Shown here: piece after piece, positions 1-64,000 of the stretch
Layout of the letters: each line of letters starts with the position of its first letter
How positions within the stretch are numbered: the first letter of the stretch is position 1
Source: Candidatus Woesebacteria bacterium GW2011_GWF1_31_35
Lineage (GTDB): Bacteria; Patescibacteriota; Microgenomatia; UBA8517
DNA length: 64,000 bases
NCBI GenBank assembly: GCA_001029755.1
Contig: CP011214.1
Coordinates: 365,767 to 429,766 of the forward strand
Direction of reading: 5' to 3'
Position numbers and translations under genes: made by a program
The notes under the pieces: model-generated
The model's database searches: none
Told to the model about the DNA's origin: nothing
Seen by the model: only the letters and a program-made list of their open reading frames with translations

Positions 1-957
1 TAATTCATTTGTTAGTTTATTTTTAAGAATTAAACATGGTCCATCATCGAAGTTGTTCACCTTAAGTATTCCCCAATATGTTTTGATACGTAAACCAGTA
101 AATATATATTTATAAACCTCGGCAAAATCTTCTGCTGGTGATAAACTCCAAACTTGTCCATCTCTTGGTGTATCATTTGGAATATTTCTTAATTGATAAT
201 ATTTGATCCAATCTTCCTCTGTCATTTTACTTTCTATAAAATGTCCAAGTTCGTGGGTTAAAATATCGTCAATCTCATAGATTTTATCTTTATTTAAATA
301 TATTATAAATATTTCTCCATCCTTTATATCACGATAGCAATTAAATGAAGTGTGGCTTTTATATTGACCAATATATCCTCCACCTCTTAGGAAAATAGGA
401 CCCAACTCTGGAACATCCATTTCTCCATAGGGTGTATCAATTTTGTCATTTGGTTTGATAGCTAGGGTATTAACTATAACGATAGCAATATTTTCTAAAA
501 ATCTTTTTGGAAATTTAGATTTATAAATAACTTGGGTAATATTATTTTTAATATCATCAGTTAATGCAACTGAATTGGGGTAATCAAGTTGACCCAAAAG
601 AAATGTATATCCAACATTGTTTACTTCTTCTAAGGGAACACCTTTATTGATACAAGGTTGTAATGTGTCCATGCGATTTTGAGATAAATATGTTATAGAT
701 TTTGGCTGTTTATTAAACTTAGCCATAGTATTGTCAAGGAAGTCAGATTTTACAAAATCAAAATAATATGCCAAAAGAACAAAGATTAAAAAAACTAACA
801 AAGTTAATATTAAAATATATATCTTAGGGAATTTTTCGACAGGTTGAATAAAGTTTATACTAATTGGTTTAGTTAATATTTTTTCTTGATCAGTTGTTAT
901 ATTTTGGGGTATTGGAGGAATATCTTGACTAGCTTGGACTTTATTTAAAAGATCCAT
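1..957 (-). CDS. Putative membrane-anchored zinc metallopeptidase (HEXXH). The start codon is at 957 and the 3' end runs off the window edge.
   Basis: I translated the minus strand by hand: MDLLNKVQASQDIPPIPQN..., then an N-terminal TM helix (KIYILILTLLVFLIFV), then ...DDILTHELGHFIESKMTEEDW (HELGH zinc-binding motif). No stop codon occurs down to position 1. It is absent from the ORF track because it is open at the edge. Confidence 0.5.
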   Translation of the reverse strand, partial: MDLLNKVQASQDIPPIPQNITTDQEKILTKPISINFIQPVEKFPKIYILILTLLVFLIFVLLAYYFDFVKSDFLDNTMAKFNKQPKSITYLSQNRMDTLQPCINKGVPLEEVNNVGYTFLLGQLDYPNSVALTDDIKNNITQVIYKSKFPKRFLENIAIVIVNTLAIKPNDKIDTPYGEMDVPELGPIFLRGGGYIGQYKSHTSFNCYRDIKDGEIFIIYLNKDKIYEIDDILTHELGHFIESKMTEEDWIKYYQLRNIPNDTPRDGQVWSLSPAEDFAEVYKYIFTGLRIKTYWGILKVNNFDDGPCLILKNKLTNEL

Positions 958-1026
958 AATACTAGCTTCTCAAAGTACTGATTAATTGTCAAACTTATTT
1001 AGAAGTAAACCTTTTTCCTATATACC

Positions 1027-1092
1027 CAACGCTTAACTGGCGTCCCTCACGGCGTAGCCGTGATATGCTTGACGACAGTGCGTTGGGGATTG
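1027..1092. repeat. Nested perfect palindromes: outer cccaacgc...gcgttggg, inner cacggcgtagccgtg. This is a candidate hairpin origin or attachment site upstream of the Rep-like gene.
   Basis: The inverted repeats were read directly. Further hairpins follow at 1152-1170 (ggcatccacaaaggatgcc) and 1350-1372 (cacctcgcgatagcgaggtg). Confidence 0.5.
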
Positions 1093-1294
1093 TTTTTTAA
1101 AATAAAAAAGATTAATATCTTTTTGCTACTGGACTGATAGGCATATCAATAAATCATGGTGGCATCCACAAAGGATGCCGACAACAAATTAAAATTATTA
1201 CTTCAAAAAAAGTTGTCTTGTGTTTTGTCTGAAGAAGAATTTATTGAATGTCGGTATTCGCTTATTAAATTAGGTCGAGCTTTAGCTAGATGGC

Positions 1295-2197
1295 ATGAAA
1301 TCTCCTATGGGAGAAAAAATGCCCGAATTTGTTAAAAGTGGTAGTGCTACACCTCGCGATAGCGAGGTGCTATGCTTGACTAATATTAGAACAATTCAAC
1401 AGGATGGTTCTAATAAACCTAGGAAAAATAATTATGGAAAACCTGCCAGAATTTTTTCTTCCCCGCCTCATTTTTGTAAAAAACATCATGTTGTACTTTT
1501 AAAGAAAGACAGAAGTAATACATTTTATTCGGCTCAATCTTTTGGGATCTCATGCAATATGTGGTCTTGCCCTGTGTGTAGAATGTCAAAGACTAAAAAG
1601 TTAAGATGGCTTTTGATTCAAGTTATAAAGTTAAATAATTTAAATCACACGTTTACAATTACACTTGATCCATCAAAAATTCCATCAAAATATTTAACTA
1701 AATACAATAGCTCAGGTCATTATCTCTCATTTTTATTTAATAGATTTATGACATATCTTAGGAGGTTAATGAAAAGACCTATTAAATATGTTTGGGTAAA
1801 AGAATTCCAACAAAAAACTGGTAATGCTCACTTACATCTAATGTTTAATATGTATTTACCTATTAATCCGATTAGAAACTATTGGTCAAAAATTGGTGGT
1901 GGAGTGCAAATGGAAATTGAACAAGTTAGATCTATTGAGGGAAGTGCCGTCTATTTTTCTAAATATGTAACTGATATGGCAAATTCTATTGAAAACTTTA
2001 CTGTTGGAGAAAAACATTATTCAATTTCTCGTTCTTGTATAAAACCTGTTAAAAAATATATTCCCAAAATTGATATTGATGATTTATTTAGGCAACTTCC
2101 CATTGATATATTTTTTCTGGTGTATAATCTTTTATTAAATCCTAGTACTGATGAAGAAATAATACTTGCCCCACATCAGGAAGAATTAGACATATGA
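1295..2197 (+). CDS. HUH-superfamily rolling-circle replication initiator-like protein
   Basis: The three Rep motifs occur in canonical order: motif I HTFTITLD (uuTu), motif II HLHLMFN (HuHuuu), motif III AVYFSKYV (Y-x-x-K). There is an N-terminal Cys cluster (CNMWSCPVC). The gene is preceded by palindromic hairpins. Confidence 0.55.
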   Translation: MKSPMGEKMPEFVKSGSATPRDSEVLCLTNIRTIQQDGSNKPRKNNYGKPARIFSSPPHFCKKHHVVLLKKDRSNTFYSAQSFGISCNMWSCPVCRMSKTKKLRWLLIQVIKLNNLNHTFTITLDPSKIPSKYLTKYNSSGHYLSFLFNRFMTYLRRLMKRPIKYVWVKEFQQKTGNAHLHLMFNMYLPINPIRNYWSKIGGGVQMEIEQVRSIEGSAVYFSKYVTDMANSIENFTVGEKHYSISRSCIKPVKKYIPKIDIDDLFRQLPIDIFFLVYNLLLNPSTDEEIILAPHQEELDI

Positions 2198-3720
2198 AAT
2201 ATATAATTTATTGTCGTAAATCAACAGAAGATGATAGTCGTCAGGTTCAATCACTTGAAACACAAATTACATTACTTGATGAGTTGGCTAAAAGATGTAA
2301 TTTAGATGTTGTGGATAGATTACAGGAATCTAGAAGTGCTAAAAAATCTGATAACCGACCATTGTTTAATTTCCTAATTGAAAGAATTAAAAGTGGGGAA
2401 GTTGAAGGAATTCTTACTGCTCATATTGATAGGCTTAGTAGAAACGGTACAGAGGCTGCAATAATTACAAAACTTCTTGAAGAGAGGAAGTTAAAAGAAA
2501 TTAGAACTCCGTCAGATATTTTTAATTCACCACAAGATATTTTATTTATGGATATCAAATTTGCTTTCTCGTCATATTATTCAAGAGATCTAAGCGTTAA
2601 GGTAAAAGAGGGGATACAAACAAAATTAAAAAAAGGAGAATTTCCCAATATGGCACCTTTAGGATATTTAAATAAAGATAAAAAAATATATCCCAATCCA
2701 GAATTTGCGCCACTAGTTAAGAGAGTTTTTAATTTATATTCGTCTGGAGATTATTCATTAAATGATTTGGTTACTAAATTATATGATGGGGGTTTTAGAT
2801 CTAAAAATGGTTCAAAATTTAGAAAATCTACATATGAAAGGATGTTAAAAAATCCAGTCTATGTTGGTTTAGTAAGATGTAACGGAATAATTTACAAAGG
2901 TATTCATGAACCTATTATTTCAGAAGAGCTGTTTGAATCTTGTCAAAATATTAATAAATTTAAGAGTCGTCCAAGACTAATTAAACATGATTTTCTATAT
3001 AGAGGTTTTGTTAAATGTGCAGTTTGTGGTTGTATGTTTACAACTTCTTTAAAGACAAAACCTAGTCAGAAAAGATATATTTATTATTACTGTACTAACG
3101 GTAAGTTTATTTGTGATCAACACAAAAGTTATTTAAGAGATAATAAAATTAATGATTTAGCTCAATCTATCTTTGATAATATTTCTGAAACATTTGATTC
3201 TGAAATAGCTCAACTTTCACTCGAAGCCTATTATCAAAGCATCAAAGATGAAACGAAGTTTGAAGAACAAAGTAAAACTAATACAGAACAGTTAATTAAG
3301 AAGAATAAAGAAAAACAAAACAAATTACTTGATCTCTTATTAGAAGAGGGTGTTACCCAAGAAACATACGATACAAAACTAGAGTTACTAAAAACAGAAG
3401 AAAGAGAGTTAATTAAGAAACAAAACAATAAAAAACCTACCAACCCCGATGTTACTTTGGAACTCTTAAATAACTTCAAAAGTGAGGCTATTTCGCTTAA
3501 AAATGTGTTTTCTGGGGGTGATGATGAGGTAAAACAGGATTTATTAAAATCGGCACTTTGGAACTTTTCAGTCAAAGATGGGAAAGTGGCGAAAGTAAGG
3601 TATAAAAGATTATATGAAAAGGTCGCAAAAGTGTCAAAAAGTGACGATTTTGCACAATGGCTGGGGGACAGGGATTCGGACCCCGATACCATCCTCCAAA
3701 AAGATGTGTCCTGCCGTTAG
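2194..3720 (+). CDS. Large serine recombinase (resolvase/invertase catalytic domain + recombinase domain + zinc ribbon)
   Basis: The N-terminus IYCRKSTEDDSRQVQSLETQ matches the YxRxSTxxQ catalytic-serine motif of serine recombinases. Downstream are a Cys-rich zinc ribbon CAVCGCMF...YYYCTNGKFICDQH and a C-terminal coiled-coil, and the protein is 508 aa long. The start overlaps the Rep gene by 4 bp. Confidence 0.85.
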   Translation: MKYIIYCRKSTEDDSRQVQSLETQITLLDELAKRCNLDVVDRLQESRSAKKSDNRPLFNFLIERIKSGEVEGILTAHIDRLSRNGTEAAIITKLLEERKLKEIRTPSDIFNSPQDILFMDIKFAFSSYYSRDLSVKVKEGIQTKLKKGEFPNMAPLGYLNKDKKIYPNPEFAPLVKRVFNLYSSGDYSLNDLVTKLYDGGFRSKNGSKFRKSTYERMLKNPVYVGLVRCNGIIYKGIHEPIISEELFESCQNINKFKSRPRLIKHDFLYRGFVKCAVCGCMFTTSLKTKPSQKRYIYYYCTNGKFICDQHKSYLRDNKINDLAQSIFDNISETFDSEIAQLSLEAYYQSIKDETKFEEQSKTNTEQLIKKNKEKQNKLLDLLLEEGVTQETYDTKLELLKTEERELIKKQNNKKPTNPDVTLELLNNFKSEAISLKNVFSGGDDEVKQDLLKSALWNFSVKDGKVAKVRYKRLYEKVAKVSKSDDFAQWLGDRDSDPDTILQKDVSCR

Positions 3721-3912
3721 ACGATCCCCCAATAGAAACAATGCATATTGTATCAAATCTAGACTTTAAATTCTTTGCAGATTCCCTGAATCCAGCCAGT
3801 AACTTTTCTGTTAGTATCTGTACTGTTTCTTACAGTTATTCTTAATACTCCATTATAATTTCCACCTTTATTTTTTCTAAATGAATTTACCTTGTTTTTC
3901 TTAAAGTAGATT

Positions 3913-4452
3913 TTATTTAAATTTTGTATTGGAAATTTTGTTATTCTTGACCAAAATAATGGAAGTTCTTTTGGGGGTCTTTTTGTAGGTTTCATGTATA
4001 TATATTTCAAATTTTATACCACTTGGCTTTATTAAAAGACATTTTTTGAGCCAGAGAAGATATATCCTAATCATCTTGGGATCACTATTACTAAAAATAA
4101 GCTCCTTACTGGGATCATGTACTTTTTGTTTGCTACCCTCAGTCCAATAAAGAACGATTCCAATGATTTTGAGGTGGAAATTATTTAATTTTACAATTTC
4201 CTTACTTGATTGATCAATTATTTGTTTTGTTTTCTCAATTCTTTTTTGTTTTAGAGCTATACTACCAAATTTTCTAGCTTTTGCGTTTTTTAATCTCAAT
4301 CTTTTAACTTGTAGATTTGTGATTTTAATATTTCGTAACTACTCTGATAATGAAGATTTAGAAACTTTTAATTTTTTTAGTATTTCGGAATATGAATATC
4401 CAAGCTTTCTAAACTCTATTGCTTTTTGCCTGTCTATCAATTTAGCTCTCAT
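3913..4452 (-). pseudogene. HTH-containing ORF interrupted by an in-frame TAG. An N-terminal 37-aa HTH piece (4339-4452) reads in frame into ORF 3913-4299.
   Basis: The minus-strand translation is MRAKLIDRQKAIEFRKLGYSYSEILKKLKVSKSSLSE*LRNIKITNLQVKRLRLKNAKARKFGS... The stop is in frame with the downstream 128-aa ORF. Confidence 0.3.
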
Positions 4453-4534
4453 TACTTAATAATAGACCGAAGTGATGACGAATATCAAGCATATTGTGGA
4501 TGATTATTATAATAAGGTATAATACAGTGTTCGT

Positions 4535-4607
4535 GGGCCCGTAGCTCAGTGGTAGAGCGGTTCCCTTTTAAGGAAAAGGTCGATGGTCCGATCCCATCCG
4601 GGCTCAC
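4535..4607 (+). tRNA. tRNA-Lys (anticodon UUU)
   Basis: Cloverleaf read by hand: acceptor gggcccg/cgggctc, D stem gctc/gagc, anticodon loop cTTTTaa, T stem gatgg/ccatc with loop ttcgatc-like. Confidence 0.8.
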
Positions 4608-4630
4608 ATATACGCCATTTTTTTAAAAAT

Positions 4631-4702
4631 GGCCCCTTCGTCTATCGGTTAGGACACTAGGTTTTCATCCTAGTAAGGGCAGTCCGACTCTGCCAGGGGT
4701 CA
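4631..4702 (+). tRNA. tRNA-Glu (anticodon UUC)
   Basis: Acceptor ggcccct/aggggtc, anticodon stem ctagg/cctag with loop ttTTCat. Confidence 0.8.
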
Positions 4703-4741
4703 CATATTGCATTAATACTCTTTGTAGTATTAAATTAATTA

Positions 4742-5323
4742 ATGACCGTTTCAAACACCGAACCACCTTTGGTTGATGTTAAAGTTACTAATCCTGTTAC
4801 TTATCTTCGTCGTTGGTGGGAAAAAGTAATGGATAAGGAGGGAGTTTATTTTAGCTTTAGAATCCATCCAATTACAGCCTTTTTAATAGCTTTTGGTTTA
4901 ACTGCTGGAATTTTTAGTATTGGAAGATATTCAGTAAATATTCCATTTTTAAAATATGAAGTAGAAGATACAACAAAAACATCTCCAACCTTTGAACCTA
5001 TTTGGAAAGAAACTGCCTTTACAGGAAAACTCCAGTATAGCCCTGTTGGATCTAAATATTTTTTAATAACAACATCATCTGAAGCAATAACCTTAGAAGT
5101 ACCAAATAATTTAGATCTATTTACCCTAATAGGCAAAAGAATCTTCGCGGTAGGGGAATACAATAAGCAAACTAAAATTTTAAAGGTTGCTGATGTAAAA
5201 GATTTAGAAGTTTTATCTAAAACTCCAATTCCAATCCCAACCATAATAGCTACGCCTGCAGCAACTCCTAGTTCTACACCTATCCCGACAGATGTCATAG
5301 ACAATTCACAAACAAACCTATAA
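4742..5323 (+). CDS. Hypothetical membrane-anchored protein with a Pro/Thr-rich C-terminus
   Basis: 193-aa ORF with one TM segment (ITAFLIAFGLTAGIFSI) and a PIPIPTIIATPAATPSSTPIPT tail. Confidence 0.4.
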   Translation: MTVSNTEPPLVDVKVTNPVTYLRRWWEKVMDKEGVYFSFRIHPITAFLIAFGLTAGIFSIGRYSVNIPFLKYEVEDTTKTSPTFEPIWKETAFTGKLQYSPVGSKYFLITTSSEAITLEVPNNLDLFTLIGKRIFAVGEYNKQTKILKVADVKDLEVLSKTPIPIPTIIATPAATPSSTPIPTDVIDNSQTNL

Positions 5324-5334
5324 AATTTTCTGAT

Positions 5335-5979
5335 ATGGAAATTTTGTCAGGGATTGTAGGTTTTATTCTACATATTGATACCCATCTGGGGCAGATAATT
5401 AATGATTATGGAACTTTATCCTACTTAATATTATTTGCGATAATATTTGCAGAAACAGGGTTTGTTTTTACTCCATTTTTACCTGGAGATTCACTTCTTT
5501 TTGCGGCTGGAGCTTTTGCAGCCCTGGGATCATTTAATATACTTTTAGTTTTAGGAGTTTTGTGGTTGGCTGCATTCTTAGGAGATACAGTAAATTATTG
5601 GATAGGCCATTTTTTTGGTCAAGCATTGATTGATAATCCTAAAATTCCACTTAAAAAGGAACATATTGAAAAAACTCAAAAATTCTATGATAAATACGGT
5701 GGGAAAACCATATTTTTAGCTAGATTTGTGCCTATTGTTAGAACATTTGCACCATTTGTAGCAGGTGTTGGTAAAATGCATTACGGTAACTTTATTAAAT
5801 ATAATTTGATGGGTGGTTTGGTTTGGGTATCTGGTTTCACACTTTTAGGATACTTTTTTGGAAATATAGAATTTGTTAAGAAAAATTTTTCTTTAGTAGT
5901 TCTTGTTATAATTCTATTATCAGTAGTACCAATTATATATGAATTTACAAAAGCCAAACTCTCCAAAAATAAAAAATAA
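5335..5979 (+). CDS. DedA/SNARE-associated family membrane protein
   Basis: Characteristic FAETGFVFTPFLPGDSLLFAAGAFAA segment, multi-TM, ~214 aa. Confidence 0.75.
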   Translation: MEILSGIVGFILHIDTHLGQIINDYGTLSYLILFAIIFAETGFVFTPFLPGDSLLFAAGAFAALGSFNILLVLGVLWLAAFLGDTVNYWIGHFFGQALIDNPKIPLKKEHIEKTQKFYDKYGGKTIFLARFVPIVRTFAPFVAGVGKMHYGNFIKYNLMGGLVWVSGFTLLGYFFGNIEFVKKNFSLVVLVIILLSVVPIIYEFTKAKLSKNKK

Positions 5980-6997
5980 TTTTATTTATTTATCTGTTTT
6001 AATATTTGCATTTTTAACATTTGTTTTTATTAATAGGCAAAGTTTGTTTATAAAGTTTGGTCCTAATTTAATTAATAACTATTTAAGGTCTCAAGATATT
6101 TTAGATACTGAAAATAAGATAAAAGATAGAATACTTATCTCTGATAGTGATATTTATATCGCAAGTGGATATATGTATGCAAACGGAATAGATCCAAGAA
6201 AATACAATTTTCAACATCCTCCATTTATTAAATATTTGTTTGGCTTATCTTCAAAATACTTTAATTTACCACTTCTACCTAATATCTTTTTTGCTGGTTT
6301 TTTGATTTTGGGAGTTTATCTTTTGGGTATCAATGTTTTTAAAAACCCAACAATTGGATTTTTAGCTTCAATCTTATTAATGTTTGACCCGGTTTTTAAA
6401 GAAGTAACAATATATGCATTACTTGATTTAGGACAAATTGTATTTATATTATGGTTTCTTATAATAAGTCTTTTCTATCCAAAACATTATCTTATTGAAG
6501 GAATTCTATTAGGTCTTGCTTTAGCCTCTAAATTTTGGACCCCAGTCTTAATATTTTTAGGGATTTTATATATTTATAAACTTTTGGTTATGAAAATAAA
6601 TATTAAAAATGAACTCATTATTTTATTTATTGCATTTTTAACATTTTGCTTAACATATGTAGTTAGTTTTATTAAATCTGACGGACTTTTTAACATCTTT
6701 TTCTGGCAGGCAAAACTATTAAAGTTTATGCTAGAACATAACGTTGCTACCAAGTGGGGTAGTACTTTAAAAATGTTTTTTGGAGGATATTTACTTTGGC
6801 CAATTATATTTTTTGTAAATTTATATTTATTATTCAAAACTAAGATTAAAGAGGTTAAGTTTTTAATTTATTTATTACCAATACTTTATTTATTTTTGCT
6901 AACTTTTCAACTTTCCTTTACTCGTTATTTCATTTTGATCTTACCTTTTCTATACCTAAGTTTAGGAAAATTCGTAGTTTCTAAATTAAAAAAATGA
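5939..6997 (+). CDS. Polytopic membrane protein, possibly a GT-C-type glycosyltransferase
   Basis: 352 aa, about 9 TM helices, very hydrophobic. The assignment is weak because no strict motif was recognised. Confidence 0.35.
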   Translation: MNLQKPNSPKIKNNFIYLSVLIFAFLTFVFINRQSLFIKFGPNLINNYLRSQDILDTENKIKDRILISDSDIYIASGYMYANGIDPRKYNFQHPPFIKYLFGLSSKYFNLPLLPNIFFAGFLILGVYLLGINVFKNPTIGFLASILLMFDPVFKEVTIYALLDLGQIVFILWFLIISLFYPKHYLIEGILLGLALASKFWTPVLIFLGILYIYKLLVMKINIKNELIILFIAFLTFCLTYVVSFIKSDGLFNIFFWQAKLLKFMLEHNVATKWGSTLKMFFGGYLLWPIIFFVNLYLLFKTKIKEVKFLIYLLPILYLFLLTFQLSFTRYFILILPFLYLSLGKFVVSKLKK

Positions 6998-7023
6998 TTG
7001 TGTTATAGTTAATATATAAATAT

Positions 7024-7446
7024 ATGAAAAGGTTTACTTTCATTTTTACATACATCATTTTAATGGCAATTCCTGCTTCAATAGTTCTCTTTTTTGTTTA
7101 TGACCTGATCAATATTGAAGCCCTTATTGTTGTAATATTAACCTCACTTTTTATAGGTGGAATCTTAGAAATCTGGGCAGTTAAACAAGGAAGGGGAGAT
7201 AAATTTTATATTTGGGAATATAGTAATAAAACTACTCTCGGGAAAAAAATACTGGGTGTGGCTGTTGAAGATTTAATTCTTTTTTTAATCCTTACTCCAA
7301 TTTTTTGCATAGCCATGTGGGAGTTCGTAAAAAAATATGTTGTCACAGGCAATATCCCTCTGAAAATAGTTTTACCTACGGGGTTGATTTTTATATTTAT
7401 TACATATTTTTTTGTCTATCGAATTACTAATAAAAATAAAAAATAA
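7024..7446 (+). CDS. Small membrane protein
   Basis: 140 aa, 4 predicted TM segments. Confidence 0.4.
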   Translation: MKRFTFIFTYIILMAIPASIVLFFVYDLINIEALIVVILTSLFIGGILEIWAVKQGRGDKFYIWEYSNKTTLGKKILGVAVEDLILFLILTPIFCIAMWEFVKKYVVTGNIPLKIVLPTGLIFIFITYFFVYRITNKNKK

Positions 7447-7522
7447 CACAAGAGTTTTAAATTGATTTTTACTATTTCATTTTGATCTTACCTTTTCTAT
7501 ACTTAAGTTTATCTAATTTATT

Positions 7523-9268
7523 ATGCGAAAAATATTCCTAACAGCTTTATTTTTAATAGTCTTTATTTTTATCCCGTTCCCAACTTATGCTAAAGATTAT
7601 TCAATAGAATCTGTTAATTTTGAGGTCAATATTAATAAGGATGGTTCTGCAAATATCATTGAGACGAGAAAATATAATTTTTCAGGAGACTTTACTTGGG
7701 CCGATGAATGGATTCCCCTAAAAGGTTATAACATAACAGATATAGAAATTTTTGATGATAATTTAATTCCACTTCAATTTGAAAAGAGTTTAACTTCAGA
7801 TAAACTTTATCTTAAGTGGTATTACAAAGCTTCAGATGAGATAAAAACATTTATTTTAAAATATAAAATCGACAATGCTATCACAGTTCATTCTGATATT
7901 TCAGAATTCTATTGGCAATTAATTGGAGATGAATGGACAAAAGGAACAGGAAGTGTAACAGCCAAAGTTATCCTTCCATATGAGGCTAATGATAATAATA
8001 TTTGGGCTTTTGGACATGGACCATTAAATGGAAAAATATATATAAAAAGTACAAAAGAAGTTGATTTTTCAGTCAATAATTTACCTGCCAAAAAGTTTTT
8101 TGAGGTAAGAGTGCTTTTTCCAAGAACTGACTTTATTGATGCGAAGATTGGCTCTTCAAATCTAAAATTGATTCTAAAAGAAGAAAAAGCGTTTGCTAAC
8201 AAAACTAGAAATCAAAGTTTATTAATATTTGGAATTTTATTTATATTTTCTACCTTTATGTTTTATAGAATTATTGTTTGGTCTATAAGGTGGTATAAAA
8301 TTGGAAAAGATGAGAAATTGCCTCAAGTAAACTTGGCAGGTACATTACACGAACCACCAACTGATCTTGCTCCAATTTATGTAGAAACACTTCTTAAAGG
8401 AAGCCCTACGGGAAAATCTATTGTTTCGACAATATTAGAATTAGTAAGGAGGAAGGTGTTAAGAATAGAGTTTATCAAAAATGGTAAGAAAACTTTTTTA
8501 AGTACAAAAGACCAATATCTATTAGTATTTAATAAAGAAGATAATAAATTATCAGAAATTGAAAAGGATTTGATAGATTTTCTATTTGTTTCAAGAAGTA
8601 AGAAATTAGATTTTGATGAGATTAAATTGTTAAATAAGAGTCATCCTACAAAAACATCTATCTTTTGGTCGAAATGGCAAAAAAATGCAAAAGATGGCCT
8701 TAATGATTTAGGATTTTATGAAGATGAAAGTTTAAAATTTCAAGCTAAAGCAGTTGTTGAAACAGTTTTAGTTGGAATTGCTACTTTTATAAGTATATAT
8801 TTAGCTTCAGTTATCTTAATTTTACCTATACTTTTAATATATTTATTTTTTATGATTTTGATTTCCATTTATATGCCTAAGAAAAGCGCTTGGGGAGGAA
8901 CTGAAATGGCTGGTTGGATTGCTTTTAGAAAATGGCTTAAAGATTATTCAGTTACAAAAAATTATCCAATTGATTCTGTAATACTTTGGGAAAAATATTT
9001 AGTTTATGGAACTGTTTTAGGAATATCAGTTAAGGCTTTATCACAACTTCCAATAAAATTTTCAAAAAGCTTTGAAGGATCTGGAATGTATTTTGTTGGG
9101 AATACAGGAAACGGGGATTTTACAACTTCTTTTGCAGGACTTTCGAACGGGTTTAATTCACTTTCTGGTAGCTTTTCAGGTTTTGGAGCACAAGGGGCTG
9201 GCTCATCAGGAGGATTTTCTGGCGGTGGGGGTGGTGGTGGAGGTGGTGGTGGAGGTGGCGCAGGGTAA
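7523..9268 (+). CDS. DUF2207-like membrane protein with a poly-Gly C-terminal tail
   Basis: Signal peptide, large N-terminal extracytoplasmic domain, central TM helices, and a C-terminal GFGAQGAGSSGGFSGGGGGGGGGGGGGAG tail. This architecture is typical of the DUF2207 family. Confidence 0.5.
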   Translation: MRKIFLTALFLIVFIFIPFPTYAKDYSIESVNFEVNINKDGSANIIETRKYNFSGDFTWADEWIPLKGYNITDIEIFDDNLIPLQFEKSLTSDKLYLKWYYKASDEIKTFILKYKIDNAITVHSDISEFYWQLIGDEWTKGTGSVTAKVILPYEANDNNIWAFGHGPLNGKIYIKSTKEVDFSVNNLPAKKFFEVRVLFPRTDFIDAKIGSSNLKLILKEEKAFANKTRNQSLLIFGILFIFSTFMFYRIIVWSIRWYKIGKDEKLPQVNLAGTLHEPPTDLAPIYVETLLKGSPTGKSIVSTILELVRRKVLRIEFIKNGKKTFLSTKDQYLLVFNKEDNKLSEIEKDLIDFLFVSRSKKLDFDEIKLLNKSHPTKTSIFWSKWQKNAKDGLNDLGFYEDESLKFQAKAVVETVLVGIATFISIYLASVILILPILLIYLFFMILISIYMPKKSAWGGTEMAGWIAFRKWLKDYSVTKNYPIDSVILWEKYLVYGTVLGISVKALSQLPIKFSKSFEGSGMYFVGNTGNGDFTTSFAGLSNGFNSLSGSFSGFGAQGAGSSGGFSGGGGGGGGGGGGGAG

Positions 9269-9279
9269 TATTCACCTTA

Positions 9280-9308
9280 TTGACCGACACTTTTATTATG
9301 CTATAATA
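9280..9308 (+). promoter_or_regulatory. Sigma70-like promoter upstream of the rRNA operon (TTGACC-17 nt-TATAAT)
   Basis: ttgacc at 9280-9285 and tataat at 9303-9308, with a 17-nt spacer, about 330 nt upstream of the 16S 5' end. Confidence 0.5.
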
Positions 9309-10100
9309 GCCAGTACAAGTTAAGGGTTGACTCGCCTTCAATTGGTTGAAAACTCCACTAAGAACCTTTACTTTTAAAGAAATTTAATTACTAATAAATA
9401 AGTCTTAAATAAGAAAGAGCCGTAAGTTAATTTTTATTTTAGTTTGCTCCTGTTCGTGTTTGTGGCTTATTTATTATTAATTATTTTGTTCCTTAGTACT
9501 TTGAAAACTAAATGTGACAAGTAATTTATCTGAAAATTTATTTTTTCGTTAGTATGTAAAATAATTTTCAGGTTCAAGTTGTGACTAGGAGTGTGTAAAA
9601 GATGTTTCCGATATCGTCAAAAATTCGGAACCGTCACTTTTTGAGGATTTGATCCTGGTCCAGGATGAACGCTAGCGGTGTGCTTTAAGCATGCAAGTGG
9701 GACGAGTTGTAGCAATACAACTAGTCGCGAACGGCTGAGTATAAAATAGGAATCTACCCAATGGTGTGGAATACCTTATCGAAAGATGAGCTAATACCAC
9801 ATGACCTCGCAAGAGAAAAGGACTTAACTGTCCGCCGATGGATGAGCCTATTTCCCATCAGTTTGTTGGTAGGGTAATGGCCTACCAAGACTATGACGGG
9901 TAGGGGATTTGAGAGGATGACCCCCCAGAACAGGACTGAGACACGGCCTGTACACCTACGGGTGGCAGCAACTGGGAATCGTGCGCAATGGACGAAAGTC
10001 TGACGCCGCGACACCGCGTGAAGGATGAAGGCCTTTTGGTCGTAAACTTCTTTTGCCATATGGGTGACCATATGGAGAATAAGCACCTGCTAACTCTGTG

Positions 10101-11003
10101 GATTTTTAAAAATTGGTGCAGAGTACTGATAGTAATATCGGTAGAGAAAACTTCGCTATATGCTGGAACATTTTGTAAACAGATAGATACTAACATTATC
10201 AAAGGATGATGACAGTGAAAATTTTATCTGAAACCCTAAAAAACAAGCGGTTTGTATGTGGGTTACAAAACTATCAGCAGGTAACCTTTTTGAGAAATCA
10301 AAATGGGCACCTCAGAGACTACACGCGAAGCTCCGTTAGATATATAATTATCTAATCGGATGATGATATAGTCCACGCTATTTATGTCAGATATAAATCA
10401 AATAATAGTTGGATCGATATTGGGAGATGGAAGTTTATCACCTTTAACTAAAAGGAATAAATATTCAACTCTAGATATTTCTCAACATGAGAGTAAATTG
10501 CCTTATTTAAGGTGGTTATATGATCAACTAACAAAGAAATTTGAATTAAATCCGATATATCAGAAAAAAGGTTTTGAGAATCAATATAGGTTTAGAAGTA
10601 AGCCAAATAAGACTCTTGGAATTTTTAGGTCTAAATTTTATGACAATTTAACAGGTTGTAAAATTATTCCAAAAGATATAGGAGATTTACTAAAAAACCC
10701 AATTTCTTTGGCAGTTTGGTATATGGATGACGGAACTTTAGATAAAAGATATAAGTATCATTTAAATTCTTCAATCGCAACAAATTGTTTCTCATTTGAG
10801 GAATGCAGTTTGTTGAGTGAGGTTTTAAATGATAATTTTAAACTTAAAACGTCTGTTAATAAGACTACAATGAGGGGTAAGATTTACCCCAGAATTTATT
10901 TTAAGTCTGAATGTATGAATGATTTTATTAAGATCATCAAGCCTTATATTAATTCAGTTTTTAATTACAAAATTGGAATTGAATAATCTAAACTATAGAG
11001 TAG
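10101..11003 (+). mobile_element. Group I intron 1 in 16S (inserted before CCAGCAGCCGCGGTAATAC), carrying a LAGLIDADG ORF. Boundaries are accurate to a few nt.
   Basis: Exon continuity ...aactctgtg|...|ccagcagccgcgg. Core elements: P-like ctatatgctggaa, Q actatcagcagg, R cctcagagactacacg (10308), S gatgatatagtcc (10361). Confidence 0.8.
10384..10986 (+). CDS. LAGLIDADG homing endonuclease (encoded in intron 1)
   Basis: IVGSILGDGSL motif, plus a second LAGLIDADG-like block AVWYMDDGTL. Confidence 0.8.
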   Translation: MSDINQIIVGSILGDGSLSPLTKRNKYSTLDISQHESKLPYLRWLYDQLTKKFELNPIYQKKGFENQYRFRSKPNKTLGIFRSKFYDNLTGCKIIPKDIGDLLKNPISLAVWYMDDGTLDKRYKYHLNSSIATNCFSFEECSLLSEVLNDNFKLKTSVNKTTMRGKIYPRIYFKSECMNDFIKIIKPYINSVFNYKIGIE

Positions 11004-11276
11004 CCAGCAGCCGCGGTAATACAGAGGGTGCAAGCGTTATCCGGATTTATTGGGCGTAGAGCGTTTCGTAGGCGGTTTGGTAAGTTAGACTTCAAAGACC
11101 ACGGCTCAACCGGGGGAAGGGGTCTAATACTGCCAGACTTGAGGGTTTTAGGGGCAATCGGAACTGTTGGTGTAGGGGTGAAATCCGTTGATATCAACAG
11201 GAACGTCAAGGGCGTAGGCAGATTGCTGGGAAACTTCTGACGCTGAGGAACGAAAGCTAGGGGAGCGAAAGGGATG

Positions 11277-12337
11277 GGGTTTATAAACTCTAGTTCCTCC
11301 GTTAAGTAATTAACGGTTTAAAAATTCGACTATATGCTGGAATAACTGTGTATCTTAGACTAGTATTGACTTTGGTTTTAATTCGGATAATACTGAATTA
11401 ATGCCCAAATTAAATACTGAAAATGTTTTAAGTGCAGTCAATCAGCAGGGAAGATCTCGAAAGAGAAACCCTCAGAGACTATATGTCGAATATCCTAGTA
11501 AGAATGTAATAAGTAATATAGAAGCAACTTTATTGGGTATCTTATACACTGATGGTTGTTTATCTAGAAAGAGTAAGAATGCTTGGAGATTTTATCTAAG
11601 TAATACTTCTTACGAGATTATACAAATATTTAAAAATTGTATGATTAAACTTTTTGGATTAAACACTAAAAGAATAAGAATATCTAAATATGTTGTTAAT
11701 GGTAAGCCTTTTTATAAAGCAATTGTAGATAGTGCATCATCTGGAGAATTTTTAAATTCAAAATATGGTACATTTCGAACTCTTGCTTATAAAAGTGTAG
11801 ATGGTAAAGTAATTTATCCTTCTACAAAATTACCGTTTAACAAAAATTCTAATCGCAAAATAATTTGCAAGTTTTTAAAAACTGCATTTAGTTGTGATGG
11901 AGGTATAAATTTATATGTAGCAAAATCAAAGTTTGGTTACAAATTTTTGATTAGAAATGCATATTTAGCTTGCAAACATCCACAATTACAGATTGATTAT
12001 CATAAACTTTTAAAAGTTCTTGGTATTAAATCTAAAATTTTTGAAAAAGATGGAAAAATACTTATTCAAGGAAGAAATGAATTGAATAAATTTAGTAAAA
12101 AAGTTGGTTTTCTAAAAAGAGTCAAGATAACACAAAATTCTAAATTTTGGCAAGGTGCTGAAAAAGAAAAAGTGTTAAATCTTGCATTAAATTCTTACAA
12201 TAATCCGAGAAAGATTATAAATCTTTCAAAGTTTAAAGGATAAAGATATAGTCCGACCTCATAAGCGATTATGAGACTACGTGTTGAATCGTAGTAAACA
12301 AACTATTTATAGTTTGTTATAACAAATTTGTAGAGAC
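11277..12337 (+). mobile_element. Group I intron 2 in 16S (around the 785 region), carrying a LAGLIDADG ORF
   Basis: Exon ...gggagcgaaagggat|...|agacccctgtagtcctagccgtaaac. Elements: ctatatgctggaa (11335), Q aatcagcagggaag, R cctcagagactatatg, S aagatatagtccgacc (12243). Confidence 0.8.
11401..12243 (+). CDS. LAGLIDADG homing endonuclease (intron 2). The N-terminal region reads through the intron core Q/R elements.
   Basis: LLGILYTDGCLSRKS motif, 280 aa. Confidence 0.65.
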   Translation: MPKLNTENVLSAVNQQGRSRKRNPQRLYVEYPSKNVISNIEATLLGILYTDGCLSRKSKNAWRFYLSNTSYEIIQIFKNCMIKLFGLNTKRIRISKYVVNGKPFYKAIVDSASSGEFLNSKYGTFRTLAYKSVDGKVIYPSTKLPFNKNSNRKIICKFLKTAFSCDGGINLYVAKSKFGYKFLIRNAYLACKHPQLQIDYHKLLKVLGIKSKIFEKDGKILIQGRNELNKFSKKVGFLKRVKITQNSKFWQGAEKEKVLNLALNSYNNPRKIINLSKFKG

Positions 12338-12629
12338 CCCTGTAGTCCTAGCCGTAAACTTTGCCTGCTAGCGATCCGACTTTGGTCGGGTTGCGTAAGC
12401 TAACGCGTTAAGCGGGCCGCCTGGGGAGTACGAACGCAAGTTTAAAACTCAAAGGAATTGACGGGAAGGCGCACAACCAGTGGAGCATGTGGTTTAATTC
12501 GAAACGAAACGAAGAACCTTACCCAGTCTTGACATATTACCGTTTTAGATTGCCAGAAATGGCGATCGATCCTTAAGTAATTTTGGATGGTATTACAGGT
12601 GTTGCATGGCCGTCGTCAGCTCGTGTCGT

Positions 12630-12886
12630 AGGTTAACACTTTGCGACCCTTCGAAGCAATTCGGAGTGCGAAATCTGGCTCATATCGGTGGAACTTCTTA
12701 TTTTTAATAAGAACAATACCGAGGGAAGTCGACTTAAATTTTAAGTTTGACCCCGTAACGACTGATTTTGGTATTTTTAAATATCAAATGATATACAAGA
12801 TAATACGCTTGTATAACACGCCAGCTCCCGATTTAATCGGGATGAAGGTATAGTCTAATTACAGTTACCTTTTAAAGTAATTGGAG
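12630..12886 (+). mobile_element. ORF-less group I intron 3 in 16S (~257 nt), subfamily B (variant R/S elements)
   Basis: Exon gctcgtgtcgt|...|aggtgttcccttcagtggggtaacgagcgcaaccc. Elements: catatcggtggaac, aataccgagggaag, ccccgtaacgactga, gatgaaggtatagtcta. Confidence 0.7.
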
Positions 12887-13276
12887 GTGTTCCCTTCAGT
12901 GGGGTAACGAGCGCAACCCCTGCCCTGAGTTAAATAATCTCAGGGGACTTCCCTCATTTATTGCGGGAGGAAGTGGGGACGACGTCAGGTCAGCATGGCC
13001 CTTATGACTGGGGCAACACACATACTACAATGGAGCCGACAATGGGTTGCCAAGCCGCAAGGCGGAGCTAATCCCATCAAACGGCTTCTCAGTTGGGATT
13101 GAGGGCTGCAACTCGCCCTCATGAACATGGAATTGGTAGTAATCGCGGGTCAGCTATACCGCGGTGAATACGTTCTCGCCTTTTGTACACACCGCCCGTC
13201 AAGGCAGTAAAGTTAAAGGTACCCGAACTTCGATTTTGTCGGAGGAAGGTAAATTTAGCGATAAGGCTTAAGTCGT

Positions 13277-13971
13277 TGGTTAAGTTAACGTTGCGACTTT
13301 AGAGAGTGATCTCTAAAAAAAATCTTGCTGTATCGGTGAAACCTAAAGTAGTAAAATACAATGGTAATACCGAGGGAACCCCAAATTCTTTGGGGACTCC
13401 GTAGAGACTACACGCGAGCACTATGATAACAAAATCGTACTTGTTAGGAATGTTGCACGATGCAACTGAAAGAAAAAATACTTATCGAATTGCGACTAAG
13501 AATTTTAATTTTGCAAAAGTTATCCGAGAGGGTATCATAAAATTAAATTCTAAGGTTTGGATTTACAAAGAAGGAAAGAATCGCAATCTTTGGATTGTAG
13601 AATTTTCTAAATCACTTTTAAAAGAAGTGAATGTTAAATCAAAACAAAATAAAATCGATTACATTCGAGGCTATTTTGACGCAGAAGGGGGTATTTCTCA
13701 AAGTTCTAAAGTTAGATTTTATATTTATTTTTGCCAGAAAGACAAAATTGATCTGGAGGAAGTAAAAAATTATTTAATAGAATTGGGAGTCAGTTGTGGA
13801 GTAACACATAATCCAAGTAAAAAGGTTGATCCTAATTATTGGAGATTTTTTATACGATCGAAATCGTACAAATATTTTGCAAAAATAATTAGTTCAGATC
13901 ATCCGGAAAAGATTAAGTTATTAGAGATGAAGATATAGTCCATACCACACGAAAGTCGTGGAATTTATATG
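13277..13971 (+). mobile_element. Group I intron 4 near the 16S 3' end, carrying a LAGLIDADG ORF
   Basis: Exon ...ggcttaagtcgt|...|aacaaggtatccc...ggatcacctcctt. Elements: atcggtgaaac, ggtaataccgagggaa, R ccgtagagactacacg, S agatatagtccatacc. Confidence 0.8.
13423..13938 (+). CDS. LAGLIDADG homing endonuclease (intron 4)
   Basis: Motif YIRGYFDAEGG; 171 aa, the single-motif type. Confidence 0.8.
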   Translation: MITKSYLLGMLHDATERKNTYRIATKNFNFAKVIREGIIKLNSKVWIYKEGKNRNLWIVEFSKSLLKEVNVKSKQNKIDYIRGYFDAEGGISQSSKVRFYIYFCQKDKIDLEEVKNYLIELGVSCGVTHNPSKKVDPNYWRFFIRSKSYKYFAKIISSDHPEKIKLLEMKI

Positions 13972-14153
13972 AACAAGGTATCCCTACTGGAAGGTGGGGA
14001 TGGATCACCTCCTTTCTAAGGAGTTGAAATACACACCCCTTTTTAAGATGCATGTTAAAGGATAGAAAAAACGGCATCACAAATCATATTCCTAGCCACA
14101 ACTTGAATAGTTATATTTTAATTATTAGTAAGTCACACAAATTAGAAATTTTT

Positions 14154-14180
14154 ACCGCTTTTTTATAAAGCGGTTTTTTT
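14154..14180 (+). terminator. Terminator-like hairpin plus T-run inside the 16S-tRNAIle spacer (accgctttttt ataa agcggttttttt)
   Basis: Read directly. It is probably a processing or antiterminated structure, since it lies inside the operon. Confidence 0.3.
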
Positions 14181-14411
14181 ATGTCTTAATGTATTTTAGG
14201 GTTCTATTCGTTACTATTTATTTGTTAATATGACACATGGTGCTGAACATAAATTTGATTCGATAGTTATAATTTAATCCTATTCAATTGAATAAATACT
14301 AGTAACATATTAGTAATATAATTAGCAATCTAGGTATATTTTCTTTATTAGAAATTTTATGGTTAATAGTTAACTGTGAACTCTTTTTATGATAAACTAG
14401 CGATTAGTTTT

Positions 14412-14483
14412 GGGCGCATGGCTCAGTGGTAGAGCGCATTCCTGATAAGAATGAAGTCCATGGTTCGATCCCATGTGCGCCCA
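14412..14483 (+). tRNA. tRNA-Ile (anticodon GAU) in the rRNA spacer
   Basis: Acceptor gggcgca/tgcgccc, anticodon stem cattc/gaatg with loop cTGATAa. Confidence 0.85.
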
Positions 14484-14640
14484 CTTAAATTTAATACTAT
14501 TGACGCGAGAGTAGTGTATCTAGTATAATGCTCACCAGTCTTTAAGAGTTCGGAATACTTAATGAAAAAACTTATTAAATTTTACAAAACCAAAGCGCAT
14601 TTTTGCGTGGGGTAGATAATAATAGTTTTTACTTTTAGTT

Positions 14641-14670
14641 AACCGACTTTTAAAAATAGTCGGTTTTTTT
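14641..14670 (+). terminator. Second hairpin plus T-run between tRNA-Ile and tRNA-Ala (aaccgacttttaaaaatagtcggtttttttt)
   Basis: Read directly. Confidence 0.3.
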
Positions 14671-14718
14671 TGACATATTAAAGTTTTGCCCAGCAAAATA
14701 AAGTGCAAGAATCAATCT

Positions 14719-14794
14719 GGGCCGTTGGCTCAGTTGGTAGAGCGCTTCATTTGCAATGAAGAGGTCGGGAGTTCGAATCTCCCACGGTCCACCA
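14719..14794 (+). tRNA. tRNA-Ala (anticodon UGC) with a G3:U70 pair and an encoded CCA
   Basis: Acceptor gggccgt/acggtcc with G3.U70, anticodon stem cttca/tgaag with loop tTTGCaa, T-arm gggagttcgaatctccc, 3' ACCA. Confidence 0.85.
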
Positions 14795-15472
14795 ATTGGG
14801 ATTTGAAAGTAGAAAAGTAACTAAAATACTTTTTTATCTTTACATCCTAATTGTTAAAATGATGTACTTTGACAACTGAAGGATAAGAAAAGTTTTGCAA
14901 GACCATTTGTCCGGTTTTGCAAAGATTAGAAAATAAGGCCGTTAATTTATACACCACGATTGTGGTGTTGTAAGGTTTTTACATTAACGCAGATAGTGGA
15001 TGCCTTGGTCGTATCTTCCGAAGAAGGACGTACATAGCCACGATAGTCGACGGGGAACTGCTACGAAGTTTTGATCCGTCGGTGTCCGAATGGAGCAATC
15101 CTTCCTGATTTATATCAGGAAACTTGTAAGCCAAATTATCCAATTTATTGGATGAATAACTTACAATGAGGGAACCATCTGAACTGAAACATCTAAGTAA
15201 GATGAGGAAAAGAAATCAAAGAGATTGCGTCAGTAGCGGCGAGCGAAAGCGCAAGAGCCTAAACCTTGTTCATGTTTACATGAGTGAGGGGTTGTGGGAG
15301 CCCAATGTGGGATTAGAATTTAATAGTAGAACAATCTGGAATGGTTGACCATAGAGAGTGAAAGTCTCGTAAACGAAATTAAATTTTACCCTAGGGAATT
15401 CCCAAGTAACATGAGATACACATCTTGTGTGAATCCGGGGGAACCATCCTCCAAGGCTAAATAAAGATACGA

Positions 15473-15511
<39 letters not shown>

Positions 15512-16105
15512 AAGGGTGAGACACCCAATGAAATAGAAACTGAAACTATCTGCGGACAAACCGACAGAGCACTTCGCAAGAGGTGTGATGTCGTGCCTAT
15601 TGAAGAATGAGCCTGCGAGTTCTCGCTTACTGTGTGTTTAAAACGGTTTTACCGTTTAGGCATAGCGAAAGCAAGTGTTAATAGCGCGTATAAACACAGT
15701 AACCGGGAGACCCGAAACCGAGTGATCTAACCTTGAGCAGGGTGAGTCTTAAAGAAATTTAAGAGGAGGCCCGAACCCGTTATCGTTGTAATGATATGGG
15801 ATGACTTGTGGTTAGTGGCAAAATACCAACCGAACTCGGAGATAGCTGGTTCTCCCCGAAAGGTCTATAGGGACCGCGCCATGCAAAAAGATTATCAGGG
15901 GTAAAGCTACTGGATGGGTTAGCAAGGGTAACCGAGTTAACTCAACCAAACTCAGAATACTGATAAAATAAAGCATGGTAGACAGTCATATCGGGCTAAG
16001 CTGATATGGCTAAAGGGAAACATCCCAGATTTTCAGCTAAGGCCTCTAAATCTACATTAAGTTTAAAAGGAAGTTTTTTCTCTCAGACAGCCAGGAGGTT
16101 GGCTC

Positions 16106-16143
<38 letters not shown>

Positions 16144-16960
16144 TGGTCGACTGAGAAGAAGCGCCTAAGATTTATCGAGGATCAAATGTAGTGCCGAAGC
16201 TAGAGATGTCCTACTTTTAGTAGGGCGTGGTAGGGGAGCGTCCCATATGCAGTGAAGGCAAATTGTAAGATTTGTTGGAGTGTATGGGAGTGAGAATGCA
16301 GGCATGAGTAGCGCACTAGACGGGTGAAAATCCCGTCCGCCGAATACCCAAGGTTTCCGTCGCAAGGTTCGTCCTCGACGGGTTAATCGGTTCCTAAGGT
16401 GAGGTCAGTTTAACTGGCGTAGCCGAAGGACAAGTAGTTAAAATTCTACTATTTTTTGTAAGTCGTTATTAATTGGGGGTTCCCAAACAGGAATACTGTA
16501 GCCTTCATGTGATGAGGGTTTAAACTGTGAAATAGTTCTGAATAGAAAATCTATCAGAATGTTTAATTGAGCAGTAATGTAAATTTCGCCGTGAGGTGAG
16601 AAATTACAAATATTTCAGTTTGCAAGAAAACACTCGCAATGAGACTTATAAGAAGCCGTACCGCAATCCGACACAGGTGGGTTGGTAGAGAATACTAAGG
16701 CGATCGAGAGAAGAATCCTCAAGGAACTCGGCAAAAAAACTACCCGTAACTTCGGGAGATGGGTTCCCTAACTTTTAGTTAGGGGCCACCAAAAGTTTGC
16801 TGACCGACTGTTTATCAAAAACACAGGTCTGTGCGAAGTCGAAAGACGAAGTATACAGGCCGACGCCTGTCCAGTGCCGGTAAGTTAAAGAGAGGAGTGG
16901 TACGAATTTATTCGTACTGCTTTGACCTAAAGCTCCGGTGAAACGACAGCAGTAACTATA

Positions 16961-17240
16961 GACACAGTTGTAGTTAGTAGGTTTTAACTCCTACCGTCTA
17001 AGGAAGACGAAAAGTTGACCATATGCTGGAAACACTCAAGTATCTGACAGTACCGAAAGGTAAAAATCTGTTCAGTGGAGTCAATCAGCAGGAAAGATTC
17101 TAAATTTATTTAGAATATCCTCAGAGACTATACGTCAACTGCTAAATTTGTGCTAACAATTTAGTAATGATATAGTCCGATCTCATAAGCGATTATGAGT
17201 CTACGTAAATTTATGAAAATCGTAGCAAGTAACATCATAA
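16961..17240 (+). mobile_element. ORF-less group I intron 5 in 23S (inserted at ...GTAACTATA|ACGGTCCTAAGGTA)
   Basis: Elements: gaccatatgctggaa, gagtcaatcagcaggaaag, R cctcagagactatacg, S gatatagtccgatctcataagcgattatgag. A ~14-nt exon (actgttctaaggta) follows. Confidence 0.7.
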
Positions 17241-17254
17241 ACTGTTCTAAGGTA

Positions 17255-17958
17255 ACTTAATAGCTGCCTTAGTAAAATCTAGCTATATGCTGGAACATCT
17301 CGTTAAACTAAGTCTACTATGGTAAAATCTATCCTTAGATTATGGCAAGTAAAAATGATTTAGGTAGAGAAAATCAGCAGGAAAGGCTTAAAACAATCGG
17401 ATGGATTGTTGGATTTGTAGATGGAGAAGGATGTTTTTCAGTATCAGTTTTTAAGAATAAAACTACGAAAAATGGATGGCAAATTTTTCCGGAATTTGTT
17501 GTAACACAAAGTGAGAGAAGTATATCAACTCTTCAAGAAATTAAAAAATTTTTTGGATGTGGAAATATATTTGTAAATCACCGTTACGACAACCATAACG
17601 AAAATTTGTACCGTTATTGCGTTAGAAATATTCATGATCTGAAAGATAAAATTATCCCATTTTTTGAATCAAACAACCTGAGATCTGCAAAGATAAAGGA
17701 CCTTAATATCTTTAAAGAAGTAGTATTACTTATGATAAATAAGAAACATCTACAAAAAGAAGGTTTTGATAAAATACTATCAATTGCAGGTAAAAGAAAG
17801 ATTTAAGAATCCCCAGAGACTATACGCTAGAACAATTCTATTTTTATAGATGCGTAAGATATAGTCCCAACTGCATGGAGACATGCAGAAACATTGATAA
17901 CTTACATATTAAAACAATGTTTATAATTCTAATATTTATTTATTGGAACGAAGATTTC
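17255..17958 (+). mobile_element. Group I intron 6, immediately after intron 5 (tandem insertion), carrying a LAGLIDADG ORF
   Basis: Elements: ctatatgctggaac, Q aaatcagcaggaaagg (in the ORF start), R ccccagagactatacg (17812), S gtaagatatagtcc (17850). The exon resumes with gcgaagttccttgccaggtaagttctggcc. Confidence 0.7.
17342..17806 (+). CDS. LAGLIDADG homing endonuclease (23S intron 6)
   Basis: GWIVGFVDGEGCF motif, 154 aa. Confidence 0.8.
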   Translation: MASKNDLGRENQQERLKTIGWIVGFVDGEGCFSVSVFKNKTTKNGWQIFPEFVVTQSERSISTLQEIKKFFGCGNIFVNHRYDNHNENLYRYCVRNIHDLKDKIIPFFESNNLRSAKIKDLNIFKEVVLLMINKKHLQKEGFDKILSIAGKRKI

Positions 17959-18079
17959 GAGCGAAGTTCCTTGCCAGGTAAGTTCTGGCCCGCACGAATG
18001 GCGTCACGAGTTAGCAACTGTCTTGAGGTTTCACTCGGCGAAATTGCGTTGGCTGTGAAGACGCGGCCTAATCCCACTT

Positions 18080-18111
<32 letters not shown>

Positions 18112-18601
18112 TTTGGCATTGCCTTAACAATTTTTGATTGTCTAGTATAGGAGGGAGTTTTACGACAACAGTGTAATACCTCTCGTTGGAGATTGTTGGG
18201 CTTACTTAATTCGCCTGAAGACGGCGAAGGGAAAAGTGCTAGATGGGCAGTTTTACTGGGGCGGTACCCTGCCAAAGAGTAACGCAGGGGCACAAAGGTT
18301 AGCTTGTTACGGATGGAAACCGTAATTAAACTGCAAAGAGATAAGCTAGCTTGACTGCAACACCGAAGGGTGGAGCAGGTACGAAAGTAGGTCTTAGTGA
18401 TCCCCCGATCCTTCATGGGAGGGACGGGGCTTAACTGATAAAAGCTACCCCGGGGATAACAGAGTAGTCGCGCCCGAGAGTCCATATCGACGGCGCGGTT
18501 CGCTACCTCGATGTCGGCTCATGATATCCTAGGGCTGAAGAAGGTCCTAAGGGTTGGTCTGTTCGCCCATTAAAATCATACGCGAGCTGGGTTCAGAACG
18601 T

Positions 18602-19350
18602 AAACAACATTGCGTTCTACACTAGTAATAGTGTAATATTAAATATCGACTAAAATCGGTGAAACCCCAAGGAAATTATTTAATTTTCTGGGTAATACCG
18701 AGGGTAAGTCAAAAGAATTATGTTGAAGAAAGAAGAATTAGCATATATTGCAGGTTTTCTTGATGGAGATGGATGCATAATGCTCCAATTGGTATACAGG
18801 CACGATTATGTGCTTGGATATCAAATTAGAGCAAGCATTGTTTTTTATCAAAAGACGCAATATAGAGATTTTCTTGTTTGGCTTAAAAGTAAGTTTGAGT
18901 TTGGCTATGTTAGAGACAGAAATGATGGAATGTCTGAATATACAATTGTAGGTTCAGAACCTGTCAAGTCAGTCCTTACAATGCTACTTCCTTTTATAAG
19001 GCTTAAAGAAAGACAAGCTAAATTAACTTTAGAAGTAATATCTAAGATGCCAGGATCTGGCAGAAAAATGGATGTAGATAATCTTTATAAATTATCACTT
19101 CTAGTAGATAAATTTCTAGAACTTAATTACTCTAAGAAAAGAACTAATACTTCTTTAAAAGTTAGAGAATTTTTAATTTCACATAATCTTTTGAATCCCG
19201 TAGAGACTGATTCGAAAGAAGAGACATCAAATTAATTGGTGTAATACGTCGACGCCTACACAAAAAGCCTAGAAGTATGGTCAAGTGACCTAAATTTCAG
19301 GAGTAGGATGAAGATATAGTCCGTGCAACTAGTAATAGTTGAATAACATG
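18602..19350 (+). mobile_element. Group I intron 7 in 23S domain V (GTTCAGAACGT|CGTGAGACAGTT), carrying a LAGLIDADG ORF
   Basis: Elements: aaatcggtgaaac, ggtaataccgagggtaag, S gaagatatagtccgtgc (19308). The intron ends ...acatg. Confidence 0.8.
18720..19235 (+). CDS. LAGLIDADG homing endonuclease (23S intron 7)
   Basis: LAYIAGFLDGDGCI motif, 171 aa. Confidence 0.8.
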   Translation: MLKKEELAYIAGFLDGDGCIMLQLVYRHDYVLGYQIRASIVFYQKTQYRDFLVWLKSKFEFGYVRDRNDGMSEYTIVGSEPVKSVLTMLLPFIRLKERQAKLTLEVISKMPGSGRKMDVDNLYKLSLLVDKFLELNYSKKRTNTSLKVREFLISHNLLNPVETDSKEETSN

Positions 19351-19362
19351 CGTGAGACAGTT

Positions 19363-19740
19363 GACCACATTTACATATTGTGGTGACAATCTAAGCTGTC
19401 TACTTGTAAAACGTTTCAAAAACCATAACCAATTTTTTGGTTTGAAGAGAGTAGGTAACATTCTGTTAGAAAGTTATAAGTCCTAACACCCCGTTAGGAA
19501 TAAATTTGGCTATATGCTGGAATAACTTGAGTATCCAATAGTACTAGAAATAGTAATAATCTATTGGTGGAGTCAATCAGCAGGGAAGATCAGCCGATGA
19601 GGCTGAAACCCTCACAGACTACACGCCAAAACCCTGAGCGACTAAAAAGAAGTCGAAGGGTAAGATATAGTCGGATCCTTAAGGCGACTTAAGGTTTTTA
19701 AAAACATTTTGTTCGGTTTTTAAAATTTAAAACAATTATG
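19363..19740 (+). mobile_element. ORF-less group I intron 8 (~378 nt), 12 nt downstream of intron 7 (after GACAGTT)
   Basis: Elements: ggctatatgctggaa (19502), Q gagtcaatcagcagggaagatc, R cctcacagactacacg, S gtaagatatagtcgg. The exon resumes with tcggactctatccagtggg. Confidence 0.7.
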
Positions 19741-19794
19741 TCGGACTCTATCCAGTGGGATCGTTCGAGTTTTGATGGGAGTTGTCCACAGTAG

Positions 19795-20555
19795 AAATTT
19801 GCTGCCAAGCATAGCAATATGTTTGGTCACACTAGCTAAAATCGGTGAAACCCTGTATCATCTATATAGATGGTCCTATCTAAGTACAGGACAATACCGA
19901 GGGAAGGTTTCTTTTATGAACAAAACTACATCAGCCTACATAGCAGGTTTTTTCGATGGTGATGGAAGTGTAAGAATACAACTACAACCTAGAAAAAATT
20001 CCAGTTTAGGATATCGCATTAGAATTATCGTTTCTTTTGCTCAGAAATCTGAGCATGGCGAAGGATTAAAATGGATTAGGAAGCAGTTAGGCATTGGTTA
20101 TATTTATTCCAGAAATGATGGAATGGATGAACTTAAAGTTGAAGGGTTTGAATCATGTGAGAGAGTACTTAAAATGCTTTCACCATATGTTCAATTCAAA
20201 AAAGAGCATGTCAAATTAGTTTTGAAAGCTCTTTCGATACTTAAAGTTAAATCAAATGCTATTTTAGAAATATCAGAGATTTCTGACCAATTATCTAAAA
20301 TTAATTATGCTACCACAAAGAAAAAACATACAAATGAAGCTGTTCGTGAGTTTTTGTCAAAGAAGATATACCCCCGTAACGACTGATTCAATGAGATTTT
20401 AAGCTCAAAGAAGAGATGGCATAAACGCCATAAGTAAACTTGCTGCTTCGCAGTAAGCAAGCTTGTGGTGCAAGCACCATAATAACGCTAGCTCCTTTTA
20501 ACTATTAAAAGGATGAAGGTATAGTCTAATCCTCAAAGTAATTTGAGATCGATTG
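19795..20555 (+). mobile_element. Group I intron 9 (subfamily B) in the TAGTACGAGAGGACC region, carrying a LAGLIDADG ORF
   Basis: Exon ...gttgtccacagta|...|cgagaggacctgg. Elements: aaatcggtgaaac, caataccgagggaag, tacccccgtaacgactga (20374), gatgaaggtatagtcta (20510). Confidence 0.7.
19916..20386 (+). CDS. LAGLIDADG homing endonuclease (23S intron 9). The true start is probably the internal ATG at 19916; the ORF-track start at 19772 lies in exon/intron-core RNA.
   Basis: MNKTTSAYIAGFFDGDGSV motif. The upstream 48 codons overlap the 23S exon sequence. Confidence 0.75.
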   Translation: MNKTTSAYIAGFFDGDGSVRIQLQPRKNSSLGYRIRIIVSFAQKSEHGEGLKWIRKQLGIGYIYSRNDGMDELKVEGFESCERVLKMLSPYVQFKKEHVKLVLKALSILKVKSNAILEISEISDQLSKINYATTKKKHTNEAVREFLSKKIYPRND

Positions 20556-20631
20556 ACGAGAGGACCTGGATGAAGGAATCCCTGGTGTGCCGGTTGTGTC
20601 ATCAGACGCAGCGCCGGGTAGCTATATTCCT

Positions 20632-20668
<37 letters not shown>

Positions 20669-20881
20669 ACCCAAAGATTAGAACTCGTTAGTTTAAAAAC
20701 TTGAAGACCCCAGGCAGAATACCTGGTATAACCGGCAGGAGGTGGAAGTCCCGTAAGGGGTTAAGCCTACTTGTACGGATTGGTCGAAGAAGACCTTACA
20801 ACACTTCATATCGTGGAAGTGTTTAGATTAACAAAGTTATTTTTTATATTTAGTATTATCCTTCAGTTGTCAGAGTATTGA

Positions 20882-21001
20882 GTCTTGGTGACTTGAGCGC
20901 GGTGGAACCACCTGATTCCATTCCGAACTCAGAAGTTAAACGCCGTAGCGCTGACGATAGTTACCGGGCAACTGGTCGCGAAAATAAGTCGTCGCCAAGA
21001 C
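20882..21001 (+). rRNA. rrf: 5S rRNA
   Basis: gtcttggtgacttgagcgcggtggaaccacctgattccattccgaactcagaagttaaacgccgtagcgctgacgatagt...gtcgccaagac. Matches the 5S consensus, and the terminal helix pairs. Confidence 0.85.
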
Positions 21002-21072
21002 TGAGTACTCTGAAATAAGAATAAAAAACTTATTGTTTATGAGTATAATAAAAAGAAAGGCAGGTATGATTA

Positions 21073-22161
21073 GTGAAAACAACAAATACATCTAAAACTT
21101 CAAGTGTAACGATGGCTGATTTATTGGCCAAAAGCAAGACTTCTATTAAAAATCTTTCAATGGGTCAAAGAATTAAAGGAAAAGTAATTCAAAAACTTTC
21201 AAAATCATTAATTTTAGATATTTCTGGCAAAGCTGAAGGTGTTGTTATGGAAAAAGCTTTTGCTGAAGCCCGTGAATATATCAGTAAACTTAAAGTAGGA
21301 GATGAAGTAACAGCAGTTGTATTAGTTCCTGAAATGAGAGATGGTTCAACACTACTTTCGCTTCGTGATGCTGTTTCTGCTGCCTCATGGCAAGGAGTAG
21401 AGGATGCATACAAAAATAAAACCGATGTGGCGGTATACGCTAAAGGTGTAACAGGATCTGGTGTTTCGGTTGATGTAAATGGAATTTCTGGTTTTGTCCC
21501 AATGTCTCAAATTTCAAAAGAACTTTCTAAAGATACATCAAACTTAGTTGGTAAGTACTTTAAGGCAAGAGTCATTGAAGTTGATAGGCTTAAAAATAAA
21601 TTAGTTTTGTCAGAACGCGAAGTAACTGACGCAAAGGACATTGCAATTGCTAAAAAAGCTCTTGAAAAGGTTAAAGAAGGAGAGATTTTTGAAGGAGTGG
21701 TTACGACAATTGCTAATTTTGGTTGTTTTGTAAAAATTACTGTAGAAAATTCCGAAATTGAAGGCCTGGTTCATATTTCAGAACTTTCTTGGGGCAAAGT
21801 TGCTCATCCTTCAAGTCTTTTTAAAGTAGGAGATAAAGTTAAAGTAAAAATTATTGGTACTAAAGATGGAAAGTTAGCCCTATCAGCTAAGCATGCGGAG
21901 AAGGATCCTTGGATTACTGCAGGAGAAAAATACAAAGCAGAAGACAGAATTAAAGGAAAAGTTACAAAAATTACTGATTTTGGTAATTTTGTAGAATTAG
22001 AATCTGGAATTGAAGGCTTGGTTCATATTACTAAGATTCCACCAGGGAAAAGATTTAGTGTGGGAGACTCGGTTAACTGTTATATTGAAGAAATAGATAC
22101 GAAATCCAGAAAAATTTCATTAGGTTTAGTTCTCACAGAAATTCCAGTGGGGTATAAATAA
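21073..22161 (+). CDS. rpsA: 30S ribosomal protein S1 (four S1 domains)
   Basis: Repeated S1-domain blocks: GKVIQKLSKSLILDISGKAEGVV, GFVPMSQIS, FEGVVTTIANFGCFVKI, IKGKVTKITDFGNFVEL...GLVHITKI. Confidence 0.8.
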   Translation: MKTTNTSKTSSVTMADLLAKSKTSIKNLSMGQRIKGKVIQKLSKSLILDISGKAEGVVMEKAFAEAREYISKLKVGDEVTAVVLVPEMRDGSTLLSLRDAVSAASWQGVEDAYKNKTDVAVYAKGVTGSGVSVDVNGISGFVPMSQISKELSKDTSNLVGKYFKARVIEVDRLKNKLVLSEREVTDAKDIAIAKKALEKVKEGEIFEGVVTTIANFGCFVKITVENSEIEGLVHISELSWGKVAHPSSLFKVGDKVKVKIIGTKDGKLALSAKHAEKDPWITAGEKYKAEDRIKGKVTKITDFGNFVELESGIEGLVHITKIPPGKRFSVGDSVNCYIEEIDTKSRKISLGLVLTEIPVGYK

Positions 22162-22207
22162 ACAAAGCTTGTTTGTTCTAAATAAACTTCGTGTATAATC
22201 GTTTTAA

Positions 22208-23527
22208 ATGTCAAAGGTTAGATCTCAATTTATTTGTCAGCAATGTGGCTATTCTCAGGTAGGCTGGGCTGGGAAATGTCCAAATTGTAATAATTGGGGG
22301 TCTCTTGTTGAAACTATAGTAGCTTCAACAAAGGGTAATAATCAAAGACAAAAAGATGGAAAACTGCCTTCAAAACCAATTAATCTTTCAACAATTAAAT
22401 CTTCAGCAATAAAAAGAATTTCAACAAAAATACCAGAACTCGATAGATCATTAGGAGGAGGACTTGTAACAGGTCAAGTTGTATTAATTGCAGGGGAGCC
22501 TGGGATTGGAAAAAGTACAATTTTATTACAACTTGCAGATAAACTTTCAAATTGTCTTTATGTATCTGGTGAAGAATCTGCAAACCAAGTTGCAATTAGA
22601 GCAAAGAGGTTGGGAATTGACAATAAAAATATAAAATTTTTAGAAGAAACTGATGTTGACAGTATTATTGATACTTTAGATAGTTTAAGTATCAATAAAC
22701 CCACAGTAATCATTGTTGATTCTATTCAAACCATGTCAACATCTGATTTAACAGGCCTTGCAGGGTCTGTGGGTCAAGTTAAGGAGTGTTCATATAGACT
22801 TTTAAAGTATGCCAAAGCAAATGATATTCCCTTGATTTTAGTAGGTCATGTGACCAAGGAGGGAACTGTTGCTGGTCCTGCGGTTTTAGCTCACATCGTT
22901 GATACTGTTTTGTGGTTTGAGGGAGAAAAAACATCAAATTTAAGGTTACTTCGATCTGTAAAAAATCGTTTTGGTGCAACAGATGAGGTAGGTATATTTT
23001 CAATGGAGGATAAAGGGCTAATCTCTATGAATGATCCAGAAAAGTTATTTTTAGAAAGAGGAAAGACTGCTGTTGCCGGATCTGTTGTCTCAATCCTAAT
23101 GGAAGGTACGAGATCACTTTTGGTTGAAATTCAATCATTGGTTGTGCCCACAAAAATGGCATTTCCAAGAAGAGTTGCACAGGGAATTGATTCAAGAAGA
23201 TTAGAGATGCTTCTAGCTGTACTTTTTAGAAGAGCGGGAATTCCACTTTATGACTCCGATGTTTTTGTTAATGTTGCTGGTGGCATAAAAGCACAAGATC
23301 CATCAGTTGATCTTGCAATTTGTTTATCAATTGCCAGTTCATTTTTTGATAAACCACTTCCTAAAAATTTTTTGGCAGTTGGAGAGGTAGGGCTCTTGGG
23401 AGAAATTAGGGGAGTTTCTTTTCAGGAGAAAAGAATAAAGGATAGTAGAAGATTAGGATTTAGTGATATCGTTACCTCTAAAGATTACAAAGTTTTACCT
23501 CAATTAATTAAAAACTATCTCAAATAA
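22208..23527 (+). CDS. radA: DNA repair protein RadA/Sms
   Basis: N-terminal zinc finger CQQCGYSQVGWAGKCPNCNNW, Walker A GEPGIGKST, RadA-specific KNRFGATDEVGIF, and a Lon-like C-terminal domain. Confidence 0.9.
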   Translation: MSKVRSQFICQQCGYSQVGWAGKCPNCNNWGSLVETIVASTKGNNQRQKDGKLPSKPINLSTIKSSAIKRISTKIPELDRSLGGGLVTGQVVLIAGEPGIGKSTILLQLADKLSNCLYVSGEESANQVAIRAKRLGIDNKNIKFLEETDVDSIIDTLDSLSINKPTVIIVDSIQTMSTSDLTGLAGSVGQVKECSYRLLKYAKANDIPLILVGHVTKEGTVAGPAVLAHIVDTVLWFEGEKTSNLRLLRSVKNRFGATDEVGIFSMEDKGLISMNDPEKLFLERGKTAVAGSVVSILMEGTRSLLVEIQSLVVPTKMAFPRRVAQGIDSRRLEMLLAVLFRRAGIPLYDSDVFVNVAGGIKAQDPSVDLAICLSIASSFFDKPLPKNFLAVGEVGLLGEIRGVSFQEKRIKDSRRLGFSDIVTSKDYKVLPQLIKNYLK

Positions 23528-23694
23528 GTTTCTAAGACGTTATAAACAAGTTATCCACAATATATTTTATGAAGGTTTTTATTCCGTATTATTGGGGTAA
23601 TTATGCATATACTACACTATAGGGATGATATATTTTTGTCGTTAATATATTATGGGGTTTGACAAATGACAAATAAACATACTATACTGTCGGT

Positions 23695-23982
23695 AAGTTT
23701 TAGGGAGTTAGATCATTAACAAGAATAAATGATAAAGAGCATCGTTACCGCTGGGTTACCTTCCCGACATAGTCGGAAAAAACTCGCCACGAGTAGAGAT
23801 GCTCTTTAAGATAAAATTTGTCTTAAGGACAGGAAAACCTTTAATCTTGTAAGACAAATCGTAATTAGACTAGGTCTAAATTTTGGGGTTGTCAATAGTC
23901 TTTTGGTCTTGTTGAACTTGGGGAAGGGTGGTGAGTAGGGCAGGCTTACTACCCTTTCCTAAGAATAATAAGACCTTTTTTT
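23695..23982 (+). ncRNA. Candidate structured RNA, or the long 5' leader of the sortase gene, transcribed from a near-consensus promoter. No family assigned.
   Basis: -35 ttgaca (23658) and -10 tatact (23682), with an 18-nt spacer. The ~290-nt ORF-free region has multiple complementary segments (gagcatcg...cgatgctc; ggaagggtggtgagta...tactaccctttcc) and ends with cctttttttaagg. Confidence 0.3.
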
Positions 23983-24021
23983 AAGGTTAAAGACTTCATC
24001 TATGGTAAATTATTAAGTAAC

Positions 24022-24705
24022 ATGTCTTCAATTAATTTTATTAGTCCTGATTTTGTTAAAAGTTTAAGAAAACTTCAAAGGAAACAAAAATTTGTTTTAA
24101 AGCTTTCAAAAACATTTGCCTTACTAGGTGGTCTTTTTTTTGTTTTATCATTTGCTCCATCGATTTGGTACTCTTTAGGGGCTAGAGTAGATGATTTCTC
24201 AGCTGCAATTTTAAAAACAGTGACAGGAGCAAAAAAAGAAGTTTCAAAACCTTCTAATAATGTGCTAGATTGGCAGCCTGCCTTTGATGCAAGACTTTCT
24301 CGCGATACAACTTTAAAAATTCCTTCAATTAGAGTTGATACAAAAATTAACGAAGCAACATATGAATCTTTTGAAGATGCATTAAAACTAAGTGTATGGA
24401 GAGTTCCTGATTTTGGGACACCAATGGATAGAAGTAGACCTATGATACTAGCAGCACATAGATTTGGGTATTTAGCTTGGAGTAATCTTTATAGACGTAA
24501 AAATTCTTTTTACAATTTACCAAAGTTAAAAGTTGGTGATTTAATAGAAATTACGTATAAACAAAGAAAATATACATATGAAGTTTATGGGGAGAGTAGA
24601 GGAGAAGAGATCACAGACTACACTGCAAATTTAATTCTTTATACTTGTGAAACTTTAAATTCAAAACTAAGAATCTTCAAATATGCCAGACTTCTCAAAA
24701 TCTAA
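24022..24705 (+). CDS. Sortase-family transpeptidase
   Basis: N-terminal TM anchor; His in MILAAHRFGY; active-site Cys in LILYTCETLN (TLxTC-like); downstream Arg in RIFKYARLL. Confidence 0.6.
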   Translation: MSSINFISPDFVKSLRKLQRKQKFVLKLSKTFALLGGLFFVLSFAPSIWYSLGARVDDFSAAILKTVTGAKKEVSKPSNNVLDWQPAFDARLSRDTTLKIPSIRVDTKINEATYESFEDALKLSVWRVPDFGTPMDRSRPMILAAHRFGYLAWSNLYRRKNSFYNLPKLKVGDLIEITYKQRKYTYEVYGESRGEEITDYTANLILYTCETLNSKLRIFKYARLLKI

Positions 24706-24786
24706 CCCATAAGGAACCTTGAGAGTTACGTCGTAACCCATAACATTGACAAATCGTAATGTTATAGGTACAATACGCCCATATAC

Positions 24787-25095
24787 ATGAATAGACTTAT
24801 AGTACGTAGTGTTATTATATTCTTTATATGTCTTGTGTTATTAACTGTTTCGGCAGTACCTTCTAGGGCCGAAGATGCACAGACTTGTGTCCAAGTTACT
24901 CAATATGGTGGTGGTGTTGGAATAGTTTGTGGTGCAAAACATGAGCCTGTTAATACAGGACTTGCTGATATTAATCCATTAGTTTTATCTTCAATTTTTC
25001 TTTCTCTTTCGGGATTTGGAATTTATTCATATAGAAAGTTATTGAGAAAAAAAATAAGATTTATTGAAGCTGGAGGAGGTGAAAATAATGAGTAA
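24787..25095 (+). CDS. Small secreted protein with a C-terminal sorting-signal-like segment (PVNTG + hydrophobic stretch + RKLLRKK)
   Basis: Signal peptide; two Cys; ...HEPVNTGLADINPLVLSSIFLSLSGFGIYSYRKLLRKK... Confidence 0.35.
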   Translation: MNRLIVRSVIIFFICLVLLTVSAVPSRAEDAQTCVQVTQYGGGVGIVCGAKHEPVNTGLADINPLVLSSIFLSLSGFGIYSYRKLLRKKIRFIEAGGGENNE

Positions 25096-25963
25096 AGAAT
25101 TAAATAGACGAGATTTCCTTAAGGGTGCAGTGGCCTTAACAGGTGCTAGTATCTTAGGAGCATTTGTGAAAATTGAAGGTGTTTCAGCAAGAGGTGAAGA
25201 ACCTAAGGTTGAAGTATCCAATAAAGATATCGATGGAATTAAATTATCAGGTATACCTGAAGTGGTTGACTCTAACGTTGTTGATGTAGCTAAAGGTGTA
25301 TTTAGAAATGAAACCGGAGTCGCACCTCATATTTATGCAGAACCAGGTGCTTTACATGTTGGTCCTGATTTTGGTTACACTGGGACTAAAAATCCATATG
25401 GTGTAAACAATAAAGGTTGGGAGGCAATGTATGAATCTGGCGGTACAATTCAACCTTTCAGTCCTGTCACACAAGAGATTATAAGATGGCCAGGAGAAGC
25501 TCACCAAAATGTTCCTGAAGGAGGATTTGTCTTTTTTACAGGAGGACAAATGAAAGTTGAAATAGGAGATATTGCAGTGGATATGCCATACAAACCTGCA
25601 CATAATTATTTCTTTGTGGCCAGAGGAATTTATACAGATGGAAAACAAGATTCTGATTTGAATAGAACTGCAAAAATAACTAATTATAAGCCTGGACATT
25701 TACAAGTTAGAATGTATCCAAGTGCTTTAAAAAGTAATTTAGCTTTTATTTCCGAAGGACAGTTTTTGCAAGAAGCAGTTACAAGTCATATCACTGGAAC
25801 AAATTGTGGAGCAGAAGGAGCTTCCAAGTTAACAGTGGTTGCTATTGATATTAATACAGGAGCAACACAGATATTAAGACATGAACAATTAAGATCCACT
25901 GATCTTAATGAAGCTTTGAAATCAACTAAAAAGAATTGGAATAAACTTTATAGTAACTTTTAA
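25064..25963 (+). CDS. Secreted protein with a twin-arginine (Tat) signal; function unknown
   Basis: MSKELNRRDFLKGAVALTGASILGA (RRxFLK). The probable start is the ATG at 25088. Confidence 0.5.
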   Translation: MKLEEVKIMSKELNRRDFLKGAVALTGASILGAFVKIEGVSARGEEPKVEVSNKDIDGIKLSGIPEVVDSNVVDVAKGVFRNETGVAPHIYAEPGALHVGPDFGYTGTKNPYGVNNKGWEAMYESGGTIQPFSPVTQEIIRWPGEAHQNVPEGGFVFFTGGQMKVEIGDIAVDMPYKPAHNYFFVARGIYTDGKQDSDLNRTAKITNYKPGHLQVRMYPSALKSNLAFISEGQFLQEAVTSHITGTNCGAEGASKLTVVAIDINTGATQILRHEQLRSTDLNEALKSTKKNWNKLYSNF

Positions 25964-25990
25964 ATAGTTTAAGTAATTTTTGTTTCAGTT

Positions 25991-26019
25991 GGGGCGACGC
26001 ACGTGCGTCGCCCTTTGTG
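25991..26019 (+). terminator. Rho-independent terminator (ggggcgacgcacgtgcgtcgccc + TTTGT)
   Basis: Perfect 10-bp GC-rich stem followed by a T-rich tract after the Tat-signal gene. Confidence 0.6.
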
Positions 26020-26069
26020 GTTAATTAAAAAAACAATACTATCAGTTTAGTACTGATATAATAACAATT

Positions 26070-28826
26070 ATGAAAATAATAAAAAATTGGATTTATCCAA
26101 TATTGATTATTATGATATGTGTTTTTTTGGCTTGGAAAAACTATGTCCCAAATACAATTTTATCTGGTTGGGACACACTTCATCCTGAATTTAATTTTTG
26201 GCTTTATTTGAGAAGATCTCTAAACGGTGTGTGGATGGAGCATCAAGGGTTGGGAGCAGTAGCTTCACAGGCACATCCTGCTGAAATATCTAGGTTGTTT
26301 GTTGTAGGTTTATTGAATTTACTTTTGCCTCAAAATTTAGTTAGGTATACATTTTTCTTTTTAAGTTTAACTACAGGAGTTTTAGGTATTTATTTTTTTA
26401 CTAAACACCTACTTTCTTTAAGATTACAAAAATATGTACAGGCTTCAGCGTTTTTGGCTTCTCTTTTTTACCTTTTTAATCTAACCACGGTTCAGCAATT
26501 TTATGTTCCACTTGAAATGTTTGCAGTACATTATGCGTTGGTTCCGTGGTTATTTCTTCTGGCTAGTAAATATATTAATAAAAGCAATAATAATTTGTTA
26601 TTTTGGTTTGGAATAATTACGTTTTTTGCTTCTTCGATGGCTCATACAGCCACTTTATTTTATGTTTATTTATTGTGTTTGGGATTGTATACATTTCTAT
26701 TAAATTGCAAGAAAAGTTTTGTTTTAATGGCAATAACAATACTAATTAATTTGTTTTGGTTACTGCCTAATTTATATTTTATAAAAAATCATTCCCAGGA
26801 GGTAAGTAATTCTAAAATTCATAGCACTTTCACTGGAGAAGCTGCACTTCAAAGCGAAGTCTTTGGAACTTTTAAAGATTTGGCTCTTTCAAAAAACTTT
26901 CTTTTTAATTGGCAAGATTATAATTTCTCAAATAATCAATTTGTTGATTTGCTAGGTGTTTGGAAAAATCATTTAAATAAACCTTTTGTTATTCAAATTG
27001 GCTTCATTTTGTTTGGGATTAGTATATTTGGATTTTTAGTCTCAATATTTAGAAAATCAAAGTATTCAGCCCTTTTGTTTCCAGTATTTTTAATCTCTAT
27101 CTTTTTTTGGATTAATTCAAATCCACCATTTGAAACGATTTTTGATTATTTTAAGAATAATATTAACCTATTTAGAGAAGGTTTAAGGTTTCCGTTTACT
27201 AAATTTTCAATTATTTTAATAATGATTTTATCTATCTGGTTTTCTTTTGCATCTCAACTTATCTTTTCAATTTTGGGAAAAATTAAGCTTAGTTTTATTT
27301 ATTTTTTAATAATTATCCTTTTTCTAATTTATTTTCAATTTCCTCAACTTCAAGGAAATCTAATAAATAAATCAATGCTAGTTAAAATTCCAAATGAGTA
27401 TTCCGAAATGTTTAATTGGTTCGACAAACAAGATTATTCAGCTAGGGTCGCGAGGCTTCCTCTTAACACATATTGGGGATGGCAATACAATGATTGGGGT
27501 TATCAGGGGGCGGGCTTTGATTGGTTTGGGATTAAACAGCCGATACTTGAAAGGGAATTTGATAGATGGAGTTCTTTTAATGAAACCTTTTATTTACAAG
27601 CATCAAACGCTCTTTATAATAATGATAATGAAACTTTCAAGAAAGTTTTAGAAAAATACCAGGTCAAATATTTGGTTTTAGATGAATCAATAATAGATGC
27701 AGGGGGTGATAAAGACCTTTTAAGATTAACTGATATAAAAAATACATTATCAAATTTAAAAATTAATGAAGTTGCTAGGTTTGGATTTTTAACTATTTAC
27801 GATACTAATATAGCTTCAAATAATTTTGTTAGCGCAGTTAATAATTATTCTTTGGTAAATGCTGATTTAAATTATTCTTTAGTTGATCCTATTTATTCTA
27901 AATATAGAGATTATGTACAAAGTGAAGATGGAATTGGGTATCCATTTGTTAATTTTGATAAAAGGGGATTAGTAAATATAAAAATTATTAATAATGAGTT
28001 ATTAATAACTAATAAATCCACAAATTCAGAAGTTCAACTACCAATAGATGGTAAAACTTCAGAAACTTTTGCAAGTGATAGAGGGTTTAATGAAACTTTT
28101 AATTGTGACTTGATGAAAAAAGGAGAAGTTCAAAGACAACAATTAGAAATTGGTAGAAGTTATAAAGCTATGGATGGAGGAGTTTCTTGTGATTATTTTT
28201 CTTACACTGACTTAACATATGACAAAGCTTATATATTAAGAGTTAAGGGGAATAATTTAGATGGAAGATCTTTAAAAATTTATCTTTACAATTGGGAAAC
28301 CCAAAGAGTAGAGCTTGAGGAACTAATGCCAACTGGTAAGTTTGACGAGTATTTTGTAATTTACTCTAAAGATTCTAAAGAAGGTGGATATACCTTAAAC
28401 GTTGAAACTAGATCTTTTGGAAGAATATCTTCTGAAAATGAGGTTAACTTGATTGAAATAGTTCCATTTGACATTAATTTGATAAGTAATTTATATATTG
28501 ATCCTAAGGTAGATTTATTAAAAACAGGTAATTTAGAAATTAAAGATGTAATAAAATATGGAACTTCTATTTATAAAGTACAGGTTAAAGGGGAAGGATT
28601 ATTAGTTTTAAATCAAAGTTTTGAAAAAGGTTGGATAAGCTATCCAAGGCTAGAACATGTAAAAGTAAACTCTTGGGCAAATGGATTTGTCATAAATAAT
28701 AATAGTATTAATCAAATTAAATCCGGTGAAATAATAATTTTCTTTTGGCCACAGTTTCTTGAGTGGGGAGGCATTTTGGTTTTACTATTGACAATAGTTT
28801 ACTTAATAGTAAAATTGAGGGAGTAA
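26070..28826 (+). CDS. Large polytopic membrane protein (~12 TM N-terminal half, ~450-aa extracytoplasmic C-terminal domain, terminal TM). Possibly a YfhO/GT-C-like glycosyltransferase.
   Basis: 918 aa. The hydrophobicity pattern was read from the translation. Confidence 0.4.
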   Translation: MKIIKNWIYPILIIMICVFLAWKNYVPNTILSGWDTLHPEFNFWLYLRRSLNGVWMEHQGLGAVASQAHPAEISRLFVVGLLNLLLPQNLVRYTFFFLSLTTGVLGIYFFTKHLLSLRLQKYVQASAFLASLFYLFNLTTVQQFYVPLEMFAVHYALVPWLFLLASKYINKSNNNLLFWFGIITFFASSMAHTATLFYVYLLCLGLYTFLLNCKKSFVLMAITILINLFWLLPNLYFIKNHSQEVSNSKIHSTFTGEAALQSEVFGTFKDLALSKNFLFNWQDYNFSNNQFVDLLGVWKNHLNKPFVIQIGFILFGISIFGFLVSIFRKSKYSALLFPVFLISIFFWINSNPPFETIFDYFKNNINLFREGLRFPFTKFSIILIMILSIWFSFASQLIFSILGKIKLSFIYFLIIILFLIYFQFPQLQGNLINKSMLVKIPNEYSEMFNWFDKQDYSARVARLPLNTYWGWQYNDWGYQGAGFDWFGIKQPILEREFDRWSSFNETFYLQASNALYNNDNETFKKVLEKYQVKYLVLDESIIDAGGDKDLLRLTDIKNTLSNLKINEVARFGFLTIYDTNIASNNFVSAVNNYSLVNADLNYSLVDPIYSKYRDYVQSEDGIGYPFVNFDKRGLVNIKIINNELLITNKSTNSEVQLPIDGKTSETFASDRGFNETFNCDLMKKGEVQRQQLEIGRSYKAMDGGVSCDYFSYTDLTYDKAYILRVKGNNLDGRSLKIYLYNWETQRVELEELMPTGKFDEYFVIYSKDSKEGGYTLNVETRSFGRISSENEVNLIEIVPFDINLISNLYIDPKVDLLKTGNLEIKDVIKYGTSIYKVQVKGEGLLVLNQSFEKGWISYPRLEHVKVNSWANGFVINNNSINQIKSGEIIIFFWPQFLEWGGILVLLLTIVYLIVKLRE

Positions 28827-28870
28827 GTAAAGTTTGCCTCTAGGGTAAGTATTTATAGAAAGTTTAATTC

Positions 28871-30118
28871 ATGTCAGACGATAAACCAGTAACCACATCT
28901 GATTTGGTTGGGAAACCAACTGAAGAAGTAAAACCAATAACAAGCGGATATTTTGCTGAAAGGCAGATTCCTGATGCTAACCTTCCAACAGAATATGTTG
29001 AAGGGGTACTCGATATTGCCCATGAAGGATCAGGACTATTACGTCCTAAAAACTTTGGTCCTAGTACTGATGATATTTATATTTCAAGCTCACAAATTAG
29101 AAGATTTAACTTTAGAGTGGGTGATTTGGTTGGAGGACAAGCAAGAAGGCCTAAAGAAAATGAAAGATATTGGGGACTTTTAAAAGTTGAAAAGATAAAT
29201 GGAGAAGATATAGAGAAATTTATGGCAGAAAAAAGAAACAATTTTGATGAACTGATGGTAATTTATCCTGATGAACAAATAAACCTTTCAACCACTGAGG
29301 ATATTTTAACTACAAGAATGATTGATTTGGTTTCTCCTGTTGGATTTGGCCAAAGAGCCTTGTTAGTTTCACCTCCCAAAGCTGGAAAGACTTGGTTAGT
29401 TAAAGATATGATTGAGGGAGTTGCTAAAAATTATCATGATAGAGTCCACTTGATGGCTGTTTTAATAGGAGAAAGACCTGAAGAAGTAACTGATATTTTA
29501 AGACATATGCAGAAGGTCACTGATGGCAAAGGAGAAGTTGCTGCATCTAATTTTGATGAATCACCAGGCGATCAAACAAGAGTGGGAGAATTAGCTCTAG
29601 AAAGAGCCAAAAGGCTTGTTGAAAACGGTCGTGATGTTGTAATACTTCTTGATTCAATTACTAGAATGGCAAGAGCATATAACCTTGCTCTTCCAACATC
29701 AGGTAGAACCTTAACTGGTGGTTTTGATCCTGTTGCACTTTTCCCTGCTAAAAAGTTTTTTGGAGCCGCTAGAAAAATTGAAGGTAAAGGATCCTTAACC
29801 ATTATTGGAACATGTTTAGTTGAAACCGGATCTAGAATGGATGACTTAATCTATGAAGAATTTAAAGGAACTGGCAACATGGAGCTACACCTTACTCGAA
29901 AACTTGCTGAGAAAAGAATTTATCCTGCAATTGATATAGGGAAATCTGGAACAAGACAAGACGAACTTCTATTTGGAAAAGAAAAACTTACAAAAGTTAA
30001 TACTTTAAGACGCATGATTGATATGATAAATGAAGACGAAAGAACAGAAACACTTCTTGGTAAGCTTATCAAAACTAAAGATAATGATGCATTTTTAGAC
30101 TCCTTAAAAACTGTTTGA
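28871..30118 (+). CDS. rho: Transcription termination factor Rho
   Basis: N-terminal RNA-binding/CSD-like region; RecA-type ATPase with Walker A SPPKAGKTWLVKDM; Q/R loops; 415 aa; TGA stop. Confidence 0.9.
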   Translation: MSDDKPVTTSDLVGKPTEEVKPITSGYFAERQIPDANLPTEYVEGVLDIAHEGSGLLRPKNFGPSTDDIYISSSQIRRFNFRVGDLVGGQARRPKENERYWGLLKVEKINGEDIEKFMAEKRNNFDELMVIYPDEQINLSTTEDILTTRMIDLVSPVGFGQRALLVSPPKAGKTWLVKDMIEGVAKNYHDRVHLMAVLIGERPEEVTDILRHMQKVTDGKGEVAASNFDESPGDQTRVGELALERAKRLVENGRDVVILLDSITRMARAYNLALPTSGRTLTGGFDPVALFPAKKFFGAARKIEGKGSLTIIGTCLVETGSRMDDLIYEEFKGTGNMELHLTRKLAEKRIYPAIDIGKSGTRQDELLFGKEKLTKVNTLRRMIDMINEDERTETLLGKLIKTKDNDAFLDSLKTV

Positions 30119-30187
30119 TTTTTATTTATTGCTAATACTAACCTATTGACATACCTTAGGAATTGTATTATTGTTAGTTCCTAAGGT

Positions 30188-31423
30188 ATGGAATTAACCG
30201 AGTCACAAAAGAAAACGATAGAGTTACTAAATCCATGGTGGTATGGTAAAAAAGTGGAATTGGGTGTTGAGAGAACTAAATATTTATCAAATATAAATAT
30301 AATAATATCTAAGAGACAACAAATTTTATTTATTTTGGGCTCAAGAAGGGTTGGTAAAACTAGGATTTTATTACAATTTATTTATAAATTAATAAACAGT
30401 GGTGTTAATGCTAAAAAAATACTTTTTTTAAGTTTGGACAATTCAAATCTTGAAAATTTGAATTGGTATGAATATATAAGTGAATCCAAATTTCAATACG
30501 TTTTTTTAGATGAAGTACATTATTCACCAAAATGGGCCAAAGATTTAAAATCTATATACGATATACCCAATAATAATTTTAAAATAGTATGCTCAGGATC
30601 TTCAAGTAAGTTAATTGAAGATAATAAGGCTTTTTTGACAGGTAGAAGCACTAGTTTGTTGATTACACCTTTGGCTTATAATGAATTTACTAAGTTTTTT
30701 AAAAGTAATAATTTAATTAATGATTATCTATTTTATGGAGGATATCCTGAATTTGTTTTAGAAAAAGAACCCAATTATTTAAATGAATTAGTAAGAGACA
30801 TTATTGAAAAAGATATTGTTAAGATACATAAAATTAAAAATAATCAATATCTATTTGATATTTGTCAAATATTAGCTAAGCAAATAGGATTTAAAGGATC
30901 ATCTAATAAAATTTCCAGCGTTTTAAAATTAGATAATAAAACAGTAGAAAATTATATTCAATATTTAAGAGAAGTAAAACTTGTAGATCTAATCTATCAA
31001 TATTCTGACAGTTTAAATAAGAGGCTATATTCACCTAAAAAATATTATTTTAATGATTTGGGTATAAGAAATAGTTTTGCCGGCTTTAGCAATAAAGGTT
31101 CATTGGTTGAAAATGCTGTATTTTTGCAACTTGTCAAAATATATGGAATAGATAATATATTTTATTTAAGTGATACGAGAGGAAACGAAATTGACTTTGT
31201 GGTTAAATTAAAAAAAGACGAAATCTTACTAGTGGAATCAAAGTATAACAATTTACAAAGCGCGGTGGAAAATTCTCTTTCTGGTTTATTATTTAAGGAA
31301 ATTGGGGGCAAGAAAATAATGGATAGAGTTGTTGTAACTGATGGGATAGATAGTGTTTTTAAAAAGAAAAATTTGGAAGTAAAATTAATTAGTCTTGAAA
31401 AGTTTTTGACAAAAAATAATTAG
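30188..31423 (+). CDS. AAA-family ATPase with a DUF4143 domain
   Basis: Walker A LGSRRVGKTRIL, Walker B FLDEVH. It is a paralogue of ORF 46257-47441 (same architecture). Confidence 0.7.
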   Translation: MELTESQKKTIELLNPWWYGKKVELGVERTKYLSNINIIISKRQQILFILGSRRVGKTRILLQFIYKLINSGVNAKKILFLSLDNSNLENLNWYEYISESKFQYVFLDEVHYSPKWAKDLKSIYDIPNNNFKIVCSGSSSKLIEDNKAFLTGRSTSLLITPLAYNEFTKFFKSNNLINDYLFYGGYPEFVLEKEPNYLNELVRDIIEKDIVKIHKIKNNQYLFDICQILAKQIGFKGSSNKISSVLKLDNKTVENYIQYLREVKLVDLIYQYSDSLNKRLYSPKKYYFNDLGIRNSFAGFSNKGSLVENAVFLQLVKIYGIDNIFYLSDTRGNEIDFVVKLKKDEILLVESKYNNLQSAVENSLSGLLFKEIGGKKIMDRVVVTDGIDSVFKKKNLEVKLISLEKFLTKNN

Positions 31424-31469
31424 TCTATTTGACCGATTTCACTTCACGCGTTAAACTTGTAACTTATCT

Positions 31470-32552
31470 ATGGAAGAAATAATTCTCTTTACAGATGAGT
31501 TAAAATTATTCTTTAAAGAACTAGGATTTTTTATAACAAAAAAACTTCATCTTTCGTTATTAAGATTTGAAGAAGGGAAAGGTGTTTTTGTTACTGCTTT
31601 ATATAAACAAAGAGGAAAACTTGCAAGAAAGCTTATGCATACTGGAATGGCAGGCTTAGCTGGTGTTGGTATGATGATTGCTCCAGTTATAGCACAGGAG
31701 TTTCCAGGTAGATCTGTTAATCCTTGGGAAATAGATTCAAATCCATCAGTTCTTTCTGCAACCACTGAATCAAGTGGAATTGAAACCATAGTTTCAGAAA
31801 AGGTAAGAGATGGAATTAAACTTTATAAAGTAGAAGAAGGGGATACTGTTGCTTCAATTGCCAAAAAATTTAGTGTGGATACTGAAACCATTCGTTGGCA
31901 GAATAATATTACAAAAGACAAAATTAAAGTAGGACAAACCTTGGAAATCCTTCCTGTTATTGGTATTGCTCATAAGGTAGCTAAAGGGGATACAGTTTAT
32001 TCAATTGCTAAAAAGTATGATTCTAGTGCACAGGCAGTTGTAGATTTTCCATTTAATACTTTTAGCAACGATGAAACATTTGAACTTGCAATTGGTCAAA
32101 TAGTTATTGTTCCTGATGGAGTCAAACCTGCCGAAACAGTAGCCTTACCTCGTATAAGACAAATTACGCCTGATGCAGGTTCTGTTGTCGCATCAGGAAA
32201 TTTTGTTTGGCCTGCTAATGGAACCATATCTCAGAACTTTTCTTGGTATCATCCAGGTTTAGATATAGCTAATAGGGCAGCTCCTAATGTTTTAGCAGCT
32301 GATTCTGGAGTTGTAACCTATGCAGGATGTTTGAATTGGGGATATGGGTGTCATGTCAGAATTGATCATGGTAATGGTTATTCAACTTTGTATGCCCATT
32401 TCCAACAAATTTATGTAACTGTAGGTCAAACTGTTGGAAGAGGCTCTGCAGTAGGTAAAATGGGTTCAACGGGTCGTTCAACAGGTACACATCTTCACTT
32501 TGAGGTAGCCAAGAATGGAGTTAAATTAAGTCCATTAAGTGTATTAAAATAA
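31470..32552 (+). CDS. LysM-domain M23 family metallopeptidase
   Basis: Two LysM repeats (YKVEEGDTVASIAKKF, HKVAKGDTVYSIAKKY). M23 motifs HPGLDIA, GYSTLYAHF, GSTGRSTGTHLHFEV. Confidence 0.85.
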   Translation: MEEIILFTDELKLFFKELGFFITKKLHLSLLRFEEGKGVFVTALYKQRGKLARKLMHTGMAGLAGVGMMIAPVIAQEFPGRSVNPWEIDSNPSVLSATTESSGIETIVSEKVRDGIKLYKVEEGDTVASIAKKFSVDTETIRWQNNITKDKIKVGQTLEILPVIGIAHKVAKGDTVYSIAKKYDSSAQAVVDFPFNTFSNDETFELAIGQIVIVPDGVKPAETVALPRIRQITPDAGSVVASGNFVWPANGTISQNFSWYHPGLDIANRAAPNVLAADSGVVTYAGCLNWGYGCHVRIDHGNGYSTLYAHFQQIYVTVGQTVGRGSAVGKMGSTGRSTGTHLHFEVAKNGVKLSPLSVLK

Positions 32553-32572
32553 GGTAAATAATAACTATTATT

Positions 32573-32643
32573 GGGCTCGTAGTTTAATGGTAGAACACAG
32601 CATTCGCATTGCTGAAATCCGAGTTCGATTCTCGGTGAGTCCA
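32573..32643 (+). tRNA. tRNA-Ala (anticodon CGC), G3:U70 present
   Basis: Acceptor gggctcg/tgagtcc; anticodon stem cagca/tgctg with loop tTCGCat. Confidence 0.75.
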
Positions 32644-32764
32644 CAAAAATTTATAACACAGAAATAATATACTTTATAGTAGTTTTTAAGTCAGTAACTT
32701 TTTACAAAGTAGAAAAAAATAAAATAGTTTTGAATCAAACTTAGTAGCAATCTTTGGGAGAATA

Positions 32765-33757
32765 CTAAAGTGCCAATAGAAGTGCACCTAGAATAATAAA
32801 TATTCCAAATCCAGTACCAAGAATTGTTGGCCATGATGTTCCTGCTTCTGGGAGTTGTGGCTCTGATGTTGATGTTGGTCCTTGTGCAATAGAAGTAGAT
32901 GTACTTGTTGGTGTAGCTGTTCCATTACACACACAATCTGTATCTGTAGGACAAGAAGAATTTCTACAATAACCTGAATAGCAAAATAGTCCAGAACTAC
33001 AATTACTATTTGATCCACAAGTTCCATTACAAGAGTTTGGTTGTCCTGAGGCTGTACTTGTTGCTGTAGCTGTAGCAGTTGATGTAGCAGTACTTGTAGC
33101 CGTAGTGGTAGATCCGGATGTAACAGTTGAAGTAGTGGTTGTAACAGCGGTTGGTGTCGCATTGGCTGTATTTGTAGTTGTTGCAGTTGGGATAGTAGTA
33201 CTTTCATTTGATGAAATTATTATACTTCCAGAGGAGGAATTGATAATAACATTTTGACCTTCACTTATACCTGAAATAACAGTAGTGGGATCAAAACTAA
33301 ATGTTGCGTTGCCGGAAGCAGTGTCTTTTACATTTCCATTAATTGTTAATATTTCAATAGATGAGCCAGTGATTGCATTTTCTTTATTTGCTGTATACAC
33401 AGCATAAGATATTTTCCCTGTAACATTATCAAAAGTATTAATTATTTGTGAATCAAGAGCTCCAATGTTTGTCCCTTTTTCAATTGAAGTAATTTCTACT
33501 AAATCTGGATTATAATTTAGTCTAATGTCAACACCGGTTACTTGATTTTCCCCAGTATCCATTTTGACAGAAAGGATAAAATTATCACCTGGATTTTTAT
33601 TTTGGGTTGATGGTGATATATAAACAGATGTAGCAGGAGCAGCTTTTTCTCTAATATTTTGGTTTTGTTGAACGAGAATTGTTCCAACAATAACTCCACT
33701 TATCAATATTAGAAAACCAATTATACTAAATATTATATTTCTTTTTTTATTGTTCAT
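32765..33757 (-). CDS. Surface protein: signal anchor, cohesin-like beta-sandwich domain, Thr/Ala-rich linker, Cys-rich module, C-terminal LPEAG sorting signal + TM
   Basis: GDNFILSVKMDTGENQVTGVDIRLNYNPDLVEITSIE cohesin-like segment; TATTTNTANATPTAVTTTTSTVTSGSTTTATS linker; CNGTCGSNSNCSSGLFCYSGYCRNSSCPTDTDCVC; ...LPEAGTSWPTILGTGFGIFIILGALLLAL. Confidence 0.5.
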   Translation of the reverse strand: MNNKKRNIIFSIIGFLILISGVIVGTILVQQNQNIREKAAPATSVYISPSTQNKNPGDNFILSVKMDTGENQVTGVDIRLNYNPDLVEITSIEKGTNIGALDSQIINTFDNVTGKISYAVYTANKENAITGSSIEILTINGNVKDTASGNATFSFDPTTVISGISEGQNVIINSSSGSIIISSNESTTIPTATTTNTANATPTAVTTTTSTVTSGSTTTATSTATSTATATATSTASGQPNSCNGTCGSNSNCSSGLFCYSGYCRNSSCPTDTDCVCNGTATPTSTSTSIAQGPTSTSEPQLPEAGTSWPTILGTGFGIFIILGALLLAL

Positions 33758-34157
33758 AATCTAACCTAATATTTATTTTATCACTTGGTAGACTGGTAAT
33801 ACCAATGTCTGAAAGATAAACTTGGCTCTCTGTAGCAATTTTTATATTTTCAGAAGTAAAAAAATTATTTGTTTTAAATTTAAGTTTAATAATAGATTTA
33901 CTAAAATCATTAGAATTCGGCATTAACAAAAAACGCTTTGCATCCCATGTTTTTAATATTCCTTCAGAAGAATATGATATTAAATTTAAATTATTTTCAT
34001 TGTAATCCAGAAATAAATCAACAACTGTTGCCATATTTGCTTTGTCTCCCTCAAGATAAACACTAACATTAATTATATTTTTGGGATAAACCTGAAACAT
34101 TGCCAAGGCCATGACCAATACTGATAATATTTGAATTTTATATTCTTTTATACTCAT
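33747..34157 (-). CDS. Small secreted protein (signal peptide); unknown
   Basis: 136 aa, translationally coupled to its neighbours. Confidence 0.35.
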   Translation of the reverse strand: MSIKEYKIQILSVLVMALAMFQVYPKNIINVSVYLEGDKANMATVVDLFLDYNENNLNLISYSSEGILKTWDAKRFLLMPNSNDFSKSIIKLKFKTNNFFTSENIKIATESQVYLSDIGITSLPSDKINIRLDYEQ

Positions 34158-34978
34158 ACCTCATAGTTATCTACAATTATGCCTATATCAATGATATTTA
34201 TTATATTATCCTTGTTTACATCTGCTTCTGGTTTTACAGAAGTATTGCTTCCATAATGATCAACAACTATACCAATATCTATAATATTTACTCTATTATC
34301 TCCATTAACATCTCCAATTTTATTATTACCTGTAGCAGTTGATGTTACTGTTGCAATAGCTGTGGCCGTAGATGTTGATGTAGCAGTTGAAGTAATAGTC
34401 GCAGTTGCAGTTGGTGTTGCAGTGGTTATTGATGCAATAGTTATGTTTAAAGATGTGGTTGGTTTATTTAAAACATCTGTTGTTTGTCCTAAAACAGAAA
34501 CTGCAGTATTAGCATCAAAAGATATAACTGTGGTTATTCCTTGACCAATTGCTTTAAACTTAATACTTGCTAATATACCAGTTCCGTTTTTTGGATCTGT
34601 GGGATCGCTACCCAAAACTATCTTAGCAATGGGTGGAACAATTTGACCTGGTATAAAAACTACTGGCAAATAATTTTTTGACTCAATATTTATAGCTTGT
34701 AATATATTATTATCATATTTAATTCTCAAATCTGAACCAGTGACACTCATTCCCTTTGTATCAAGATATACATCAACATAAAATTCATCATCTTTTTTAA
34801 CAATACTATTTATGCTTGTGAGTTTAAGATCAACTCCAGCTGCCTTAATTGGTGAAGTATTCTGTCTAAACTTTAGATAATAAACGCCGATAGCTAAAGT
34901 GATAAGGATAAAAACAATAGAAAGTAAAGAAATTAATACATTCTTTTTCTTGATAAAAGAGAAGATATTTCTATTCAT
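34154..34978 (-). CDS. Cohesin-like domain protein with a C-terminal type I dockerin
   Basis: N-terminal TM; cohesin-like KDDEFYVDVYLDTKGMSVTGSDLRIKYDNNILQAINIE; Thr/Ala linker; dockerin repeats GDVNGDNRVNIIDIGIVVDHYG and ADVNKDNIINIIDIGIIVDNY. Confidence 0.6.
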   Translation of the reverse strand: MNRNIFSFIKKKNVLISLLSIVFILITLAIGVYYLKFRQNTSPIKAAGVDLKLTSINSIVKKDDEFYVDVYLDTKGMSVTGSDLRIKYDNNILQAINIESKNYLPVVFIPGQIVPPIAKIVLGSDPTDPKNGTGILASIKFKAIGQGITTVISFDANTAVSVLGQTTDVLNKPTTSLNITIASITTATPTATATITSTATSTSTATAIATVTSTATGNNKIGDVNGDNRVNIIDIGIVVDHYGSNTSVKPEADVNKDNIINIIDIGIIVDNYEV

Positions 34979-35012
34979 ATATTTAATATATAACTACGAA
35001 AATATACTATCA

Positions 35013-36740
35013 TTAGTTAAAATTTTCCACTAACACATTATAGTCAAAAATATCCACCTTACCGTTTTTGTCAATATCAGATGAAATAAAACCAGGGGAG
35101 CCATTTTTATCAAAGTTAGCAATGAAAATATAGTAATCTAAAGTATCAACTTTACCATTGTCGTCAATATCTCCTGGCAGCTGTGTGGGTATTGGAGTTG
35201 AGGTAGTTGATGAAAAAACTACAAGTGTTGCACTTCCCGGAGGAAGTGAGACTGGATATTTTGAATTGACTTTGTTTACTGGTTCATCTGTTCCAAATGT
35301 CCACGATCCGTCTTCTTTTACAGAATTTCCAGCAAAAGTGATATTTTCCCTTGAGGCATTAATTGAAGGTGCAAGCAAACGGATTGCTCGTGCTTGTGGA
35401 TATATATTTCCAGGATCAAGTGATGCTATAGTAGTGTTATAAGAGTCTCTATTAACAAGGATGATACGAAGGACATTGTCCTGAGATAAAACTGCATAGG
35501 CCCCAAGATTTGCTAAGCTTTTATCATATTCGACTTGGAGAGGGCGGGGATTTCCTTTTGTTGCTTCATGAAAAAATAACATACTATAATAGAGAGCTCC
35601 TGGTTTGTATAGTTTTGGATTCGGTCCACCTAATGTGGGGCAAAAAAGAATAGGAGCATATCCACCACATCCGCCACCATAAAAATTTATTCCAGCAACA
35701 TTATTATTGATCATCATAAATAATGTGTCTATTCCCCATAATGTTGACGCAAATGTATCGGTCACACCGACAATACCGCCTCTGCTCATTGCATTCACTT
35801 CATCAAAACGTAGAGGAATGTTTTTTTCTTTTGCAATTGTTGCGTATGCTGAAATAGTGTTATTTGTCTCTTCTGCCTTTTCTTTACTCAGCATTTTTTC
35901 AATATATTCTAGACATTCGTTTTGTTCACATACCATTGTGTTTACGTCTATACCTAGGTCTTTTGTCTTTGAAACTGGATATAAATGTACCGTGGCGAAA
36001 GAAATTTCATTTGATTCTAAAGTGATGAAATTTTTGAACCATGTTTGATTGGATATAATTGCAGGACCTGTCAGAGGGATGTCTGGTGAAATTGCGTGGA
36101 TAGCTTTTGCATAATTATCAAACTCTTGTGCGTGAATTGTACTGTTGTAGGTATCCAGTCTCAAATCTAACTCAGGAAAGCTCGTTGGTTCATTACCAAT
36201 TTCAAGAGCAAGGAGTAAATTACTACCTATTTGTTTGAAATAGGATGCTTCATTTACAATCATAGATTTTATTGTTGAATTGTAGCAACCCAAATTTAAA
36301 CCAAAGATTACAGACCAATTGACCTCTTTAGAAAATGTAAAGAGATTATCCACGTTGGCCTTAGTAAGTATTTGAGTTGGAAAAGAAGTACTAGTTTTAC
36401 AAAGATTGGGTGGTGGAGCACTTAACCAATAGGTATAATTTGTATCAGTTCCACCAAAGCGTAAAACACCCTGCCCTAATTTCTTAAGTAATTTTAGTAA
36501 TATTTGATCGTTTGAGTTATTTGGGTCAACCCCAAATAAAATCGACTTTGTTATAAAATCTTCCGAAAAACTTAAACCGAGGAAGTTAGAAGGAATTGTG
36601 TGACCTTTTATTTCAGGATGAATGGTTATTTGAATAGGATCAGATGCGCTATAAATTGTCTGTGGAATTCCTAACAAAATAAGAGCAATAATGATAATAG
36701 AAAGAAGATTATTTGATATTTGTTTTTTATAACTTCTCAT
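35013..36740 (-). CDS. Secreted clan GH-A (TIM-barrel) glycoside hydrolase with a C-terminal dockerin
   Basis: Signal peptide; acid/base-type motif LALEIGNEP; dockerin repeats GDIDDNGKVDTLDYYIFIANFD and SDIDKNGKVDIFDYNVLVENFN. Confidence 0.55.
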   Translation of the reverse strand: MRSYKKQISNNLLSIIIIALILLGIPQTIYSASDPIQITIHPEIKGHTIPSNFLGLSFSEDFITKSILFGVDPNNSNDQILLKLLKKLGQGVLRFGGTDTNYTYWLSAPPPNLCKTSTSFPTQILTKANVDNLFTFSKEVNWSVIFGLNLGCYNSTIKSMIVNEASYFKQIGSNLLLALEIGNEPTSFPELDLRLDTYNSTIHAQEFDNYAKAIHAISPDIPLTGPAIISNQTWFKNFITLESNEISFATVHLYPVSKTKDLGIDVNTMVCEQNECLEYIEKMLSKEKAEETNNTISAYATIAKEKNIPLRFDEVNAMSRGGIVGVTDTFASTLWGIDTLFMMINNNVAGINFYGGGCGGYAPILFCPTLGGPNPKLYKPGALYYSMLFFHEATKGNPRPLQVEYDKSLANLGAYAVLSQDNVLRIILVNRDSYNTTIASLDPGNIYPQARAIRLLAPSINASRENITFAGNSVKEDGSWTFGTDEPVNKVNSKYPVSLPPGSATLVVFSSTTSTPIPTQLPGDIDDNGKVDTLDYYIFIANFDKNGSPGFISSDIDKNGKVDIFDYNVLVENFN

Positions 36741-36835
36741 AAATTCATTATACAGAAAATTAAAATATATTTTTTCAAAGGATTTTCAATTAAGGGATGA
36801 TATGTGTTAATACTTGGGTAAGAAGTTAATATAAT

Positions 36836-38680
36836 TTATTCAGTAGCAGGGACTTCTGTCGGAATACCTGTAGCAGGAATTTCAATAGGAGGTACTATTA
36901 CTGGTGATGGAGAAGACTGTGGAGGAGTTAACCCTTCAATTGCTTCGAGTTCTTTCTTGGCTGTTTCAAAATCTTTTGAATCTTTACCTAAAAGAGATAA
37001 TGTAAGATTCATTTGTTCTTTTGCCTTTTCTAATTGTTTATCTTCTTTATAAGCCATAGCTAAGTTATAGTGTGCATTAGCAAGATCAGGCTTTGCGACG
37101 ACTGCTAATTCAAATACTTTAGCTGCATCTGCAAATTTTCCTTGAGCATAGTAAATTCCGCCTAATTTTATTCTTAGTGTAGGATTTATTGGATCTAAAT
37201 AAATTGCTTGACTATATGATTGAATTGCAAAAGCATCAGCATCTTTTGCAAATGATGTGACACTATTATATACATCACCTAAATTTTCCCAACTAGAAGC
37301 ACTTCTAGGGTTTAGTGTTGCTGCTGCTTTAGCTTCTTGAACTGTTTGCTGTATAAGTTGAGTTAGTGTTTTTTTATCATCCTCACTTAAATTTTCAATC
37401 TTAGCCAGTGACCCTGCCAAAGCTATATCTATACTAGCTGAGACTAAATGATATCTATCAACATAAGGATTAATATTAATTGTTTTATTAATCTCTTCAT
37501 ATGCTTTAACACCATTTCCTTTAGACATTTCAGTTATTACCTTGGAAAAAGTAAATTCTGCATAGAAATATTTAAATGCAAAAAAGGAAATAAAGGCAAT
37601 TATAATTGCGAGTGGAACAGAAATAATAATAATTGGGGTTTTAGAACTAAAATTGCCTACATTTTCATGAGTCATTGTATTAAGTGCAAAAAGCAACATC
37701 ATTAATGGGAAAGCTGAAACTGGTAAAGGTAAAATTAAGGAAATTACAAAGATAATAAATAAACTTACATAAATTGGATTATTTAATTTTAATTTTCTTA
37801 ATGAGAAATAGAATATTGCCAAAAATGCCAAAAGTCCAATTATTCCTACTTCACTAAGTATTGTTAAAGGTGTATTGCTTGAAACTAAAAATCTTGATGT
37901 CCATGTATCATTTGAATTAGCTGTAATTGGTCTATATTTATTATAACTTTCTAAATAATTTGCAGGTCCAATTCCAAGTAAGGGAGATTGTTTTAGAGTA
38001 TCTATTGCAATTGACCAACTGGTAGATAATTTAGGAAGTTTAAGTGCATTGTTTTTATTAGGTAATATTTGATAAAAGGATACAAAAGTTCCAACAAGAA
38101 TTATAAAACTAGCAATTCCGTAAAATATATTTTTAGCAATTTTTTCTTTTTTGAAAACTTTATAAAAAGCAACAGGAAGAATTGCTATGTAATATGTAAA
38201 GGAAGTTATTAAATTACCAAAGGTTGAGAAATTCTTTTGAATTAAACCAACAAAAGATGCAATTTGTACTCCTGCTGCAATTAAAGTGGATAATACTAAT
38301 ACGAATTCAAGATCTTTTTTTTCTCTTTCTTGTAATTGTGTTGTAAAGAAATAAATTAATGAAGAAAGAACTATAAATGTTGCTGTTCCTGGAACAAAAA
38401 AGGCATCAAACTTATTAGGAGAAGCAATTAATCCAGAAACAATATAAATAACAGAAAATATAACAATAAAGATATCAATTTTAGAAGTAGAAAGCTTAAA
38501 ACTATTACTTGTTAAACCTCCAATTATTTTTACAATTGACAAGAGTAAAACTCCAGAAACTAATAATAATAATTTTGCCGTTTCAAAATAATTAGGAAAG
38601 ATAGGGAGTAGAAAAAGAGGGAATAAAAATATAATAGCATAAAAAATATATTTATCTAGTAACTTAATTACTTTAGTCAT
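36836..38680 (-). CDS. O-antigen ligase (Wzy_C)-like polytopic membrane domain fused to C-terminal TPR repeats
   Basis: About 12 TM helices in the first ~370 aa, then TPR-like repeats (AHYNLAMAYKEDKQLEKAKE etc.). Confidence 0.5.
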   Translation of the reverse strand: MTKVIKLLDKYIFYAIIFLFPLFLLPIFPNYFETAKLLLLVSGVLLLSIVKIIGGLTSNSFKLSTSKIDIFIVIFSVIYIVSGLIASPNKFDAFFVPGTATFIVLSSLIYFFTTQLQEREKKDLEFVLVLSTLIAAGVQIASFVGLIQKNFSTFGNLITSFTYYIAILPVAFYKVFKKEKIAKNIFYGIASFIILVGTFVSFYQILPNKNNALKLPKLSTSWSIAIDTLKQSPLLGIGPANYLESYNKYRPITANSNDTWTSRFLVSSNTPLTILSEVGIIGLLAFLAIFYFSLRKLKLNNPIYVSLFIIFVISLILPLPVSAFPLMMLLFALNTMTHENVGNFSSKTPIIIISVPLAIIIAFISFFAFKYFYAEFTFSKVITEMSKGNGVKAYEEINKTININPYVDRYHLVSASIDIALAGSLAKIENLSEDDKKTLTQLIQQTVQEAKAAATLNPRSASSWENLGDVYNSVTSFAKDADAFAIQSYSQAIYLDPINPTLRIKLGGIYYAQGKFADAAKVFELAVVAKPDLANAHYNLAMAYKEDKQLEKAKEQMNLTLSLLGKDSKDFETAKKELEAIEGLTPPQSSPSPVIVPPIEIPATGIPTEVPATE

Positions 38681-38818
38681 GTTTTTTATAAAAATTTTAA
38701 GACATTTATACTATATGTAAAATATAGTGCGCATACAGTTTTTCAAATTTTTAAATATTTGTCAATATCTAATTGTTACTTTATATATAAAAGGATATCA
38801 TTTGATATATTAAAGTAT

Positions 38819-41800
38819 TTAATTATTATTATTTTGTAATTCTATTACCCACCAATTAAATTCAACATCGGTATCTAAAGTATCTAAAAACCCAACTGTA
38901 AAGTAACCAATATCTTTACTCTTAACGTACAAAACTTTATTCTGTGTTGATGAAAGGGGAGTTACATAGATTAAAGTATCATTATTAATCTTAGGATTTA
39001 TTATTTTGACCTCATTAGTACTTGCAGTTAATATTGCTTTTCCAGCTGTTGCATTAGTATTAATTTCCCCAGGCACTATTTGAGCCGAATCTGTAGCAGT
39101 AAGAGGTGCGTCGGCGATAACTACAATATTTCCTTTAAGTTTTAAATTTCCTGCAATTTCCACATTTCCTGAAAATGTTATATCTCCATTTGTTTCAATT
39201 TTTATCTTTCCTGCCATTATTTCAACAGGGGCTAAAGCTAATGATTGAACAGAAAGTGCACTATCTAAAGAATTTATTGATTTAGTTGTTAAATTATCTG
39301 ATACAAATAGAGAAGTTATAGCAGCACTGCCTGTAACAAAGAAATTATTGGTAATTATTTCAGATGAAACAAGTTTATCAATACTTGCTGAAGCTGTAGC
39401 TGTGTTTATATTCCAATTAACACTTTCGGCTAAGATTTTTTGACTTTCATCGACACTTCTTAATAATTCTTCTATTTGATCAAGTTTAGAAGATTCAATA
39501 TTATCAGCATATAATGTTCCTGAAATTGTTGCATCGCTATCTACCTCTAAACTATTTGCAGCAATTTCACCACTAAAACTAGCATTTCCTGAAGCATCAA
39601 TTGAGGCAACTTCCAAGTCATCCACTCCTTTAATGGCAAGTCTTGATGCAACTTGACTATTGTCAGGTTGCAAATCAATTATTAAATCAGTATTGGAAAC
39701 GGGAGAGATTAAATTGGTTTGAACAATTGGAGAAATTATTTTATTTTTAATAATTAAATTATCAACTGTAGCTTGGAAAGCGACAAAGTTTTTGCTAACA
39801 AAATCTGTGGTTTCAATTGCACCAGCTTTAATGTTTGCCACGACCACTTCGGCAAAAGATCCAATCTTTTCAGTAATGCCAGTTGGAGTGGAGACAGTGT
39901 AATTGGCAATTGGATTGCCTGAAAGTGTGATGTCACCAGTATTACTAATGGCAAGATCTGGGTCGTAATAATTGTTGGCTACAAATACTAAAATAGTGTC
40001 AGTAGGATTATCTGGGTCCCAATTTTCAAGAGCCGTACCTACAATTTTTCCTGCTTTAGTGGCCTTAGTGCCACGACCAGGGTTATTTGAAGGTGTAATT
40101 GGATCACCAATATTTATTATATTTGAATTAAAACTGATTTTGACAGGAAGACGTCCAGAAAGAGCTACTGGAAGTGGATGATCCTTCTCTTCTATTGAGT
40201 TTTGACCAGTTGCTGTAAAATCACCCCAATTTTGAGTGACAATACCAATTGGATTGTCCGAAGTTGAGGTAGTTTTTGTAAGTTTAGAAATTTGGCGTGT
40301 TTCTGTAGAAACAATATTTCCGTCTTTATCTGATTTTGAATAAATAGTAGTGGTCATTTCTGGAGAAGTCATGACAATGTCTCCAAAATCCACATCAGAT
40401 TTAGTTGGATAAATCTCAGCATAATCTGTAAAAGGTCCGGCATCACAGTCATAAAGTAGGGTTGCACCTGAGGCATCCCAACATACAACATTGTTCGTTG
40501 TGCCAGTAGTATCAAGGGTTAAATAGATACTACCTGCTCCGGAAGCACCTAAAACAAGTGTTGCTTCAGTTGGAGTGGTGTCACCAATGCCGACATTACC
40601 AGTTCCTTTAATTACCATCTTAGTAGACATTGTTTGTATTCCTAATCCAGAACCTAAAGTTGTTCCATTTTGGAAAAAGATATCACTGAGTCCAGTCCCC
40701 GTGCCTAAACCAGCTTGAATAACCATATTCCCGCCATTAACATTAGAACCGCTATCAACAGTTCCACCAGACGCAATAGTTAATGCTCTACCTGCAGTTC
40801 CAGCGGCAGTATCTTCTATCCAAATTTTCCGTGAGGCAGCATTACCTAAACTAAGAATTTCAGTTGGACTTGTTGTCCCGATGCCGACCTTACCTGATCC
40901 CGGCATGAGGGCAAGATCGGCTGTGGCAGCAGTTATTATTTGATTGGTGGTGGTTGCACCGGAGAAGGTTATGCCTGCACCGGCCCCGGTTAAGGCAATC
41001 GCATTTGTAGCGGCGGTAGAGTTGGTTAATATTCCATTCATGGTGATGGCTCCGATTCCGGTCATATCACCGGTGGTATCGATATCCCAATCATTTGAGT
41101 ACAATGCCAAGGTTCCTGCATTACCAATAGTAACTACATCAACTCCCGTTGCTCCAGTGCCGATATTTATAGTGTCAATACCAGTGCCGGTACCCATGTT
41201 TATAGTTCTGGCTACATTTGAAGCACCAACATTAATGATTTGGGAAGCAGCAATGGAGTCAAGGGTGACAGTTCCTGTAGTAGCCTGAAGAGTTAAGCCG
41301 GTGGCGCCAAGAATAGCCAGTGTTCCGTCAGCATCAATATTGTCTCCATTAACAGATAAGTCCCCGGCTGTAGTAATATTTCCCGTTGCGCCAGCCACCT
41401 GGAAGAGAGAACCGGTGCCGACAGAGAGAGTGGCAGAAGGATTGGTAACACCGATACCGACATTACCGATTTTATCAATTACCATCGCATCTGTCAGTGT
41501 TCCATCTTTATTTATATATAAATCCATCTGGCTGCTAATTCTGCCGGCAGAAACGTCGGTCACTCTGCTCCAACCAATCTGCCCGAGCACAGTATCGCCA
41601 ACAGCGGAAGCGGTCGAACGGACTTCGAATATGCCTCCTATGTTACTGGCGCTAGCACCCGAAGAAGACAAAACTAAAACAGAATTAGTACTAGCACCCG
41701 TGGCAACTTCTAAAATTTTACCGTTAGTATTTCCACTTGTCGGATCCGTTGTTCCAACACCAACATTACCAGTATTTGTTATCACAAATTTTGGAGTTCC

Positions 41801-44497
41801 TGATGCAGAAGCTGTGAACAAATCTCCGGCTTTTGTTGAATTTACTGTTAGTGCAGCTAAAGTGTTGTTTATAGTGTTATTTACTAACCATGACCCATTT
41901 ACCAATTGTTGATAAGAATTAGATGCATCTGGTGCATCTGTTAACATTATTGTTCCAGTACCTACAGAATTCAGTATGTCATTTCCCCCTAATTTTAAAT
42001 CTCCAGAAAGAAAAGTATTAGTTGCTGTTATTGCAATTGTTCCATCAGTATCATTATCAATTTTCTCTCCATATGCAAATGTAATGTCTCCACCTACTCC
42101 TGTTGAAAATGTTAATCCTGTTGTTCCTTGAACTACTAGGTTCTCAGCTAAGGTTAAACCACCTGAAGTGTTAAAATCAGTGTTAGCAGCACCAATATTT
42201 ATAATTGGGAAATTACCTGCATCCATGGCAGTTGTGACTGTTCCAGAAATTAATATACCTGTTGTTAATGTTCCACCTGCATCTGCAATATTAATACCAG
42301 TTGTTATATTACCTGCTGAGTTTGTAATGGTTAGTCCATTAGTCATGTTTGAATCTGCTGCAGAATCAATTTTTATTCCATTTGTAACAACAGTTGTTCC
42401 TGCAGTTGTTGTGTCTAATTGTTGAACTAGAATTAAATTTTCAGTAGCTACATCAGTAAATGATCCTGCTACTGCATTATTAACAACTAATCCATTTTGT
42501 GTTGTTGCTGATCCACCGTTATTGACTAAATTCATAGTCCAGGCATCTAAAGCAGCTGTTGGAGTCCAACCAAAGGTTGTTGCATTAGTTCCCATAGCTA
42601 GTGTTAATGCACCATCTGGAGTTGTTAATGCATTCCATTTCAAAGAGGATGCTACTATTGTTCCTGTTATTGTTCCATTACAAGCTAAGTTTCCGTTTGA
42701 GTTAGTTATTGTACATCCGGTTCCTCCAAAACCTCCTGCAAGATTAACATCACCCGTAGCTGTCCCATTTAGGTTTAGGGCATCTGCTCCTTTACTATCT
42801 ATTGATAGTGCTATATCAGTATCACCACCTGTTGCTGCTAGTATAACAACTCCACCTGTTGCTGCATTTGCTATAGTTAATTCATCTACAGCTGATGCTA
42901 CAGATGTAAATCTTAAAAATTCGTTACCATTAGTGTCTAGGATATCAGCACCTATTAATTTCAAATCACCAGCCATTGTGGTATTTCCTGCATAATCAAT
43001 CGAAAATTTTGAAGTAGGGGAAACACCTGACTGAAAATCAATAAAATTATATCCTGTCGCGGCTGATGCTACTGTTCCACCATACAAAGATCCTGATGTT
43101 ATATTGGCATTAGTTGCATTAATAAATCCATTTACAGCTCCACCTGCTGCTGCACCTTCAAAAGTAAGGTCTAGTGTACCAGTACCATCTGGATTGATAG
43201 TGATTGCACCATTTGTTGTATTTGCAGTTGAGATTGTCATTGCTTGGCCTGTAACAGCAAACGTTCCTGAAGTTGACTCAATTGTTGGTGAGGCTGCTGC
43301 TATTTGTAATTTACCAGTTGAATCAATGTATGGAATTGTTGAAGCCCCAGTTCCTGGAGGAAACCCTTGTAATGTCTCTGAGTTTAGAGCATATCCAACA
43401 GTTGCAATTCTAATTCTTGGAGTTGCCTCTGCATCTGCCCCAATTGTGATTCCTAACCAGACATCAGCATTTTCACTAAAAACTGTAGCTGCAATTGCTC
43501 CACCACAGGTAGATCCTAAAAGTGTGGAGAATATTCCATCTCCATCTGGAGTAATTGAACAAGTTGTAGAATCCCAAAGAGTGGTTCCAGCTGTATCAGC
43601 ATCATATAATTTAAAGACTAAATTTGTAGCTACAATTTTAGGATTACCGAGGTTGTCTGTAAGTCTACCTTGAAAAGATAAAAATCTATTTGGAGTTTCT
43701 AAAGCTGTTGGGTAGGCTGAAAGTTTACTGGCATTTTTAAATACTTGATCATAGATAGCATATCCTGAGATTGAAGTAATAAAAACCAATATGGCTATAT
43801 GAATGTAAGTTGCAACAGGGTATGAATGATATCTTTTGTACCAATTTGGTCTATTAAAGAATACTTTATGAAATACATCTTGTAGTCTTGGTTTTGAATC
43901 TAATTTATTTAAAATTAACTCTTGAATGAATCTATATGGAGAATTTTTAGGGATTTGATTTGTACTTACTGGAAAACTCTTGTTTTGAAACTCATAATAT
44001 TTCTTTAACGAGGCTGAATTTCTATCATAACTTCCCATAGGAAGGTTATTTAAATATTCTTTAGCTCCACCTTCAGTATCTTTCTTCCAAGCTAAAAACT
44101 TTCTAATATCTGAAAGATAATTCTTTCTGGTATTATTTGATACTTTTTGATTTATTAAGAACTTATCAAAATCCAATATTTTATTAGGTTCAACAACTTT
44201 CTTTACTCCGTTAACTGAAACATTACCGATTCCTGCCATGAAAGATTCACCAGTTGACTGAGAAAAACTTCTTAATGTTGATAGTCTTCTGTTAATTGTT
44301 TTTAAAGAAGATAAACCTAATTGAGAAGTAATATATTCTTTTACTAAACTTGAATCAATTATTCTTCCATTAGCCCAATTGAAAAAATTAGTAATATCTG
44401 ATTTGTAATACTTTAAAGAACTAGAAGAAACTCCGTGGGAGGAGAGATATTTTATAAAATCGTTTACTTTTTTACTAACTTCATTTAAATTTAACAT
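38819..44497 (-). CDS. Giant (1892 aa) surface protein: two N-terminal integrase-N-terminal-SAM-like domains, one TM helix, ~1600 aa of Gly/Thr/Ala-rich beta-helix-like repeats
   Basis: SSSLKYYKSDITNFFNWANGR...SLKTINRRLSTLRSF and NTRKNYLSDIRKFLAWKK resemble the XerC/D core-binding domain. TM helix YPVATYIHIAILVFITSISGYAIY. A long low-complexity repeat region follows. Confidence 0.65.
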   Translation of the reverse strand: MLNLNEVSKKVNDFIKYLSSHGVSSSSLKYYKSDITNFFNWANGRIIDSSLVKEYITSQLGLSSLKTINRRLSTLRSFSQSTGESFMAGIGNVSVNGVKKVVEPNKILDFDKFLINQKVSNNTRKNYLSDIRKFLAWKKDTEGGAKEYLNNLPMGSYDRNSASLKKYYEFQNKSFPVSTNQIPKNSPYRFIQELILNKLDSKPRLQDVFHKVFFNRPNWYKRYHSYPVATYIHIAILVFITSISGYAIYDQVFKNASKLSAYPTALETPNRFLSFQGRLTDNLGNPKIVATNLVFKLYDADTAGTTLWDSTTCSITPDGDGIFSTLLGSTCGGAIAATVFSENADVWLGITIGADAEATPRIRIATVGYALNSETLQGFPPGTGASTIPYIDSTGKLQIAAASPTIESTSGTFAVTGQAMTISTANTTNGAITINPDGTGTLDLTFEGAAAGGAVNGFINATNANITSGSLYGGTVASAATGYNFIDFQSGVSPTSKFSIDYAGNTTMAGDLKLIGADILDTNGNEFLRFTSVASAVDELTIANAATGGVVILAATGGDTDIALSIDSKGADALNLNGTATGDVNLAGGFGGTGCTITNSNGNLACNGTITGTIVASSLKWNALTTPDGALTLAMGTNATTFGWTPTAALDAWTMNLVNNGGSATTQNGLVVNNAVAGSFTDVATENLILVQQLDTTTAGTTVVTNGIKIDSAADSNMTNGLTITNSAGNITTGINIADAGGTLTTGILISGTVTTAMDAGNFPIINIGAANTDFNTSGGLTLAENLVVQGTTGLTFSTGVGGDITFAYGEKIDNDTDGTIAITATNTFLSGDLKLGGNDILNSVGTGTIMLTDAPDASNSYQQLVNGSWLVNNTINNTLAALTVNSTKAGDLFTASASGTPKFVITNTGNVGVGTTDPTSGNTNGKILEVATGASTNSVLVLSSSGASASNIGGIFEVRSTASAVGDTVLGQIGWSRVTDVSAGRISSQMDLYINKDGTLTDAMVIDKIGNVGIGVTNPSATLSVGTGSLFQVAGATGNITTAGDLSVNGDNIDADGTLAILGATGLTLQATTGTVTLDSIAASQIINVGASNVARTINMGTGTGIDTINIGTGATGVDVVTIGNAGTLALYSNDWDIDTTGDMTGIGAITMNGILTNSTAATNAIALTGAGAGITFSGATTTNQIITAATADLALMPGSGKVGIGTTSPTEILSLGNAASRKIWIEDTAAGTAGRALTIASGGTVDSGSNVNGGNMVIQAGLGTGTGLSDIFFQNGTTLGSGLGIQTMSTKMVIKGTGNVGIGDTTPTEATLVLGASGAGSIYLTLDTTGTTNNVVCWDASGATLLYDCDAGPFTDYAEIYPTKSDVDFGDIVMTSPEMTTTIYSKSDKDGNIVSTETRQISKLTKTTSTSDNPIGIVTQNWGDFTATGQNSIEEKDHPLPVALSGRLPVKISFNSNIINIGDPITPSNNPGRGTKATKAGKIVGTALENWDPDNPTDTILVFVANNYYDPDLAISNTGDITLSGNPIANYTVSTPTGITEKIGSFAEVVVANIKAGAIETTDFVSKNFVAFQATVDNLIIKNKIISPIVQTNLISPVSNTDLIIDLQPDNSQVASRLAIKGVDDLEVASIDASGNASFSGEIAANSLEVDSDATISGTLYADNIESSKLDQIEELLRSVDESQKILAESVNWNINTATASASIDKLVSSEIITNNFFVTGSAAITSLFVSDNLTTKSINSLDSALSVQSLALAPVEIMAGKIKIETNGDITFSGNVEIAGNLKLKGNIVVIADAPLTATDSAQIVPGEINTNATAGKAILTASTNEVKIINPKINNDTLIYVTPLSSTQNKVLYVKSKDIGYFTVGFLDTLDTDVEFNWWVIELQNNNN

Positions 44498-44952
44498 TTT
44501 CCGCGATTTATTTCCTAGTCTCAGATTATATTGATTATACTGATTATACTAATAATAATATACTGATAACACGTGTCAAGAGGCTATTTAGGCTTGAAAT
44601 TTTTATATTAATTATTGCTTTAATAAACGTATTTCACACAGCTTATAATATAATTTCCGCATACATTTTCTTCAATATATATATCAAAGTATATATTGTA
44701 ATCTTGATATAACAACAATAATATTTGTTATAGGTTCAAAATACCTGTGCGTAATATACTATCTGCGGGAATATGCGGGAATAATTAATAGTGTTAAATG
44801 GTTTAACTTAAATAGCGGAAATCTAAGGCCAGAGCTTTGAATTTGTTTAATGTTAATAATTATCTTTTAAATTCAGTTTTAGCAATTCTTCTTGGTAAGT
44901 GATAAATTAAATCCTTGTTGTTTTTGCCCTATATTATGAGTATATTTATCTA

Positions 44953-45396
44953 ATGGAAGCTAAAGGAGAAAAATCTAATAAATTAATAATATCTGTGTTT
45001 ATTATTACTTTTCTAGTAATTATTTTAATTGTTTTACTTTTCTTTATCAAGAACATAACTTCAGTTTTACCTAAGGCAAAAAATTTAAATTCCGCAGTTT
45101 CTGTTTCTTTTTCAAATTCATATATTTTTGCTTCACCTGTAAGAGCAAAAACTAATGGGGAAGGTATTAGAATTACTGTATTTTTATTGGACGACAATGG
45201 TTTAGGAATTTTTGATAAGAAAGTTATTCTTGGTAATTTAGATAGTCCTATTAAAGTAAAAGATATACAGAGCCTAACTGACGAAACAGGGAAAGCTATA
45301 TTTGATATAAGTTCCAGTTCAAGTGGTGTCTTTTTTATTGAAGCGATTGTTGACAGTAATAAATTACCACAAAGGGTCAAGGTTGTTTTTGATTAA
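44953..45396 (+). CDS. Small N-terminally anchored extracytoplasmic protein
   Basis: 147 aa, signal anchor, beta-rich. Confidence 0.4.
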   Translation: MEAKGEKSNKLIISVFIITFLVIILIVLLFFIKNITSVLPKAKNLNSAVSVSFSNSYIFASPVRAKTNGEGIRITVFLLDDNGLGIFDKKVILGNLDSPIKVKDIQSLTDETGKAIFDISSSSSGVFFIEAIVDSNKLPQRVKVVFD

Positions 45397-45401
45397 TAAT
45401 T

Positions 45402-46172
45402 ATGTTAATTACCACAACTCCTGATATTACTATTAGTGCAACTATAGGAAGTCCGAAGATGGTAATCTATGGATACGCACCCAGTAATTCAAATGTTTTT
45501 TTAAACAGTATCGGGGTATCTTCATATACCCAGGCTGATAATGATGGTTATTATCTTTTTGATGCAGTTTATACATATGATTTTAGTTATCCTGAAATTT
45601 GTGTTCAGGCAGTTGATGAAAAGAAAAGAACAACGCAGCCAACTTGTATTCCACCACTTCCAGCTGAAAAACTGATATATGAAGTTGGTCCCATATTTCT
45701 TTCTCCCACAATCTCTTTAAGTCAAAATAGTGTAGTGAAAAGCGAACAAGCCTATGTGGAGGGAAAGACGTCTCCAAACAAAGAAGTAAATATCTATATT
45801 GCCAAAAATGAAAACTTAAAAAGTTTTTCTTTAGTTGATGCTGTAAATGCTTATTATGTTCCAGTGTTTCAATCGAAATCTAATTCTAATGGCAATTTTG
45901 CTTTCAGTTTGCCCACATCTGATTATTCAAACTATAAAATATTTGTTTCTAGTCGTTTTGGAGATAATTTATCCGCCAAAAGCAATACTTTAACTTTTGT
46001 GGTGACCTCAAAGATAGAATCTTTTCTAGACAGGTTATTAGGATTTATTTTAAAGAACAAATTACTCTCAATAATTATATTGGAGATACTTATCGTCATT
46101 ATACTTATCTTTAAGCTCTTAAAATTGACTACAAGAGGGAAGAAAGATATTCAAAAACAACAAATGATTTGA
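45402..46172 (+). CDS. Secreted beta-rich protein with a C-terminal TM anchor. Its last ~190 bp are duplicated at 47523-47712.
   Basis: 256 aa, C-terminal LLSIIILEILIVIILIFKLLKLTTRGKK. Confidence 0.45.
   Translation: MLITTTPDITISATIGSPKMVIYGYAPSNSNVFLNSIGVSSYTQADNDGYYLFDAVYTYDFSYPEICVQAVDEKKRTTQPTCIPPLPAEKLIYEVGPIFLSPTISLSQNSVVKSEQAYVEGKTSPNKEVNIYIAKNENLKSFSLVDAVNAYYVPVFQSKSNSNGNFAFSLPTSDYSNYKIFVSSRFGDNLSAKSNTLTFVVTSKIESFLDRLLGFILKNKLLSIIILEILIVIILIFKLLKLTTRGKKDIQKQQMI
45957..46146 (+). repeat. Direct repeat copy 1 (~190 bp, ~90% identical to copy 2)
   Basis: Aligned by eye with 47523-47712: ...gaatcttttctagacaggttattaggatttattttaaagaacaaattactctcaataattatattggagatactt... Confidence 0.7.
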
Positions 46173-46256
46173 AAAATAATCTTAAAAAATTGGTTGAATA
46201 TGTATGCTAAACTTAAACTTGACTTATTAATTGGCGTGGTTATATAATAACTATAT

Positions 46257-47441
46257 ATGGAAAATGGCATAATTAAGAGGGATATCTTTGATAAACTTGA
46301 AAGTTTTTTGGGTACAAAAAATATAATTGTACTTCATGGTGCTAGGCAAGTTGGGAAAACTCATATTATGTACTTTATTGAAAAGTTTCTTCAAAAAAGG
46401 GGGGAAGAAACTCACTATATTGATCTTGAAGATTCACGATTTGTAGAGATACTAGACCGAGGTGTTGATTCATTTACTGCGTATCTTAAGGGTGAGGGAA
46501 TTAAAAACAAAGTAACGGTTTTTATAGATGAGATTCAATATCTTCAAGATCCGTCATCTTTTTTAAAATTGATTGTAGATCATCATCCTGAAATTCAACT
46601 TATTGTTTCAGGTTCTTCAAGTTTTAATATCAAATCAAAATTTTCCGATTCATTAGTCGGTAGAACTGTAAATTTTGAGATTTTTCCACTTTCCTTTTCT
46701 GAATTTTTAAGATTCAAAAAGATAAATACTTCAATGACTGACAAGTTACTTAGTTTGTACAATGAATATATGGCCTACGGAGGATACCCAAAAATTGTTT
46801 TAGATGATGATATAAAGCATAAAGAAATTTATTTACAGCAGATAATTGATACCTATATTAGGAAAGATATTTCAGATCTTGCCAATGTCAAAGATACTAA
46901 GAAATTCAATGACTTATTAAAAGTATTAGCATCATTTAGTGGGCAACTTTTAAAAGTGTCTGAGCTTTCAGATATTTGTGGTTTGGCCTTACAAACTATA
47001 AATAGTTATTTAGAGATATTGGAGGAAACATATATTATAAAGCTAGTTTCTCCGTTTTCAACAAGTGCCAAAGTAGAGATAGCTAAAACTCCTAAAATAT
47101 TTTTTTATGATACAGGAATACTCCAAATGCTTTGGTTTAAAAGGCTCCAAAATGGAAATGTTGGAAATATTTTTGAAACCAGTGTCTTTTCCGAACTCGT
47201 TAAAAAGTTTGGGATAGAAAATATTAACTATTGGAGAAATAAAAATATGAATGAAATTGATTTCATCTTAAATAAAAATAATGAAATACTGCCAATTGAG
47301 GTTAAAAGTAATTTTTCTCAGTTTAAAAAATCAAAAATAAATTCATTTTTAGAAAAATATAAAATTAAGGACTTTTATGTAATAGGATTATTAGGAGAAA
47401 AGAACAAAGAATATTACAAATACCCTTGGGAGATTATTTAA
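46257..47441 (+). CDS. AAA-family ATPase with a DUF4143 domain (second copy)
   Basis: Walker A LHGARQVGKTHIMY, Walker B FIDEIQ. Same architecture as 30188-31423. Confidence 0.7.
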   Translation: MENGIIKRDIFDKLESFLGTKNIIVLHGARQVGKTHIMYFIEKFLQKRGEETHYIDLEDSRFVEILDRGVDSFTAYLKGEGIKNKVTVFIDEIQYLQDPSSFLKLIVDHHPEIQLIVSGSSSFNIKSKFSDSLVGRTVNFEIFPLSFSEFLRFKKINTSMTDKLLSLYNEYMAYGGYPKIVLDDDIKHKEIYLQQIIDTYIRKDISDLANVKDTKKFNDLLKVLASFSGQLLKVSELSDICGLALQTINSYLEILEETYIIKLVSPFSTSAKVEIAKTPKIFFYDTGILQMLWFKRLQNGNVGNIFETSVFSELVKKFGIENINYWRNKNMNEIDFILNKNNEILPIEVKSNFSQFKKSKINSFLEKYKIKDFYVIGLLGEKNKEYYKYPWEII

Positions 47442-47522
47442 ACAATCTTAATTTTTTCCATCAAAATTATTTCATAAATGATGAAATAAAATAGTTTGCG
47501 AGTTAAAACAAAGTCTGATAAA

Positions 47523-47712
47523 AATGGTGATAATCTATCTTCCAAAAGTAATACATTAAACTTTGTAGTTACTTCAAAAACAGAATCTTTTCTAGATAGG
47601 CTACTAGGATTTATTTTAAAGAACAAATTATTCTCAATAATTATATTGGAGATACTTGTAGTCATTATTCTTATCTTTAAGCTCTTAAAATTGACTACAA
47701 AAGGCAAGAAAA
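47523..47712 (+). repeat. Direct repeat copy 2. It contains the remnant ORF 47496-47753, which encodes a copy of the C-terminus of gene 45402-46172.
   Basis: The ORF translation ...SKSNTLNFVVTSKTESFLDRLLGFILKNKLFSIIILEILVVIILIFKLLKLTTKGKK parallels the upstream gene's C-terminus. Confidence 0.7.
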
Positions 47713-47755
47713 GGCATACAGAAAGAGATTATCTAAAGTATATTACTTCTTAATT

Positions 47756-48793
47756 TTATTTTAATGTGTAATAGGTTGATCTTCCTTTACCTTTACGTTC
47801 GATTAGTTCTAAATCAAGCAGTTTTCGAAAGTCGATTGTGCGTGTTGCCTTGGCTCTATTTGTTAGTTTTGCGTAATTACGATCAGTGATAAAACCATTA
47901 TTTTTAATATAATCAACAATTTTTTTGTGAAATGGTTCAAGTTTGGCATTTGGTGTTTTTTCTAATTTAGGTAAAAGTTTTTGAACACGTAGGAGTTCGT
48001 CAATTAAACCGTCAGTAAAATATTCAAGCCAGGAGGTAAAATCGATAGAATCTTTTATCTCGTTGTAATCACCATATTCTCCAACTGTTTGAAAGTACTT
48101 AGTAATATTTTGATTGTAATAGTTTTCGAAACTAAATAAATTAAAAGTATTAAGTCCCATTTTAGCTAGTAGTATTTTTGTAGCTAGACGAGTAGTTCTA
48201 CCATTGCCATCCATGAATGGATGGATAATAACCATTTGTTTATGAAATATTCCTGCAATTATTAAAGGGTTAATTTTATTACTATTTTCATTTGTAAATT
48301 TAATTAAATCTTTGACAAGATTTTTAACTATTTCAAAATCAGGGGGCAGATATACTATTTTGCCTGTTCTTGGATCATTTACGATGACAGGTTTTAGTCG
48401 GATTTTTCCAGATTCATTGTTTGGAAGAAGATCTTTAGTGATTTGTATATGAATATCAAGTATAAACTTAAGTGTTAATTCAAGCTTTTTTGAACGAAGT
48501 AATTTATTAAAGTTTTCTAAAGCTACATTATAGTTAAGAACTTCTCTTTCACTGTCTCGAATGTTAACCGGTTTTGATTTTAGTATATTTTTAACTTCCG
48601 TAAGTGGCAATGGATTGCCTTCAATGCTGGTTGAAGAATATGAAGAAACTTCTTGTGCTTTTTTTTCAAATTCGACCAAGACGATTTTTGAAAACTGACG
48701 CTCATTTAAATCTCTAACAAGATTGTTAATTTTGGTGATATTACTTAAGAGCTGATCGGTGATAGAATATTTTGGAGTAAACATACTAGTCAA
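47756..48793 (-). CDS. Fic/DOC family protein (putative AMPylase)
   Basis: Canonical Fic motif HPFMDGNGRTTR. Confidence 0.85.
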   Translation of the reverse strand: MTSMFTPKYSITDQLLSNITKINNLVRDLNERQFSKIVLVEFEKKAQEVSSYSSTSIEGNPLPLTEVKNILKSKPVNIRDSEREVLNYNVALENFNKLLRSKKLELTLKFILDIHIQITKDLLPNNESGKIRLKPVIVNDPRTGKIVYLPPDFEIVKNLVKDLIKFTNENSNKINPLIIAGIFHKQMVIIHPFMDGNGRTTRLATKILLAKMGLNTFNLFSFENYYNQNITKYFQTVGEYGDYNEIKDSIDFTSWLEYFTDGLIDELLRVQKLLPKLEKTPNAKLEPFHKKIVDYIKNNGFITDRNYAKLTNRAKATRTIDFRKLLDLELIERKGKGRSTYYTLK

Positions 48794-48839
48794 ATAATAG
48801 CCGATTATTAGTCGATTGTCAAGTATTTAAGAGGGGACT

Positions 48840-49820
48840 TTACTTCTTAGGAAGATTGTCTTTGAATTTATCTTTTAATTCTTCAACTTCTGTAATTTCT
48901 TCTTCTAATTTCTCTTCAAGTTTGACCTGTTTTGATTTAAGTTTCTTATAGACTAAGACTATTAGAAGAGTGATAATTGCAATGAACAAAACAATTGCCA
49001 TGATCGGCCAAACTGGGATTACCCAAAGACTGGTATTTTCTAAAAGTACTTTTCCTGCTTCACCATAGTTTGCAGTTAAATCGATACTATACTTACCAAA
49101 CATCCAATTTTTACCCAATTCTGTTTTATAAAGTCTTTTAGCATCAGGGAATATGTTTTTAGTTTCTAAAATAGTTTCTCCAACATTTTTACCAAACCAA
49201 TTTCTAAGTACTAATTGTCCCTTAGGGGTTATATGGTAACCACCTTTATTTAATATCTCAAAAGTAACTGGTACTGGACCAAACTGCAAGAAAACTGGTA
49301 CTTTAAAGTTACTTATAAAAGCTGATTCAGTAACTGGACCATTTATTCTAATACTAACTAAACCAACAATTCTTGGAGAAACAGTTGATAGTTGCTCGTT
49401 AATAGTTGTTGCTTCTGGAAGTTGTCCTACTTGTTCAAAAATAATTGCAACATACCTTCCACCAGGAAGGGTGTCTTTAGGAACTGTAACTTTAAAATTA
49501 ACCTTTAATACGTCTCCACTTGCAATGGTTGCTTTCTCGTAAGGAAGTTTTACCCAAGTATTCTCCTCATTTTCAAGTAAAGTAGGGGAGCCATCATCAT
49601 TATTTACAATAAAATTAACAACTTTGATGTTGCCTGAAACTGGAACAATCGATTCATTGAAAAACTTAATTTGCATGTTTTCAGTTTTTCCTGCATCAAT
49701 TACTATAGTTTGTCTTGCAGGAGCAACTACTAAAGGAAGTCTATCTTGTGCCTTAACTTCAAATGCAATAAATACTCCCAAAATCAAAATTGTTATTGTT
49801 AGGGCAAGTTTATTTTTCAT
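48840..49820 (-). CDS. Secreted protein with a C-terminal TM anchor and charged coiled-coil tail (DUF916/DUF3324-like architecture)
   Basis: Signal peptide MKNKLALTITILILGVFIAFEVKA; C-terminal WVIPVWPIMAIVLFIAIITLLIVLVYKKLKSKQ. Confidence 0.4.
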   Translation of the reverse strand: MKNKLALTITILILGVFIAFEVKAQDRLPLVVAPARQTIVIDAGKTENMQIKFFNESIVPVSGNIKVVNFIVNNDDGSPTLLENEENTWVKLPYEKATIASGDVLKVNFKVTVPKDTLPGGRYVAIIFEQVGQLPEATTINEQLSTVSPRIVGLVSIRINGPVTESAFISNFKVPVFLQFGPVPVTFEILNKGGYHITPKGQLVLRNWFGKNVGETILETKNIFPDAKRLYKTELGKNWMFGKYSIDLTANYGEAGKVLLENTSLWVIPVWPIMAIVLFIAIITLLIVLVYKKLKSKQVKLEEKLEEEITEVEELKDKFKDNLPKK

Positions 49821-49825
49821 TTTAA

Positions 49826-51340
49826 TTAGAATATTGGAATTGCAGTGTATTTAACTTTATTATAATAATATCCAGCAGGTTGTGTAGCAGTAATATCAAT
49901 TCTATAACAAATATAAGCACTATCTGCATCAGCTGGAGTTGCTTTATACATTATCGATTGTCTTATTTCTGAAGCTGCAATGTCAGCAATTTGTTTGGTG
50001 TTAAAAGTATCACCACCTGTACCATCCCAATCAAACACCGCACTAGTTCCTGTCACATTTTGTAATGAATAACCTAGTCCCACATAGCTTGATGGATCAG
50101 CAGTCCAATCTTGTAAGGTTGATTCTGTACATTCGGGAGCGGTTTTACAAACAGTATCCTGAATACAATTTACAGATTCACCACCATTGCCTGCACAAGC
50201 TACTCCATCTTTGCCCATTTGATCATTTTCTTCAATATAGACATTGTATCCAGCTGAAGCATTAGTCGAAATAGTTATCTGTTGATTAGCATTATGAGCT
50301 TCTGTTGTGCTTCCATAGGTTGGTGAAAGAGTTCCCCAAGGAACAGATGTTGCTGTTGAATTAATAGAGTTGGAATCTCTTGTTATTCCACAGTATGATC
50401 CAGTATCGGCTGTAACTGCAGCAACTGTTAAAGAAAGTGTTTCATCAACTGTTGCTGAAATTAAGACACCCTCAACTGGTGCAATTGTGACATCCGATTG
50501 ATCCAAAGTATTAGTCGAGCCATCTCTTGTCTTAATATTAATTTGATATGCATCTGCCTGACCTTGTGTGTGGGTAGTTAATGGGGCGGGATTAATAACT
50601 CCAGGAGCATTATCAATTGTTACAGTGACAGCTTTGCTTGCTGCACAGGTTGCGGCTGCTCTTGTAAATAATATTGTATGATCAGTTGATGTACCATTTC
50701 CTGCTGTAACTGTTGCTGAACCCCAACCTGCAGAAGTACAAAGTGCAATATCCGATACTGTAACATCACCAGCTGCAATTGTACTAAAATCAAAACCATT
50801 GTTTGCTATAGAAGCTGCTGTATCTGGGATTCCATCACTAGCTCTTCCAGCTGTTCCCGGTTTGGCTGCAGGGATAGTTATTAAAAGAGTTCCACCGATA
50901 GGTACTTCTGTGGTTGTTGTAAAGGAAATTGCTAAAGATCCTGATTGTGTAGCTACTAAAAATCCATTCGCTTCTAAAGTAGCTGATAATGCTACAGTTG
51001 TGTTAAATGTAGTTCCACCTACAGCTACTATGTTAGCTACTGTATAATTTACATTTCCTACACATCCACCTTCTATTGAATTGGTGGCACAAATAGTGTC
51101 TTTAGGAAAAAGATGGTTAGTTGTGTTATCTGCATTTCCAGAAGCATCGATTGTCACAAGGGAAGCTCCGGAAGTTCCCGATGCAACACCTGCTCTATAT
51201 GAAAATCTTGAATTAGAAAGACTTGCTGATGCTGCTGTAAAGTTTGCTGAATGAGTTTTTTTGGAAGGAAGTATAAAACGGTATATTAATGCACCAAAGA
51301 CCAAAACTAAGGATAAAACAAGCACTTTTCTTTTAAACAT
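49826..51340 (-). CDS. Secreted Thr/Ser/Gly-rich beta protein ending in QPAGYYYNKVKYTAIPIF
   Basis: Signal peptide; C-terminal motif shared with 52283-53014. Confidence 0.45.
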   Translation of the reverse strand: MFKRKVLVLSLVLVFGALIYRFILPSKKTHSANFTAASASLSNSRFSYRAGVASGTSGASLVTIDASGNADNTTNHLFPKDTICATNSIEGGCVGNVNYTVANIVAVGGTTFNTTVALSATLEANGFLVATQSGSLAISFTTTTEVPIGGTLLITIPAAKPGTAGRASDGIPDTAASIANNGFDFSTIAAGDVTVSDIALCTSAGWGSATVTAGNGTSTDHTILFTRAAATCAASKAVTVTIDNAPGVINPAPLTTHTQGQADAYQINIKTRDGSTNTLDQSDVTIAPVEGVLISATVDETLSLTVAAVTADTGSYCGITRDSNSINSTATSVPWGTLSPTYGSTTEAHNANQQITISTNASAGYNVYIEENDQMGKDGVACAGNGGESVNCIQDTVCKTAPECTESTLQDWTADPSSYVGLGYSLQNVTGTSAVFDWDGTGGDTFNTKQIADIAASEIRQSIMYKATPADADSAYICYRIDITATQPAGYYYNKVKYTAIPIF

Positions 51341-51362
51341 ACCTATAAGATAATATGGGACT

Positions 51363-52277
51363 TTACCTTTTCTTTGTCAAGTACTTCTTCAGGTTCAAAA
51401 TTAATAAAACTAAGAATAAACTTATTGCCATTAATGAAAATGGAAAAGCAAATGTAGTTACTTCAGTTTTTTTAATTTCTGCGCTTTCATCCATTCTAAA
51501 TTCTAAATTAGCCCTATAAATTCCAATAAGAGGCTTTTTAGCTATTTTGCAATCTATTAATTCTTCGTTATTAATACAAGGAATTTTTCTAGAATAACCC
51601 GAAAGAACATTTAAAGGAGCAAGAGTTAATGTGGAATTTAAATTCGTGCCTTGAACAATAATTTTGCCTGTTGGTTTCCAAAATGAATTTCCATTATTTT
51701 GTAAAATTAATGAGTAATTAATATTTGAAAGTGAATCAATTATAATTGGAGCTTTAAAAGTTGTTATCTCTGCTGATTTTTTTGGATTCCCGTCTTTTGA
51801 AATAGTGAGTAAAATATTACTTCCAATCTGTGTTTTGTAAAAAGATGCATTTTCTTCCAAAATGTCTGTGGGTTTGTCAGTTTCAAAGACTAAAGTTAAA
51901 AAATGATCTGTTTCAGAAGTACCCTCAGGTGGTGAAATTACTAAACTGACATCAATTTTTTCTGTAGATTTAATTGTAAATGGGTTTTTATCATACATTA
52001 CCCAGTCAGGAGCAAGATTTTCTGTTAAATCCACATTGCCATTTTCATCTGAAGGGACAAAATAAACTACTTTGGGAGTTAGGATTGTATCTCCGCCAAG
52101 ATTTTCTATACTAAAAACTTGTCTTATTTCTTTGTCTGGTTTAATCATCACTTCAAAAATTGGGGGAGTAATAGATAATGAAATTGCATTTTGTGCGTTT
52201 ACAATATTATTAGATAAAAATATAGAAATTAATAAAGATAATAGAGATAGTATTGTAACTAATTTATATTTTTTCAT
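51363..52277 (-). CDS. Secreted protein with a C-terminal TM anchor + KKYLTKKR tail
   Basis: Signal peptide MKKYKLVTILSLLSLLISIFLSNNIVNA; C-terminal AISLFLVLLILNL. Confidence 0.4.
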   Translation of the reverse strand: MKKYKLVTILSLLSLLISIFLSNNIVNAQNAISLSITPPIFEVMIKPDKEIRQVFSIENLGGDTILTPKVVYFVPSDENGNVDLTENLAPDWVMYDKNPFTIKSTEKIDVSLVISPPEGTSETDHFLTLVFETDKPTDILEENASFYKTQIGSNILLTISKDGNPKKSAEITTFKAPIIIDSLSNINYSLILQNNGNSFWKPTGKIIVQGTNLNSTLTLAPLNVLSGYSRKIPCINNEELIDCKIAKKPLIGIYRANLEFRMDESAEIKKTEVTTFAFPFSLMAISLFLVLLILNLKKYLTKKR

Positions 52278-52282
52278 TTTTA

Positions 52283-53014
52283 TTAATAACCAGGTATAGC
52301 CGTAAACATTATAATATTTTGATATGTTCCCGCAGGTTGTGTGTTTGAAACATTAACTTTATAAGTAATTGTTGCAACTCTTGATCTACCTACGTTAACC
52401 GAACTCATTATAGTTACTTTGCTCTCAGAATTACTGGTATCAGCAAATTGTCTAAAATATGTGGAATTAGTAAAGTCAGCTGGAATATCATCGCCTGTCA
52501 TATTAAAACCAAATCCATATTTTGAATTTGATGTCCAAACAGCAGCAGAAGTTTCGCTACAAGTTGTGTCACAGAGTGTATCAGGAATGGTATTTATTGA
52601 ATTAAAAGTCTTTAAAGGATTATTTTCAGAAGCCTTAACAGAATATCCTCCAGCCCCACCAGTTGAAACTGTTAGGGTTGAAGTATCAGTTGAGGGGGTA
52701 CCAACTGTTAATGATCCGAAATTAATTTGAATATCAGAAATTGAAAAAGAGAAAGGAATAATTGAATGGATGTATTGAAATCCTGCCTTGACTTTATAAC
52801 CTGCTGATGAATAAAGTCCAGGAGCACCTTGCCCTAGAGTTGAATCAAGCTTGAAATTAGAAGAAGAGGGAATCCCTGCACCAGAGTTAAAATTAGGGAA
52901 TTGTATACGGTAGTTAGGTGATTCAATTTTTGATTGTGCTGAGACAAAAGGAGAAAAGTAAGTAAACGAAAATAGTATTAAAATACTTAAGGTAAAAGAA
53001 AAGAAAGTTTTCAT
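52283..53014 (-). CDS. Secreted beta protein ending in QPAGTYQNIIMFTAIPGY (WxL-/SCPU-like C-terminus)
   Basis: Signal peptide; C-terminal motif. Confidence 0.45.
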   Translation of the reverse strand: MKTFFSFTLSILILFSFTYFSPFVSAQSKIESPNYRIQFPNFNSGAGIPSSSNFKLDSTLGQGAPGLYSSAGYKVKAGFQYIHSIIPFSFSISDIQINFGSLTVGTPSTDTSTLTVSTGGAGGYSVKASENNPLKTFNSINTIPDTLCDTTCSETSAAVWTSNSKYGFGFNMTGDDIPADFTNSTYFRQFADTSNSESKVTIMSSVNVGRSRVATITYKVNVSNTQPAGTYQNIIMFTAIPGY

Positions 53015-53385
53015 TTTTTACTATTTAATTCTTCAATCTCACTTTCTAGTACCTTTTCTTCATCTTTTAATACCTTAATAACTTCTTCTGCTTTTTCTTT
53101 TTTAATCTCGATTTTACGAAGTTTTGAAATAAGATAAATTATTATTCCCATTGAAATAAAGAAATAGATTACAAAAAGAAACGAATAGTGAAATATTTCA
53201 ACCCAAGCAATAACTAAAATTGAAGTAACTATAATAGTAGCAATATCAACCCACTTTCTAACTTTTAAAAAAGTCTGGTTTTTTTTGAATACAAAATAAG
53301 ATCCTGAGTATAAAACAATAATAATTGCCAAGATCCAAAGCATATATTTTAATTCTAAACTATTCTCCAATTTCTGTATAGACAA
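53011..53385 (-). CDS. Small membrane protein with a C-terminal coiled-coil
   Basis: 124 aa, 3 TM helices, EEVIKVLKDEEKVLESEIEELN. Confidence 0.35.
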   Translation of the reverse strand: MSIQKLENSLELKYMLWILAIIIVLYSGSYFVFKKNQTFLKVRKWVDIATIIVTSILVIAWVEIFHYSFLFVIYFFISMGIIIYLISKLRKIEIKKEKAEEVIKVLKDEEKVLESEIEELNSKK

Positions 53386-53589
53386 ATGGTTTTGGTGTGA
53401 GTTTCAAATTAGGAAATACCCATTTCTCAGCTTTTGACCAGTCTATATATTCGGTAGAATCTGCCTTTTGCCAAAAAAGTCCTTCTTCTTTTTCTGTTAT
53501 AAATTTTGGTATCCTTTTTAATTTTTTCATATTTTAGATAAGATGTGATAATTAACAGTTTAGTTAAAATAGGGTAGAATATCAATCAA

Positions 53590-55890
53590 ATGATATATGA
53601 TCATAGAAAAGTAGAAAAAAAGTGGCAGGAAAGATGGGAAAAAGAAAAACTTTATACTCCAAATTTAACTAATTCTAAGAATAAATTTTATAACCTTTGG
53701 ATGTTTCCATATCCATCAGCAGAAGGACTTCATGCAGGGCATGCATTTGCTTCAACTGGAAGTGATATCTATGGAAGATTTATGAGAATGAATGGCATGA
53801 ATGTATTTCAACCGTTTGGATATGATTCATTTGGAATCCATTCCGAAAACTATGCCATTAAAATTAATGAAAATCCTAATGAAGTAGTTAAAAGAACTAC
53901 AAAACACTATGAAGAACAAATGAGGTCAATGGGTCATGGATATGATTGGACAAAAACAGTAACTACATCAGATCCTGATTATTATAAATGGACACAATGG
54001 TTATTTATCCAGATGTATAAAAAAGGATTAGCCTATAAAAATAAAGCCTCAGTTAATTTTTGCCCATCTTGTAAAACAGTTCTTGCAGATGAACAAGTAG
54101 TAAGTCCCTCCCAAGCAGGTAAAGAACCAAAAGATAAAGATGGGAAAGTTGTTAAGGATGGTAAAGATTTAAAGGTATGTGAACGTTGTGGAACTTTAGT
54201 TTTGAAAAAAGATTTAGACCAGTGGTTTTTTAAAATTACAGATTATGCAGATAGACTTCTAGAAGGTTTAAATAAAATTAATTGGAGTGAAAGAGTAAAG
54301 ATAGCCCAAAAAGCATGGATAGGAAAATCTGAAGGAATGATTATTAATTTTGAAGTAGAAGGAAGTAAAGATACTTTAAGTGTGTTTACTACAAGACCAG
54401 ATACATTGGATTCAGCAACTTTTATAGCTAAATCTTCAAAAGAATTAGATACCTTGGAAGAAAGTAAAGAAAAATTAGGTAAGTTTACAGGCCTTTATGC
54501 AATTAACCCTATTAATGATAGGAGACTTCCCATTTGGGAAACTAATTATGTTGAAGGAAGTTATGGAACAGGTGTAATAATGGGAGTTCCTGCATACGAT
54601 GAAAGTGATATGGATTTTGCTAAAAAGTATGGTATTGATATAGTCGAAGAAGATTTAAATGAAATACTTTGGAAAGAGATTAAAGATAAAGGTTGGGGAG
54701 AAAAAAATACTAATTACCATTTAAGAGATTGGTTGGTAAGTCGACAGAGATATTGGGGAGCACCAATTCCTATGGTTAATTGTTCAAAATGTGGTTGGCA
54801 GACAGTATCTGAGGATGAACTTCCAATTCTTTTACCTAATATTTCAGATTATAAACCAGAGGGAACAGGAAAAGGACCTCTAGCAAATCATCCTGATTTT
54901 TATAAGACAAAATGTCCTAAATGTAATAGTGATGCTATCCGAGAAACAGATGTAATGGATACATTTGTAGATAGTTCATGGTATTTTTTAAGATATCCAA
55001 GTGTGGGAATAGAAAATAAACCTTTTGATAAAGAAGTTACTAAAAAATGGTTACCTGTTGATCTTTATTTTGGTGGAGCAGAGCATTCTGTGCTTCATTT
55101 AATGTATGCAAGATTTGTAACAATGGTTCTATCTGATTTAGGTTTAGTTTCTTTTGAAGAACCGTTTCCAAAATTTTTTGCTCACGGATTAATGATTAAA
55201 GATGGAGCCAAAATGAGTAAATCTAGGGGTAATGTGGTTAATCCTGATGAGTATATAGAAAAATACGGAGCAGATACATTAAGACTATATGTAATGTTTA
55301 TGGGTCCAATGGATGGTGATCCTGATTTTAGAGATACAGGAATTGAGGGGATGCAAAGGTTTACTAAACGTGTTTGGAATTTATTTCACAAACCTTTAAT
55401 AGAATCTGAAATTAAAGATCAGAAGATCTTATACAAAATGCATCAGACTATAATAAAGGTAACCAAAGATATACAAGAATATAAGTATAACACAGCAATT
55501 GCTGCAATTATGGAATATGTAAATGTATTAACTCCACTTGATAAATTAAACAAAGAATCTTTGATGGTTCTTGCAAAACTTCTCGCCCCATTTGCACCAC
55601 ACTTAACAGAAGAACTTTGGATAGAAATTTTAGATCAAAAGGGTTCAGTCCATATCACAAATTGGCCTAGGGGGATTGAAAGTTACACTAAAAATGAAAC
55701 AATAACTATTCCTGTACAAGTAAATGGAAAATTAAGGGGACAGATAGTTGTTGAATCAAGTAAGTTAAACTCCAAAGACGAAATATTAAAACTTGCAAAA
55801 GAGGATATAAAAGTTGCAAAATGGTTAAAAGGTGGAAAAGTTAAAAAAGAAATATTCATTCTTAATAAACTTATTAATTTCGTCGTCTAA
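53590..55890 (+). CDS. leuS: Leucine--tRNA ligase
   Basis: HIGH-type motif PYPSAEGLHAGH; zinc knuckles CPSCK/CERCG; KMSKS motif KMSKSRGN; 766 aa. Confidence 0.9.
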   Translation: MIYDHRKVEKKWQERWEKEKLYTPNLTNSKNKFYNLWMFPYPSAEGLHAGHAFASTGSDIYGRFMRMNGMNVFQPFGYDSFGIHSENYAIKINENPNEVVKRTTKHYEEQMRSMGHGYDWTKTVTTSDPDYYKWTQWLFIQMYKKGLAYKNKASVNFCPSCKTVLADEQVVSPSQAGKEPKDKDGKVVKDGKDLKVCERCGTLVLKKDLDQWFFKITDYADRLLEGLNKINWSERVKIAQKAWIGKSEGMIINFEVEGSKDTLSVFTTRPDTLDSATFIAKSSKELDTLEESKEKLGKFTGLYAINPINDRRLPIWETNYVEGSYGTGVIMGVPAYDESDMDFAKKYGIDIVEEDLNEILWKEIKDKGWGEKNTNYHLRDWLVSRQRYWGAPIPMVNCSKCGWQTVSEDELPILLPNISDYKPEGTGKGPLANHPDFYKTKCPKCNSDAIRETDVMDTFVDSSWYFLRYPSVGIENKPFDKEVTKKWLPVDLYFGGAEHSVLHLMYARFVTMVLSDLGLVSFEEPFPKFFAHGLMIKDGAKMSKSRGNVVNPDEYIEKYGADTLRLYVMFMGPMDGDPDFRDTGIEGMQRFTKRVWNLFHKPLIESEIKDQKILYKMHQTIIKVTKDIQEYKYNTAIAAIMEYVNVLTPLDKLNKESLMVLAKLLAPFAPHLTEELWIEILDQKGSVHITNWPRGIESYTKNETITIPVQVNGKLRGQIVVESSKLNSKDEILKLAKEDIKVAKWLKGGKVKKEIFILNKLINFVV

Positions 55891-56485
55891 TCAAAGGCTT
55901 ATATTATTTTTTCTATTAGGACTTGTCTTAATCGGTTTTGGCATATTTTTTTATAAAAACGGGGGATTATCCTCGGGGGATAAGGTAGAGGTTTTAAATT
56001 CTTCTACAGAAGGTGGAAATGATAGTTTAGAAATAGTTGTAGAAATTGCCGGAGCGGTTGAAAAACCTGGGGTTTATAAACTTCCTAATGATTCAAGAAT
56101 TGATGATTTATTAATTATTTCTGGTGGAGTTTCGGTGAATGCTGACAGGATTTGGATGGAAAAATACATAAATAGGGCAGCTAAATTAATAGATGGACAA
56201 AAAGTATTTATTCCAGACATTAGTAAGCAAATAAATAATGAGAGTGCTAATAATAATGTGGGTATCAAACTAGATCAAGGTACTTTTGGCAGTCAAACTT
56301 CAGGACTGATAAATATTAATACTTCAACCCTTTCAGAACTAGATAAACTGCCCGGAATTGGCCCTGTCTATGGGCAAAGTATCATTGAACACAGACCTTA
56401 CTCAACTTCAGAAGAATTGGTGTCAAAAGGAGCAATTAGTAAATCAGTCTATGAAAAGATAAAAAATTTAATAAGTGTCTTTTAA
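55832..56485 (+). CDS. comEA: ComEA-like DNA-binding competence protein (helix-hairpin-helix)
   Basis: N-terminal TM; C-terminal INTSTLSELDKLPGIGPVYGQSIIEHR HhH motif. The annotated start overlaps the leuS 3' end by 59 nt. Confidence 0.65.
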   Translation: MEKLKKKYSFLINLLISSSNQRLILFFLLGLVLIGFGIFFYKNGGLSSGDKVEVLNSSTEGGNDSLEIVVEIAGAVEKPGVYKLPNDSRIDDLLIISGGVSVNADRIWMEKYINRAAKLIDGQKVFIPDISKQINNESANNNVGIKLDQGTFGSQTSGLININTSTLSELDKLPGIGPVYGQSIIEHRPYSTSEELVSKGAISKSVYEKIKNLISVF

Positions 56486-57540
56486 TGAAAATCTTCATTT
56501 TTCTATTTATTATTATATTAATTTTAGTAAGATTTTTTTTACAAAAACCAAACTTTAAAAATGGAGATACTATAAGAATCACTGCAAGAGTTTTATCGGA
56601 ACCATTGGTTTTTTCAACGTCCCAATATTTAACTCTTGAAGGGATAAAGATGTATTTACCTAAAATACCCGAAATAACTTACGGAGATAAGGTAGTCGTT
56701 GAAGGAAAAGTTGATGGAAATAAATTAATTAACGCAAAATTGATAGAGTTTAAAGTTAAGAAAGCTGGGTTTTTATATAAATTTAGAAATAGTTTAATAA
56801 AATATTATAAAAGGATTCTTCCAGAGCCTTATAGTAGTCTAATTGCAGGAACTGTGATTGGGTCAAAAAATATGCCAGAAGACTTTTGGAATAAATTAAA
56901 AGCTACTGGTACTGCCCATGTAGTTGTTGCATCAGGCACAAATGTAACTTTGACAGCAGGATTTTTATTAAGTATCTCAACATACTTTTTAAAAAGAAAG
57001 AAAGCTATTTGGATATGTTTAGTCGGAATTATTATTTATATAGTTCTTTCTGGTTTTGATGCTCCAATTGTTAGGGCTGGAATAATGGGGGCAATTTTAT
57101 TCATTGCTCAAGAAAAAGGCAGGCTAGTTTCCGCATGGAGATTATTATTTTTAACCGGTTTAATTATGTTACTAATTAAACCTATTTGGATTACTGATCT
57201 TGGCTTTATATTATCCTTTGTTGCAACAGCCTCGTTAATGCTTTTTCAGAAAAGGATTAACAGTTTACTTAAATTTGTTCCAAATATACTTCGCGAAGGT
57301 TTATCAACCTCACTTGCTGCTCAAATAGGAGTAGCACCAATAATTTACGCAACATTCGGACAATTCAATATATTCTCACCTTTAATTAACGCATTAGTAT
57401 TATGGACAATTCCCTATATCATGATTTTAGGAGCAATTGGGGGAATAGTAGGCTTAGTTATTCCTATTTTAGGTAAAGTTATACTTTTAATTGCTTTTCC
57501 ATTAGTTTGGTGGTTTGTGGGAATAGTTAATCTTTTTTAA
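56485..57540 (+). CDS. comEC: ComEC/Rec2 membrane channel domain (DUF4131 + competence domain), encoded as a separate ORF
   Basis: Polytopic; adjacent to comEA; immediately followed by the MBL-domain ORF. Confidence 0.65.
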   Translation: MKIFIFLFIIILILVRFFLQKPNFKNGDTIRITARVLSEPLVFSTSQYLTLEGIKMYLPKIPEITYGDKVVVEGKVDGNKLINAKLIEFKVKKAGFLYKFRNSLIKYYKRILPEPYSSLIAGTVIGSKNMPEDFWNKLKATGTAHVVVASGTNVTLTAGFLLSISTYFLKRKKAIWICLVGIIIYIVLSGFDAPIVRAGIMGAILFIAQEKGRLVSAWRLLFLTGLIMLLIKPIWITDLGFILSFVATASLMLFQKRINSLLKFVPNILREGLSTSLAAQIGVAPIIYATFGQFNIFSPLINALVLWTIPYIMILGAIGGIVGLVIPILGKVILLIAFPLVWWFVGIVNLF

Positions 57541-58338
57541 ATGAAATACTTAATAAACTTAAGCTTGCTATCTCTAGTTGCAATATTTTTAGCAATTACT
57601 AATATTTCAAGTGATAATCTTTCAATAATTAATTGTGATGTAGGACAAGGGGATGCAACCTTAGTTCAATTTAAGAATAATCAAATATTAATTGATGGAG
57701 GTCCGGATAAATCTGTATTAAGTTGTTTGGGTGAGTATATGCCATTTTATGATAGGACTATAGAACTAGTAATTTTAACCCATCCAGAGAAAGATCACTT
57801 TGGAGGATTAATTGATGTATTTAAAAATTATAATGTTAGTAAATTTGGAACAACTAACAGTGAATCTGGCAGTCTAGAATATAAAGCGCTAATTAATGAG
57901 GTGGGGAGTAAGGGATCAGATAGTATAATCTTAGATAACAGGGTAAATCTTAGACTAGGAAAGATATATTTAGATATATTGAACCCTTCAAAGGAAACAA
58001 CTTTTAAAGGTTCAAATAATGATGGAGTAGTAGTTCTTTTAAAATATGATAAATTCAAGGCTCTTTTTACAGCAGATGTGGAAAATGAAGTTAGTGATTA
58101 CCTTTCGACAAATGATAAAGTCCAAAACGTTAACTATATCAAAGTAAATCATCATGGAAGTAAGAACGGACTGTCGGAAAAATTACTTCAGGCTACCAAG
58201 CCTAAAATTGCAGTTATTAGTGTAGGTGCTAAAAATTCATATGGACATCCCCACAAAGAAATATTAGACCTTTTGGAAAAATATAATGTAAAAATATTAA
58301 GAACAGATCAAATAGGTAATATAGAAATTGAAAATTGA
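57541..58338 (+). CDS. ComEC C-terminal metallo-beta-lactamase domain as a separate ORF
   Basis: INCDVGQGDATLV...HPEKDHFGG...VNHHGSKNG. Its start codon abuts the stop of the upstream ORF. Confidence 0.65.
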   Translation: MKYLINLSLLSLVAIFLAITNISSDNLSIINCDVGQGDATLVQFKNNQILIDGGPDKSVLSCLGEYMPFYDRTIELVILTHPEKDHFGGLIDVFKNYNVSKFGTTNSESGSLEYKALINEVGSKGSDSIILDNRVNLRLGKIYLDILNPSKETTFKGSNNDGVVVLLKYDKFKALFTADVENEVSDYLSTNDKVQNVNYIKVNHHGSKNGLSEKLLQATKPKIAVISVGAKNSYGHPHKEILDLLEKYNVKILRTDQIGNIEIEN

Positions 58339-58346
58339 TGGAACTT

Positions 58347-58673
58347 TTAAAACGAACGATATGATTTAGATAATTTCTTATTAATATTTTCCATTCTATC
58401 AAAAATAATTTTTCCATCAGTAGATCTTTTAATTGTGTGGATTATTCCACAAGGATATTTATTAACTTCAAGTGGAAGTATTTCAGAATTTTCTAATTTT
58501 TTCGGTATTAAGTTGTGATAGTTAACTTCAAAAAAATGTTTATTATTGTTTTCTGTTCCTACTGTAGCCATTCTATCAAAAATAATTTTTCCATTTGAGG
58601 CTGTCACGGTAGTATGGGTTATTCCACGATGACTTTCATCAATTTCAACTTTGGCTCCATTTTCTATTAACAT
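58347..58673 (-). CDS. Small protein with an internal duplication (NGKIIFDRM ... DGKIIFDRM); unknown
   Basis: 108 aa, two ~45-aa repeats. Confidence 0.3.
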   Translation of the reverse strand: MLIENGAKVEIDESHRGITHTTVTASNGKIIFDRMATVGTENNNKHFFEVNYHNLIPKKLENSEILPLEVNKYPCGIIHTIKRSTDGKIIFDRMENINKKLSKSYRSF

Positions 58674-58752
58674 AAGTTTACAGGCAGATTATCACACAAA
58701 AAATTAAAAATATATAGTTATCAGTTATAAAATTCTGGTAGAATATAAAAGT

Positions 58753-60435
58753 ATGAAGGAAGAAATATTAAATACATTAAAAGAAATAACTAAAGAAGAG
58801 ATTATTCAGATAGATATTCCAGAAAATACTTTATTTGGAGATTATAGCTCAAATATAGCCATGATTATGGCAAAGAAAGAAGGTAAAAATCCTTACACTT
58901 TGGCTGAAGAAATTGTAGCTAAATTACAAGGTAAGAAAAATATTAAATTAATTTTTGAAAAAATAGAAGTTGCAGGGGCTGGATTTATTAATTTTTACAT
59001 TGCAAAGGATATTTTACTTAATAATTTAAAGAAAGTTGATGAGAAATATGGTAATTCTGATTTAAACAAGGGAAAAATAACAATAGTTGAGTATTCTTCT
59101 CCAAATATTGCTAAACCGTTTACAATTGGCCATTTAAGATCAACCATTATTGGAGACGCAGTTGCTAATTTACTTGAAGCTTCGGGTTGGAAAGTATTTA
59201 GAGATAACCATTTGGGGGATTGGGGAACGCAGTTTGGAAAAATGATTTATGCAATTAAAACTTGGGGTAATGAGGGAAAAATTAGCAAATTGGATAATCC
59301 TGTCAAAGAATTAGTTACTCTATATGTCAAGTTCCATGAAGAGGCTGAAAAAAATATAAATTTAGAAGATGAAGGTCGGAAATGGTTTAAAAAACTAGAA
59401 GAGGCAGACCCAGAAGCCAAAAGAATATGGAAAAGATGTATAGATTGGAGTTTTGTTGAGTTTGATAGAATTTATAAGAGCCTAAATGTCTCTTTTAGTA
59501 AAGAATTTGAAAATGGAAGAGGATTGGGTGAATCTTTCTTTGTAAATAGAATGAGTGGGGTAATTTCAGAATTAGAAGAGAGAAAACTACTTAAAATTGG
59601 TAAAGAAGGAGCAAAATTAGTTTTCTTTGAGAAGGATAAATATCCTCCTGCAATGATTATTAAAAAAGATGGAACAACTTTATATCACACTAGGGATTTG
59701 GCAACAGATAAATACAGGCTCGAAAAATATAATCCTGATCTAATAATTAATGAAGTAGGTTCAGAACAAACACTTTACTTTAGACAGCTTTTTGAGATGG
59801 AAAAACTACTGGGTTGGTTTAAAGAGGGACAAAGAATTCATCTAGGACATGGTCTTTACCGTTTCAAAGAAGGAAAAATGTCTACAAGAAAAGGAAATGT
59901 TATTTGGATGGAGGATGTTTTAAAAGAAGCGATTGAAAAAGCTACAAAATTAGGGTCAAAAGGTAAAATTTCTAAAATTGTGGCGATAGGAGCTTTAAAA
60001 TATAATGATTTAAAAAGAGATCCAAAAACAGAAATTGTTTTTGATTGGAATGAAATTCTAAATATGAATGGTAATTCTGGACCATATCTTCAATATACCT
60101 TCGCAAGAACCCGAAGCGTACTTTTCAAAAGTAAAAGTATTAATAAAGTTTATGATGCAGTTAATATAAACAGTGAAGAAGAGGCAATTCTTCGTGCAAT
60201 TGTTCATTTTCCTGAGGTTATTTTAATCTCTTCTTCAAATTATGCACCAAATTTACTTTGCAATTATTTATTTGAATTAGCTTCGAAATTTAATACTTTT
60301 TATAATAAACATTCAATTTTAACTAATGAAAATGAATCCGTAACTTCCTTTAGATTGAATTTAACTAAATCAGTAGGACAAATTATTAAAAATGGACTTA
60401 ATATACTAGGCATTGAGGCTCCAGAACGAATGTAA
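58753..60435 (+). CDS. argS: Arginine--tRNA ligase
   Basis: Class I signature SSPNIAKPFTIGHLRSTIIGD; 560 aa; C-terminal anticodon-binding (DALK-type) domain. Confidence 0.85.
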   Translation: MKEEILNTLKEITKEEIIQIDIPENTLFGDYSSNIAMIMAKKEGKNPYTLAEEIVAKLQGKKNIKLIFEKIEVAGAGFINFYIAKDILLNNLKKVDEKYGNSDLNKGKITIVEYSSPNIAKPFTIGHLRSTIIGDAVANLLEASGWKVFRDNHLGDWGTQFGKMIYAIKTWGNEGKISKLDNPVKELVTLYVKFHEEAEKNINLEDEGRKWFKKLEEADPEAKRIWKRCIDWSFVEFDRIYKSLNVSFSKEFENGRGLGESFFVNRMSGVISELEERKLLKIGKEGAKLVFFEKDKYPPAMIIKKDGTTLYHTRDLATDKYRLEKYNPDLIINEVGSEQTLYFRQLFEMEKLLGWFKEGQRIHLGHGLYRFKEGKMSTRKGNVIWMEDVLKEAIEKATKLGSKGKISKIVAIGALKYNDLKRDPKTEIVFDWNEILNMNGNSGPYLQYTFARTRSVLFKSKSINKVYDAVNINSEEEAILRAIVHFPEVILISSSNYAPNLLCNYLFELASKFNTFYNKHSILTNENESVTSFRLNLTKSVGQIIKNGLNILGIEAPERM

Positions 60436-60443
60436 GAGTATTT

Positions 60444-60986
60444 TTATAAAATTGGTTTATTTTCAGATTCATCAAGTTGTTCTTTAAGTTTTCTTTCAAT
60501 ATAACCAGCATCTATTTCACTTGTCATTTCATTTAAATCTTTATCATCTTTTAAATTCTTTTGATCTCTCAATATTTGTTTCAAAAGATTTAAGATTTTT
60601 GTTATCTCTCGTTCAGATATAAGTTCAACTTGAAGTCCTAATTCATTTCTTAATATATCTCTTTGGCCTTCTCTGTTTTGACTCATCAAAACTATAATAG
60701 TAAGAAAAATAGCTTCAATAGATACAAAAGAATTCATAAAAGAGTAAGGGTAGGGATCAACTATTGGAAATCCTGGAATTTTACCTGAATTTGCATACAT
60801 CCAAAATCCATACACAATAATATTAATAATAAAAAAACTCATAGTACCAAAATAGGAGGTTAATAAATCCGCGATTTTAATAGGTAATGGCCTTTTTTTA
60901 AGATATTCTGCTTCGAAACTTTTGATAATATGTTGTGATTTGTGACGGTGGTTAATGGACATAAATTTATTATATACTACTAGCAA
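60444..60986 (-). CDS. DUF1003-family membrane protein
   Basis: Two TM helices; conserved VLMSQNREGQRD block; C-terminal coiled-coil. Confidence 0.45.
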   Translation of the reverse strand: MLVVYNKFMSINHRHKSQHIIKSFEAEYLKKRPLPIKIADLLTSYFGTMSFFIINIIVYGFWMYANSGKIPGFPIVDPYPYSFMNSFVSIEAIFLTIIVLMSQNREGQRDILRNELGLQVELISEREITKILNLLKQILRDQKNLKDDKDLNEMTSEIDAGYIERKLKEQLDESENKPIL

Positions 60987-62266
60987 TGGATTATAAATTA
61001 AAAAGGCTTGAAAATGGACTTCGGGTTTTAACAGTTTCCATGCCTTCTTTAGAATCAGCGACTTTAACTGTTTGGGTTAAAGTAGGATCAAGAAATGAAG
61101 AGAAAAAAATAAATGGAATAAGTCATTTTTTAGAACATATGGCTTTTAAGGGAAGCAAAAAAAGACCAAGTGCAAAAAAAATATCAGAAGTAATTGATTC
61201 AATAGGTGGAGAATTTAATGCTGCTACATCTAAAGACTGGACAAATTTTTATGTTAAGGCAAGAGCTTCTAAATTAGAAGTTTCCTATGACGTTCTATCA
61301 GATATGATAATTAATCCAATACTAGATTCTAGTGAGATAGAGAGAGAAAAAGGAACAATTATTGAGGAATTAAGAATGTATGAAGATACACCAATGATTA
61401 AAATAGGGGATGTTTTTGAAAGCTTAATTTTTAAAGGCAACTCACTAGGTTGGGAAATAGGTGGAGAAGAAAAAACAGTTAGAAATATTAAAAGAGATGA
61501 CTTTGTAAGATATAGAAAATCACATTATATTACAGATAATATCATCTTAACTGTTGCTGGTGGTGTCACAGATCAAAAAGCATTTGAATTGAGTAATAAA
61601 TATTTCTCTACTTTAGAAAAAAATATATCAAAAAAATCCCTTGAGATAGATCAATTCAAAGTTATCCAAAACAAACCTCAGATAAAACTTTATTCAAAGA
61701 AAAAGGAACAAGCCCATTTTATTATGGGGTTTTTAGGGGATGGAAGAGGGTATAAAAATAGGTTTGCACAAGGAGTTCTTTCTGCAATTTTAGGCGGGGG
61801 AATGAGCAGTAGATTATTTATCGAGGTTAGAGAAAGAAGAGGTCTTGCCTATGCTGTTAGAACTTCAATCGATAGATATCTTGAAACTGGTTATATTGGA
61901 ACTTATGTTGGAGCTGATATAACAAAGGCTGATGAAGCTGTAAAAGTAGTACTTGATGAACATTATAAACTAACAAAACCAAACAGTGTTTCTTTTGAAA
62001 AGGAAGTTATTAAGGCTAAAGAGTATCTTAAGGGTCATTTAGCGCTAGCCTTAGAAGATACTAGAGATGTAGGTAGTTTTTTTGGTGAACAGGAACTATT
62101 TTTAAAAGAAATAAAAACTCCTGAGGAAATTTTTAAATTAATCGATAAAGTAACACCCGAAGATTGTATATATGAAGCTAAAAGATTGTTTGTCCCAGAA
62201 CATCTCAATCTTGCCATAATTGGACCTTACAAAAATGATGAAAAGTTTGCTAAAATATTAAAATAA
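60986..62266 (+). CDS. M16 (insulinase/pitrilysin) family zinc peptidase
   Basis: Inverted zinc motif HFLEHMAFKGS (HxxEH). Confidence 0.8.
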   Translation: MDYKLKRLENGLRVLTVSMPSLESATLTVWVKVGSRNEEKKINGISHFLEHMAFKGSKKRPSAKKISEVIDSIGGEFNAATSKDWTNFYVKARASKLEVSYDVLSDMIINPILDSSEIEREKGTIIEELRMYEDTPMIKIGDVFESLIFKGNSLGWEIGGEEKTVRNIKRDDFVRYRKSHYITDNIILTVAGGVTDQKAFELSNKYFSTLEKNISKKSLEIDQFKVIQNKPQIKLYSKKKEQAHFIMGFLGDGRGYKNRFAQGVLSAILGGGMSSRLFIEVRERRGLAYAVRTSIDRYLETGYIGTYVGADITKADEAVKVVLDEHYKLTKPNSVSFEKEVIKAKEYLKGHLALALEDTRDVGSFFGEQELFLKEIKTPEEIFKLIDKVTPEDCIYEAKRLFVPEHLNLAIIGPYKNDEKFAKILK

Positions 62267-62274
62267 ATTTAAAC

Positions 62275-62745
62275 ATGATGGAAAAAACTGTAGTTTTAAT
62301 TAAACCAGATGGACTTCAAAGAGGTCTTGTGGGGGAAATAATGCATAGGTTTGAAAGAAAAGGATTAAAGCTTGTTGGAATTAAAATGATTAGATTAACT
62401 GATCAAATTTTAGATGATTGGTATTCACATCATAAAGATAAAGCTTTCTTTAAAGACTTAAAAAGTTTTATGGAATGGACTCCGGTTGTTGCCATGTTAT
62501 GGCAAGGACTTGATGCAATTTCTGCCGTAAGAAAAGTTGTTGGAATTACCAAGGCAAGAGAGGCAGAAGCAGGCTCAATTAGAGGGGATTTTGGTATGAG
62601 TGGATCACAAAACATTATTCATGCATCGGATTCGATGGAATCAGCAGAGAAAGAATTAGGACTTATATTTAATGGAGATGAAATTTTTGATTATAATAGT
62701 TCAATGGATCTTCTAATCTATTCTAAAGATGAAGTTGTAAGTTGA
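62275..62745 (+). CDS. ndk: Nucleoside diphosphate kinase
   Basis: VLIKPDG...GEIMHRFERKG...NIIHASDS, with the active-site His. Confidence 0.85.
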   Translation: MMEKTVVLIKPDGLQRGLVGEIMHRFERKGLKLVGIKMIRLTDQILDDWYSHHKDKAFFKDLKSFMEWTPVVAMLWQGLDAISAVRKVVGITKAREAEAGSIRGDFGMSGSQNIIHASDSMESAEKELGLIFNGDEIFDYNSSMDLLIYSKDEVVS

Positions 62746-62865
62746 TTACTCACATTAAGTCTGCGTATGAAGTGATTCTGAAGGTAGAACAATTAAAAAT
62801 ATATAATTACTGACTTCATTTGACATGTATATTAAGTTCTTGTATAATATACAATATCGTATACT

Positions 62866-63396
62866 ATGAACAAACTCATACCATTATTAAAATCAAAACA
62901 AGTCTTATTCCATACCCAAGATATAGCTTTGTTGTGGGGAATTAAAAATAGGCAAACTCTAAGAATGACAATTTCCCGTTATGTTAAGAAAGGAATCTTA
63001 AAAAGTGTTACAAGAGGATTATATTCAACAATTTCGGTTGAAGATTTAAATAAATATCAACTAGGAGCTTCACTAATTCATAGATTTAGTTATTTAAGTT
63101 GCGAATCAATTTTGGAACAAAATGGGGTTATTAATCAAAAAATATATACTCTGACTTATGTTTCTTCAATTTCGCAAAAAAGGGAACTAAATAATAGGTT
63201 ATTTGTATTTAGGCAGATGAATCCTCAATTTTTACTAAATCTGGAAGGAATTAGTTTTAAAGATGGAGTATATAAAGCAAGTTTGGAAAGAGCAGTTGCT
63301 GACTCTCAATATTTTAAATTGAATGTTTTTTTTGATAGCCCAGACCTGATAAACTGGGTTAGAGTGAATGAAATTAAAAAAACGGTAGGTTATTAA
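62866..63396 (+). CDS. AbiEi-like antitoxin / transcriptional regulator (putative)
   Basis: N-terminal wHTH-like region; lies 2 bp upstream of the AbiEii-like nucleotidyltransferase. Confidence 0.45.
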   Translation: MNKLIPLLKSKQVLFHTQDIALLWGIKNRQTLRMTISRYVKKGILKSVTRGLYSTISVEDLNKYQLGASLIHRFSYLSCESILEQNGVINQKIYTLTYVSSISQKRELNNRLFVFRQMNPQFLLNLEGISFKDGVYKASLERAVADSQYFKLNVFFDSPDLINWVRVNEIKKTVGY

Positions 63397-63398
63397 AT

Positions 63399-64000
63399 AT
63401 GATATTAATTAAACAGGCTGATATTTTGCACAAGTTTGAACTTCAAAAATTATTGATAGCAATAATTGATGACCAATTCATATCGCAAAATGTATATTTT
63501 AAAGGAGGTACTTGTGCCGAAATGTCAGGCTTTTTGGATAGATTTTCAATTGATCTAGATTTTGATATAAGAAAAGATATAGATAAAAGAATATTTAGAT
63601 TACATATAGATAAAATTGTTACTGAATTAGATTTGACTGACCAAAACAAAAATATCAAATCGCTTTTTTTTAACTTTAAATATAGAGCTCCAGAAAATCA
63701 CAGAAATACACTTAAATTGAGTTTCTATGATGATGCTGCAGTTTCAAATAGTTATGAAACACGATTTTTATCTGAGATTGATAGAGCAGTAGAATGTCAA
63801 ACCATTGAAACAATGTTTGCAAATAAACTTGTGGCGCCCATTGATAGACATAACAGGCATAACAAAGTTGTTGGCAGGGATATTTATGATATTCATTATT
63901 TTTTTTCACAAGGATATAAATTTAAGCAAGAAATAATTGAAGAAAGAACCGGTTTAGAGACGGGGGAATATATTAAAAGTTTAATAGTATTTATTGATGA
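63399..64000 (+). CDS. AbiEii/AbiGii-family nucleotidyltransferase toxin (DUF1814). The 3' end lies beyond the window.
   Basis: I translated from the ATG at 63399: MILIKQADILHKFELQKLLIAII...YFKGGTCAEMSGFLDRFSIDLDFD (GGT...DxD NTase motif). No stop occurs before the window end. Confidence 0.6.
   Translation, partial: MILIKQADILHKFELQKLLIAIIDDQFISQNVYFKGGTCAEMSGFLDRFSIDLDFDIRKDIDKRIFRLHIDKIVTELDLTDQNKNIKSLFFNFKYRAPENHRNTLKLSFYDDAAVSNSYETRFLSEIDRAVECQTIETMFANKLVAPIDRHNRHNKVVGRDIYDIHYFFSQGYKFKQEIIEERTGLETGEYIKSLIVFID

Follow-up and report, generated by a model that had tools for sequence, protein, structure and literature searches.

What kind of mobile element occupies the beginning of this stretch of Woesebacteria DNA, where does it end, and can it still move? 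The Woesebacteria belong to the Microgenomates within the CPR, whose bacteria are ultra-small. For the window, the 64,000 nucleotides analysed here, an earlier note had proposed a rolling-circle element with an HUH Rep and a large serine recombinase (LSR), plasmid- or phage-like and spanning positions 1000–4530. Comparison with related genomes, which the note had suggested, yielded two empty sites (loci L028 and L029), against which attL, attR and attB could be resolved and the att boundaries placed, and an integrated element of this composition was borne out. Its span had been misjudged on both sides: the left end lies 3.07 kb outside the window and the right end at 3660–3663. The element is therefore 6.7 kb long, and only 3.66 kb of it are in the window. 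We consider it likely that window positions 1–3663 are the right-hand part of an integrative rolling-circle plasmid-like element that sits at the 3' terminal bases of a tRNA-Gln(UUG) gene. Integrative rolling-circle plasmids are a known and ordinary kind of element; this family is so far undescribed, has been seen mainly in genomes labelled Microgenomates, and resides in a host group with few known mobile elements.

The plus-strand ORF at 1295–2197 encodes a protein of 300 aa in which the motifs FTITLD, HLHLMF and YFSKY occur in the order described before as Rep motifs I, II and III. HMM searches assigned it to the Pfam family PF23343 (REP_ORF2-G2P; E 6e-11, 43 bits with a curated threshold of 27.8) and to PHROG 3419 (5.9e-13) and 3584, 'rolling circle replication initiation'. 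Invariant throughout a 13-member alignment were T123/L124/P126, H179-L180-H181, Y220 and Y224, together with a CxxWxCPxC zinc-finger-like motif, and the family profile retrieved 1,378 cluster representatives at E ≤ 1e-10. The protein is an HUH-superfamily rolling-circle replication initiator with two Tyr in motif III. Searching solved structures with its sequence gave no match, and the AlphaFold2 model (pLDDT 69.5) gave weak Foldseek matches (none at E ≤ 0.001), the top ones being pMV158 RepB, SIRV1 ORF119, circovirus Rep and Helitron, all of which are HUH proteins. Motifs I–III, two Tyr as in the phiX174 A protein, a predicted origin in or beside rep and a candidate single-strand origin apart from it recall pC194/pUB110 and phiX174; however, the sequence is remote from these (Rep_1 E 0.015, below cut-off), and those replicons are non-integrative.

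The rep gene overlaps the LSR gene (2194–3720, plus strand) by 4 bp, ATGA at 2194–2197, and the LSR comprises 508 aa when integrated, both as read earlier. Its resolvase (PF00239), recombinase (PF07508) and zinc ribbon (PF13408, Zn_ribbon_recom) domains all scored above cut-off, and it matched the PHROG 95 integrase at 1.6e-82. In the C-terminal half, residues 156–398 align with two structures of the A118 serine integrase, 4kis and 6dnw, and the catalytic motif YCRKS is kept in homologues. The LSR resembles the integrases of A118, Bxb1, phiC31 and TP901-1, which likewise combine a resolvase catalytic domain, a recombinase domain and a zinc ribbon with coiled coil, and act on a very short att core. 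Since attP and attB of large serine integrases have only this short core in common, no long direct repeats flank a prophage; in 15 loci, direct repeats of at least 13 nt of the tRNA region were searched for upstream, and none were found.

The element had been placed next to tRNA-Lys and tRNA-Glu. Its target of integration is instead a tRNA-Gln(UUG) gene that had been overlooked, intact on the minus strand at 3658–3731 (B' side; ARAGORN, Rfam 49.2 bits) and overlapping the LSR ORF by 63 nt. The crossover core GCTG, common to attL, attR and attB, lies at 3660–3663. attL and attR of locus L002 align with attB of L029 up to and from GCTG, and those of L001 do so with attB of L028. attB reads ...GCTG|GGGGACAGGG, the 3' terminus of tRNA-Gln, whereas attR reads ...GCACAATG-GCTG-tRNA. 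attL (GCTG|ACCTTATGGTACTAC; L001 position 5639) has the arrangement B arm-GCTG-ACCTTATGGTAC..., and attP is predicted to carry ...TTTTGCACAATGGCTGACCTTATGGTACTAC... The element-side half-site of attR, the P arm, was assigned to 3624–3659 within the LSR coding sequence by comparison of attR, attB and attL, its length being assumed from typical serine-integrase sites. The P' arm in attL of L001 is identical to that of L002 over 17 nt, and attL was also located in L005, L010, L022 and L023; dyad symmetry of the P and P' arms is weak. Between the occupied locus L002 and the empty L029, the flanks are 80–97% identical and the insertion measures 4.25 kb, and in L028 the tRNA-Gln gene is present and the element absent. 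The left flank of this genome differs from that of L028, and attL here therefore rests on homology to attL of L002. The empty-site comparison draws on sister genomes, none of them isogenic to this genome. The element supplies tRNA-Gln with an encoded CCA end, which is missing at both empty sites, L028 and L029.

Because attP lies within the LSR ORF, integration exchanges the last 15–19 codons of the gene. In the window, tRNA-Gln read in antisense provides the last 19 codons (3664–3720). Wherever a relative has a complete LSR (about 17 loci: L002, L005, L010/L011, L013–L022 and L024–L026), the gene meets an antisense tRNA at its 3' end, and four tRNA species (Gln, Ser, Glu and Asp) occur in this position among relatives. 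Two kinds of tail are found, a conserved one (WLT[LMFV]W[YD][YDN][IV][AG]T...) expected of the circular form, and one given by the tRNA antisense (WLGDRDS[DN]P...) in the integrated form. Read in the LSR frame, the P' arm shows pairwise differences of 43/8/47 by codon position, and between L001 and L002 it differs by three consecutive synonymous changes. Known large serine integrases mostly target protein-coding or intergenic sites, and we know of no report of an attP inside the integrase ORF; the LSR differs from those of phages in that its ORF crosses attP and its tail is swapped. In SSV1-type archaeal integrases, attP also lies within the int gene, so that integration alters the ORF. These are tyrosine recombinases, however, and integration divides their gene into two parts, whereas here the exchange is confined to the C-terminal tail and the ORF remains whole. 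The swap could serve as a built-in directionality switch, the circular-form enzyme being competent for integration and the integrated form either inactive or competent for excision, whether or not the 59-aa partner described below takes part. We regard this idea as unlikely; if true, it would make the family a self-contained, CPR-specific replicon plus integrase cassette, usable as a first native Microgenomates vector.

Folding of the DNA between 1000 and 1400 gave -67.6 kcal/mol compared to -36.5 +/- 4.2 for shuffled sequence (z = -7.4; 0 of 100 shuffles equal), and the stable palindromes reported earlier were recovered as hairpins at 1026–1087, 1152–1170 and 1350–1369. The last of these, hairpin B, lies on the plus strand inside the 5' coding region of rep and has an 8-bp stem and a GATA loop. 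Across 10 family members, 96% of the cells were paired and 6 of 8 pairs showed changes on both sides, which none of 500 shuffles reached. It is followed by an invariant plus-strand motif, CTATG-CTTGACTAATA-TTAGAACAATTCAACAG (1370–1402), the predicted nick region. CTTGACTAATA was found with at most two mismatches in 16 of 17 loci, while Rep identity drops to 33%; within this 11-mer, the Leu and Thr codons never vary at their synonymous third positions, and the Asn codon does so in one of 10 aligned members. The motif may resemble the nick site of pC194/pUB110 and phiX174, CTTG|ATA. Hairpin B is thus predicted to be the Rep recognition hairpin, and CTTGACTAATA is likely the nick site; DNA carrying hairpin B together with CTATGCTTGACTAATATT is the predicted cleavage substrate of Rep. 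As a double-strand origin, the hairpin at 1350–1369 with the invariant motif downstream is our strongest candidate. The earlier suggestion that the palindromes could form such an origin is reasonable; the one at 1026–1087 is better read as a single-strand origin or promoter.

A CTTG-containing 10-mer, TATGCTTGAC, follows both of these hairpins (1063–1072 and 1371–1380). CTTG/GTTC is the target of IS91, and the two copies might be taken as ori and ter of an HUH-driven rolling-circle transposon of the IS91/Helitron type. Transposons of this type have a Y2 transposase and ori and ter at their termini, and they lack a separate integrase. We disfavour this reading as highly improbable: the junctions are simple insertions of the serine-recombinase type with a 4-nt core at tRNA ends, neither the cargo nor the LSR falls within the interval bounded by the 10-mers, the second copy in hairpin A is kept only among the three closest elements, and by Pfam search Rep is not of the IS91 transposase family.

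Hairpin A itself is a three-tier GC-rich palindrome on the plus strand (1021–1094; stems 1026–1033/1080–1087, 1037–1045/1071–1079 and 1047–1053/1057–1063), whose 3' arm holds an unpaired TGnTAnnnT like an extended -10 element. It is 93–98% identical in L002 and L005, where Rep is only 55–82% identical. A model of it (R1) matched L002, L005, L010, L023, L022 and L021 and gave no match in the two empty-site loci. In the alignment, 94% of the cells were paired, with compensatory changes in four pairs. The structure is orientation-specific (99 bits on the plus strand versus 27 on the minus strand), is located 24–84 nt upstream of a plus-strand ORF in every member, and has no match in Rfam. In rolling-circle replicons such as pC194/pUB110 and phiX174, RNA polymerase primes a structured single-strand origin apart from the double-strand one (PMC5714925). 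Hairpin A is a candidate for such an origin (an ssDNA promoter) or for a promoter/operator; an ordinary promoter fits equally well.

Between hairpin A and rep, a small plus-strand ORF (1156–1335) encodes 59 aa. The earlier note had passed over it. Homologues directly upstream of rep were found in at least 13 family members and have the motif LSxxExxExxxSLxxLGxAxxR[WFY] in common; AlphaFold2 modelled a two-helix hairpin (pLDDT 79), and Pfam returned no significant match (E ≤ 0.01). Its position makes the product a candidate for a replication regulator or for a recombination directionality factor, the partner that large serine integrases require for excision. The conserved core thus comprises, in order, hairpin A, a helical ORF of about 57 aa, rep with hairpin B and CTTGACTAATA in its 5' end, and the LSR gene with attP in its own 3' end. 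This module is common to related elements of 3.7–6.7 kb (reconstructed sizes).

Rep-like relaxases of Firmicutes IMEs and ICEs nick an origin of transfer, and the HUH protein described here could mainly do the same in an integrative mobilizable element, without being a vegetative replication initiator. HUH Rep proteins can serve both replication and conjugative mobilization (PMC5714925), a Rep-like relaxase occurs alongside a serine recombinase in known IMEs (PMC5704250), and the present evidence fits an origin of transfer as well as a double-strand origin. However, coupling protein, T4SS and FtsK-like Tra genes are absent from all elements examined, the nearest annotated relatives of Rep initiate replication in microviruses and in small archaeal rolling-circle plasmids, and the conserved structured hairpin resembles a single-strand origin. 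We therefore hold a mobilizable element to be improbable and retain the rolling-circle plasmid.

The remainder of the element is cargo. On the minus strand, positions 1–957 hold the 5' 319 codons of a gene (L001 8557–9663) that lies between attL and attR and is therefore inside the element. The full-length protein of 368 aa has an N-terminal membrane anchor and a HELGH motif and matched nothing in Pfam, PHROG or PADLOC. The rest of this gene and four more cargo genes are located left of the window. Cargo differs in every element compared and is cellular in type (a Na/Ca exchanger, a DUF218-like protein); some of the 6.7 kb may be host sequence caught between the att sites.

This cargo also bears on whether the locus is an integrated ssDNA prophage related to inoviruses, plectroviruses or microviruses. 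PF23343 is named for inovirus and plectrovirus Rep proteins, and the weak phage matches are to Microviridae VP4-like proteins. Moreover, the Ralstonia filamentous phages phiRSM1 and phiRSM3 replicate by rolling circle and use a serine recombinase for both integration into and excision from the 3' end of tRNA-Ser (PMC4471427). They share this combination with the present element but have a small recombinase of the resolvase/invertase type, a 13-bp core, an intergenic attP and M13-like structural genes, in contrast to the large serine recombinase and 4-nt core found here. The element contains no virion genes: Pfam and PHROG searches of the cargo found no morphogenesis ATPase (pI/Zot), coat or capsid gene, PHROG gave no cargo match at all, and IMG/VR held no relative. 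A prophage is thus very unlikely, and of the two natures proposed before, the element looks plasmid-like rather than phage-like.

From these sequence features, we infer the functions of the element in excision, replication and origin use as follows. The LSR would recombine attL with attR and release a circle, the small-ORF product possibly being the directionality factor. In the circle, attP would lie in the LSR 3' end, so that the ORF would close with the conserved alternative tail (WLTLWYYIATNY...) and encode 505 aa instead of 508. Rep would bind hairpin B and nick the plus strand in or beside CTTGACTAATA in its own gene, which would start rolling-circle replication. The displaced single strand would become duplex from hairpin A, with the unpaired TGnTAnnnT as ssDNA promoter for a primer RNA. 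The LSR would then put the circle back into GCTG at a tRNA 3' end and leave the tRNA undisrupted.

Such a cycle recalls AICEs, which are small (about 9–18 kb), reside in tRNA genes, excise and then replicate by rolling circle with the HUH protein RepSA, some of them using serine recombinases (PMC3218068; PMC2440964). Serine-recombinase integration into tRNA genes has been termed rare (PMC3218068). Integration into tRNA genes, an HUH Rep and, for some AICEs, the serine recombinase are alike. The present elements differ by their smaller size, a PF23343 Rep in place of RepSA, a CPR host, the absence of the FtsK-like Tra used by AICEs for conjugation, a crossover in the final 4 nt of the tRNA, the lack of long direct repeats, and the attP in the recombinase ORF.

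Can the element still move? It might be a resident remnant of an old integration that is inherited vertically, with Rep and LSR kept for a host-beneficial or selfish non-mobile role. L001, L002 and L005 all carry an element at this tRNA-Gln site, and the elements of L001 and L002 are 78.6% identical in nucleotides, versus 71–79% for flanking host genes, which is compatible with long vertical residence. In all 23 contigs read for the species, the surroundings of the element are identical in kind, which makes it look fixed in this population. As to circular junctions in metagenomes, the other check suggested earlier, Rep-based scans found no free circle of any Rep-bearing member in IMG/VR (no match at all) or in JGI metagenome contigs, and an exact search with the left-flank DNA returned nothing. 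Contiguous P-core-P' junctions are present in assemblies, one of them on a related Rep-less contig of 4.2 kb (L031) that has a 24-nt terminal overlap and an intact attP. Against a remnant, Rep and LSR are intact and under purifying selection (dN/dS 0.16–0.34 and 0.10–0.23, respectively; 0.10–0.34 overall), and their relatedness between elements is discordant, that is, modules were shuffled. Empty sites exist in sister species, cargo differs in each element, four tRNA species are targeted among relatives, and the P' arm keeps a coding signature that makes sense for the circular form alone. Contigs also break at the attL core: three Logan contigs from three samples each start exactly 30 nt ahead of the first P' base. 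If the assembler used k = 31, as we presume, 30 nt equals k-1, and these starts suggest that the assembly graph forks there into sites with and without the element. An immobile remnant is therefore unlikely in our view, if less so than the other alternatives weighed above.

To the right of the element, 3732–4530 is a decayed host gene region. The small orphan ORFs at 3759–4460, including the one with the in-frame TAG, had been counted as part of the element; they are remains of a host gene of which an intact 230-aa homologue exists in relatives. The genes for tRNA-Lys (4535–4607) and tRNA-Glu (4631–4703) that follow were confirmed as real tRNA genes, as had been noted, and both lie outside the element.

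All of the features listed in the earlier note are present in the window. The open reading frame (ORF) at 1295-2197 encodes 300 amino acids with the motifs FTITLD, HLHLMF and YFSKY, and its proposed identity as an HUH rolling-circle initiator (Rep) was borne out by profile searches: it passed the curated cut-off of PF23343 (REP_ORF2-G2P) with E = 6e-11 and also hit PHROG families of rolling-circle initiators. The three motifs do not vary among 13 aligned homologues, nor do an upstream CxxWxCPxC and a further tyrosine that follows the first by four residues. A structure model (pLDDT 69.5) gave HUH nucleases as best, though weak, fold matches. The nearest annotated relatives, at less than 31% identity, are Microviridae VP4-like proteins and proteins of archaeal rolling-circle plasmids of 1.4-2 kb. 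The adjoining ORF (2194-3720), previously read as a large serine recombinase, contains Resolvase, Recombinase and Zn_ribbon_recom domains and aligns to the structure of the A118 serine integrase; as had been noted, the two ORFs overlap by 4 bp, sharing an ATGA. Rep and recombinase are under purifying selection (dN/dS 0.10-0.34). By Rep, the locus on the window's own contig (L001) is near its relative L002, whereas by recombinase L002 is near L005, a discordance which indicates that co-resident elements have exchanged modules.

What had been overlooked is a minus-strand tRNA-Gln(UUG) gene at 3658-3731, called by both ARAGORN and Rfam; the final 63 nt of the recombinase ORF are its antisense. 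We collected relatives through exact-protein look-ups of the 13 Rep homologues and by scanning JGI metagenome contigs and the genomes of GTDB species. Wherever the recombinase gene is complete, its 3' end abuts or overlaps an antisense tRNA, which is tRNA-Gln (UUG or CUG) in most loci, tRNA-Ser in L013 and L015, tRNA-Glu in L016 and L020, and tRNA-Asp in L021. Informative host names mostly belong to Microgenomates-group CPR (Woese-, Gottesman-, Ames-, Shapiro-, Levyi- and Dojkabacteria). A small number of records of the family are labelled otherwise, for example Ca. Sulfotelmatobacter or 'uncultured Gammaproteobacteria'; one locus with the latter label (L017) is 86% identical in element and flanking DNA to the Levyibacteriota locus L018. 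The same sequence as in the window, which comes from a host genome of about 30% GC, is found within JGI contig Ga0209518_1000001 (755 kb); Rep is recorded there as a hypothetical protein from Candidatus Woesebacteria RIFOXYC1_FULL_31_51. The recombinase gene (2194-3720) is absent from the gene calls of the source JGI record, and a collection of 5.8 billion proteins contained no full-length identical recombinase, the sole match being a 303 amino acid fragment. Probably, the call was discarded owing to its overlap with that of tRNA-Gln. With recombinase genes dropped from annotation, annotation-based surveys will therefore miss these integrases.

In 15 loci the 5 kb preceding Rep contain no direct repeat of the tRNA region of 13 nt or more, only chance matches of up to 12 nt. 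Since the absence of a long att repeat is expected for a serine recombinase, we sought the junctions from empty sites, which were retrieved via homologues of a 193 amino acid protein encoded in the right flank. One such locus, L029, is collinear on both sides with L002, the locus of the closest relative, and lacks 4.25 kb. The empty target site attB in L029 reads ...ACTTATAGTTT-GCTG-GGGGACAGGG, while the left and right junctions in L002 read ...ACTTATAGTTT-GCTG-ACCTTATGGTACTACAT (attL) and ...GCAACTTG-GCTG-GGGGACAGGG (attR). In a second empty locus, L028, with flanking genes 76-86% identical, tRNA-Gln, tRNA-Lys and tRNA-Glu are arranged as in the window, without the element. The element-side arm at attL of L002 (P') recurs at L001 5643 as GCTG-ACCTTATGGTACTACATAGCC, identical over 17 nt and 90% over 40 nt. 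L001 coordinates equal window coordinates plus 8706, which puts attL 3.07 kb beyond the left edge of the window; the attR core is at 3660-3663. The element measures 6,727 bp (L001 5643-12369), of which only the right 3.66 kb are in the window. The predicted attP junction of its circle is ...GACGATTTTGCACAATGGCTGACCTTATGGTACTACATAGCC..., the empty attB ...CTTTCATAATTTGCGTGCTGGGGGACAGGGATTCGG.... In L005, L010, L022 and L023 attL could also be located, giving elements of 3.7-4.9 kb and a family size range of 3.7-6.7 kb. Junctions compared with empty sites thus define a real mobile element, as the earlier note had proposed, but its target is tRNA-Gln and not tRNA-Lys/tRNA-Glu, and the proposed span of 1000-4530 has to be redrawn at both ends, with 3732-4530 outside.

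A palindrome at 1021-1094 (hairpin A) was considered as the left end of a 2.7-kb element, the homology among L001, L002 and L005 starting exactly there. It was ruled out because L029 places the start of the L002 insertion 590 nt further left and because of the P' arm at L001 5643. In L002, an ORF of 188 amino acids adjoining attL looks like an extra insertion of ~550 bp relative to L029, flanked by a ~17-nt duplication (2090-2106 and 2658-2674 versus 6831-6847 in L029, from overlapping BLAST segments).

Variable cargo is placed between attL and the conserved right-hand module across the family; the module consists of hairpin A, a small ORF, Rep with an origin-like site inside it, and the recombinase. 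Here it comprises a gene for a 368 amino acid HELGH protein (1-957, minus strand), a Na/Ca exchanger, a DUF218-like protein and two small unknowns; virion or known defence proteins were not found among this element's cargo. An additional ORF lies between hairpin A and the small ORF that follows it (1156-1335, 59 amino acids) in L002, L010 and L020-L022. The minus-strand ORFs at 3759-4460, formerly taken for orphan genes of the element, were rejected as such: they are the two halves of a decayed host gene, frameshifted or stop-interrupted. Its homologue, encoding a 230 amino acid HTH protein, is intact in L002 (7352-8044) and L029, while L028 has neither this gene nor the pseudogene. The block formed by the HTH gene, tRNA-Lys and tRNA-Glu (window 3759-4460 and 4535-4703) is inverted relative to L002 and L029.

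The palindromes listed in the earlier note were recovered: DNA at 1000-1400 folds much more stably than its shuffles (z = -7.4), with hairpins at 1026-1087, 1152-1170 and 1350-1369. The small ORF is 53-60 amino acids long across the family and has a conserved motif; a single-sequence model predicts a two-helix hairpin, a shape too generic for a fold search. Hairpin B (1350-1369) lies inside the 5' coding region of Rep. Among 10 members, 96% of the cells of its alignment are paired and six of the eight pairs changed on both sides, which none of 500 shuffles equalled. CTATG-CTTGACTAATA-TTAGAACAATTCAACAG comes next. The 11-mer past hairpin B has at most two mismatches in 16 of the 17 loci, with Rep identity down to about 33%. 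Its third codon positions for Leu and Thr never vary and that for Asn changes in one of 10 aligned members, and the constraint therefore acts on DNA, not only on protein. As judged from these patterns, CTATGCTTGACTAATATTAGAAC next to hairpin B is a candidate Rep nick region.

Hairpin A is 93-98% identical in L002 and L005, where Rep is only 55-82% identical. A covariance model recovered it in eight elements and gave no match in either of the empty-site loci, L028 and L029. The match is orientation-specific (99 bits on the plus versus 27 bits on the minus strand), four pairs show compensatory changes, and a match in Rfam was not found. An asymmetric internal loop in the 3' arm always reads TGnTAnnnT (TGATATGCT in the window, CGGTATAAT in L010, and TACAAT, TAAAAT or GATAAT in others). 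This unpaired motif, similar to an extended -10 element, has the geometry of a single-stranded DNA promoter, and complementary-strand synthesis may be primed at hairpin A; RNA polymerase primes the single-strand origin of pT181-type plasmids (PMC5714925). We give the assignment of hairpin A as single-strand origin about an even chance. It could instead be an ordinary promoter or operator, since a plus-strand ORF always starts 24-84 nt downstream. An intrinsic terminator was rejected: a T-run is present only in L001 and L005, and no plus-strand gene lies ahead of the hairpin here. The exact 10-mer TATGCTTGAC occurs twice, in the internal loop of hairpin A (1063-1072) and in the predicted nick region past hairpin B (1371-1380), the hairpin A copy being kept only in the three closest elements, with one mismatch in L005. 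Rep might use this repeat as a secondary or termination site, or its agreement with the -10-like motif might be fortuitous.

The P' arm is also relevant to the question of activity. Across the reconstructed attP, the recombinase ORF runs into this arm with the tail W-L-T-[LMFV]-W-[YD]-[YDN]-[IV]-[AGR]-T. Pairwise differences of the arm among six elements are distributed 43/8/47 over the codon positions, and L001 and L002 differ by three synonymous changes in a row. The P' arm carries the signature of translated sequence, in a frame that exists only in the circular form, whose predicted product is 505 instead of 508 amino acids long. Public assemblies contain recombinases that end in just such a tail and continue directly into a P'-like arm. 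A 4.2-kb contig (L031 1-4244, Logan SRR11128413_2013) with an exact terminal overlap of 24 nt and an intact attP is probably circular. Its recombinase is related, at 45% identity, and the contig also has a small-ORF homologue but no Rep; 17 of 18 nt of its P' arm agree with the arm of L010. As cargo it carries a 156 amino acid membrane protein and a reverse transcriptase of the defence type, for which PADLOC gave RT and DRT UG17 as best matches. In L032 (5161-16541, JGI Ga0064068_100973), an attL-like site is followed by a PF23343 Rep and by a recombinase with its tail extending into a P'-like arm; then comes a second element, whose Rep belongs to another family (Phage_CRI) and whose recombinase, 30% identical, abuts tRNA-Ser. 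A further locus, L033, has a 28-nt repeat of the P-core-P' junction. Both loci have the look of two elements arrayed in tandem at a single tRNA.

Three Logan contigs (L005, L006 and L011, from three samples and two elements) start exactly 30 nt before the first P' base, with 26 nt of the B arm plus GCTG; this length would correspond to k-1 if their assembler used k = 31. The right ends of these contigs show no corresponding break. Such starts are only a hint that, in these samples, the assembly graph branched where occupied sites part from unoccupied or differently occupied ones. Other observations weigh against this picture of a mobile element. Rep-based scans of IMG/VR and JGI metagenome contigs found no circular copy of a Rep-bearing member, and the IMG/VR scan with the Rep alignment gave no relatives. 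An exact search for the left-flank DNA among JGI metagenome contigs, a set without the source contig, gave no hits and carries no weight on empty sites. In this population the element looks fixed. The loci compared include no isogenic empty site for this genome. The element differs between L001 and L002 about as much as host genes do. On the minus strand at 3637-3609, the sequence matches the sigma-70 consensus perfectly (TTGACA, 17 nt, TATAAT; 12/12), antisense inside the recombinase 3' end and the element-side P arm, just downstream of tRNA-Gln; its -35 is not kept in L002 or L005. It could be due to chance, or be an antisense or read-out promoter.

Gene identities, junctions, target, conserved cis elements and selection on the genes are the established part of the mechanism. 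Beyond these, we propose that the recombinase would excise the element as a circle, that Rep would nick beside hairpin B in the CTTGAC region and that rolling-circle synthesis would displace the plus strand, whose complement would be primed at hairpin A. The circle would then re-integrate at GCTG, the discriminator base plus first acceptor bases of the tRNA, leaving the tRNA intact and even with an encoded CCA gained. As a lead only, the CTTGAC region resembles the CTTG|ATA nick sites of pC194 and phiX174.

Functionally closest are AICEs such as pSAM2, which are tRNA-integrated, carry a rolling-circle Rep and replicate after excision; some AICEs of Mycobacterium use serine recombinases at tRNA-Leu (PMC3218068). 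Since a Tra protein is absent, the present element is not an AICE. Filamentous phiRSM phages integrate at the tRNA-Ser 3' end by a small serine recombinase with a core of 13 bp (PMC4471427); in this element the serine recombinase is large, the core is 4 nt and virion genes are lacking. Our literature searches on Patescibacteria, CPR and Microgenomates turned up no description of plasmid-like or integrative elements of this sort. The element is a real, well-delimited integrated mobile element, in kind an ordinary integrative rolling-circle plasmid. The locus adds cases of serine-recombinase integration at tRNA genes, termed rare in a 2011 survey (PMC3218068).

What makes the element of interest is chiefly its host group and the precision with which its parts are defined: a replication module, an integration module and att sites definable to the base within a compact family. 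CPR bacteria (Patescibacteria) have tiny genomes, and genetic tools for them are mostly lacking. The attP and attB sequences, an integrase of roughly 505 amino acids and a candidate replicon could serve as reagents in attempts to establish CPR genetics and in engineering integrases. With an ion exchanger as cargo here and a defence-type reverse transcriptase in a related element, such elements may move genes between CPR lineages. Further right in the window, the 16S rRNA gene is split into three separated pieces by large AT-rich insertions (9675-13314), and the 23S rRNA region (14974-20000) contains two group I introns (16944-17199 and 19424-19694); interrupted rRNA genes are common in CPR genomes.

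Follow-up and report, generated by a model that had tools for sequence, protein, structure and literature searches.

The 64,000-nucleotide stretch of DNA analyzed here (the window) contains an uninterrupted giant ORF (positions 38819-44497; this and all other features are on the minus strand unless stated otherwise) that encodes 1892 amino acids (aa) plus the stop codon and is a real membrane-anchored protein of a Microgenomates bacterium, within the candidate phyla radiation (CPR). The product combines two core-binding (CB; SAM-like) domains, one transmembrane (TM) helix and a region of about 1630 aa rich in Thr, Gly and Ala. Its N-terminal tail, predicted to be cytoplasmic and 225 aa long, consists of two CB domains of tyrosine recombinase origin without the enzyme part, and the protein is not an integrase. 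We hold the architecture, topology and family assignment jointly with high confidence. The complete reading that we consider the best explanation, a bitopic (N-in, C-out) surface fiber with a DNA-coupled tail, stands at about even chances.

The CPR, or Patescibacteria, account for a major part of bacterial diversity, and how these bacteria build their surface, attach to hosts and regulate their genes is largely unknown. The protein family described here is widespread in Microgenomates and is often encoded by the largest gene of a genome of ~1 Mb; its location in a conserved surface locus makes a central role in the cell envelope or in contact with hosts probable. In these proteins, a recombinase DNA-binding domain appears to have been domesticated without the enzyme to form the cytoplasmic end of a surface fiber. 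Moreover, in many lineages the two halves of one small domain are stably encoded by adjacent genes, and fused versions also exist in nature. Together, the split and fused forms appear to represent natural fragment complementation and provide a Rosetta-stone argument that the two proteins interact.

Domain architecture and membrane topology

The first CB domain is complete (residues ~8-85; 44243-44476) and matches PF02899 (Phage_int_SAM_1) over residues 11-80, with an E-value of 1.2e-9 and 38.8 bits against a cut-off of 22.3 in the search with the full protein, and with an E-value of 8.6e-12 and 45.6 bits when the 250-aa N-terminal fragment was searched alone. The second CB domain (residues ~104-175; 43973-44188) is recognized in its first half by both PF13495 and PF02899 (residues 110-139), the PF13495 match scoring 28.5 bits against a cut-off of 27. 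The initial annotation had pointed to two integrase SAM-like segments, SSLKYYKSDITNFFNW...KTINRRLSTLRSF and NTRKNYLSDIRKFLAWKKD, which are found in residues 26-78 and 121-139, respectively; the matches above the cut-offs for both Pfam families bear this out. Profile comparison of the family alignment (A3) with PDB sequences yielded weak matches to the N-domain of an integrase (3nrw, E-value 9e-4) and to that of XerA. No match was found with phmmer for residues 1-250 against PDB sequences, and Foldseek with the 480-aa N-terminal AF2 model against the PDB returned nothing at E<=1e-3; recombinase structures were missed, probably because this model is multi-domain (pTM 0.37).

Within the first CB domain, the motifs KxYxSD and KTINRRLSTLR are invariant across the family in alignment A3, and K66, T67, N69, R70, R71, L72, S73, T74, L75 and R76 are invariant in 38 sequences. 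Part of this conserved motif is merely the hydrophobic core of the fold. Helices A-B (NTRKNYLSDIRKFLAW) of the second CB domain show good conservation and a pLDDT above 90 at residues 100-140; its helices C-D (AKEYLNNL...SYDRNSASLKKYYEF) have diverged, and pLDDT is low at residues 150-180. The invariant residues of the first domain and the KRK motif in the C-D half of the second suggest, at the level of sequence, purifying selection on a basic surface.

As had also been noted initially, a catalytic recombinase domain is lacking: no catalytic family, PF00589 with its R-H-R-Y active site included, matches the full protein in Pfam at E<=1, and the NCBIfam models of XerA/C/D/S align only to residues ~7-104, with 15-36 bits against cut-offs of 178-335. 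The absence of this domain makes recombination by the giant protein impossible. A Pfam search with the full protein detected no Trans_reg_C (OmpR-type winged helix) domain, and PADLOC found nothing on the cytoplasmic tail. The tail compares with tyrosine recombinases (XerC/XerD, archaeal XerA, phage and integron integrases) in domain membership above the Pfam cut-offs of PF02899 and PF13495, in the four-helix layout and in the conserved motifs on helices B and D, but differs from them in carrying its CB units as tandem arrays (0.5 to 3 or more units across the family), in being held at the membrane by the TM helix that follows, and in being divided between two polypeptides in many lineages.

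The CB domains are followed by juxtamembrane helices (residues ~186-227; 43817-43942), which AF2 places at residues 189-200, 203-214 and 218-225 and which carry the motif RPNWYKRYH directly before the TM helix; this region is conserved in the relatives P0001-3, P0217/8 and P0230. The single TM helix, a predicted signal anchor (residues 228-257; 43727-43816), coincides with the hydropathy maximum (top segment, residues ~226-250, Kyte-Doolittle 1.69) and is modeled by AF2 as a helix with pLDDT >90. The giant protein sequence lacks an N-terminal signal peptide, residues 1-300 contain 42 Lys and Arg versus 22 Asp and Glu, and the C-terminal part is acidic and contains Cys. An N-in bitopic topology with the CB domains in the cytoplasm is predicted from hydropathy, from the lack of a signal peptide, from the distribution of charges and from the AF2 model. 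The single TM helix followed by a huge extracytoplasmic region, as proposed initially, agrees with both hydropathy and AF2.

The ectodomain consists of a conserved beta-sandwich base, a fast-evolving shaft and a distal module with folds of phage tail fibers and tailspikes. The base starts with a beta-sandwich (residues ~268-366; 43400-43696; AF2 strands within 273-364, pLDDT 91-97) that contains two conserved Cys residues and is the most conserved part of the family, with 50-70% identity across representatives; Foldseek retrieved for it only weak, Ig/macroglobulin-like matches. The remainder of the conserved N-proximal ectodomain (residues 367-522; 42932-43399) is delimited by BLAST alignment with the giants of loci L004, L001 and L003.

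The shaft (residues ~523-1384; 40346-42931) is a variable region rich in Thr, Gly, Ala and Asn that is poorly conserved between family members and contains no Pfam domain. The Gly/Thr/Ala-rich character described in the initial annotation is evident in residues 301-1350, with 13-20% Thr, 12-18% Gly, 8-15% Ala and almost no Lys or Arg, whereas the repeats it described were not recovered: no tandem DNA repeats were found in the gene and no internal protein repeats at E<=1e-3. The motif G-x-V-G-I/V-G-x-T-x-P-T occurs in four copies, at residues 910, 1011, 1202 and 1300. Searches of the ectodomain segments against Pfam, PHROGs and NCBIfam gave nothing significant; a PHROG tail-fiber match in the middle region was weak (E-value 0.0046), as was a Bactofilin-like match of 22.4 bits, below the cut-off. 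Because no Beta_helix or pectate-lyase profile of Pfam matches any segment of the giant protein, the present searches give no evidence of the beta-helix of pectate-lyase type that had been suggested; the C-terminal 490 aa instead resemble distal domains of phage tail fibers and tailspikes. One relative, the L001 giant, carries the beta-helix family PF13229.

The distal module (residues ~1385-1892; 38822-40345), defined by 96 homologs and an AF2 model, is built from a beta domain, one long helix and, at its end, a beta-sandwich that terminates in ...VLYVKSK..G.F.VGF...D..FNWW. Foldseek matched it to the cyanophage Pam1 tailspike (7eea, E-value 1.4e-3, probability 1.0, rmsd 2.2 A over 73 residues) and further to the R2 pyocin fiber (6ct8) and 2vbm, and 63 matches at E<=1e-3 were obtained in BFVD, mostly to tail fibers or to C-terminal domains of K1-lyase; all these are matches at the level of domains, with low global TM-scores. 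Some homologs of the module carry Peptidase_S74 (PF13884), which was not detected by Pfam in the giant protein itself. Phage tail fibers and cellular 'tail fiber domain-containing' proteins with Peptidase_S74 share with it the GxVGIGTxxP motif. Unlike the phage fibers, the giant protein has an N-terminal TM anchor, and its gene is a cellular one that lies on the chromosome in a conserved locus outside any prophage. By analogy with the phage counterparts, the fiber is probably trimeric.

Giant adhesins (Ebh/Embp, SiiE, LapA-type and Giant1-5 of Apilactobacillus; PMC12863079) are likewise very large, extended, fast-evolving and extracellular, and are often encoded by the largest gene of a small genome. 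They differ in containing detectable tandem Ig-like or other repeats and in being anchored through LPXTG, T1SS retention or C-terminal TM segments, and none is known to have a recombinase-derived cytoplasmic tail. The C-terminus of the giant protein reads …DVEFNWWVIELQNNNN, with neither LPXTG nor a hydrophobic tail. Five antisense ORFs (85-203 aa), all in one antisense frame, lie inside the gene, in keeping with the antisense ORFs mentioned initially.

Fused and split forms of a Microgenomates family

The family of Microgenomates giant CB-tailed fibers, as defined in the present analysis, includes 477 cluster representatives at E<=1e-30, mostly of 1,200-6,300 aa, and, among the loci of GTDB species, all informatively named sources belong to Microgenomates. 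The members share the TM helix, the juxtamembrane beta-sandwich and the C-terminal module with phage-tail-fiber-like folds. The giant protein of the window shows the hallmark of the family, that is, CB units, an RPNWY-type segment, one TM helix and the beta-sandwich (…PNRYLSFQGRLT…VFxLYDA…), as well as the family ending …VLYVKSK..G.F.VGF…FNWW, and its residues 190-420 are 58-70% identical to representatives of 1.2-3 kaa. This design, with hundreds of relatives, appears to be so far undescribed; full-text literature searches, and the papers PMC7143001 and PMC11665869, yielded no account of giant proteins with CB tails. The initial annotation called the fusion unusual, which holds in general; yet it is not rare, being the hallmark of a large Microgenomates family.

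In about 40-58% of the relatives, the tail is a separate gene encoding ~165 aa, whereas the gene in the window has the unsplit form. Of 146 representatives, 86 are fused, with one to three or more CB units encoded in cis, and 60 belong to the split type; for the 62 classifiable loci of GTDB species, the numbers are 26 fused and 36 split. The split point falls in the middle of the second CB domain, so that helices A-B close the small protein and helices C-D open the giant one. In about 32 of 36 split loci, the small proteins end after ...NYLSDIxQFLxWLE and the giants begin with M..LP.ISPE.I..YQ.EI...S.AT.KRK.SL..FF.WA. When the small and giant proteins were joined, one full-length PF02899 match extended over the junction in 11 of 13 pairs, and the N-terminus of a split giant alone covers only positions 39-81 of the profile. 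One joined sequence also matched Ndc10_N of Pfam, with a non-significant E-value of 0.028.

In the window, the junction corresponds to residues ~140-147 (WKKDTEGGA; 44057-44080), where, in the split relatives, the small CB gene stops and the giant gene starts. Residues 12-137 align with the small protein of L004 and residues 147-522 with residues 18-384 of the L004 giant, and the second half of the second CB domain aligns with the N-terminus of split-type giants. The same junction is present in P0217 and P0218, the latter being of similar length (1878 aa) with both ends in common. A frameshift artifact or artificial fusion, one possibility left for checking by the initial annotation, is for practical purposes ruled out: these two independent homologs are colinear with the protein across the junction at 58-63% identity, and fusions are also seen in the species-level loci and cluster representatives counted above.

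In most loci the split genes overlap or are separated by 1-16 nt, the extremes being an overlap of 76 nt and a gap of about 200 nt. Programmed frameshifting or readthrough as an explanation of the split genes was rejected because the relative reading frames are evenly distributed and the gaps vary in size. By a crude parsimony count on a neighbor-joining tree, there were 26 architecture changes versus about 46 when the states were shuffled; the fused and split architectures are thus clustered but labile. The alignments across the junction make it fairly probable that the halves of the second CB domain contributed by the two proteins fold together. If so, the small protein would dock non-covalently on the tail of the giant in the split systems, and the protein of the window would be the covalent version of that complex.

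The conserved surface locus

The giant gene lies in a conserved cell-surface locus that includes a Big_1 protein, four to five secreted proteins and a Wzy_C-TPR protein. Downstream of it is the gene for a polytopic membrane protein of 614 aa (36836-38680) with about 10 predicted TM segments and a C-terminal TPR domain assigned by Pfam TPR families; its Wzy_C (O-antigen-ligase-like) segment scores below the cut-off (E-value 1.4e-5, 25.4 bits against 31.7). The Wzy_C-TPR gene is also found 3' of the giant gene in L001, L004 and 10 further loci. A PDB search with this neighbor returned TPR matches only, which neither backs nor opposes a role in glycosylation. On the other side, the divergent gene for a small bitopic protein (44953-45396, plus strand) matches Big_1 below the cut-off (E-value 5e-6, 27 bits); the protein is 56% identical to its L004 counterpart, and its position and orientation are kept in 25 of 80 loci. 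Further upstream is a block of four genes for secreted or anchored proteins (48840-53014; individual genes at 48840-49820, 49826-51340, 51363-52277 and 52283-53014), all with signal peptides and two with C-terminal TM anchors, which show 39-65% identity to syntenic L004 genes and are present in 25-31 of the 80 loci. An inserted pair of Fic and AAA_14 genes interrupts the block in the window.

The best promoter-like site for the giant gene (44552-44579) reads TTGACA-16-TATTAT and is followed by three tandem copies of AGTATAATC (44524-44550), both being no more than consensus matches. Shufflon and diversity-generating retroelement (DGR) systems were rejected, as no silent cassettes, inverted repeats or template/variable repeat pairs were found between 30000 and 56000, nor were att-like sites.

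Possible roles of the cytoplasmic tail

In the arrangement that we propose, the CB tail would lie in the cytoplasm at the base of the fiber, separated by one TM helix from the surface fiber outside, and the CB modules would bind duplex DNA without catalysis, and would thereby link the fiber base physically to the nucleoid or to particular sites in the DNA, acting as a static tether or, alternatively, as a regulator bound to the membrane. To our knowledge, binding of duplex DNA is the role of CB domains in every studied context, and every characterized member of PF02899 is a DNA-binding module. Non-catalytic DNA binding is our best guess for the job of the tail, a tentative one that we rate a little short of even. 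Against it, isolated CB domains of the Xer, Cre and lambda Int recombinases bind DNA weakly on their own, and the basic residues that are conserved might just as well interact with anionic lipids or with another protein. A parallel is offered by Ndc10, a protein of the CBF3 complex of yeast kinetochores with a domesticated tyrosine recombinase fold, which, like the proposed tail, lacks catalysis and attaches DNA to a large fibrous structure. Unlike the tail, Ndc10 is a soluble eukaryotic protein that retains the recombinase fold in full, and we claim no homology beyond the fold family.

A more far-reaching version of DNA coupling, which we regard as improbable, would make the fibers a transmembrane link from the host-contacting surface to the chromosome of an ultra-small episymbiont, with contact or tension changing DNA binding. 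The tail would then be released in fused forms, or the trans-complemented small subunit in split forms, so that a domesticated and split recombinase domain would work by a logic resembling that of Notch/SREBP or of anti-sigma factors.

The principal alternative to DNA binding, less likely but with appreciable weight, is that the tail has lost nucleic acid binding and is purely a protein-protein or membrane adaptor that organizes the fiber base, clustering or oligomerizing the tails, binding anionic lipids, or recruiting the Wzy_C-TPR protein or cytoplasmic assembly factors. Free variation in CB copy number (0.5 to 3 or more units), reminiscent of modular spacers or adaptors, is in line with this role, and so are the tolerance of the CB domain to splitting and reassembly, itself a protein-protein interaction, the conservation of the juxtamembrane helices, the TPR protein, a classic peptide-binding scaffold, encoded next to the giant gene, and the failure to identify a conserved candidate DNA site for the tail. 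However, the DNA-binding role of the characterized PF02899 members speaks against it, and the most conserved residues form a Lys/Arg cluster on the helix that contacts DNA in recombinases.

A membrane-tethered transcription regulator or signal transducer, in which the ectodomain would sense contact or tension and the CB tail would control genes, is an unlikely role. Such a regulator could work without leaving the membrane, like ToxR and CadC, or act once released, through proteolysis in the fused forms or dissociation of the small subunit in the split forms. With its predicted N-in topology, the giant protein would share with ToxR, CadC and TcpP a bitopic layout in which a DNA-binding fold lies in the cytoplasm at the N-terminus, a single TM helix follows and the C-terminal part is outside, the split forms would provide a natural releasable DNA-binding subunit, and the strong promoter-like site with the three tandem 9-mers lies upstream of the gene. 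The fold, however, is recombinase CB rather than OmpR-type winged helix, and in place of a small sensor there is a fiber of 1,600 aa, reaching about 6,000 in relatives, whose fast-evolving shaft resembles a structural fiber more than a sensor. Furthermore, a freed small subunit would hold an incomplete and probably unfolded half-domain, no partner of the site-2-protease type and no conserved operator were found, and CPR genomes contain few regulated operons.

Finally, a real or decayed integrase, a mobile element, a shufflon/DGR variation system or an artifactual fusion of two genes is highly improbable and for practical purposes refuted. In favor of such readings are the separate genes for CB part and giant in many relatives, the hypervariable middle region that differs from lineage to lineage and the integrase names given by NCBI pipelines to fragments of these proteins; against them, the catalytic domain is missing, the invariant motifs of the CB domains argue against decay, the chromosomal synteny is conserved in dozens of species without att-like or inverted repeats, and the junction is colinear in independent homologs, with fused forms in 26 species-level loci. 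As anticipated in the initial annotation, NCBI pipelines name fragments of the family proteins 'site-specific integrase, partial', a labeling that inflates the counts of mobile elements in CPR genomes.

Domain organization of the giant protein

The uninterrupted ORF at 38819..44497 (- strand) encodes a giant protein of 1892 aa. As the initial annotation had proposed, its N-terminus contains two segments of the core-binding (CB) type, the SAM-like, four-helix (A-D) domain of tyrosine recombinases: residues 11-80 (CB1) match PF02899 (Phage_int_SAM_1; E 1.2e-9, 38.8 bits against the Pfam cut-off of 22.3), and a second SAM-like unit (CB2) at residues 110-139 matches PF13495 (28.5 bits against a cut-off of 27, with the 250-aa N-terminus scanned alone). 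The accompanying claim that a catalytic recombinase domain is missing was borne out, with none detected at E<=1 in Pfam or NCBIfam; the XerA/XerC/XerD/XerS models of NCBIfam cover the first ~100 residues only, at a tenth of the cut-off scores. Thus, the domain belongs to the CB family of recombinases, but the protein itself is not a recombinase because a defining feature of these enzymes was looked for and is lacking.

The single TM helix expected after the CB part is evident both in hydropathy, where residues ~226-250 form the one strong hydrophobic segment, and in an AlphaFold2 model (helix 228-257, pLDDT >90). Residues 1-300 are basic (K+R 42 vs D+E 22), and the remainder is acidic and rich in Thr (13-20%), Gly (12-18%), and Ala (8-15%). 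Because there is no signal peptide and the N-terminal part is folded and basic, the protein is predicted from its sequence to be oriented N-in, C-out. The Gly/Thr/Ala-rich composition described initially thus holds, but the supposed repeats do not: the gene has no tandem DNA repeats and the protein no internal repeats at E<=1e-3; the motif GxVGIGxTxPT occurs four times. The five antisense ORFs inside the gene all share one antisense frame, as expected of codon bias rather than coding.

A pectate-lyase-type beta-helix, also envisaged, is not supported because the ectodomain has no significant match to any Pfam, NCBIfam, or PHROG family. However, in an AlphaFold2 model of the last 493 aa (mean pLDDT 78), compact C-terminal domains resemble, in structure comparisons against PDB and BFVD, those at the distal ends of phage tail fibres and tailspikes. 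The PDB matches are the tailspikes of Pam1 (7eea; E 1.4e-3, with 73 residues superposed at an rmsd of 2.2 A) and Sf6, together with the R2 pyocin fibre; the 63 BFVD matches at E<=1e-3 are chiefly tail fibres or proteins named 'K1 capsule-specific lyase C-terminal domain'. From these models, we conclude that the outside part of the giant is a tail-fibre-like fibre, which, by analogy with its phage counterparts, would be trimeric. Unlike phage tail fibres, the protein is cellular and TM-anchored, and it differs from classical giant adhesins in having no repeats and a different anchoring.

The protein family and the split CB domain

An exhaustive HMMER search with residues 1-420 as the query retrieved, at E<=1e-30, 477 representatives of 50%-identity clusters, most of them 1,200-6,346 aa long. 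Common to the family are a cytoplasmic juxtamembrane segment (RPNWYK.YH), a TM helix, and an extracytoplasmic beta-sandwich, which is the best-conserved part (residues ~268-366 in the window giant, pLDDT 91-97, two conserved Cys). The second conserved module is the C-terminal ~500 aa (96 homologs, some with Peptidase_S74 or Hint domains; end motif …VLYVKSK..G.F.VGF…FNWW), and the ~860 aa separating the two modules are poorly conserved. The tail consists of half a CB unit, one, two, or three or more units, and the tail architecture, in a rough tree of the ectodomain base, clusters yet is labile. Roizmanbacteria RIFCSPLOWO2_01_FULL_37_12 has two distinct genes for fused giants with CB tails (L072 and L076), and a gene for a Wzy_C-TPR protein (see below) follows each of them; therefore, one small genome can hold a second copy of the entire module.

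The phyletic distribution, a check called for by the initial annotation, is that of a widespread family, the informatively named sources of which are all Microgenomates, namely Woese-, Shapiro-, Beckwith-, Collier-, Pace-, Ames-, Blackburn-, Gottesman-, Levy-, and Roizmanbacteria. Bulk TPA MAG records alone bear the titles 'uncultured Gammaproteobacteria' and 'Pseudomonadales', and a few fragments carry the names Marinimicrobia, Methylococcales, or Eisenbacteria; we treat these non-Microgenomates names as unreliable. In databases, the family proteins are named 'hypothetical protein' or, as had been anticipated, 'site-specific integrase'. In one published Microgenomates genome, the largest hypothetical membrane protein has 2228 aa (PMC7143001). 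Full-text literature searches and papers on Microgenomates and Patescibacteria yielded no description of the CB-tailed architecture or of a split CB domain. The CB-tailed giant is real, built of known parts, and widespread but undescribed.

The split CB domain, new here, was found in a JGI contig, GCA_034680565.1, and the complete Woesebacteria genome CP066686.1, where a 164-170-aa protein of SAM-like sequence only is encoded immediately upstream of the giant gene (giants of 2271, 2444, and >4655 aa). The small proteins comprise CB1 and helices A-B alone of CB2, stopping a few residues past …NYLSDIxQFLxWLE, and the giants start with helices C-D of CB2 (M..LP.ISPE.I..YQ.EI…S.AT.KRK.SL..FF.WA); this division is seen in about 32 of the 36 split loci. 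Alone, the N-terminus of a split-type giant matches only positions 39-81 of the PF02899 profile (E 0.023). Joined to the C-terminus of the small protein, it yields one match over the full length (positions 1-83, E 1e-9 to 1e-15) that crosses the junction for 11 of 13 pairs, and in the remaining two, PF02899 still matches both halves. In most loci, the small gene and the giant gene share a few bases or are separated by 1-16 nt. Their stop codons vary, and the three relative frames (0, +1, and +2) are evenly represented; the two-gene form is therefore a true gene split, and recoding is ruled out as its cause. Judging from the sequences, the half-domains in split systems would fold together, docking the small protein onto the tail of the giant.

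Given that relatives have two separate genes, it mattered whether a frameshift had artificially joined two genes in the window, the outcome set beforehand as refuting the fusion. The same junction is present in the closest full-length homologs, P0217 (63% identity) and P0218 (58% identity; 1878 aa, with the same C-terminus), which are colinear with the giant through W-K/Q-K/E-..-T/S-E/G-G-G-x-K-E/K-Y/F-L. The fused architecture occurs in 26 of 62 classifiable loci (species-representative genomes), and of 146 cluster representatives whose N-termini are intact, 86 have at least one CB unit in cis. Hence, the window ORF is genuine. Its residues 12-137 align with the small protein of CP066686.1 and residues 147-522 with the giant, so that the window protein is the covalent form of an assembly that is two-chained elsewhere.

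Possible roles of the tail

CB domains are known for a single activity, the binding of duplex DNA, for which they use helices B and D. We tentatively favor the possibility that the tail of the giant retains this activity, because the most conserved features of 38 aligned tails are the invariant helix-D basic cluster (K-T-I-N-R-R-L-S-T-L-R) and KxYxSD of helix B, and CB2 contains a conserved KRK at the place equivalent to the CB1 cluster. Single CB domains bind DNA with weak affinity; the fibre, if trimeric, would gather three to nine CB units under the membrane, which would offset this weakness. Against DNA binding counts that no DNA site for the tail was found. The conserved basic residues could serve to bind lipid or protein rather than DNA, and a pure adaptor or assembly role is a conceivable, if less likely, alternative, the invariant basic cluster speaking for DNA binding. 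As a part of the DNA-binding reading, a regulatory role, ToxR-like or release-type, appears improbable. The predicted layout is like that of ToxR and CadC, but the DNA-binding fold differs. With no catalytic domain and a junction shared by homologs, the integrase, mobile-element, variation-system, and artefact readings are, even jointly, hardly tenable.

Genomic neighborhood

In the window, the giant gene is followed by a gene for a polytopic membrane protein that is Wzy_C-like and has a TPR domain at its C-terminus. The same order is seen in the related loci L001, L004 (CP066686.1), and L005, as well as in 10 others among those with enough DNA downstream and detectable similarity. The Wzy_C match of this protein scores under the Pfam cut-off, and the PDB search yielded TPR matches only; that it might O-glycosylate the Thr-rich shaft, as PglL-type enzymes would, is no more than an idea. 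A gene for a small bitopic Big_1 protein is divergent from the giant gene. Upstream, 25-31 of the 80 related loci contain a set of four to five genes, the products of which are secreted or anchored and lack known domains. In the window, a conserved four-gene block without Pfam families (48840-53014, - strand; 1623-6003 in L004) encodes two paralogs with a signal peptide and a C-terminal TM anchor (48840-49820 and 51363-52277) and two secreted paralogs with a common C-terminal TQPAGxY…IP motif (49826-51340 and 52283-53014), a layout that we take to be reminiscent of Gram-positive WxL/DUF916-type cell-surface complex loci.

The conserved surface block is interrupted in the window (45959-48793) by two genes that match candidate defence families, encoding a Fic protein (47756-48793, - strand; SoFic match, E 1.3e-43) and an AAA_14/DUF4143 ATPase (46257-47441, + strand; PADLOC candidate defence family PDC-S01, E 1.7e-84). 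Directly repeated stretches of 187 nt, 88% identical (45959-46145 and 47525-47711), bracket the ATPase gene; this repeat is a duplication of the 3' end of the adjacent gene 45402-46172 and looks like an insertion scar.

The intergenic region 44498-44952 contains a near-consensus promoter-like site (44579-44552, - strand); between this site and the ATG of the giant, AGTATAATC occurs three times in tandem (44524-44550). Farther upstream, in otherwise AT-rich DNA, lie two tandem copies of the GC-rich 10-mer TATTCCCGCA (44764-44783); both sets are possible operator-like elements. Downstream of the Wzy_C-TPR gene, two secreted dockerin-containing proteins are encoded (34154-36740, - strand), one with a GH79 C-terminal beta domain (35013-36740) and one with dockerin only (34154-34978). 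Dockerins in a CPR genome suggest a cohesin-type surface assembly; these genes are not conserved beside the giant gene among the 80 related loci. In L001 and L003 (2300-4950), the opposite strand carries the competence genes comEC (PF03772) and comEA (SLBB+HHH_3) at ~3-5 kb upstream of the CB/giant pair, with leuS in between. This proximity may be plain synteny but is worth remembering if the tail proves to bind DNA.

The window (~30% GC) is syntenic with CP066686.1 over about 10 genes, and its rRNA operon (9675-21000, + strand) is heavily interrupted by introns and insertions. The 16S gene is matched in three pieces (9675-10017, 11075-11236, and 12193-13314), with ORFs in the gaps (10384-10986 and 11401-12243), and within the 23S gene (14974-18649) lies a group I intron (16944-17199). 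A second group I intron match (19424-19694), flanked by ORFs (18720-19235 and 19772-20386), lies past the annotated 23S end, ahead of the 5S gene (20884-21000).

Follow-up and report, generated by a model that had tools for sequence, protein, structure and literature searches.

A compact Woesebacteria locus resembling the usher-less Pam pilus system of CPR bacteria

Introduction

The Pam pilus of ultrasmall CPR bacteria is described as a structure whose pilins polymerise by donor-strand exchange, assisted by membrane-anchored chaperones and without an usher (bioRxiv 10.64898/2026.03.03.709456). In Candidatus Mycosynbacter amalyticus, where Pam filaments were shown by cryo-EM, the described parts are the pilins PamA, PamB and PamE, the tip protein PamT, the chaperones PamC and PamD and the tether PamR. 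PamA and PamB are each reported to consist of a signal peptide, a beta-sandwich N-terminal domain, a single linker (donor) strand and a truncated Ig-like C-terminal domain (CTD); the linker strand and the acceptor site of the CTD are the most conserved parts of these pilins, and their cysteines are paired. PamC and PamD are PapD/FimC-like proteins with a C-terminal transmembrane helix, while PamR is an RbmA-like protein with a transmembrane helix. According to the same preprint, PamA homologs are present in the Microgenomates class, and Pam is restricted to the CPR (Saccharimonadia and Microgenomatia).

The WxL clusters of Bacillota encode a small WxL protein, a large WxL protein with the same CTD and WxLIP, which is composed of DUF916, DUF3324 and a transmembrane helix (PMC9772566, PMC10599100). 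By prediction, the WxL sandwich is completed by a strand supplied by WxLIP (strand complementation), and published descriptions of WxL proteins are of surface complexes bound to peptidoglycan and not of filaments (PMC9772566, PMC10599100).

Gene content and conservation of the locus

The locus analysed here is contained in a window of 64,000 nucleotides (the whole stretch of DNA examined) from Candidatus Woesebacteria bacterium GW2011_GWF1_31_35 (GCA_001029755.1 CP011214.1:365767-429766), a member of the Woesebacteria within the Patescibacteria/Microgenomates (Microgenomatia, CPR). ORF calling identified five tightly packed minus-strand ORFs between positions 48840 and 53385, exactly where a reading of this DNA from sequence alone (the sequence-only reading) had placed a five-gene surface-structure locus (Table 1). 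Adjacent genes are separated by 5-22 nt or overlap by 4 nt. No usher-like ORF was detected in or beside the locus by ORF and Pfam analysis, and neither an LPXTG protein nor a sortase is encoded in the locus. The earlier view of a secreted surface-fibre locus, with no usher gene among its members, is supported.

Table 1. Positions of the five-gene set and of a sixth-gene homolog in the window, with roles as proposed
Feature	Coordinates	Strand	Basis
Small polytopic membrane protein, 124 aa as listed	53011-53385	-	ORF
PamT-like small pilin (putative), 243 aa	52283-53014	-	ORF; NCBIfam PamT and Pam_pilin_C matches
Membrane-anchored chaperone-like protein, 304 aa	51363-52277	-	ORF; AlphaFold2, Foldseek, hhalign
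PamA-like major pilin (putative), 504 aa	49826-51340	-	ORF; AlphaFold2, CTD homology
Second membrane-anchored chaperone-like paralog, 326 aa	48840-49820	-	ORF; full-length homology to 304-aa protein
Sixth-gene homolog (g256), 256 aa, beta-rich, C-terminal transmembrane segment and basic tail	45402-46172	+	Synteny

Synteny, which the sequence-only reading had named as a means of checking its proposal, showed that the gene order 243-304-504-326 is kept in most of 80 Microgenomatia loci, which typically adjoin leuS. Among these 80 loci, Microgenomatia MAGs account for nearly all of the records with informative titles; the titles of many other records are uninformative or inconsistent.

The locus probably represents a compact, divergent Microgenomatia version of the CPR Pam pilus, i.e. 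an usher-less system of chaperone-assisted donor-strand exchange. Its earlier designation as an uncharacterised system was thus not borne out, the NCBIfam models PamT and Pam_pilin_C being matched consistently, though below threshold. As in the Pam system, the host is a CPR bacterium, all parts carry Sec signal peptides and there is no usher. Conversely, the Woesebacteria proteins are very divergent, scoring far under the NCBIfam cut-offs; a single two-domain pilin is found where M. amalyticus has three (PamA, PamB and PamE); and the gene order is simpler. The ATP-synthase neighbourhood that is stressed in the preprint is absent here, as are CorB and MFS neighbourhoods. Likeness to PamA, PamB, PamC, PamD and PamR is based on their published descriptions.

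The small and large subunits share a C-terminal domain

The secreted 243-aa and 504-aa proteins have in common a CTD of ~150 aa ending in QPAGxYxN...[FY]TAIP. Their C-termini (QPAGTYQNIIMFTAIPGY and QPAGYYYNKVKYTAIPIF, respectively) had been quoted correctly by the sequence-only reading, and the shared motif that it had recognised was shown to close a homologous domain, and is not a product of chance: the two CTDs are 33% identical in BLASTP (E 5e-17), and residues 96-243 of the smaller protein align with residues 332-504 of the larger one (hhalign 99.3%, E 1.6e-20).

The 243-aa protein is composed of a signal peptide, ~60 aa of highly conserved N-terminal sequence and the Pam-type CTD (residues 96-243), and is of the same size class as the single-domain PamT (25.6 kDa). 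It matched NCBIfam PamT (NF058579) collinearly, with residues 11-243 aligned to positions 9-241 of 241 (E 1.6e-13, 50.6 bits against a cut-off of 240 bits), and Pam_pilin_C (NF058581) over residues 96-243 (E 2.5e-9, 37.4 bits against a cut-off of 55 bits). All 49 relatives scanned also matched both models below the curated cut-offs, with best E values of 2.7e-17 (PamT) and 1.8e-13 (Pam_pilin_C). The PamT match is indicative of homology, not of equivalog-level membership. Members of this family, which display 64-81% identity across Microgenomatia (alignment A3), contain two conserved cysteines. By analogy with PamT, the 243-aa protein may serve as a tip or initiator subunit.

The 504-aa protein comprises an N-terminal hydrophobic signal, a beta-sandwich N-terminal domain (residues ~31-290), a conserved linker and the Pam-type CTD (residues 332-504). 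In its AlphaFold2 model (pLDDT 81.9), strands between residues 35 and 286 are followed by an isolated strand (302-308) and then by a beta domain (~350-502), which correspond to the N-terminal sandwich, linker strand and CTD described for PamA; the isolated strand in the linker is a candidate donor strand. Among 12-residue segments of the family, conservation is highest over the C-terminal motif (487-498) and next highest over the inter-domain linker (289-300), and ten cysteines are invariant or near-invariant in the family alignment. The family therefore shares with the Pam pilins a conserved linker, a conserved C-terminal site and conserved cysteines, the latter being paired in Pam. Pam_pilin_C was matched by 16 of 60 scanned relatives (best E 2.8e-4), while the 504-aa protein of the window itself matched none of the NCBIfam Pam models. 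Its PDB fold matches, obtained against a set containing no Pam chain, were generic Ig proteins, MSCRAMMs and chaperone-usher pilins with low TM-scores.

Since the genes for the 243-aa and 504-aa proteins form separate orthologous groups with a conserved order in Woese-, Roizman- and Shapirobacteria, their paralogy is old. This disfavours the explanation by which the sequence-only reading would have been refuted, namely that the proteins are unrelated, secreted and beta-rich, with a motif shared through recent local paralogy and with no donor-strand biology involved. Such an explanation would accommodate the generic fold matches of the 504-aa protein, as well as the fact that no Pfam family was found on either motif-bearing protein (no match at E<=0.1 among 109 family members), but it is highly improbable in view of the age of the paralogy, the link of the shared CTD to curated Pam pilin models and the strand-donating chaperone fold of the partner proteins (see below).

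The motif-bearing proteins had also been likened to WxL and SCPU/Csu-pilin proteins, with TasA/camelysin named as a further family to be searched, and membership of these families was not detectable. The Pfam WxL model (PF13731) gave no match at E<=1 to window proteins and none at E<=0.1 to the 49+60 relatives. Two hhalign comparisons with a profile built from 15 bona fide WxL proteins gave 0.6% and 0.3%, the sole local match (AGGYSV to AGWTL) not being significant, and the WxL chain of PDB 9i25 was absent from the top 50 PDB fold matches of the 504-aa model. By Pfam and hhalign, these subunits are not detectable WxL domains, and they lack tryptophans at the WxL positions. Neither SCPU (PF05229) nor a fimbrial pilin domain was detected by Pfam in window proteins or the 109 relatives; the same applies to the Peptidase_M73/TasA domain, and TasA did not occur among the top PDB fold matches.

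Membrane-anchored partner proteins

The 304-aa and 326-aa proteins, which had been recognised as two signal-peptide proteins with a C-terminal transmembrane segment, were confirmed as such and shown to be full-length paralogs (23% identity, E 3e-13) with similar mature N-termini. The 304-aa protein, which is 100% identical to a protein of Woesebacteria RIFOXYC1_FULL_31_51, is composed of a signal peptide followed by a pair of Ig-like beta-sandwich domains and, at the C-terminus, a transmembrane helix. In its AlphaFold2 model (pLDDT 92.4), the two sandwiches lie between an N-terminal helix and a C-terminal one (residues 280-303). The 326-aa protein encompasses a signal peptide, two beta-rich domains, a transmembrane helix and a longer, charged, coiled-coil-like cytoplasmic tail; in most of the 80 loci, its homolog has a gene of its own that follows the one for the 504-aa homolog. 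The 304-aa model conforms to the architecture described for PamC and PamD, i.e. two Ig-like domains followed by a C-terminal transmembrane helix, as would, by full-length homology, the 326-aa paralog.

In a Foldseek search of the PDB, the 304-aa model matched the WxLIP of E. faecium best (9i1y, E 2.5e-10, TM 0.39/0.43), followed by CsuC (E 6e-9), RbmA (4kkp, E 9e-9), CfaA, FimC and DraB. At the level of the predicted model, the matches comprise chaperones and anchors that donate strands (WxLIP, CsuC, CfaA, FimC and RbmA). Profile comparison linked the 304-aa protein to a single characterised family, WxLIP (hhalign 93.2%, E 2.9e-7 for the partner family; 69%, E 4.4e-5 after removal of signal peptide and transmembrane helix; controls 0.1-6%). 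The commonest Pfam match in the family was PF06030 (DUF916, WxLIP_PGBD), found below threshold in 7 of 150 representatives, and HMMER did not detect a relationship to the WxLIP chain in the PDB. These data indicate remote homology to WxLIP, not Pfam-level membership, so that the earlier proposal of DUF916/DUF3324 (PF06030/PF11797) partners holds as a resemblance. The available text of the Pam preprint (bioRxiv 10.64898/2026.03.03.709456) does not mention a link between its chaperones and WxLIP.

With regard to chaperone-usher systems, both the classical Pap/Fim type and the archaic Csu type, the likeness of the 304-aa model to CsuC, CfaA, FimC and DraB is at the fold level only: hhalign gave 0.2% for the partner family against eight PapD-like fimbrial chaperones (PapD/FimC type) of E. 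coli K-12, and a single one of 150 family representatives matched an NCBIfam fimbrial-chaperone model (E 1.8e-4). The proposed donor-strand complementation, and subsequent exchange, into an incomplete Ig-like domain would be common to both. In contrast, the Woesebacteria system has neither an outer membrane nor an usher, and its chaperone-like proteins are membrane-anchored, whereas those of chaperone-usher systems are soluble; furthermore, the pilin has two domains, and Pam pilins donate an internal linker where chaperone-usher pilins donate an N-terminal extension.

A sixth gene, co-oriented and located downstream of the 326-aa gene, was observed in other Microgenomatia loci. Its product carries a signal peptide, a beta ectodomain and a transmembrane segment in most loci, as read from 39 homologs, and is therefore a candidate PamR-like tether; Pfam returned only a weak CarboxypepD_reg match. 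The status of the copy in the window is uncertain because it is inverted and lacks a signal peptide, as judged by synteny and junction sequence.

Proposed assembly and alternative interpretations

By analogy with the Pam system of M. amalyticus, on which the whole of the following mechanism rests, all subunits would be exported by Sec, and the two-Ig-domain proteins of 304 aa and 326 aa would hold new pilins on the outside of the cytoplasmic membrane, a chaperone beta-strand entering the incomplete C-terminal Ig-like domain of the pilin. The 243-aa PamT-like protein would start the fibre as its distal subunit, after which copies of the 504-aa PamA-like pilin would join, each donating its conserved linker strand into the CTD groove of the preceding subunit. 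The terminal strand QPAGxYxN...[FY]TAIP would form one wall of this groove. Growth would be ended by a membrane-anchored protein, either the 326-aa paralog or the sixth-gene product, which would also tether the fibre. Polymerisation, subunit order, chaperone activity and anchoring are thus proposed for the Woesebacteria locus from the M. amalyticus precedent. The fibre would likely function in contact with a host cell, a prey cell or a surface. The publications consulted describe no filament for any Microgenomatia organism.

The 326-aa protein may, on the same analogy, serve as an additional chaperone or, instead, as a membrane tether. A variant of the Pam-type explanation, compatible with it and put forward tentatively, assigns the role of sole chaperone to the 304-aa protein and that of PamR-like terminator and tether to the 326-aa protein. 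The modest identity of the two paralogs and their presence as separate genes in most loci are in line with such a division, as are the position of the 326-aa gene after the major pilin gene, the long charged cytoplasmic tail of its product, the occurrence of RbmA, the fold ascribed to PamR in the preprint, among the top PDB matches of the 304-aa fold class and the missing signal peptide of the candidate sixth-gene tether in this genome. However, the two proteins align collinearly from end to end, with similar mature N-termini, and M. amalyticus is reported to possess two chaperones plus PamR, both of which argue against divided roles.

The resemblance to WxL clusters extends to the monoderm-type envelope, to the set of parts (two subunits of different size with a common CTD, the larger one having N-terminal domains as well, and a partner with signal peptide, two Ig-like domains and transmembrane helix) and to the architecture of the 304-aa protein, which is identical to that of WxLIP; the absence of WxL tryptophans and of an LPXTG protein or sortase sets the locus apart. 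A non-filamentous complex is accordingly conceivable, in which the subunits would stay unpolymerised, each would be retained at the cell surface by a membrane-anchored WxLIP-like partner completing its CTD sandwich, and the N-terminal domain of the large subunit would be displayed as an adhesin. WxLIP being the closest characterised relative of the 304-aa and 326-aa proteins in both fold and profile, the part list shared with WxL clusters (PMC9772566, PMC10599100) and the reliance of polymerisation on analogy all speak for this arrangement, yet it is considered unlikely: the subunit sequences are linked to Pam pilin models and not to WxL, the Pam proteins of M. amalyticus are reported to form filaments by cryo-EM, and the linker ranks second in conservation within the large subunit, which is consistent with strand donation and not easily reconciled with an adhesin that is simply displayed.

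Possible common origin with WxL clusters

It may be speculated, with some doubt, that the CPR Pam pili and the WxL clusters of Bacillota have diverged from a single ancient assembly system of monoderms. This ancestor would have contained a membrane-anchored, strand-donating two-Ig-domain protein (of the WxLIP or PamC-D type) together with small and large subunits sharing an incomplete C-terminal beta-sandwich. If such common ancestry is correct, donor-strand complementation or exchange may operate in WxL clusters as well, and the CPR family, whose partner proteins form 6,812 clusters at 50% identity, would be among the largest and least studied bacterial surface-assembly systems.

The upstream membrane protein

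The first gene of the set, listed as a 124-aa ORF, overlaps the next gene by 4 nt and encodes a protein in which three hydrophobic segments precede a charged, coiled-coil-like tail. The small coiled-coil membrane protein noted earlier thus exists with these features, but its start requires correction: since the ORF, if begun at the listed TTG, overlaps a small ORF lying upstream, translation probably begins at the ATG at 53343 and gives a product of ~110 aa. Pfam returned only faint matches of this upstream protein to sensor membrane modules (6TM_PilS, MASE11 and 7TMR-DISM). A membrane-protein ORF was located directly upstream of the PamT-like gene in 76/76 evaluable loci, representing a further difference from the Pam system, as such a polytopic protein is not described in the available text of the preprint. 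Homology between the short and the long form was shown by hhalign (96%, E 4.7e-9, against 1.4% for a reversed control), the 124-aa protein being a truncated form of the 200-250-aa protein with 5-6 transmembrane segments that precedes the PamT-like gene throughout Microgenomatia.

Organization of the five-gene locus

The five ORFs claimed at 48840-53385 in the sequence-only reading were recovered at exactly these coordinates on the minus strand, and their packing is operon-like, neighbours overlapping by 4 nt or lying 5-22 nt apart. The C-termini quoted for the 243-aa and 504-aa proteins were correct, and the motif by which these two proteins had been linked is not a chance resemblance, as it forms the end of a C-terminal domain of ~150 aa that is homologous in the two (BLASTP 33% identity, E 5e-17), residues 96-243 of the 243-aa protein aligning at profile level with residues 332-504 of the 504-aa protein (hhalign 99.3%, E 1.6e-20). 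The 304-aa and 326-aa partner proteins were shown to be paralogs along their full length (23% identity, E 3e-13). Since the former exhibits 100% identity to a protein of Candidatus Woesebacteria bacterium RIFOXYC1_FULL_31_51, whose lineage is Patescibacteria group/Microgenomates group, the host of the window is a CPR bacterium.

For the 124-aa ORF, judged by the overlap of reading frames, the true start is more likely the ATG at 53343, because the TTG start overlaps a small ORF located upstream of this membrane-protein gene. This 56-aa ORF (MKKLKRIPKFITEKEEGLFWQKADSTEYIDWSKAEKW...) presumably resembles the N-terminal part of BrnA/CopG-type antitoxins and may be a truncated remnant. The G+C content of the window is ~30%, and a promoter/terminator scan returned 59 sites against 46 expected, being uninformative in such AT-rich DNA. 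A strong promoter-like site (48822-48794; 11 of 12 matches) is located just upstream of the Fic/DOC-family gene, which is also absent from homologous loci, and this gene is therefore regarded as an insertion outside the pilus operon.

Features of the pilus locus and its surroundings (window positions)
Feature	Position	Strand	Remark
DUF4143 ATPase gene, second	30188-31423		
Cohesin-domain protein	32765-33757	-	
Dockerin-domain protein	34154-34978	-	
Dockerin-domain protein	35013-36740	-	GH79 C-terminal domain
Wzy_C/TPR membrane protein	36836-38680		After dockerin genes
1,892-aa giant protein	38819-44497	-	N-terminal SAM-like domain
Big_1-domain protein (g147)	44953-45396	+	N-terminal TM segment; ends in double stop TAA TAA
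Sixth-gene homolog (g256)	45402-46172	+	
AAA_14/DUF4143 ATPase gene	46257-47441		Between g256 and 85-aa ORF
85-aa ORF	47496-47753	+	
Fic/DOC-family gene	47756-48793	-	Directly downstream of 326-aa gene, same strand
326-aa partner protein	48840-49820	-	ORF call
504-aa PamA-like pilin	49826-51340	-	ORF call
304-aa partner protein	51363-52277	-	ORF call
243-aa PamT-like protein	52283-53014	-	ORF call
Segment of 243-aa protein, residues 27-95	52730-52936	-	
Small membrane-protein ORF, 124 aa	53011-53385	-	ORF call
56-aa ORF	53360-53530	-	
Competence genes	55832-58338		Beyond leuS

Relationship to the Pam pilus

In the filaments of Candidatus Mycosynbacter amalyticus, cryo-EM revealed two pilins, PamA and PamB, in each of which a single linker strand lies between a nine-strand β-sandwich N-terminal domain and a C-terminal domain that is a truncated Ig-like fold; both polymerise by donation of the linker strand into the neighbouring subunit (bioRxiv 10.64898/2026.03.03.709456). 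The pam operon also encodes the single-domain tip pilin PamT, the PapD/FimC-like proteins PamC and PamD, each with a C-terminal TM helix, and the RbmA-like tether PamR, likewise with a TM helix, and the system functions without an usher (bioRxiv 10.64898/2026.03.03.709456). Homologs were reported in CPR only, chiefly in Saccharimonadia and Microgenomatia, the PamA homologs of the latter having been obtained by a language-model search (for example, a Roizmanbacteria protein of ~21% similarity); the donated linker and the acceptor site of the C-terminal domain are the most conserved parts of the pilins, which also possess paired cysteines (bioRxiv 10.64898/2026.03.03.709456).

The NCBIfam release of June 2026 contains Pam models that trace to this preprint. 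The 243-aa protein matched the model 'CPR-type pilus protein PamT' along its entire length (E 1.6e-13, 50.6 bits; cut-off 240), as well as the C-terminal domain model 'Pam pilus system pilin subunit' (E 2.5e-9, 37.4 bits; cut-off 55). All 49 scanned relatives of this protein matched both PamT (best E 2.7e-17) and Pam_pilin_C (best E 1.8e-13). In the 504-aa family, Pam_pilin_C was matched by 16 of the 60 scanned relatives (best E 2.8e-4) and not by the window protein itself. Among the relatives listed was a Roizmanbacteria protein (54% identity). Sequence and fold searches of the available PDB copy found no Pam structure, and HMMER searches of PDB sequences with the 504-aa and 243-aa proteins and the profiles A2, A3 (the 243-aa family alignment) and A5 returned nothing relevant; the likeness to Pam was assessed from the NCBIfam models and the preprint's description. 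The consistent, albeit sub-threshold, HMM matches, together with the predicted architecture, indirectly point to a divergent Pam-type pilus system. The locus had earlier been described as an uncharacterised usher-less surface-fibre system: the usher-less surface-fibre part of this description stands, whereas 'uncharacterised' does not, given the Pam preprint and the NCBIfam models. The ATP-synthase neighbourhood of the preprint's pam operons was not found, the sole ATP-synt_ab match being Rho.

An AlphaFold2 model of the 504-aa pilin, based on a 60-sequence alignment (pLDDT 81.9), is represented by an N-terminal helix, a β-rich domain extending to residue ~286, an isolated strand (302-308) and a C-terminal β-domain, a predicted layout that is the same as that described for PamA in the preprint. 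The two most conserved 12-residue windows of the family alignment are 487-498, covering the C-terminal motif, and 289-300, in the linker, a conservation pattern like that reported in the preprint; the alignment also has ten invariant or near-invariant cysteines. A pLDDT below 50 is confined, in the monomer model, to the PAGYY turn (489-493), which fits a site that might become ordered upon strand insertion. Foldseek comparison of this model with the PDB retrieved generic multi-Ig, MSCRAMM and CU-pilin matches only (TM-scores 0.1-0.2).

Conservation within the locus is strongest in the N-terminal 60-70 mature residues (27-95) of the 243-aa protein, which contain an invariant SIIPFSF and three S-x-[NG]-[YF]-x-[ILV] repeats; this segment falls outside the Pam_pilin_C domain.

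Partner proteins and the WxL clusters

The suggested kinship of the motif-bearing subunits with WxL and SCPU proteins was not upheld. Scans of the five proteins against Pfam and NCBIfam returned no WxL, DUF916, DUF3324, SCPU or TasA match at E<=1, Pfam yielding nothing meaningful for any of them, and hhalign comparison of the pilin C-terminal domain with WxL was not significant, whether the 243-family profile or a merged broader profile was used. At the sequence level, the 243-aa and 504-aa subunits are therefore not detectable as WxL, SCPU or TasA proteins.

The DUF916/DUF3324-like character proposed for the partner proteins was, in contrast, supported. The model of the 304-aa protein (from 52 sequences; pLDDT 92.4) comprises a signal helix, two β-sandwich domains and a C-terminal helix (280-303), and its top-ranked PDB fold is Enterococcus faecium WxLIP (9i1y, E 2.5e-10); 9i25, titled "WxLIP ... 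bound to long WxL", was also retrieved, and WxLIP was followed by CsuC, an archaic chaperone-usher chaperone, and then by RbmA, CfaA, FimC and DraB. WxLIP is the new name for the DUF916-DUF3324-TM protein of WxL clusters, one strand of which is predicted by AlphaFold to complete the WxL β-sandwich (PMC10599100).

An exhaustive profile search (E<=1e-3) assigned 6,812 clusters at 50% identity to the CPR partner family. Among 150 representatives, PF06030 (WxLIP_PGBD) was the commonest Pfam match (seven members, best E 1.1e-4), while a single representative matched a fimbrial-chaperone model. For profile comparison, genuine WxL loci were taken from annotated plasmids of Enterococcus, Bacillus, Listeria and Melissococcus, using a motif seed that matched genuine annotated WxL genes; profiles were built from 7 WxLIP and 15 small WxL proteins, with eight E. 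coli K-12 PapD-like chaperones as comparator.

Profile-profile (hhalign) comparisons of the CPR partner family
Comparison	hhalign probability (%)	E
CPR partner family vs WxLIP	93.2	2.9e-7
CPR partner family, signal peptide and TM helix removed, vs WxLIP	69	4.4e-5
CPR partner family, signal peptide and TM helix removed, vs reversed WxLIP profile (control)	0.4	0.17
243-aa family vs WxLIP (control)	6.2	0.006
CPR partner family vs WxL (control)	0.5	0.13
CPR partner family vs PapD-like chaperones	0.2	0.27
WxLIP vs PapD-like chaperones	0.7	0.086

The 93.2% match to WxLIP lies in the DUF916 domain, where 110 columns align collinearly. HMMER alone gave no link from the CPR partner family to the PDB WxLIP chain. 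That the CPR partner proteins are remote homologs of WxLIP, and not Pfam-level members, is moderately supported; this link is the one new element, absent from the Pam preprint (bioRxiv 10.64898/2026.03.03.709456).

Every WxL cluster includes a WxLIP partner along with two WxL proteins, one small and one large, that have the same C-terminal domain (PMC9772566), a part list that is the same as that of the present locus (a small subunit, a large subunit sharing its C-terminal domain and a TM-anchored partner). The sequence links to Pam and the strongly conserved linker of the 504-aa family speak against the main rival reading, a WxL-like surface complex that does not polymerise.

Conservation across Microgenomatia

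A scan of species-representative genomes identified 80 loci, the informative titles being nearly all from Microgenomatia (Woese-, Roizman- and Shapirobacteria). The synteny check confirmed that the gene order 243-304-504-326 is kept in most of them, and leuS is located divergently upstream in about 38. Many typical Microgenomatia loci (L006, L008, L009, L013, L017 and others) carry the title 'uncultured Gammaproteobacteria bacterium', and single records are titled Bathyarchaeia (L020), Omnitrophota (L016) and Nevskiaceae (L061); all these titles look like mislabels or contaminated bins.

In all 76 evaluable loci, the PamT-like gene is directly preceded by a membrane-protein gene. Its product is ~110 aa long with three TM segments in close relatives of the window and 200-250 aa long with five to six TM segments elsewhere, and hhalign shows the short and long forms to be homologous (96%; reversed control, 1.4%). 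The small membrane protein of the original five-gene proposal is therefore retained as a conserved component, although one that is truncated in this lineage; only faint matches, to sensor membrane modules, were obtained for it.

Some loci contain two 504-type pilin genes (L024, 9705-11144 and 12339-13808; L047, 7796-9253 and 9430-10653), and the number of major pilins thus varies within Microgenomatia. In many loci the 304 and 504 homologs are 3.3 kb apart; this gap, considered as a place for extra pilins, proved to be an inserted comEA/comEC block. Such a comEA/comEC/MBL-fold competence block separates these homologs in a subset of loci (L033, 9810-12127, and about ten others); in the window, these genes are situated beyond leuS, pilus and DNA-uptake genes being repeatedly neighbours.

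The 326-aa gene is usually followed, in the same direction, by a homolog of the sixth gene (g256), whose product elsewhere (for example, L033, 15463-16443) consists of a signal peptide, a β-rich ectodomain and a C-terminal TM helix, a layout equal to that described for PamR (bioRxiv 10.64898/2026.03.03.709456). In the window and its closest relatives g256 is inverted, and in the window only 5 nt separate its start from the double stop of g147 and it lacks a signal peptide; a frameshift fusion, loss of function or another export route are possible explanations.

Proposed assembly

CPR bacteria account for a large part of bacterial diversity, and they seem to live attached to other cells; to our knowledge, their attachment machinery is barely known. 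By analogy with M. amalyticus, all parts of the system would be exported via Sec, after which the membrane-anchored 304-aa and 326-aa proteins would capture the incomplete C-terminal domain of each pilin by strand complementation. The PamT-like 243-aa subunit would start the fibre, the 504-aa pilin would be added repeatedly, the linker strand of each copy being donated to the previous subunit, and a TM-anchored protein would tether the fibre at the membrane. The acceptor groove would be lined by the terminal QPAGxYxN...[FY]TAIP strand.

A compact, putative Pam-type system, usually beside leuS, is thus conserved across Microgenomatia as a four-gene core with a conserved upstream membrane protein and a downstream TM-anchored protein, and is so divergent that current curated models miss proteins belonging to it. 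Usher-less donor-strand assembly could be tested with this concrete, minimal set of genes. WxL clusters are associated with virulence and colonisation in Enterococcus, Listeria and lactobacilli; the link between the partner proteins and WxLIP joins two separately studied systems and suggests, in testable form, that WxL clusters may share the mechanism.

Genes flanking the locus

The 3' end of g256, with its TM helix and basic tail, recurs in the 85-aa ORF, and by eye the two are highly similar. Because this copy lies on the far side of the AAA_14/DUF4143 ATPase gene, insertion of that gene appears to have duplicated the 3' end of g256. The window contains a second DUF4143 ATPase gene as well.

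In the 1,892-aa protein, a phage-integrase SAM-like domain (PF02899, E 1.2e-9) at the N-terminus precedes a very long β-type region rich in Gly, Thr and Ala, and a homolog is located beside the pilus locus in L002, one of the scanned loci. This protein is a possible counterpart of the 'tail fibre-like protein' that co-localises with pam operons (bioRxiv 10.64898/2026.03.03.709456). The cohesin, dockerin and Wzy_C/TPR genes suggest a small cellulosome-like surface assembly.
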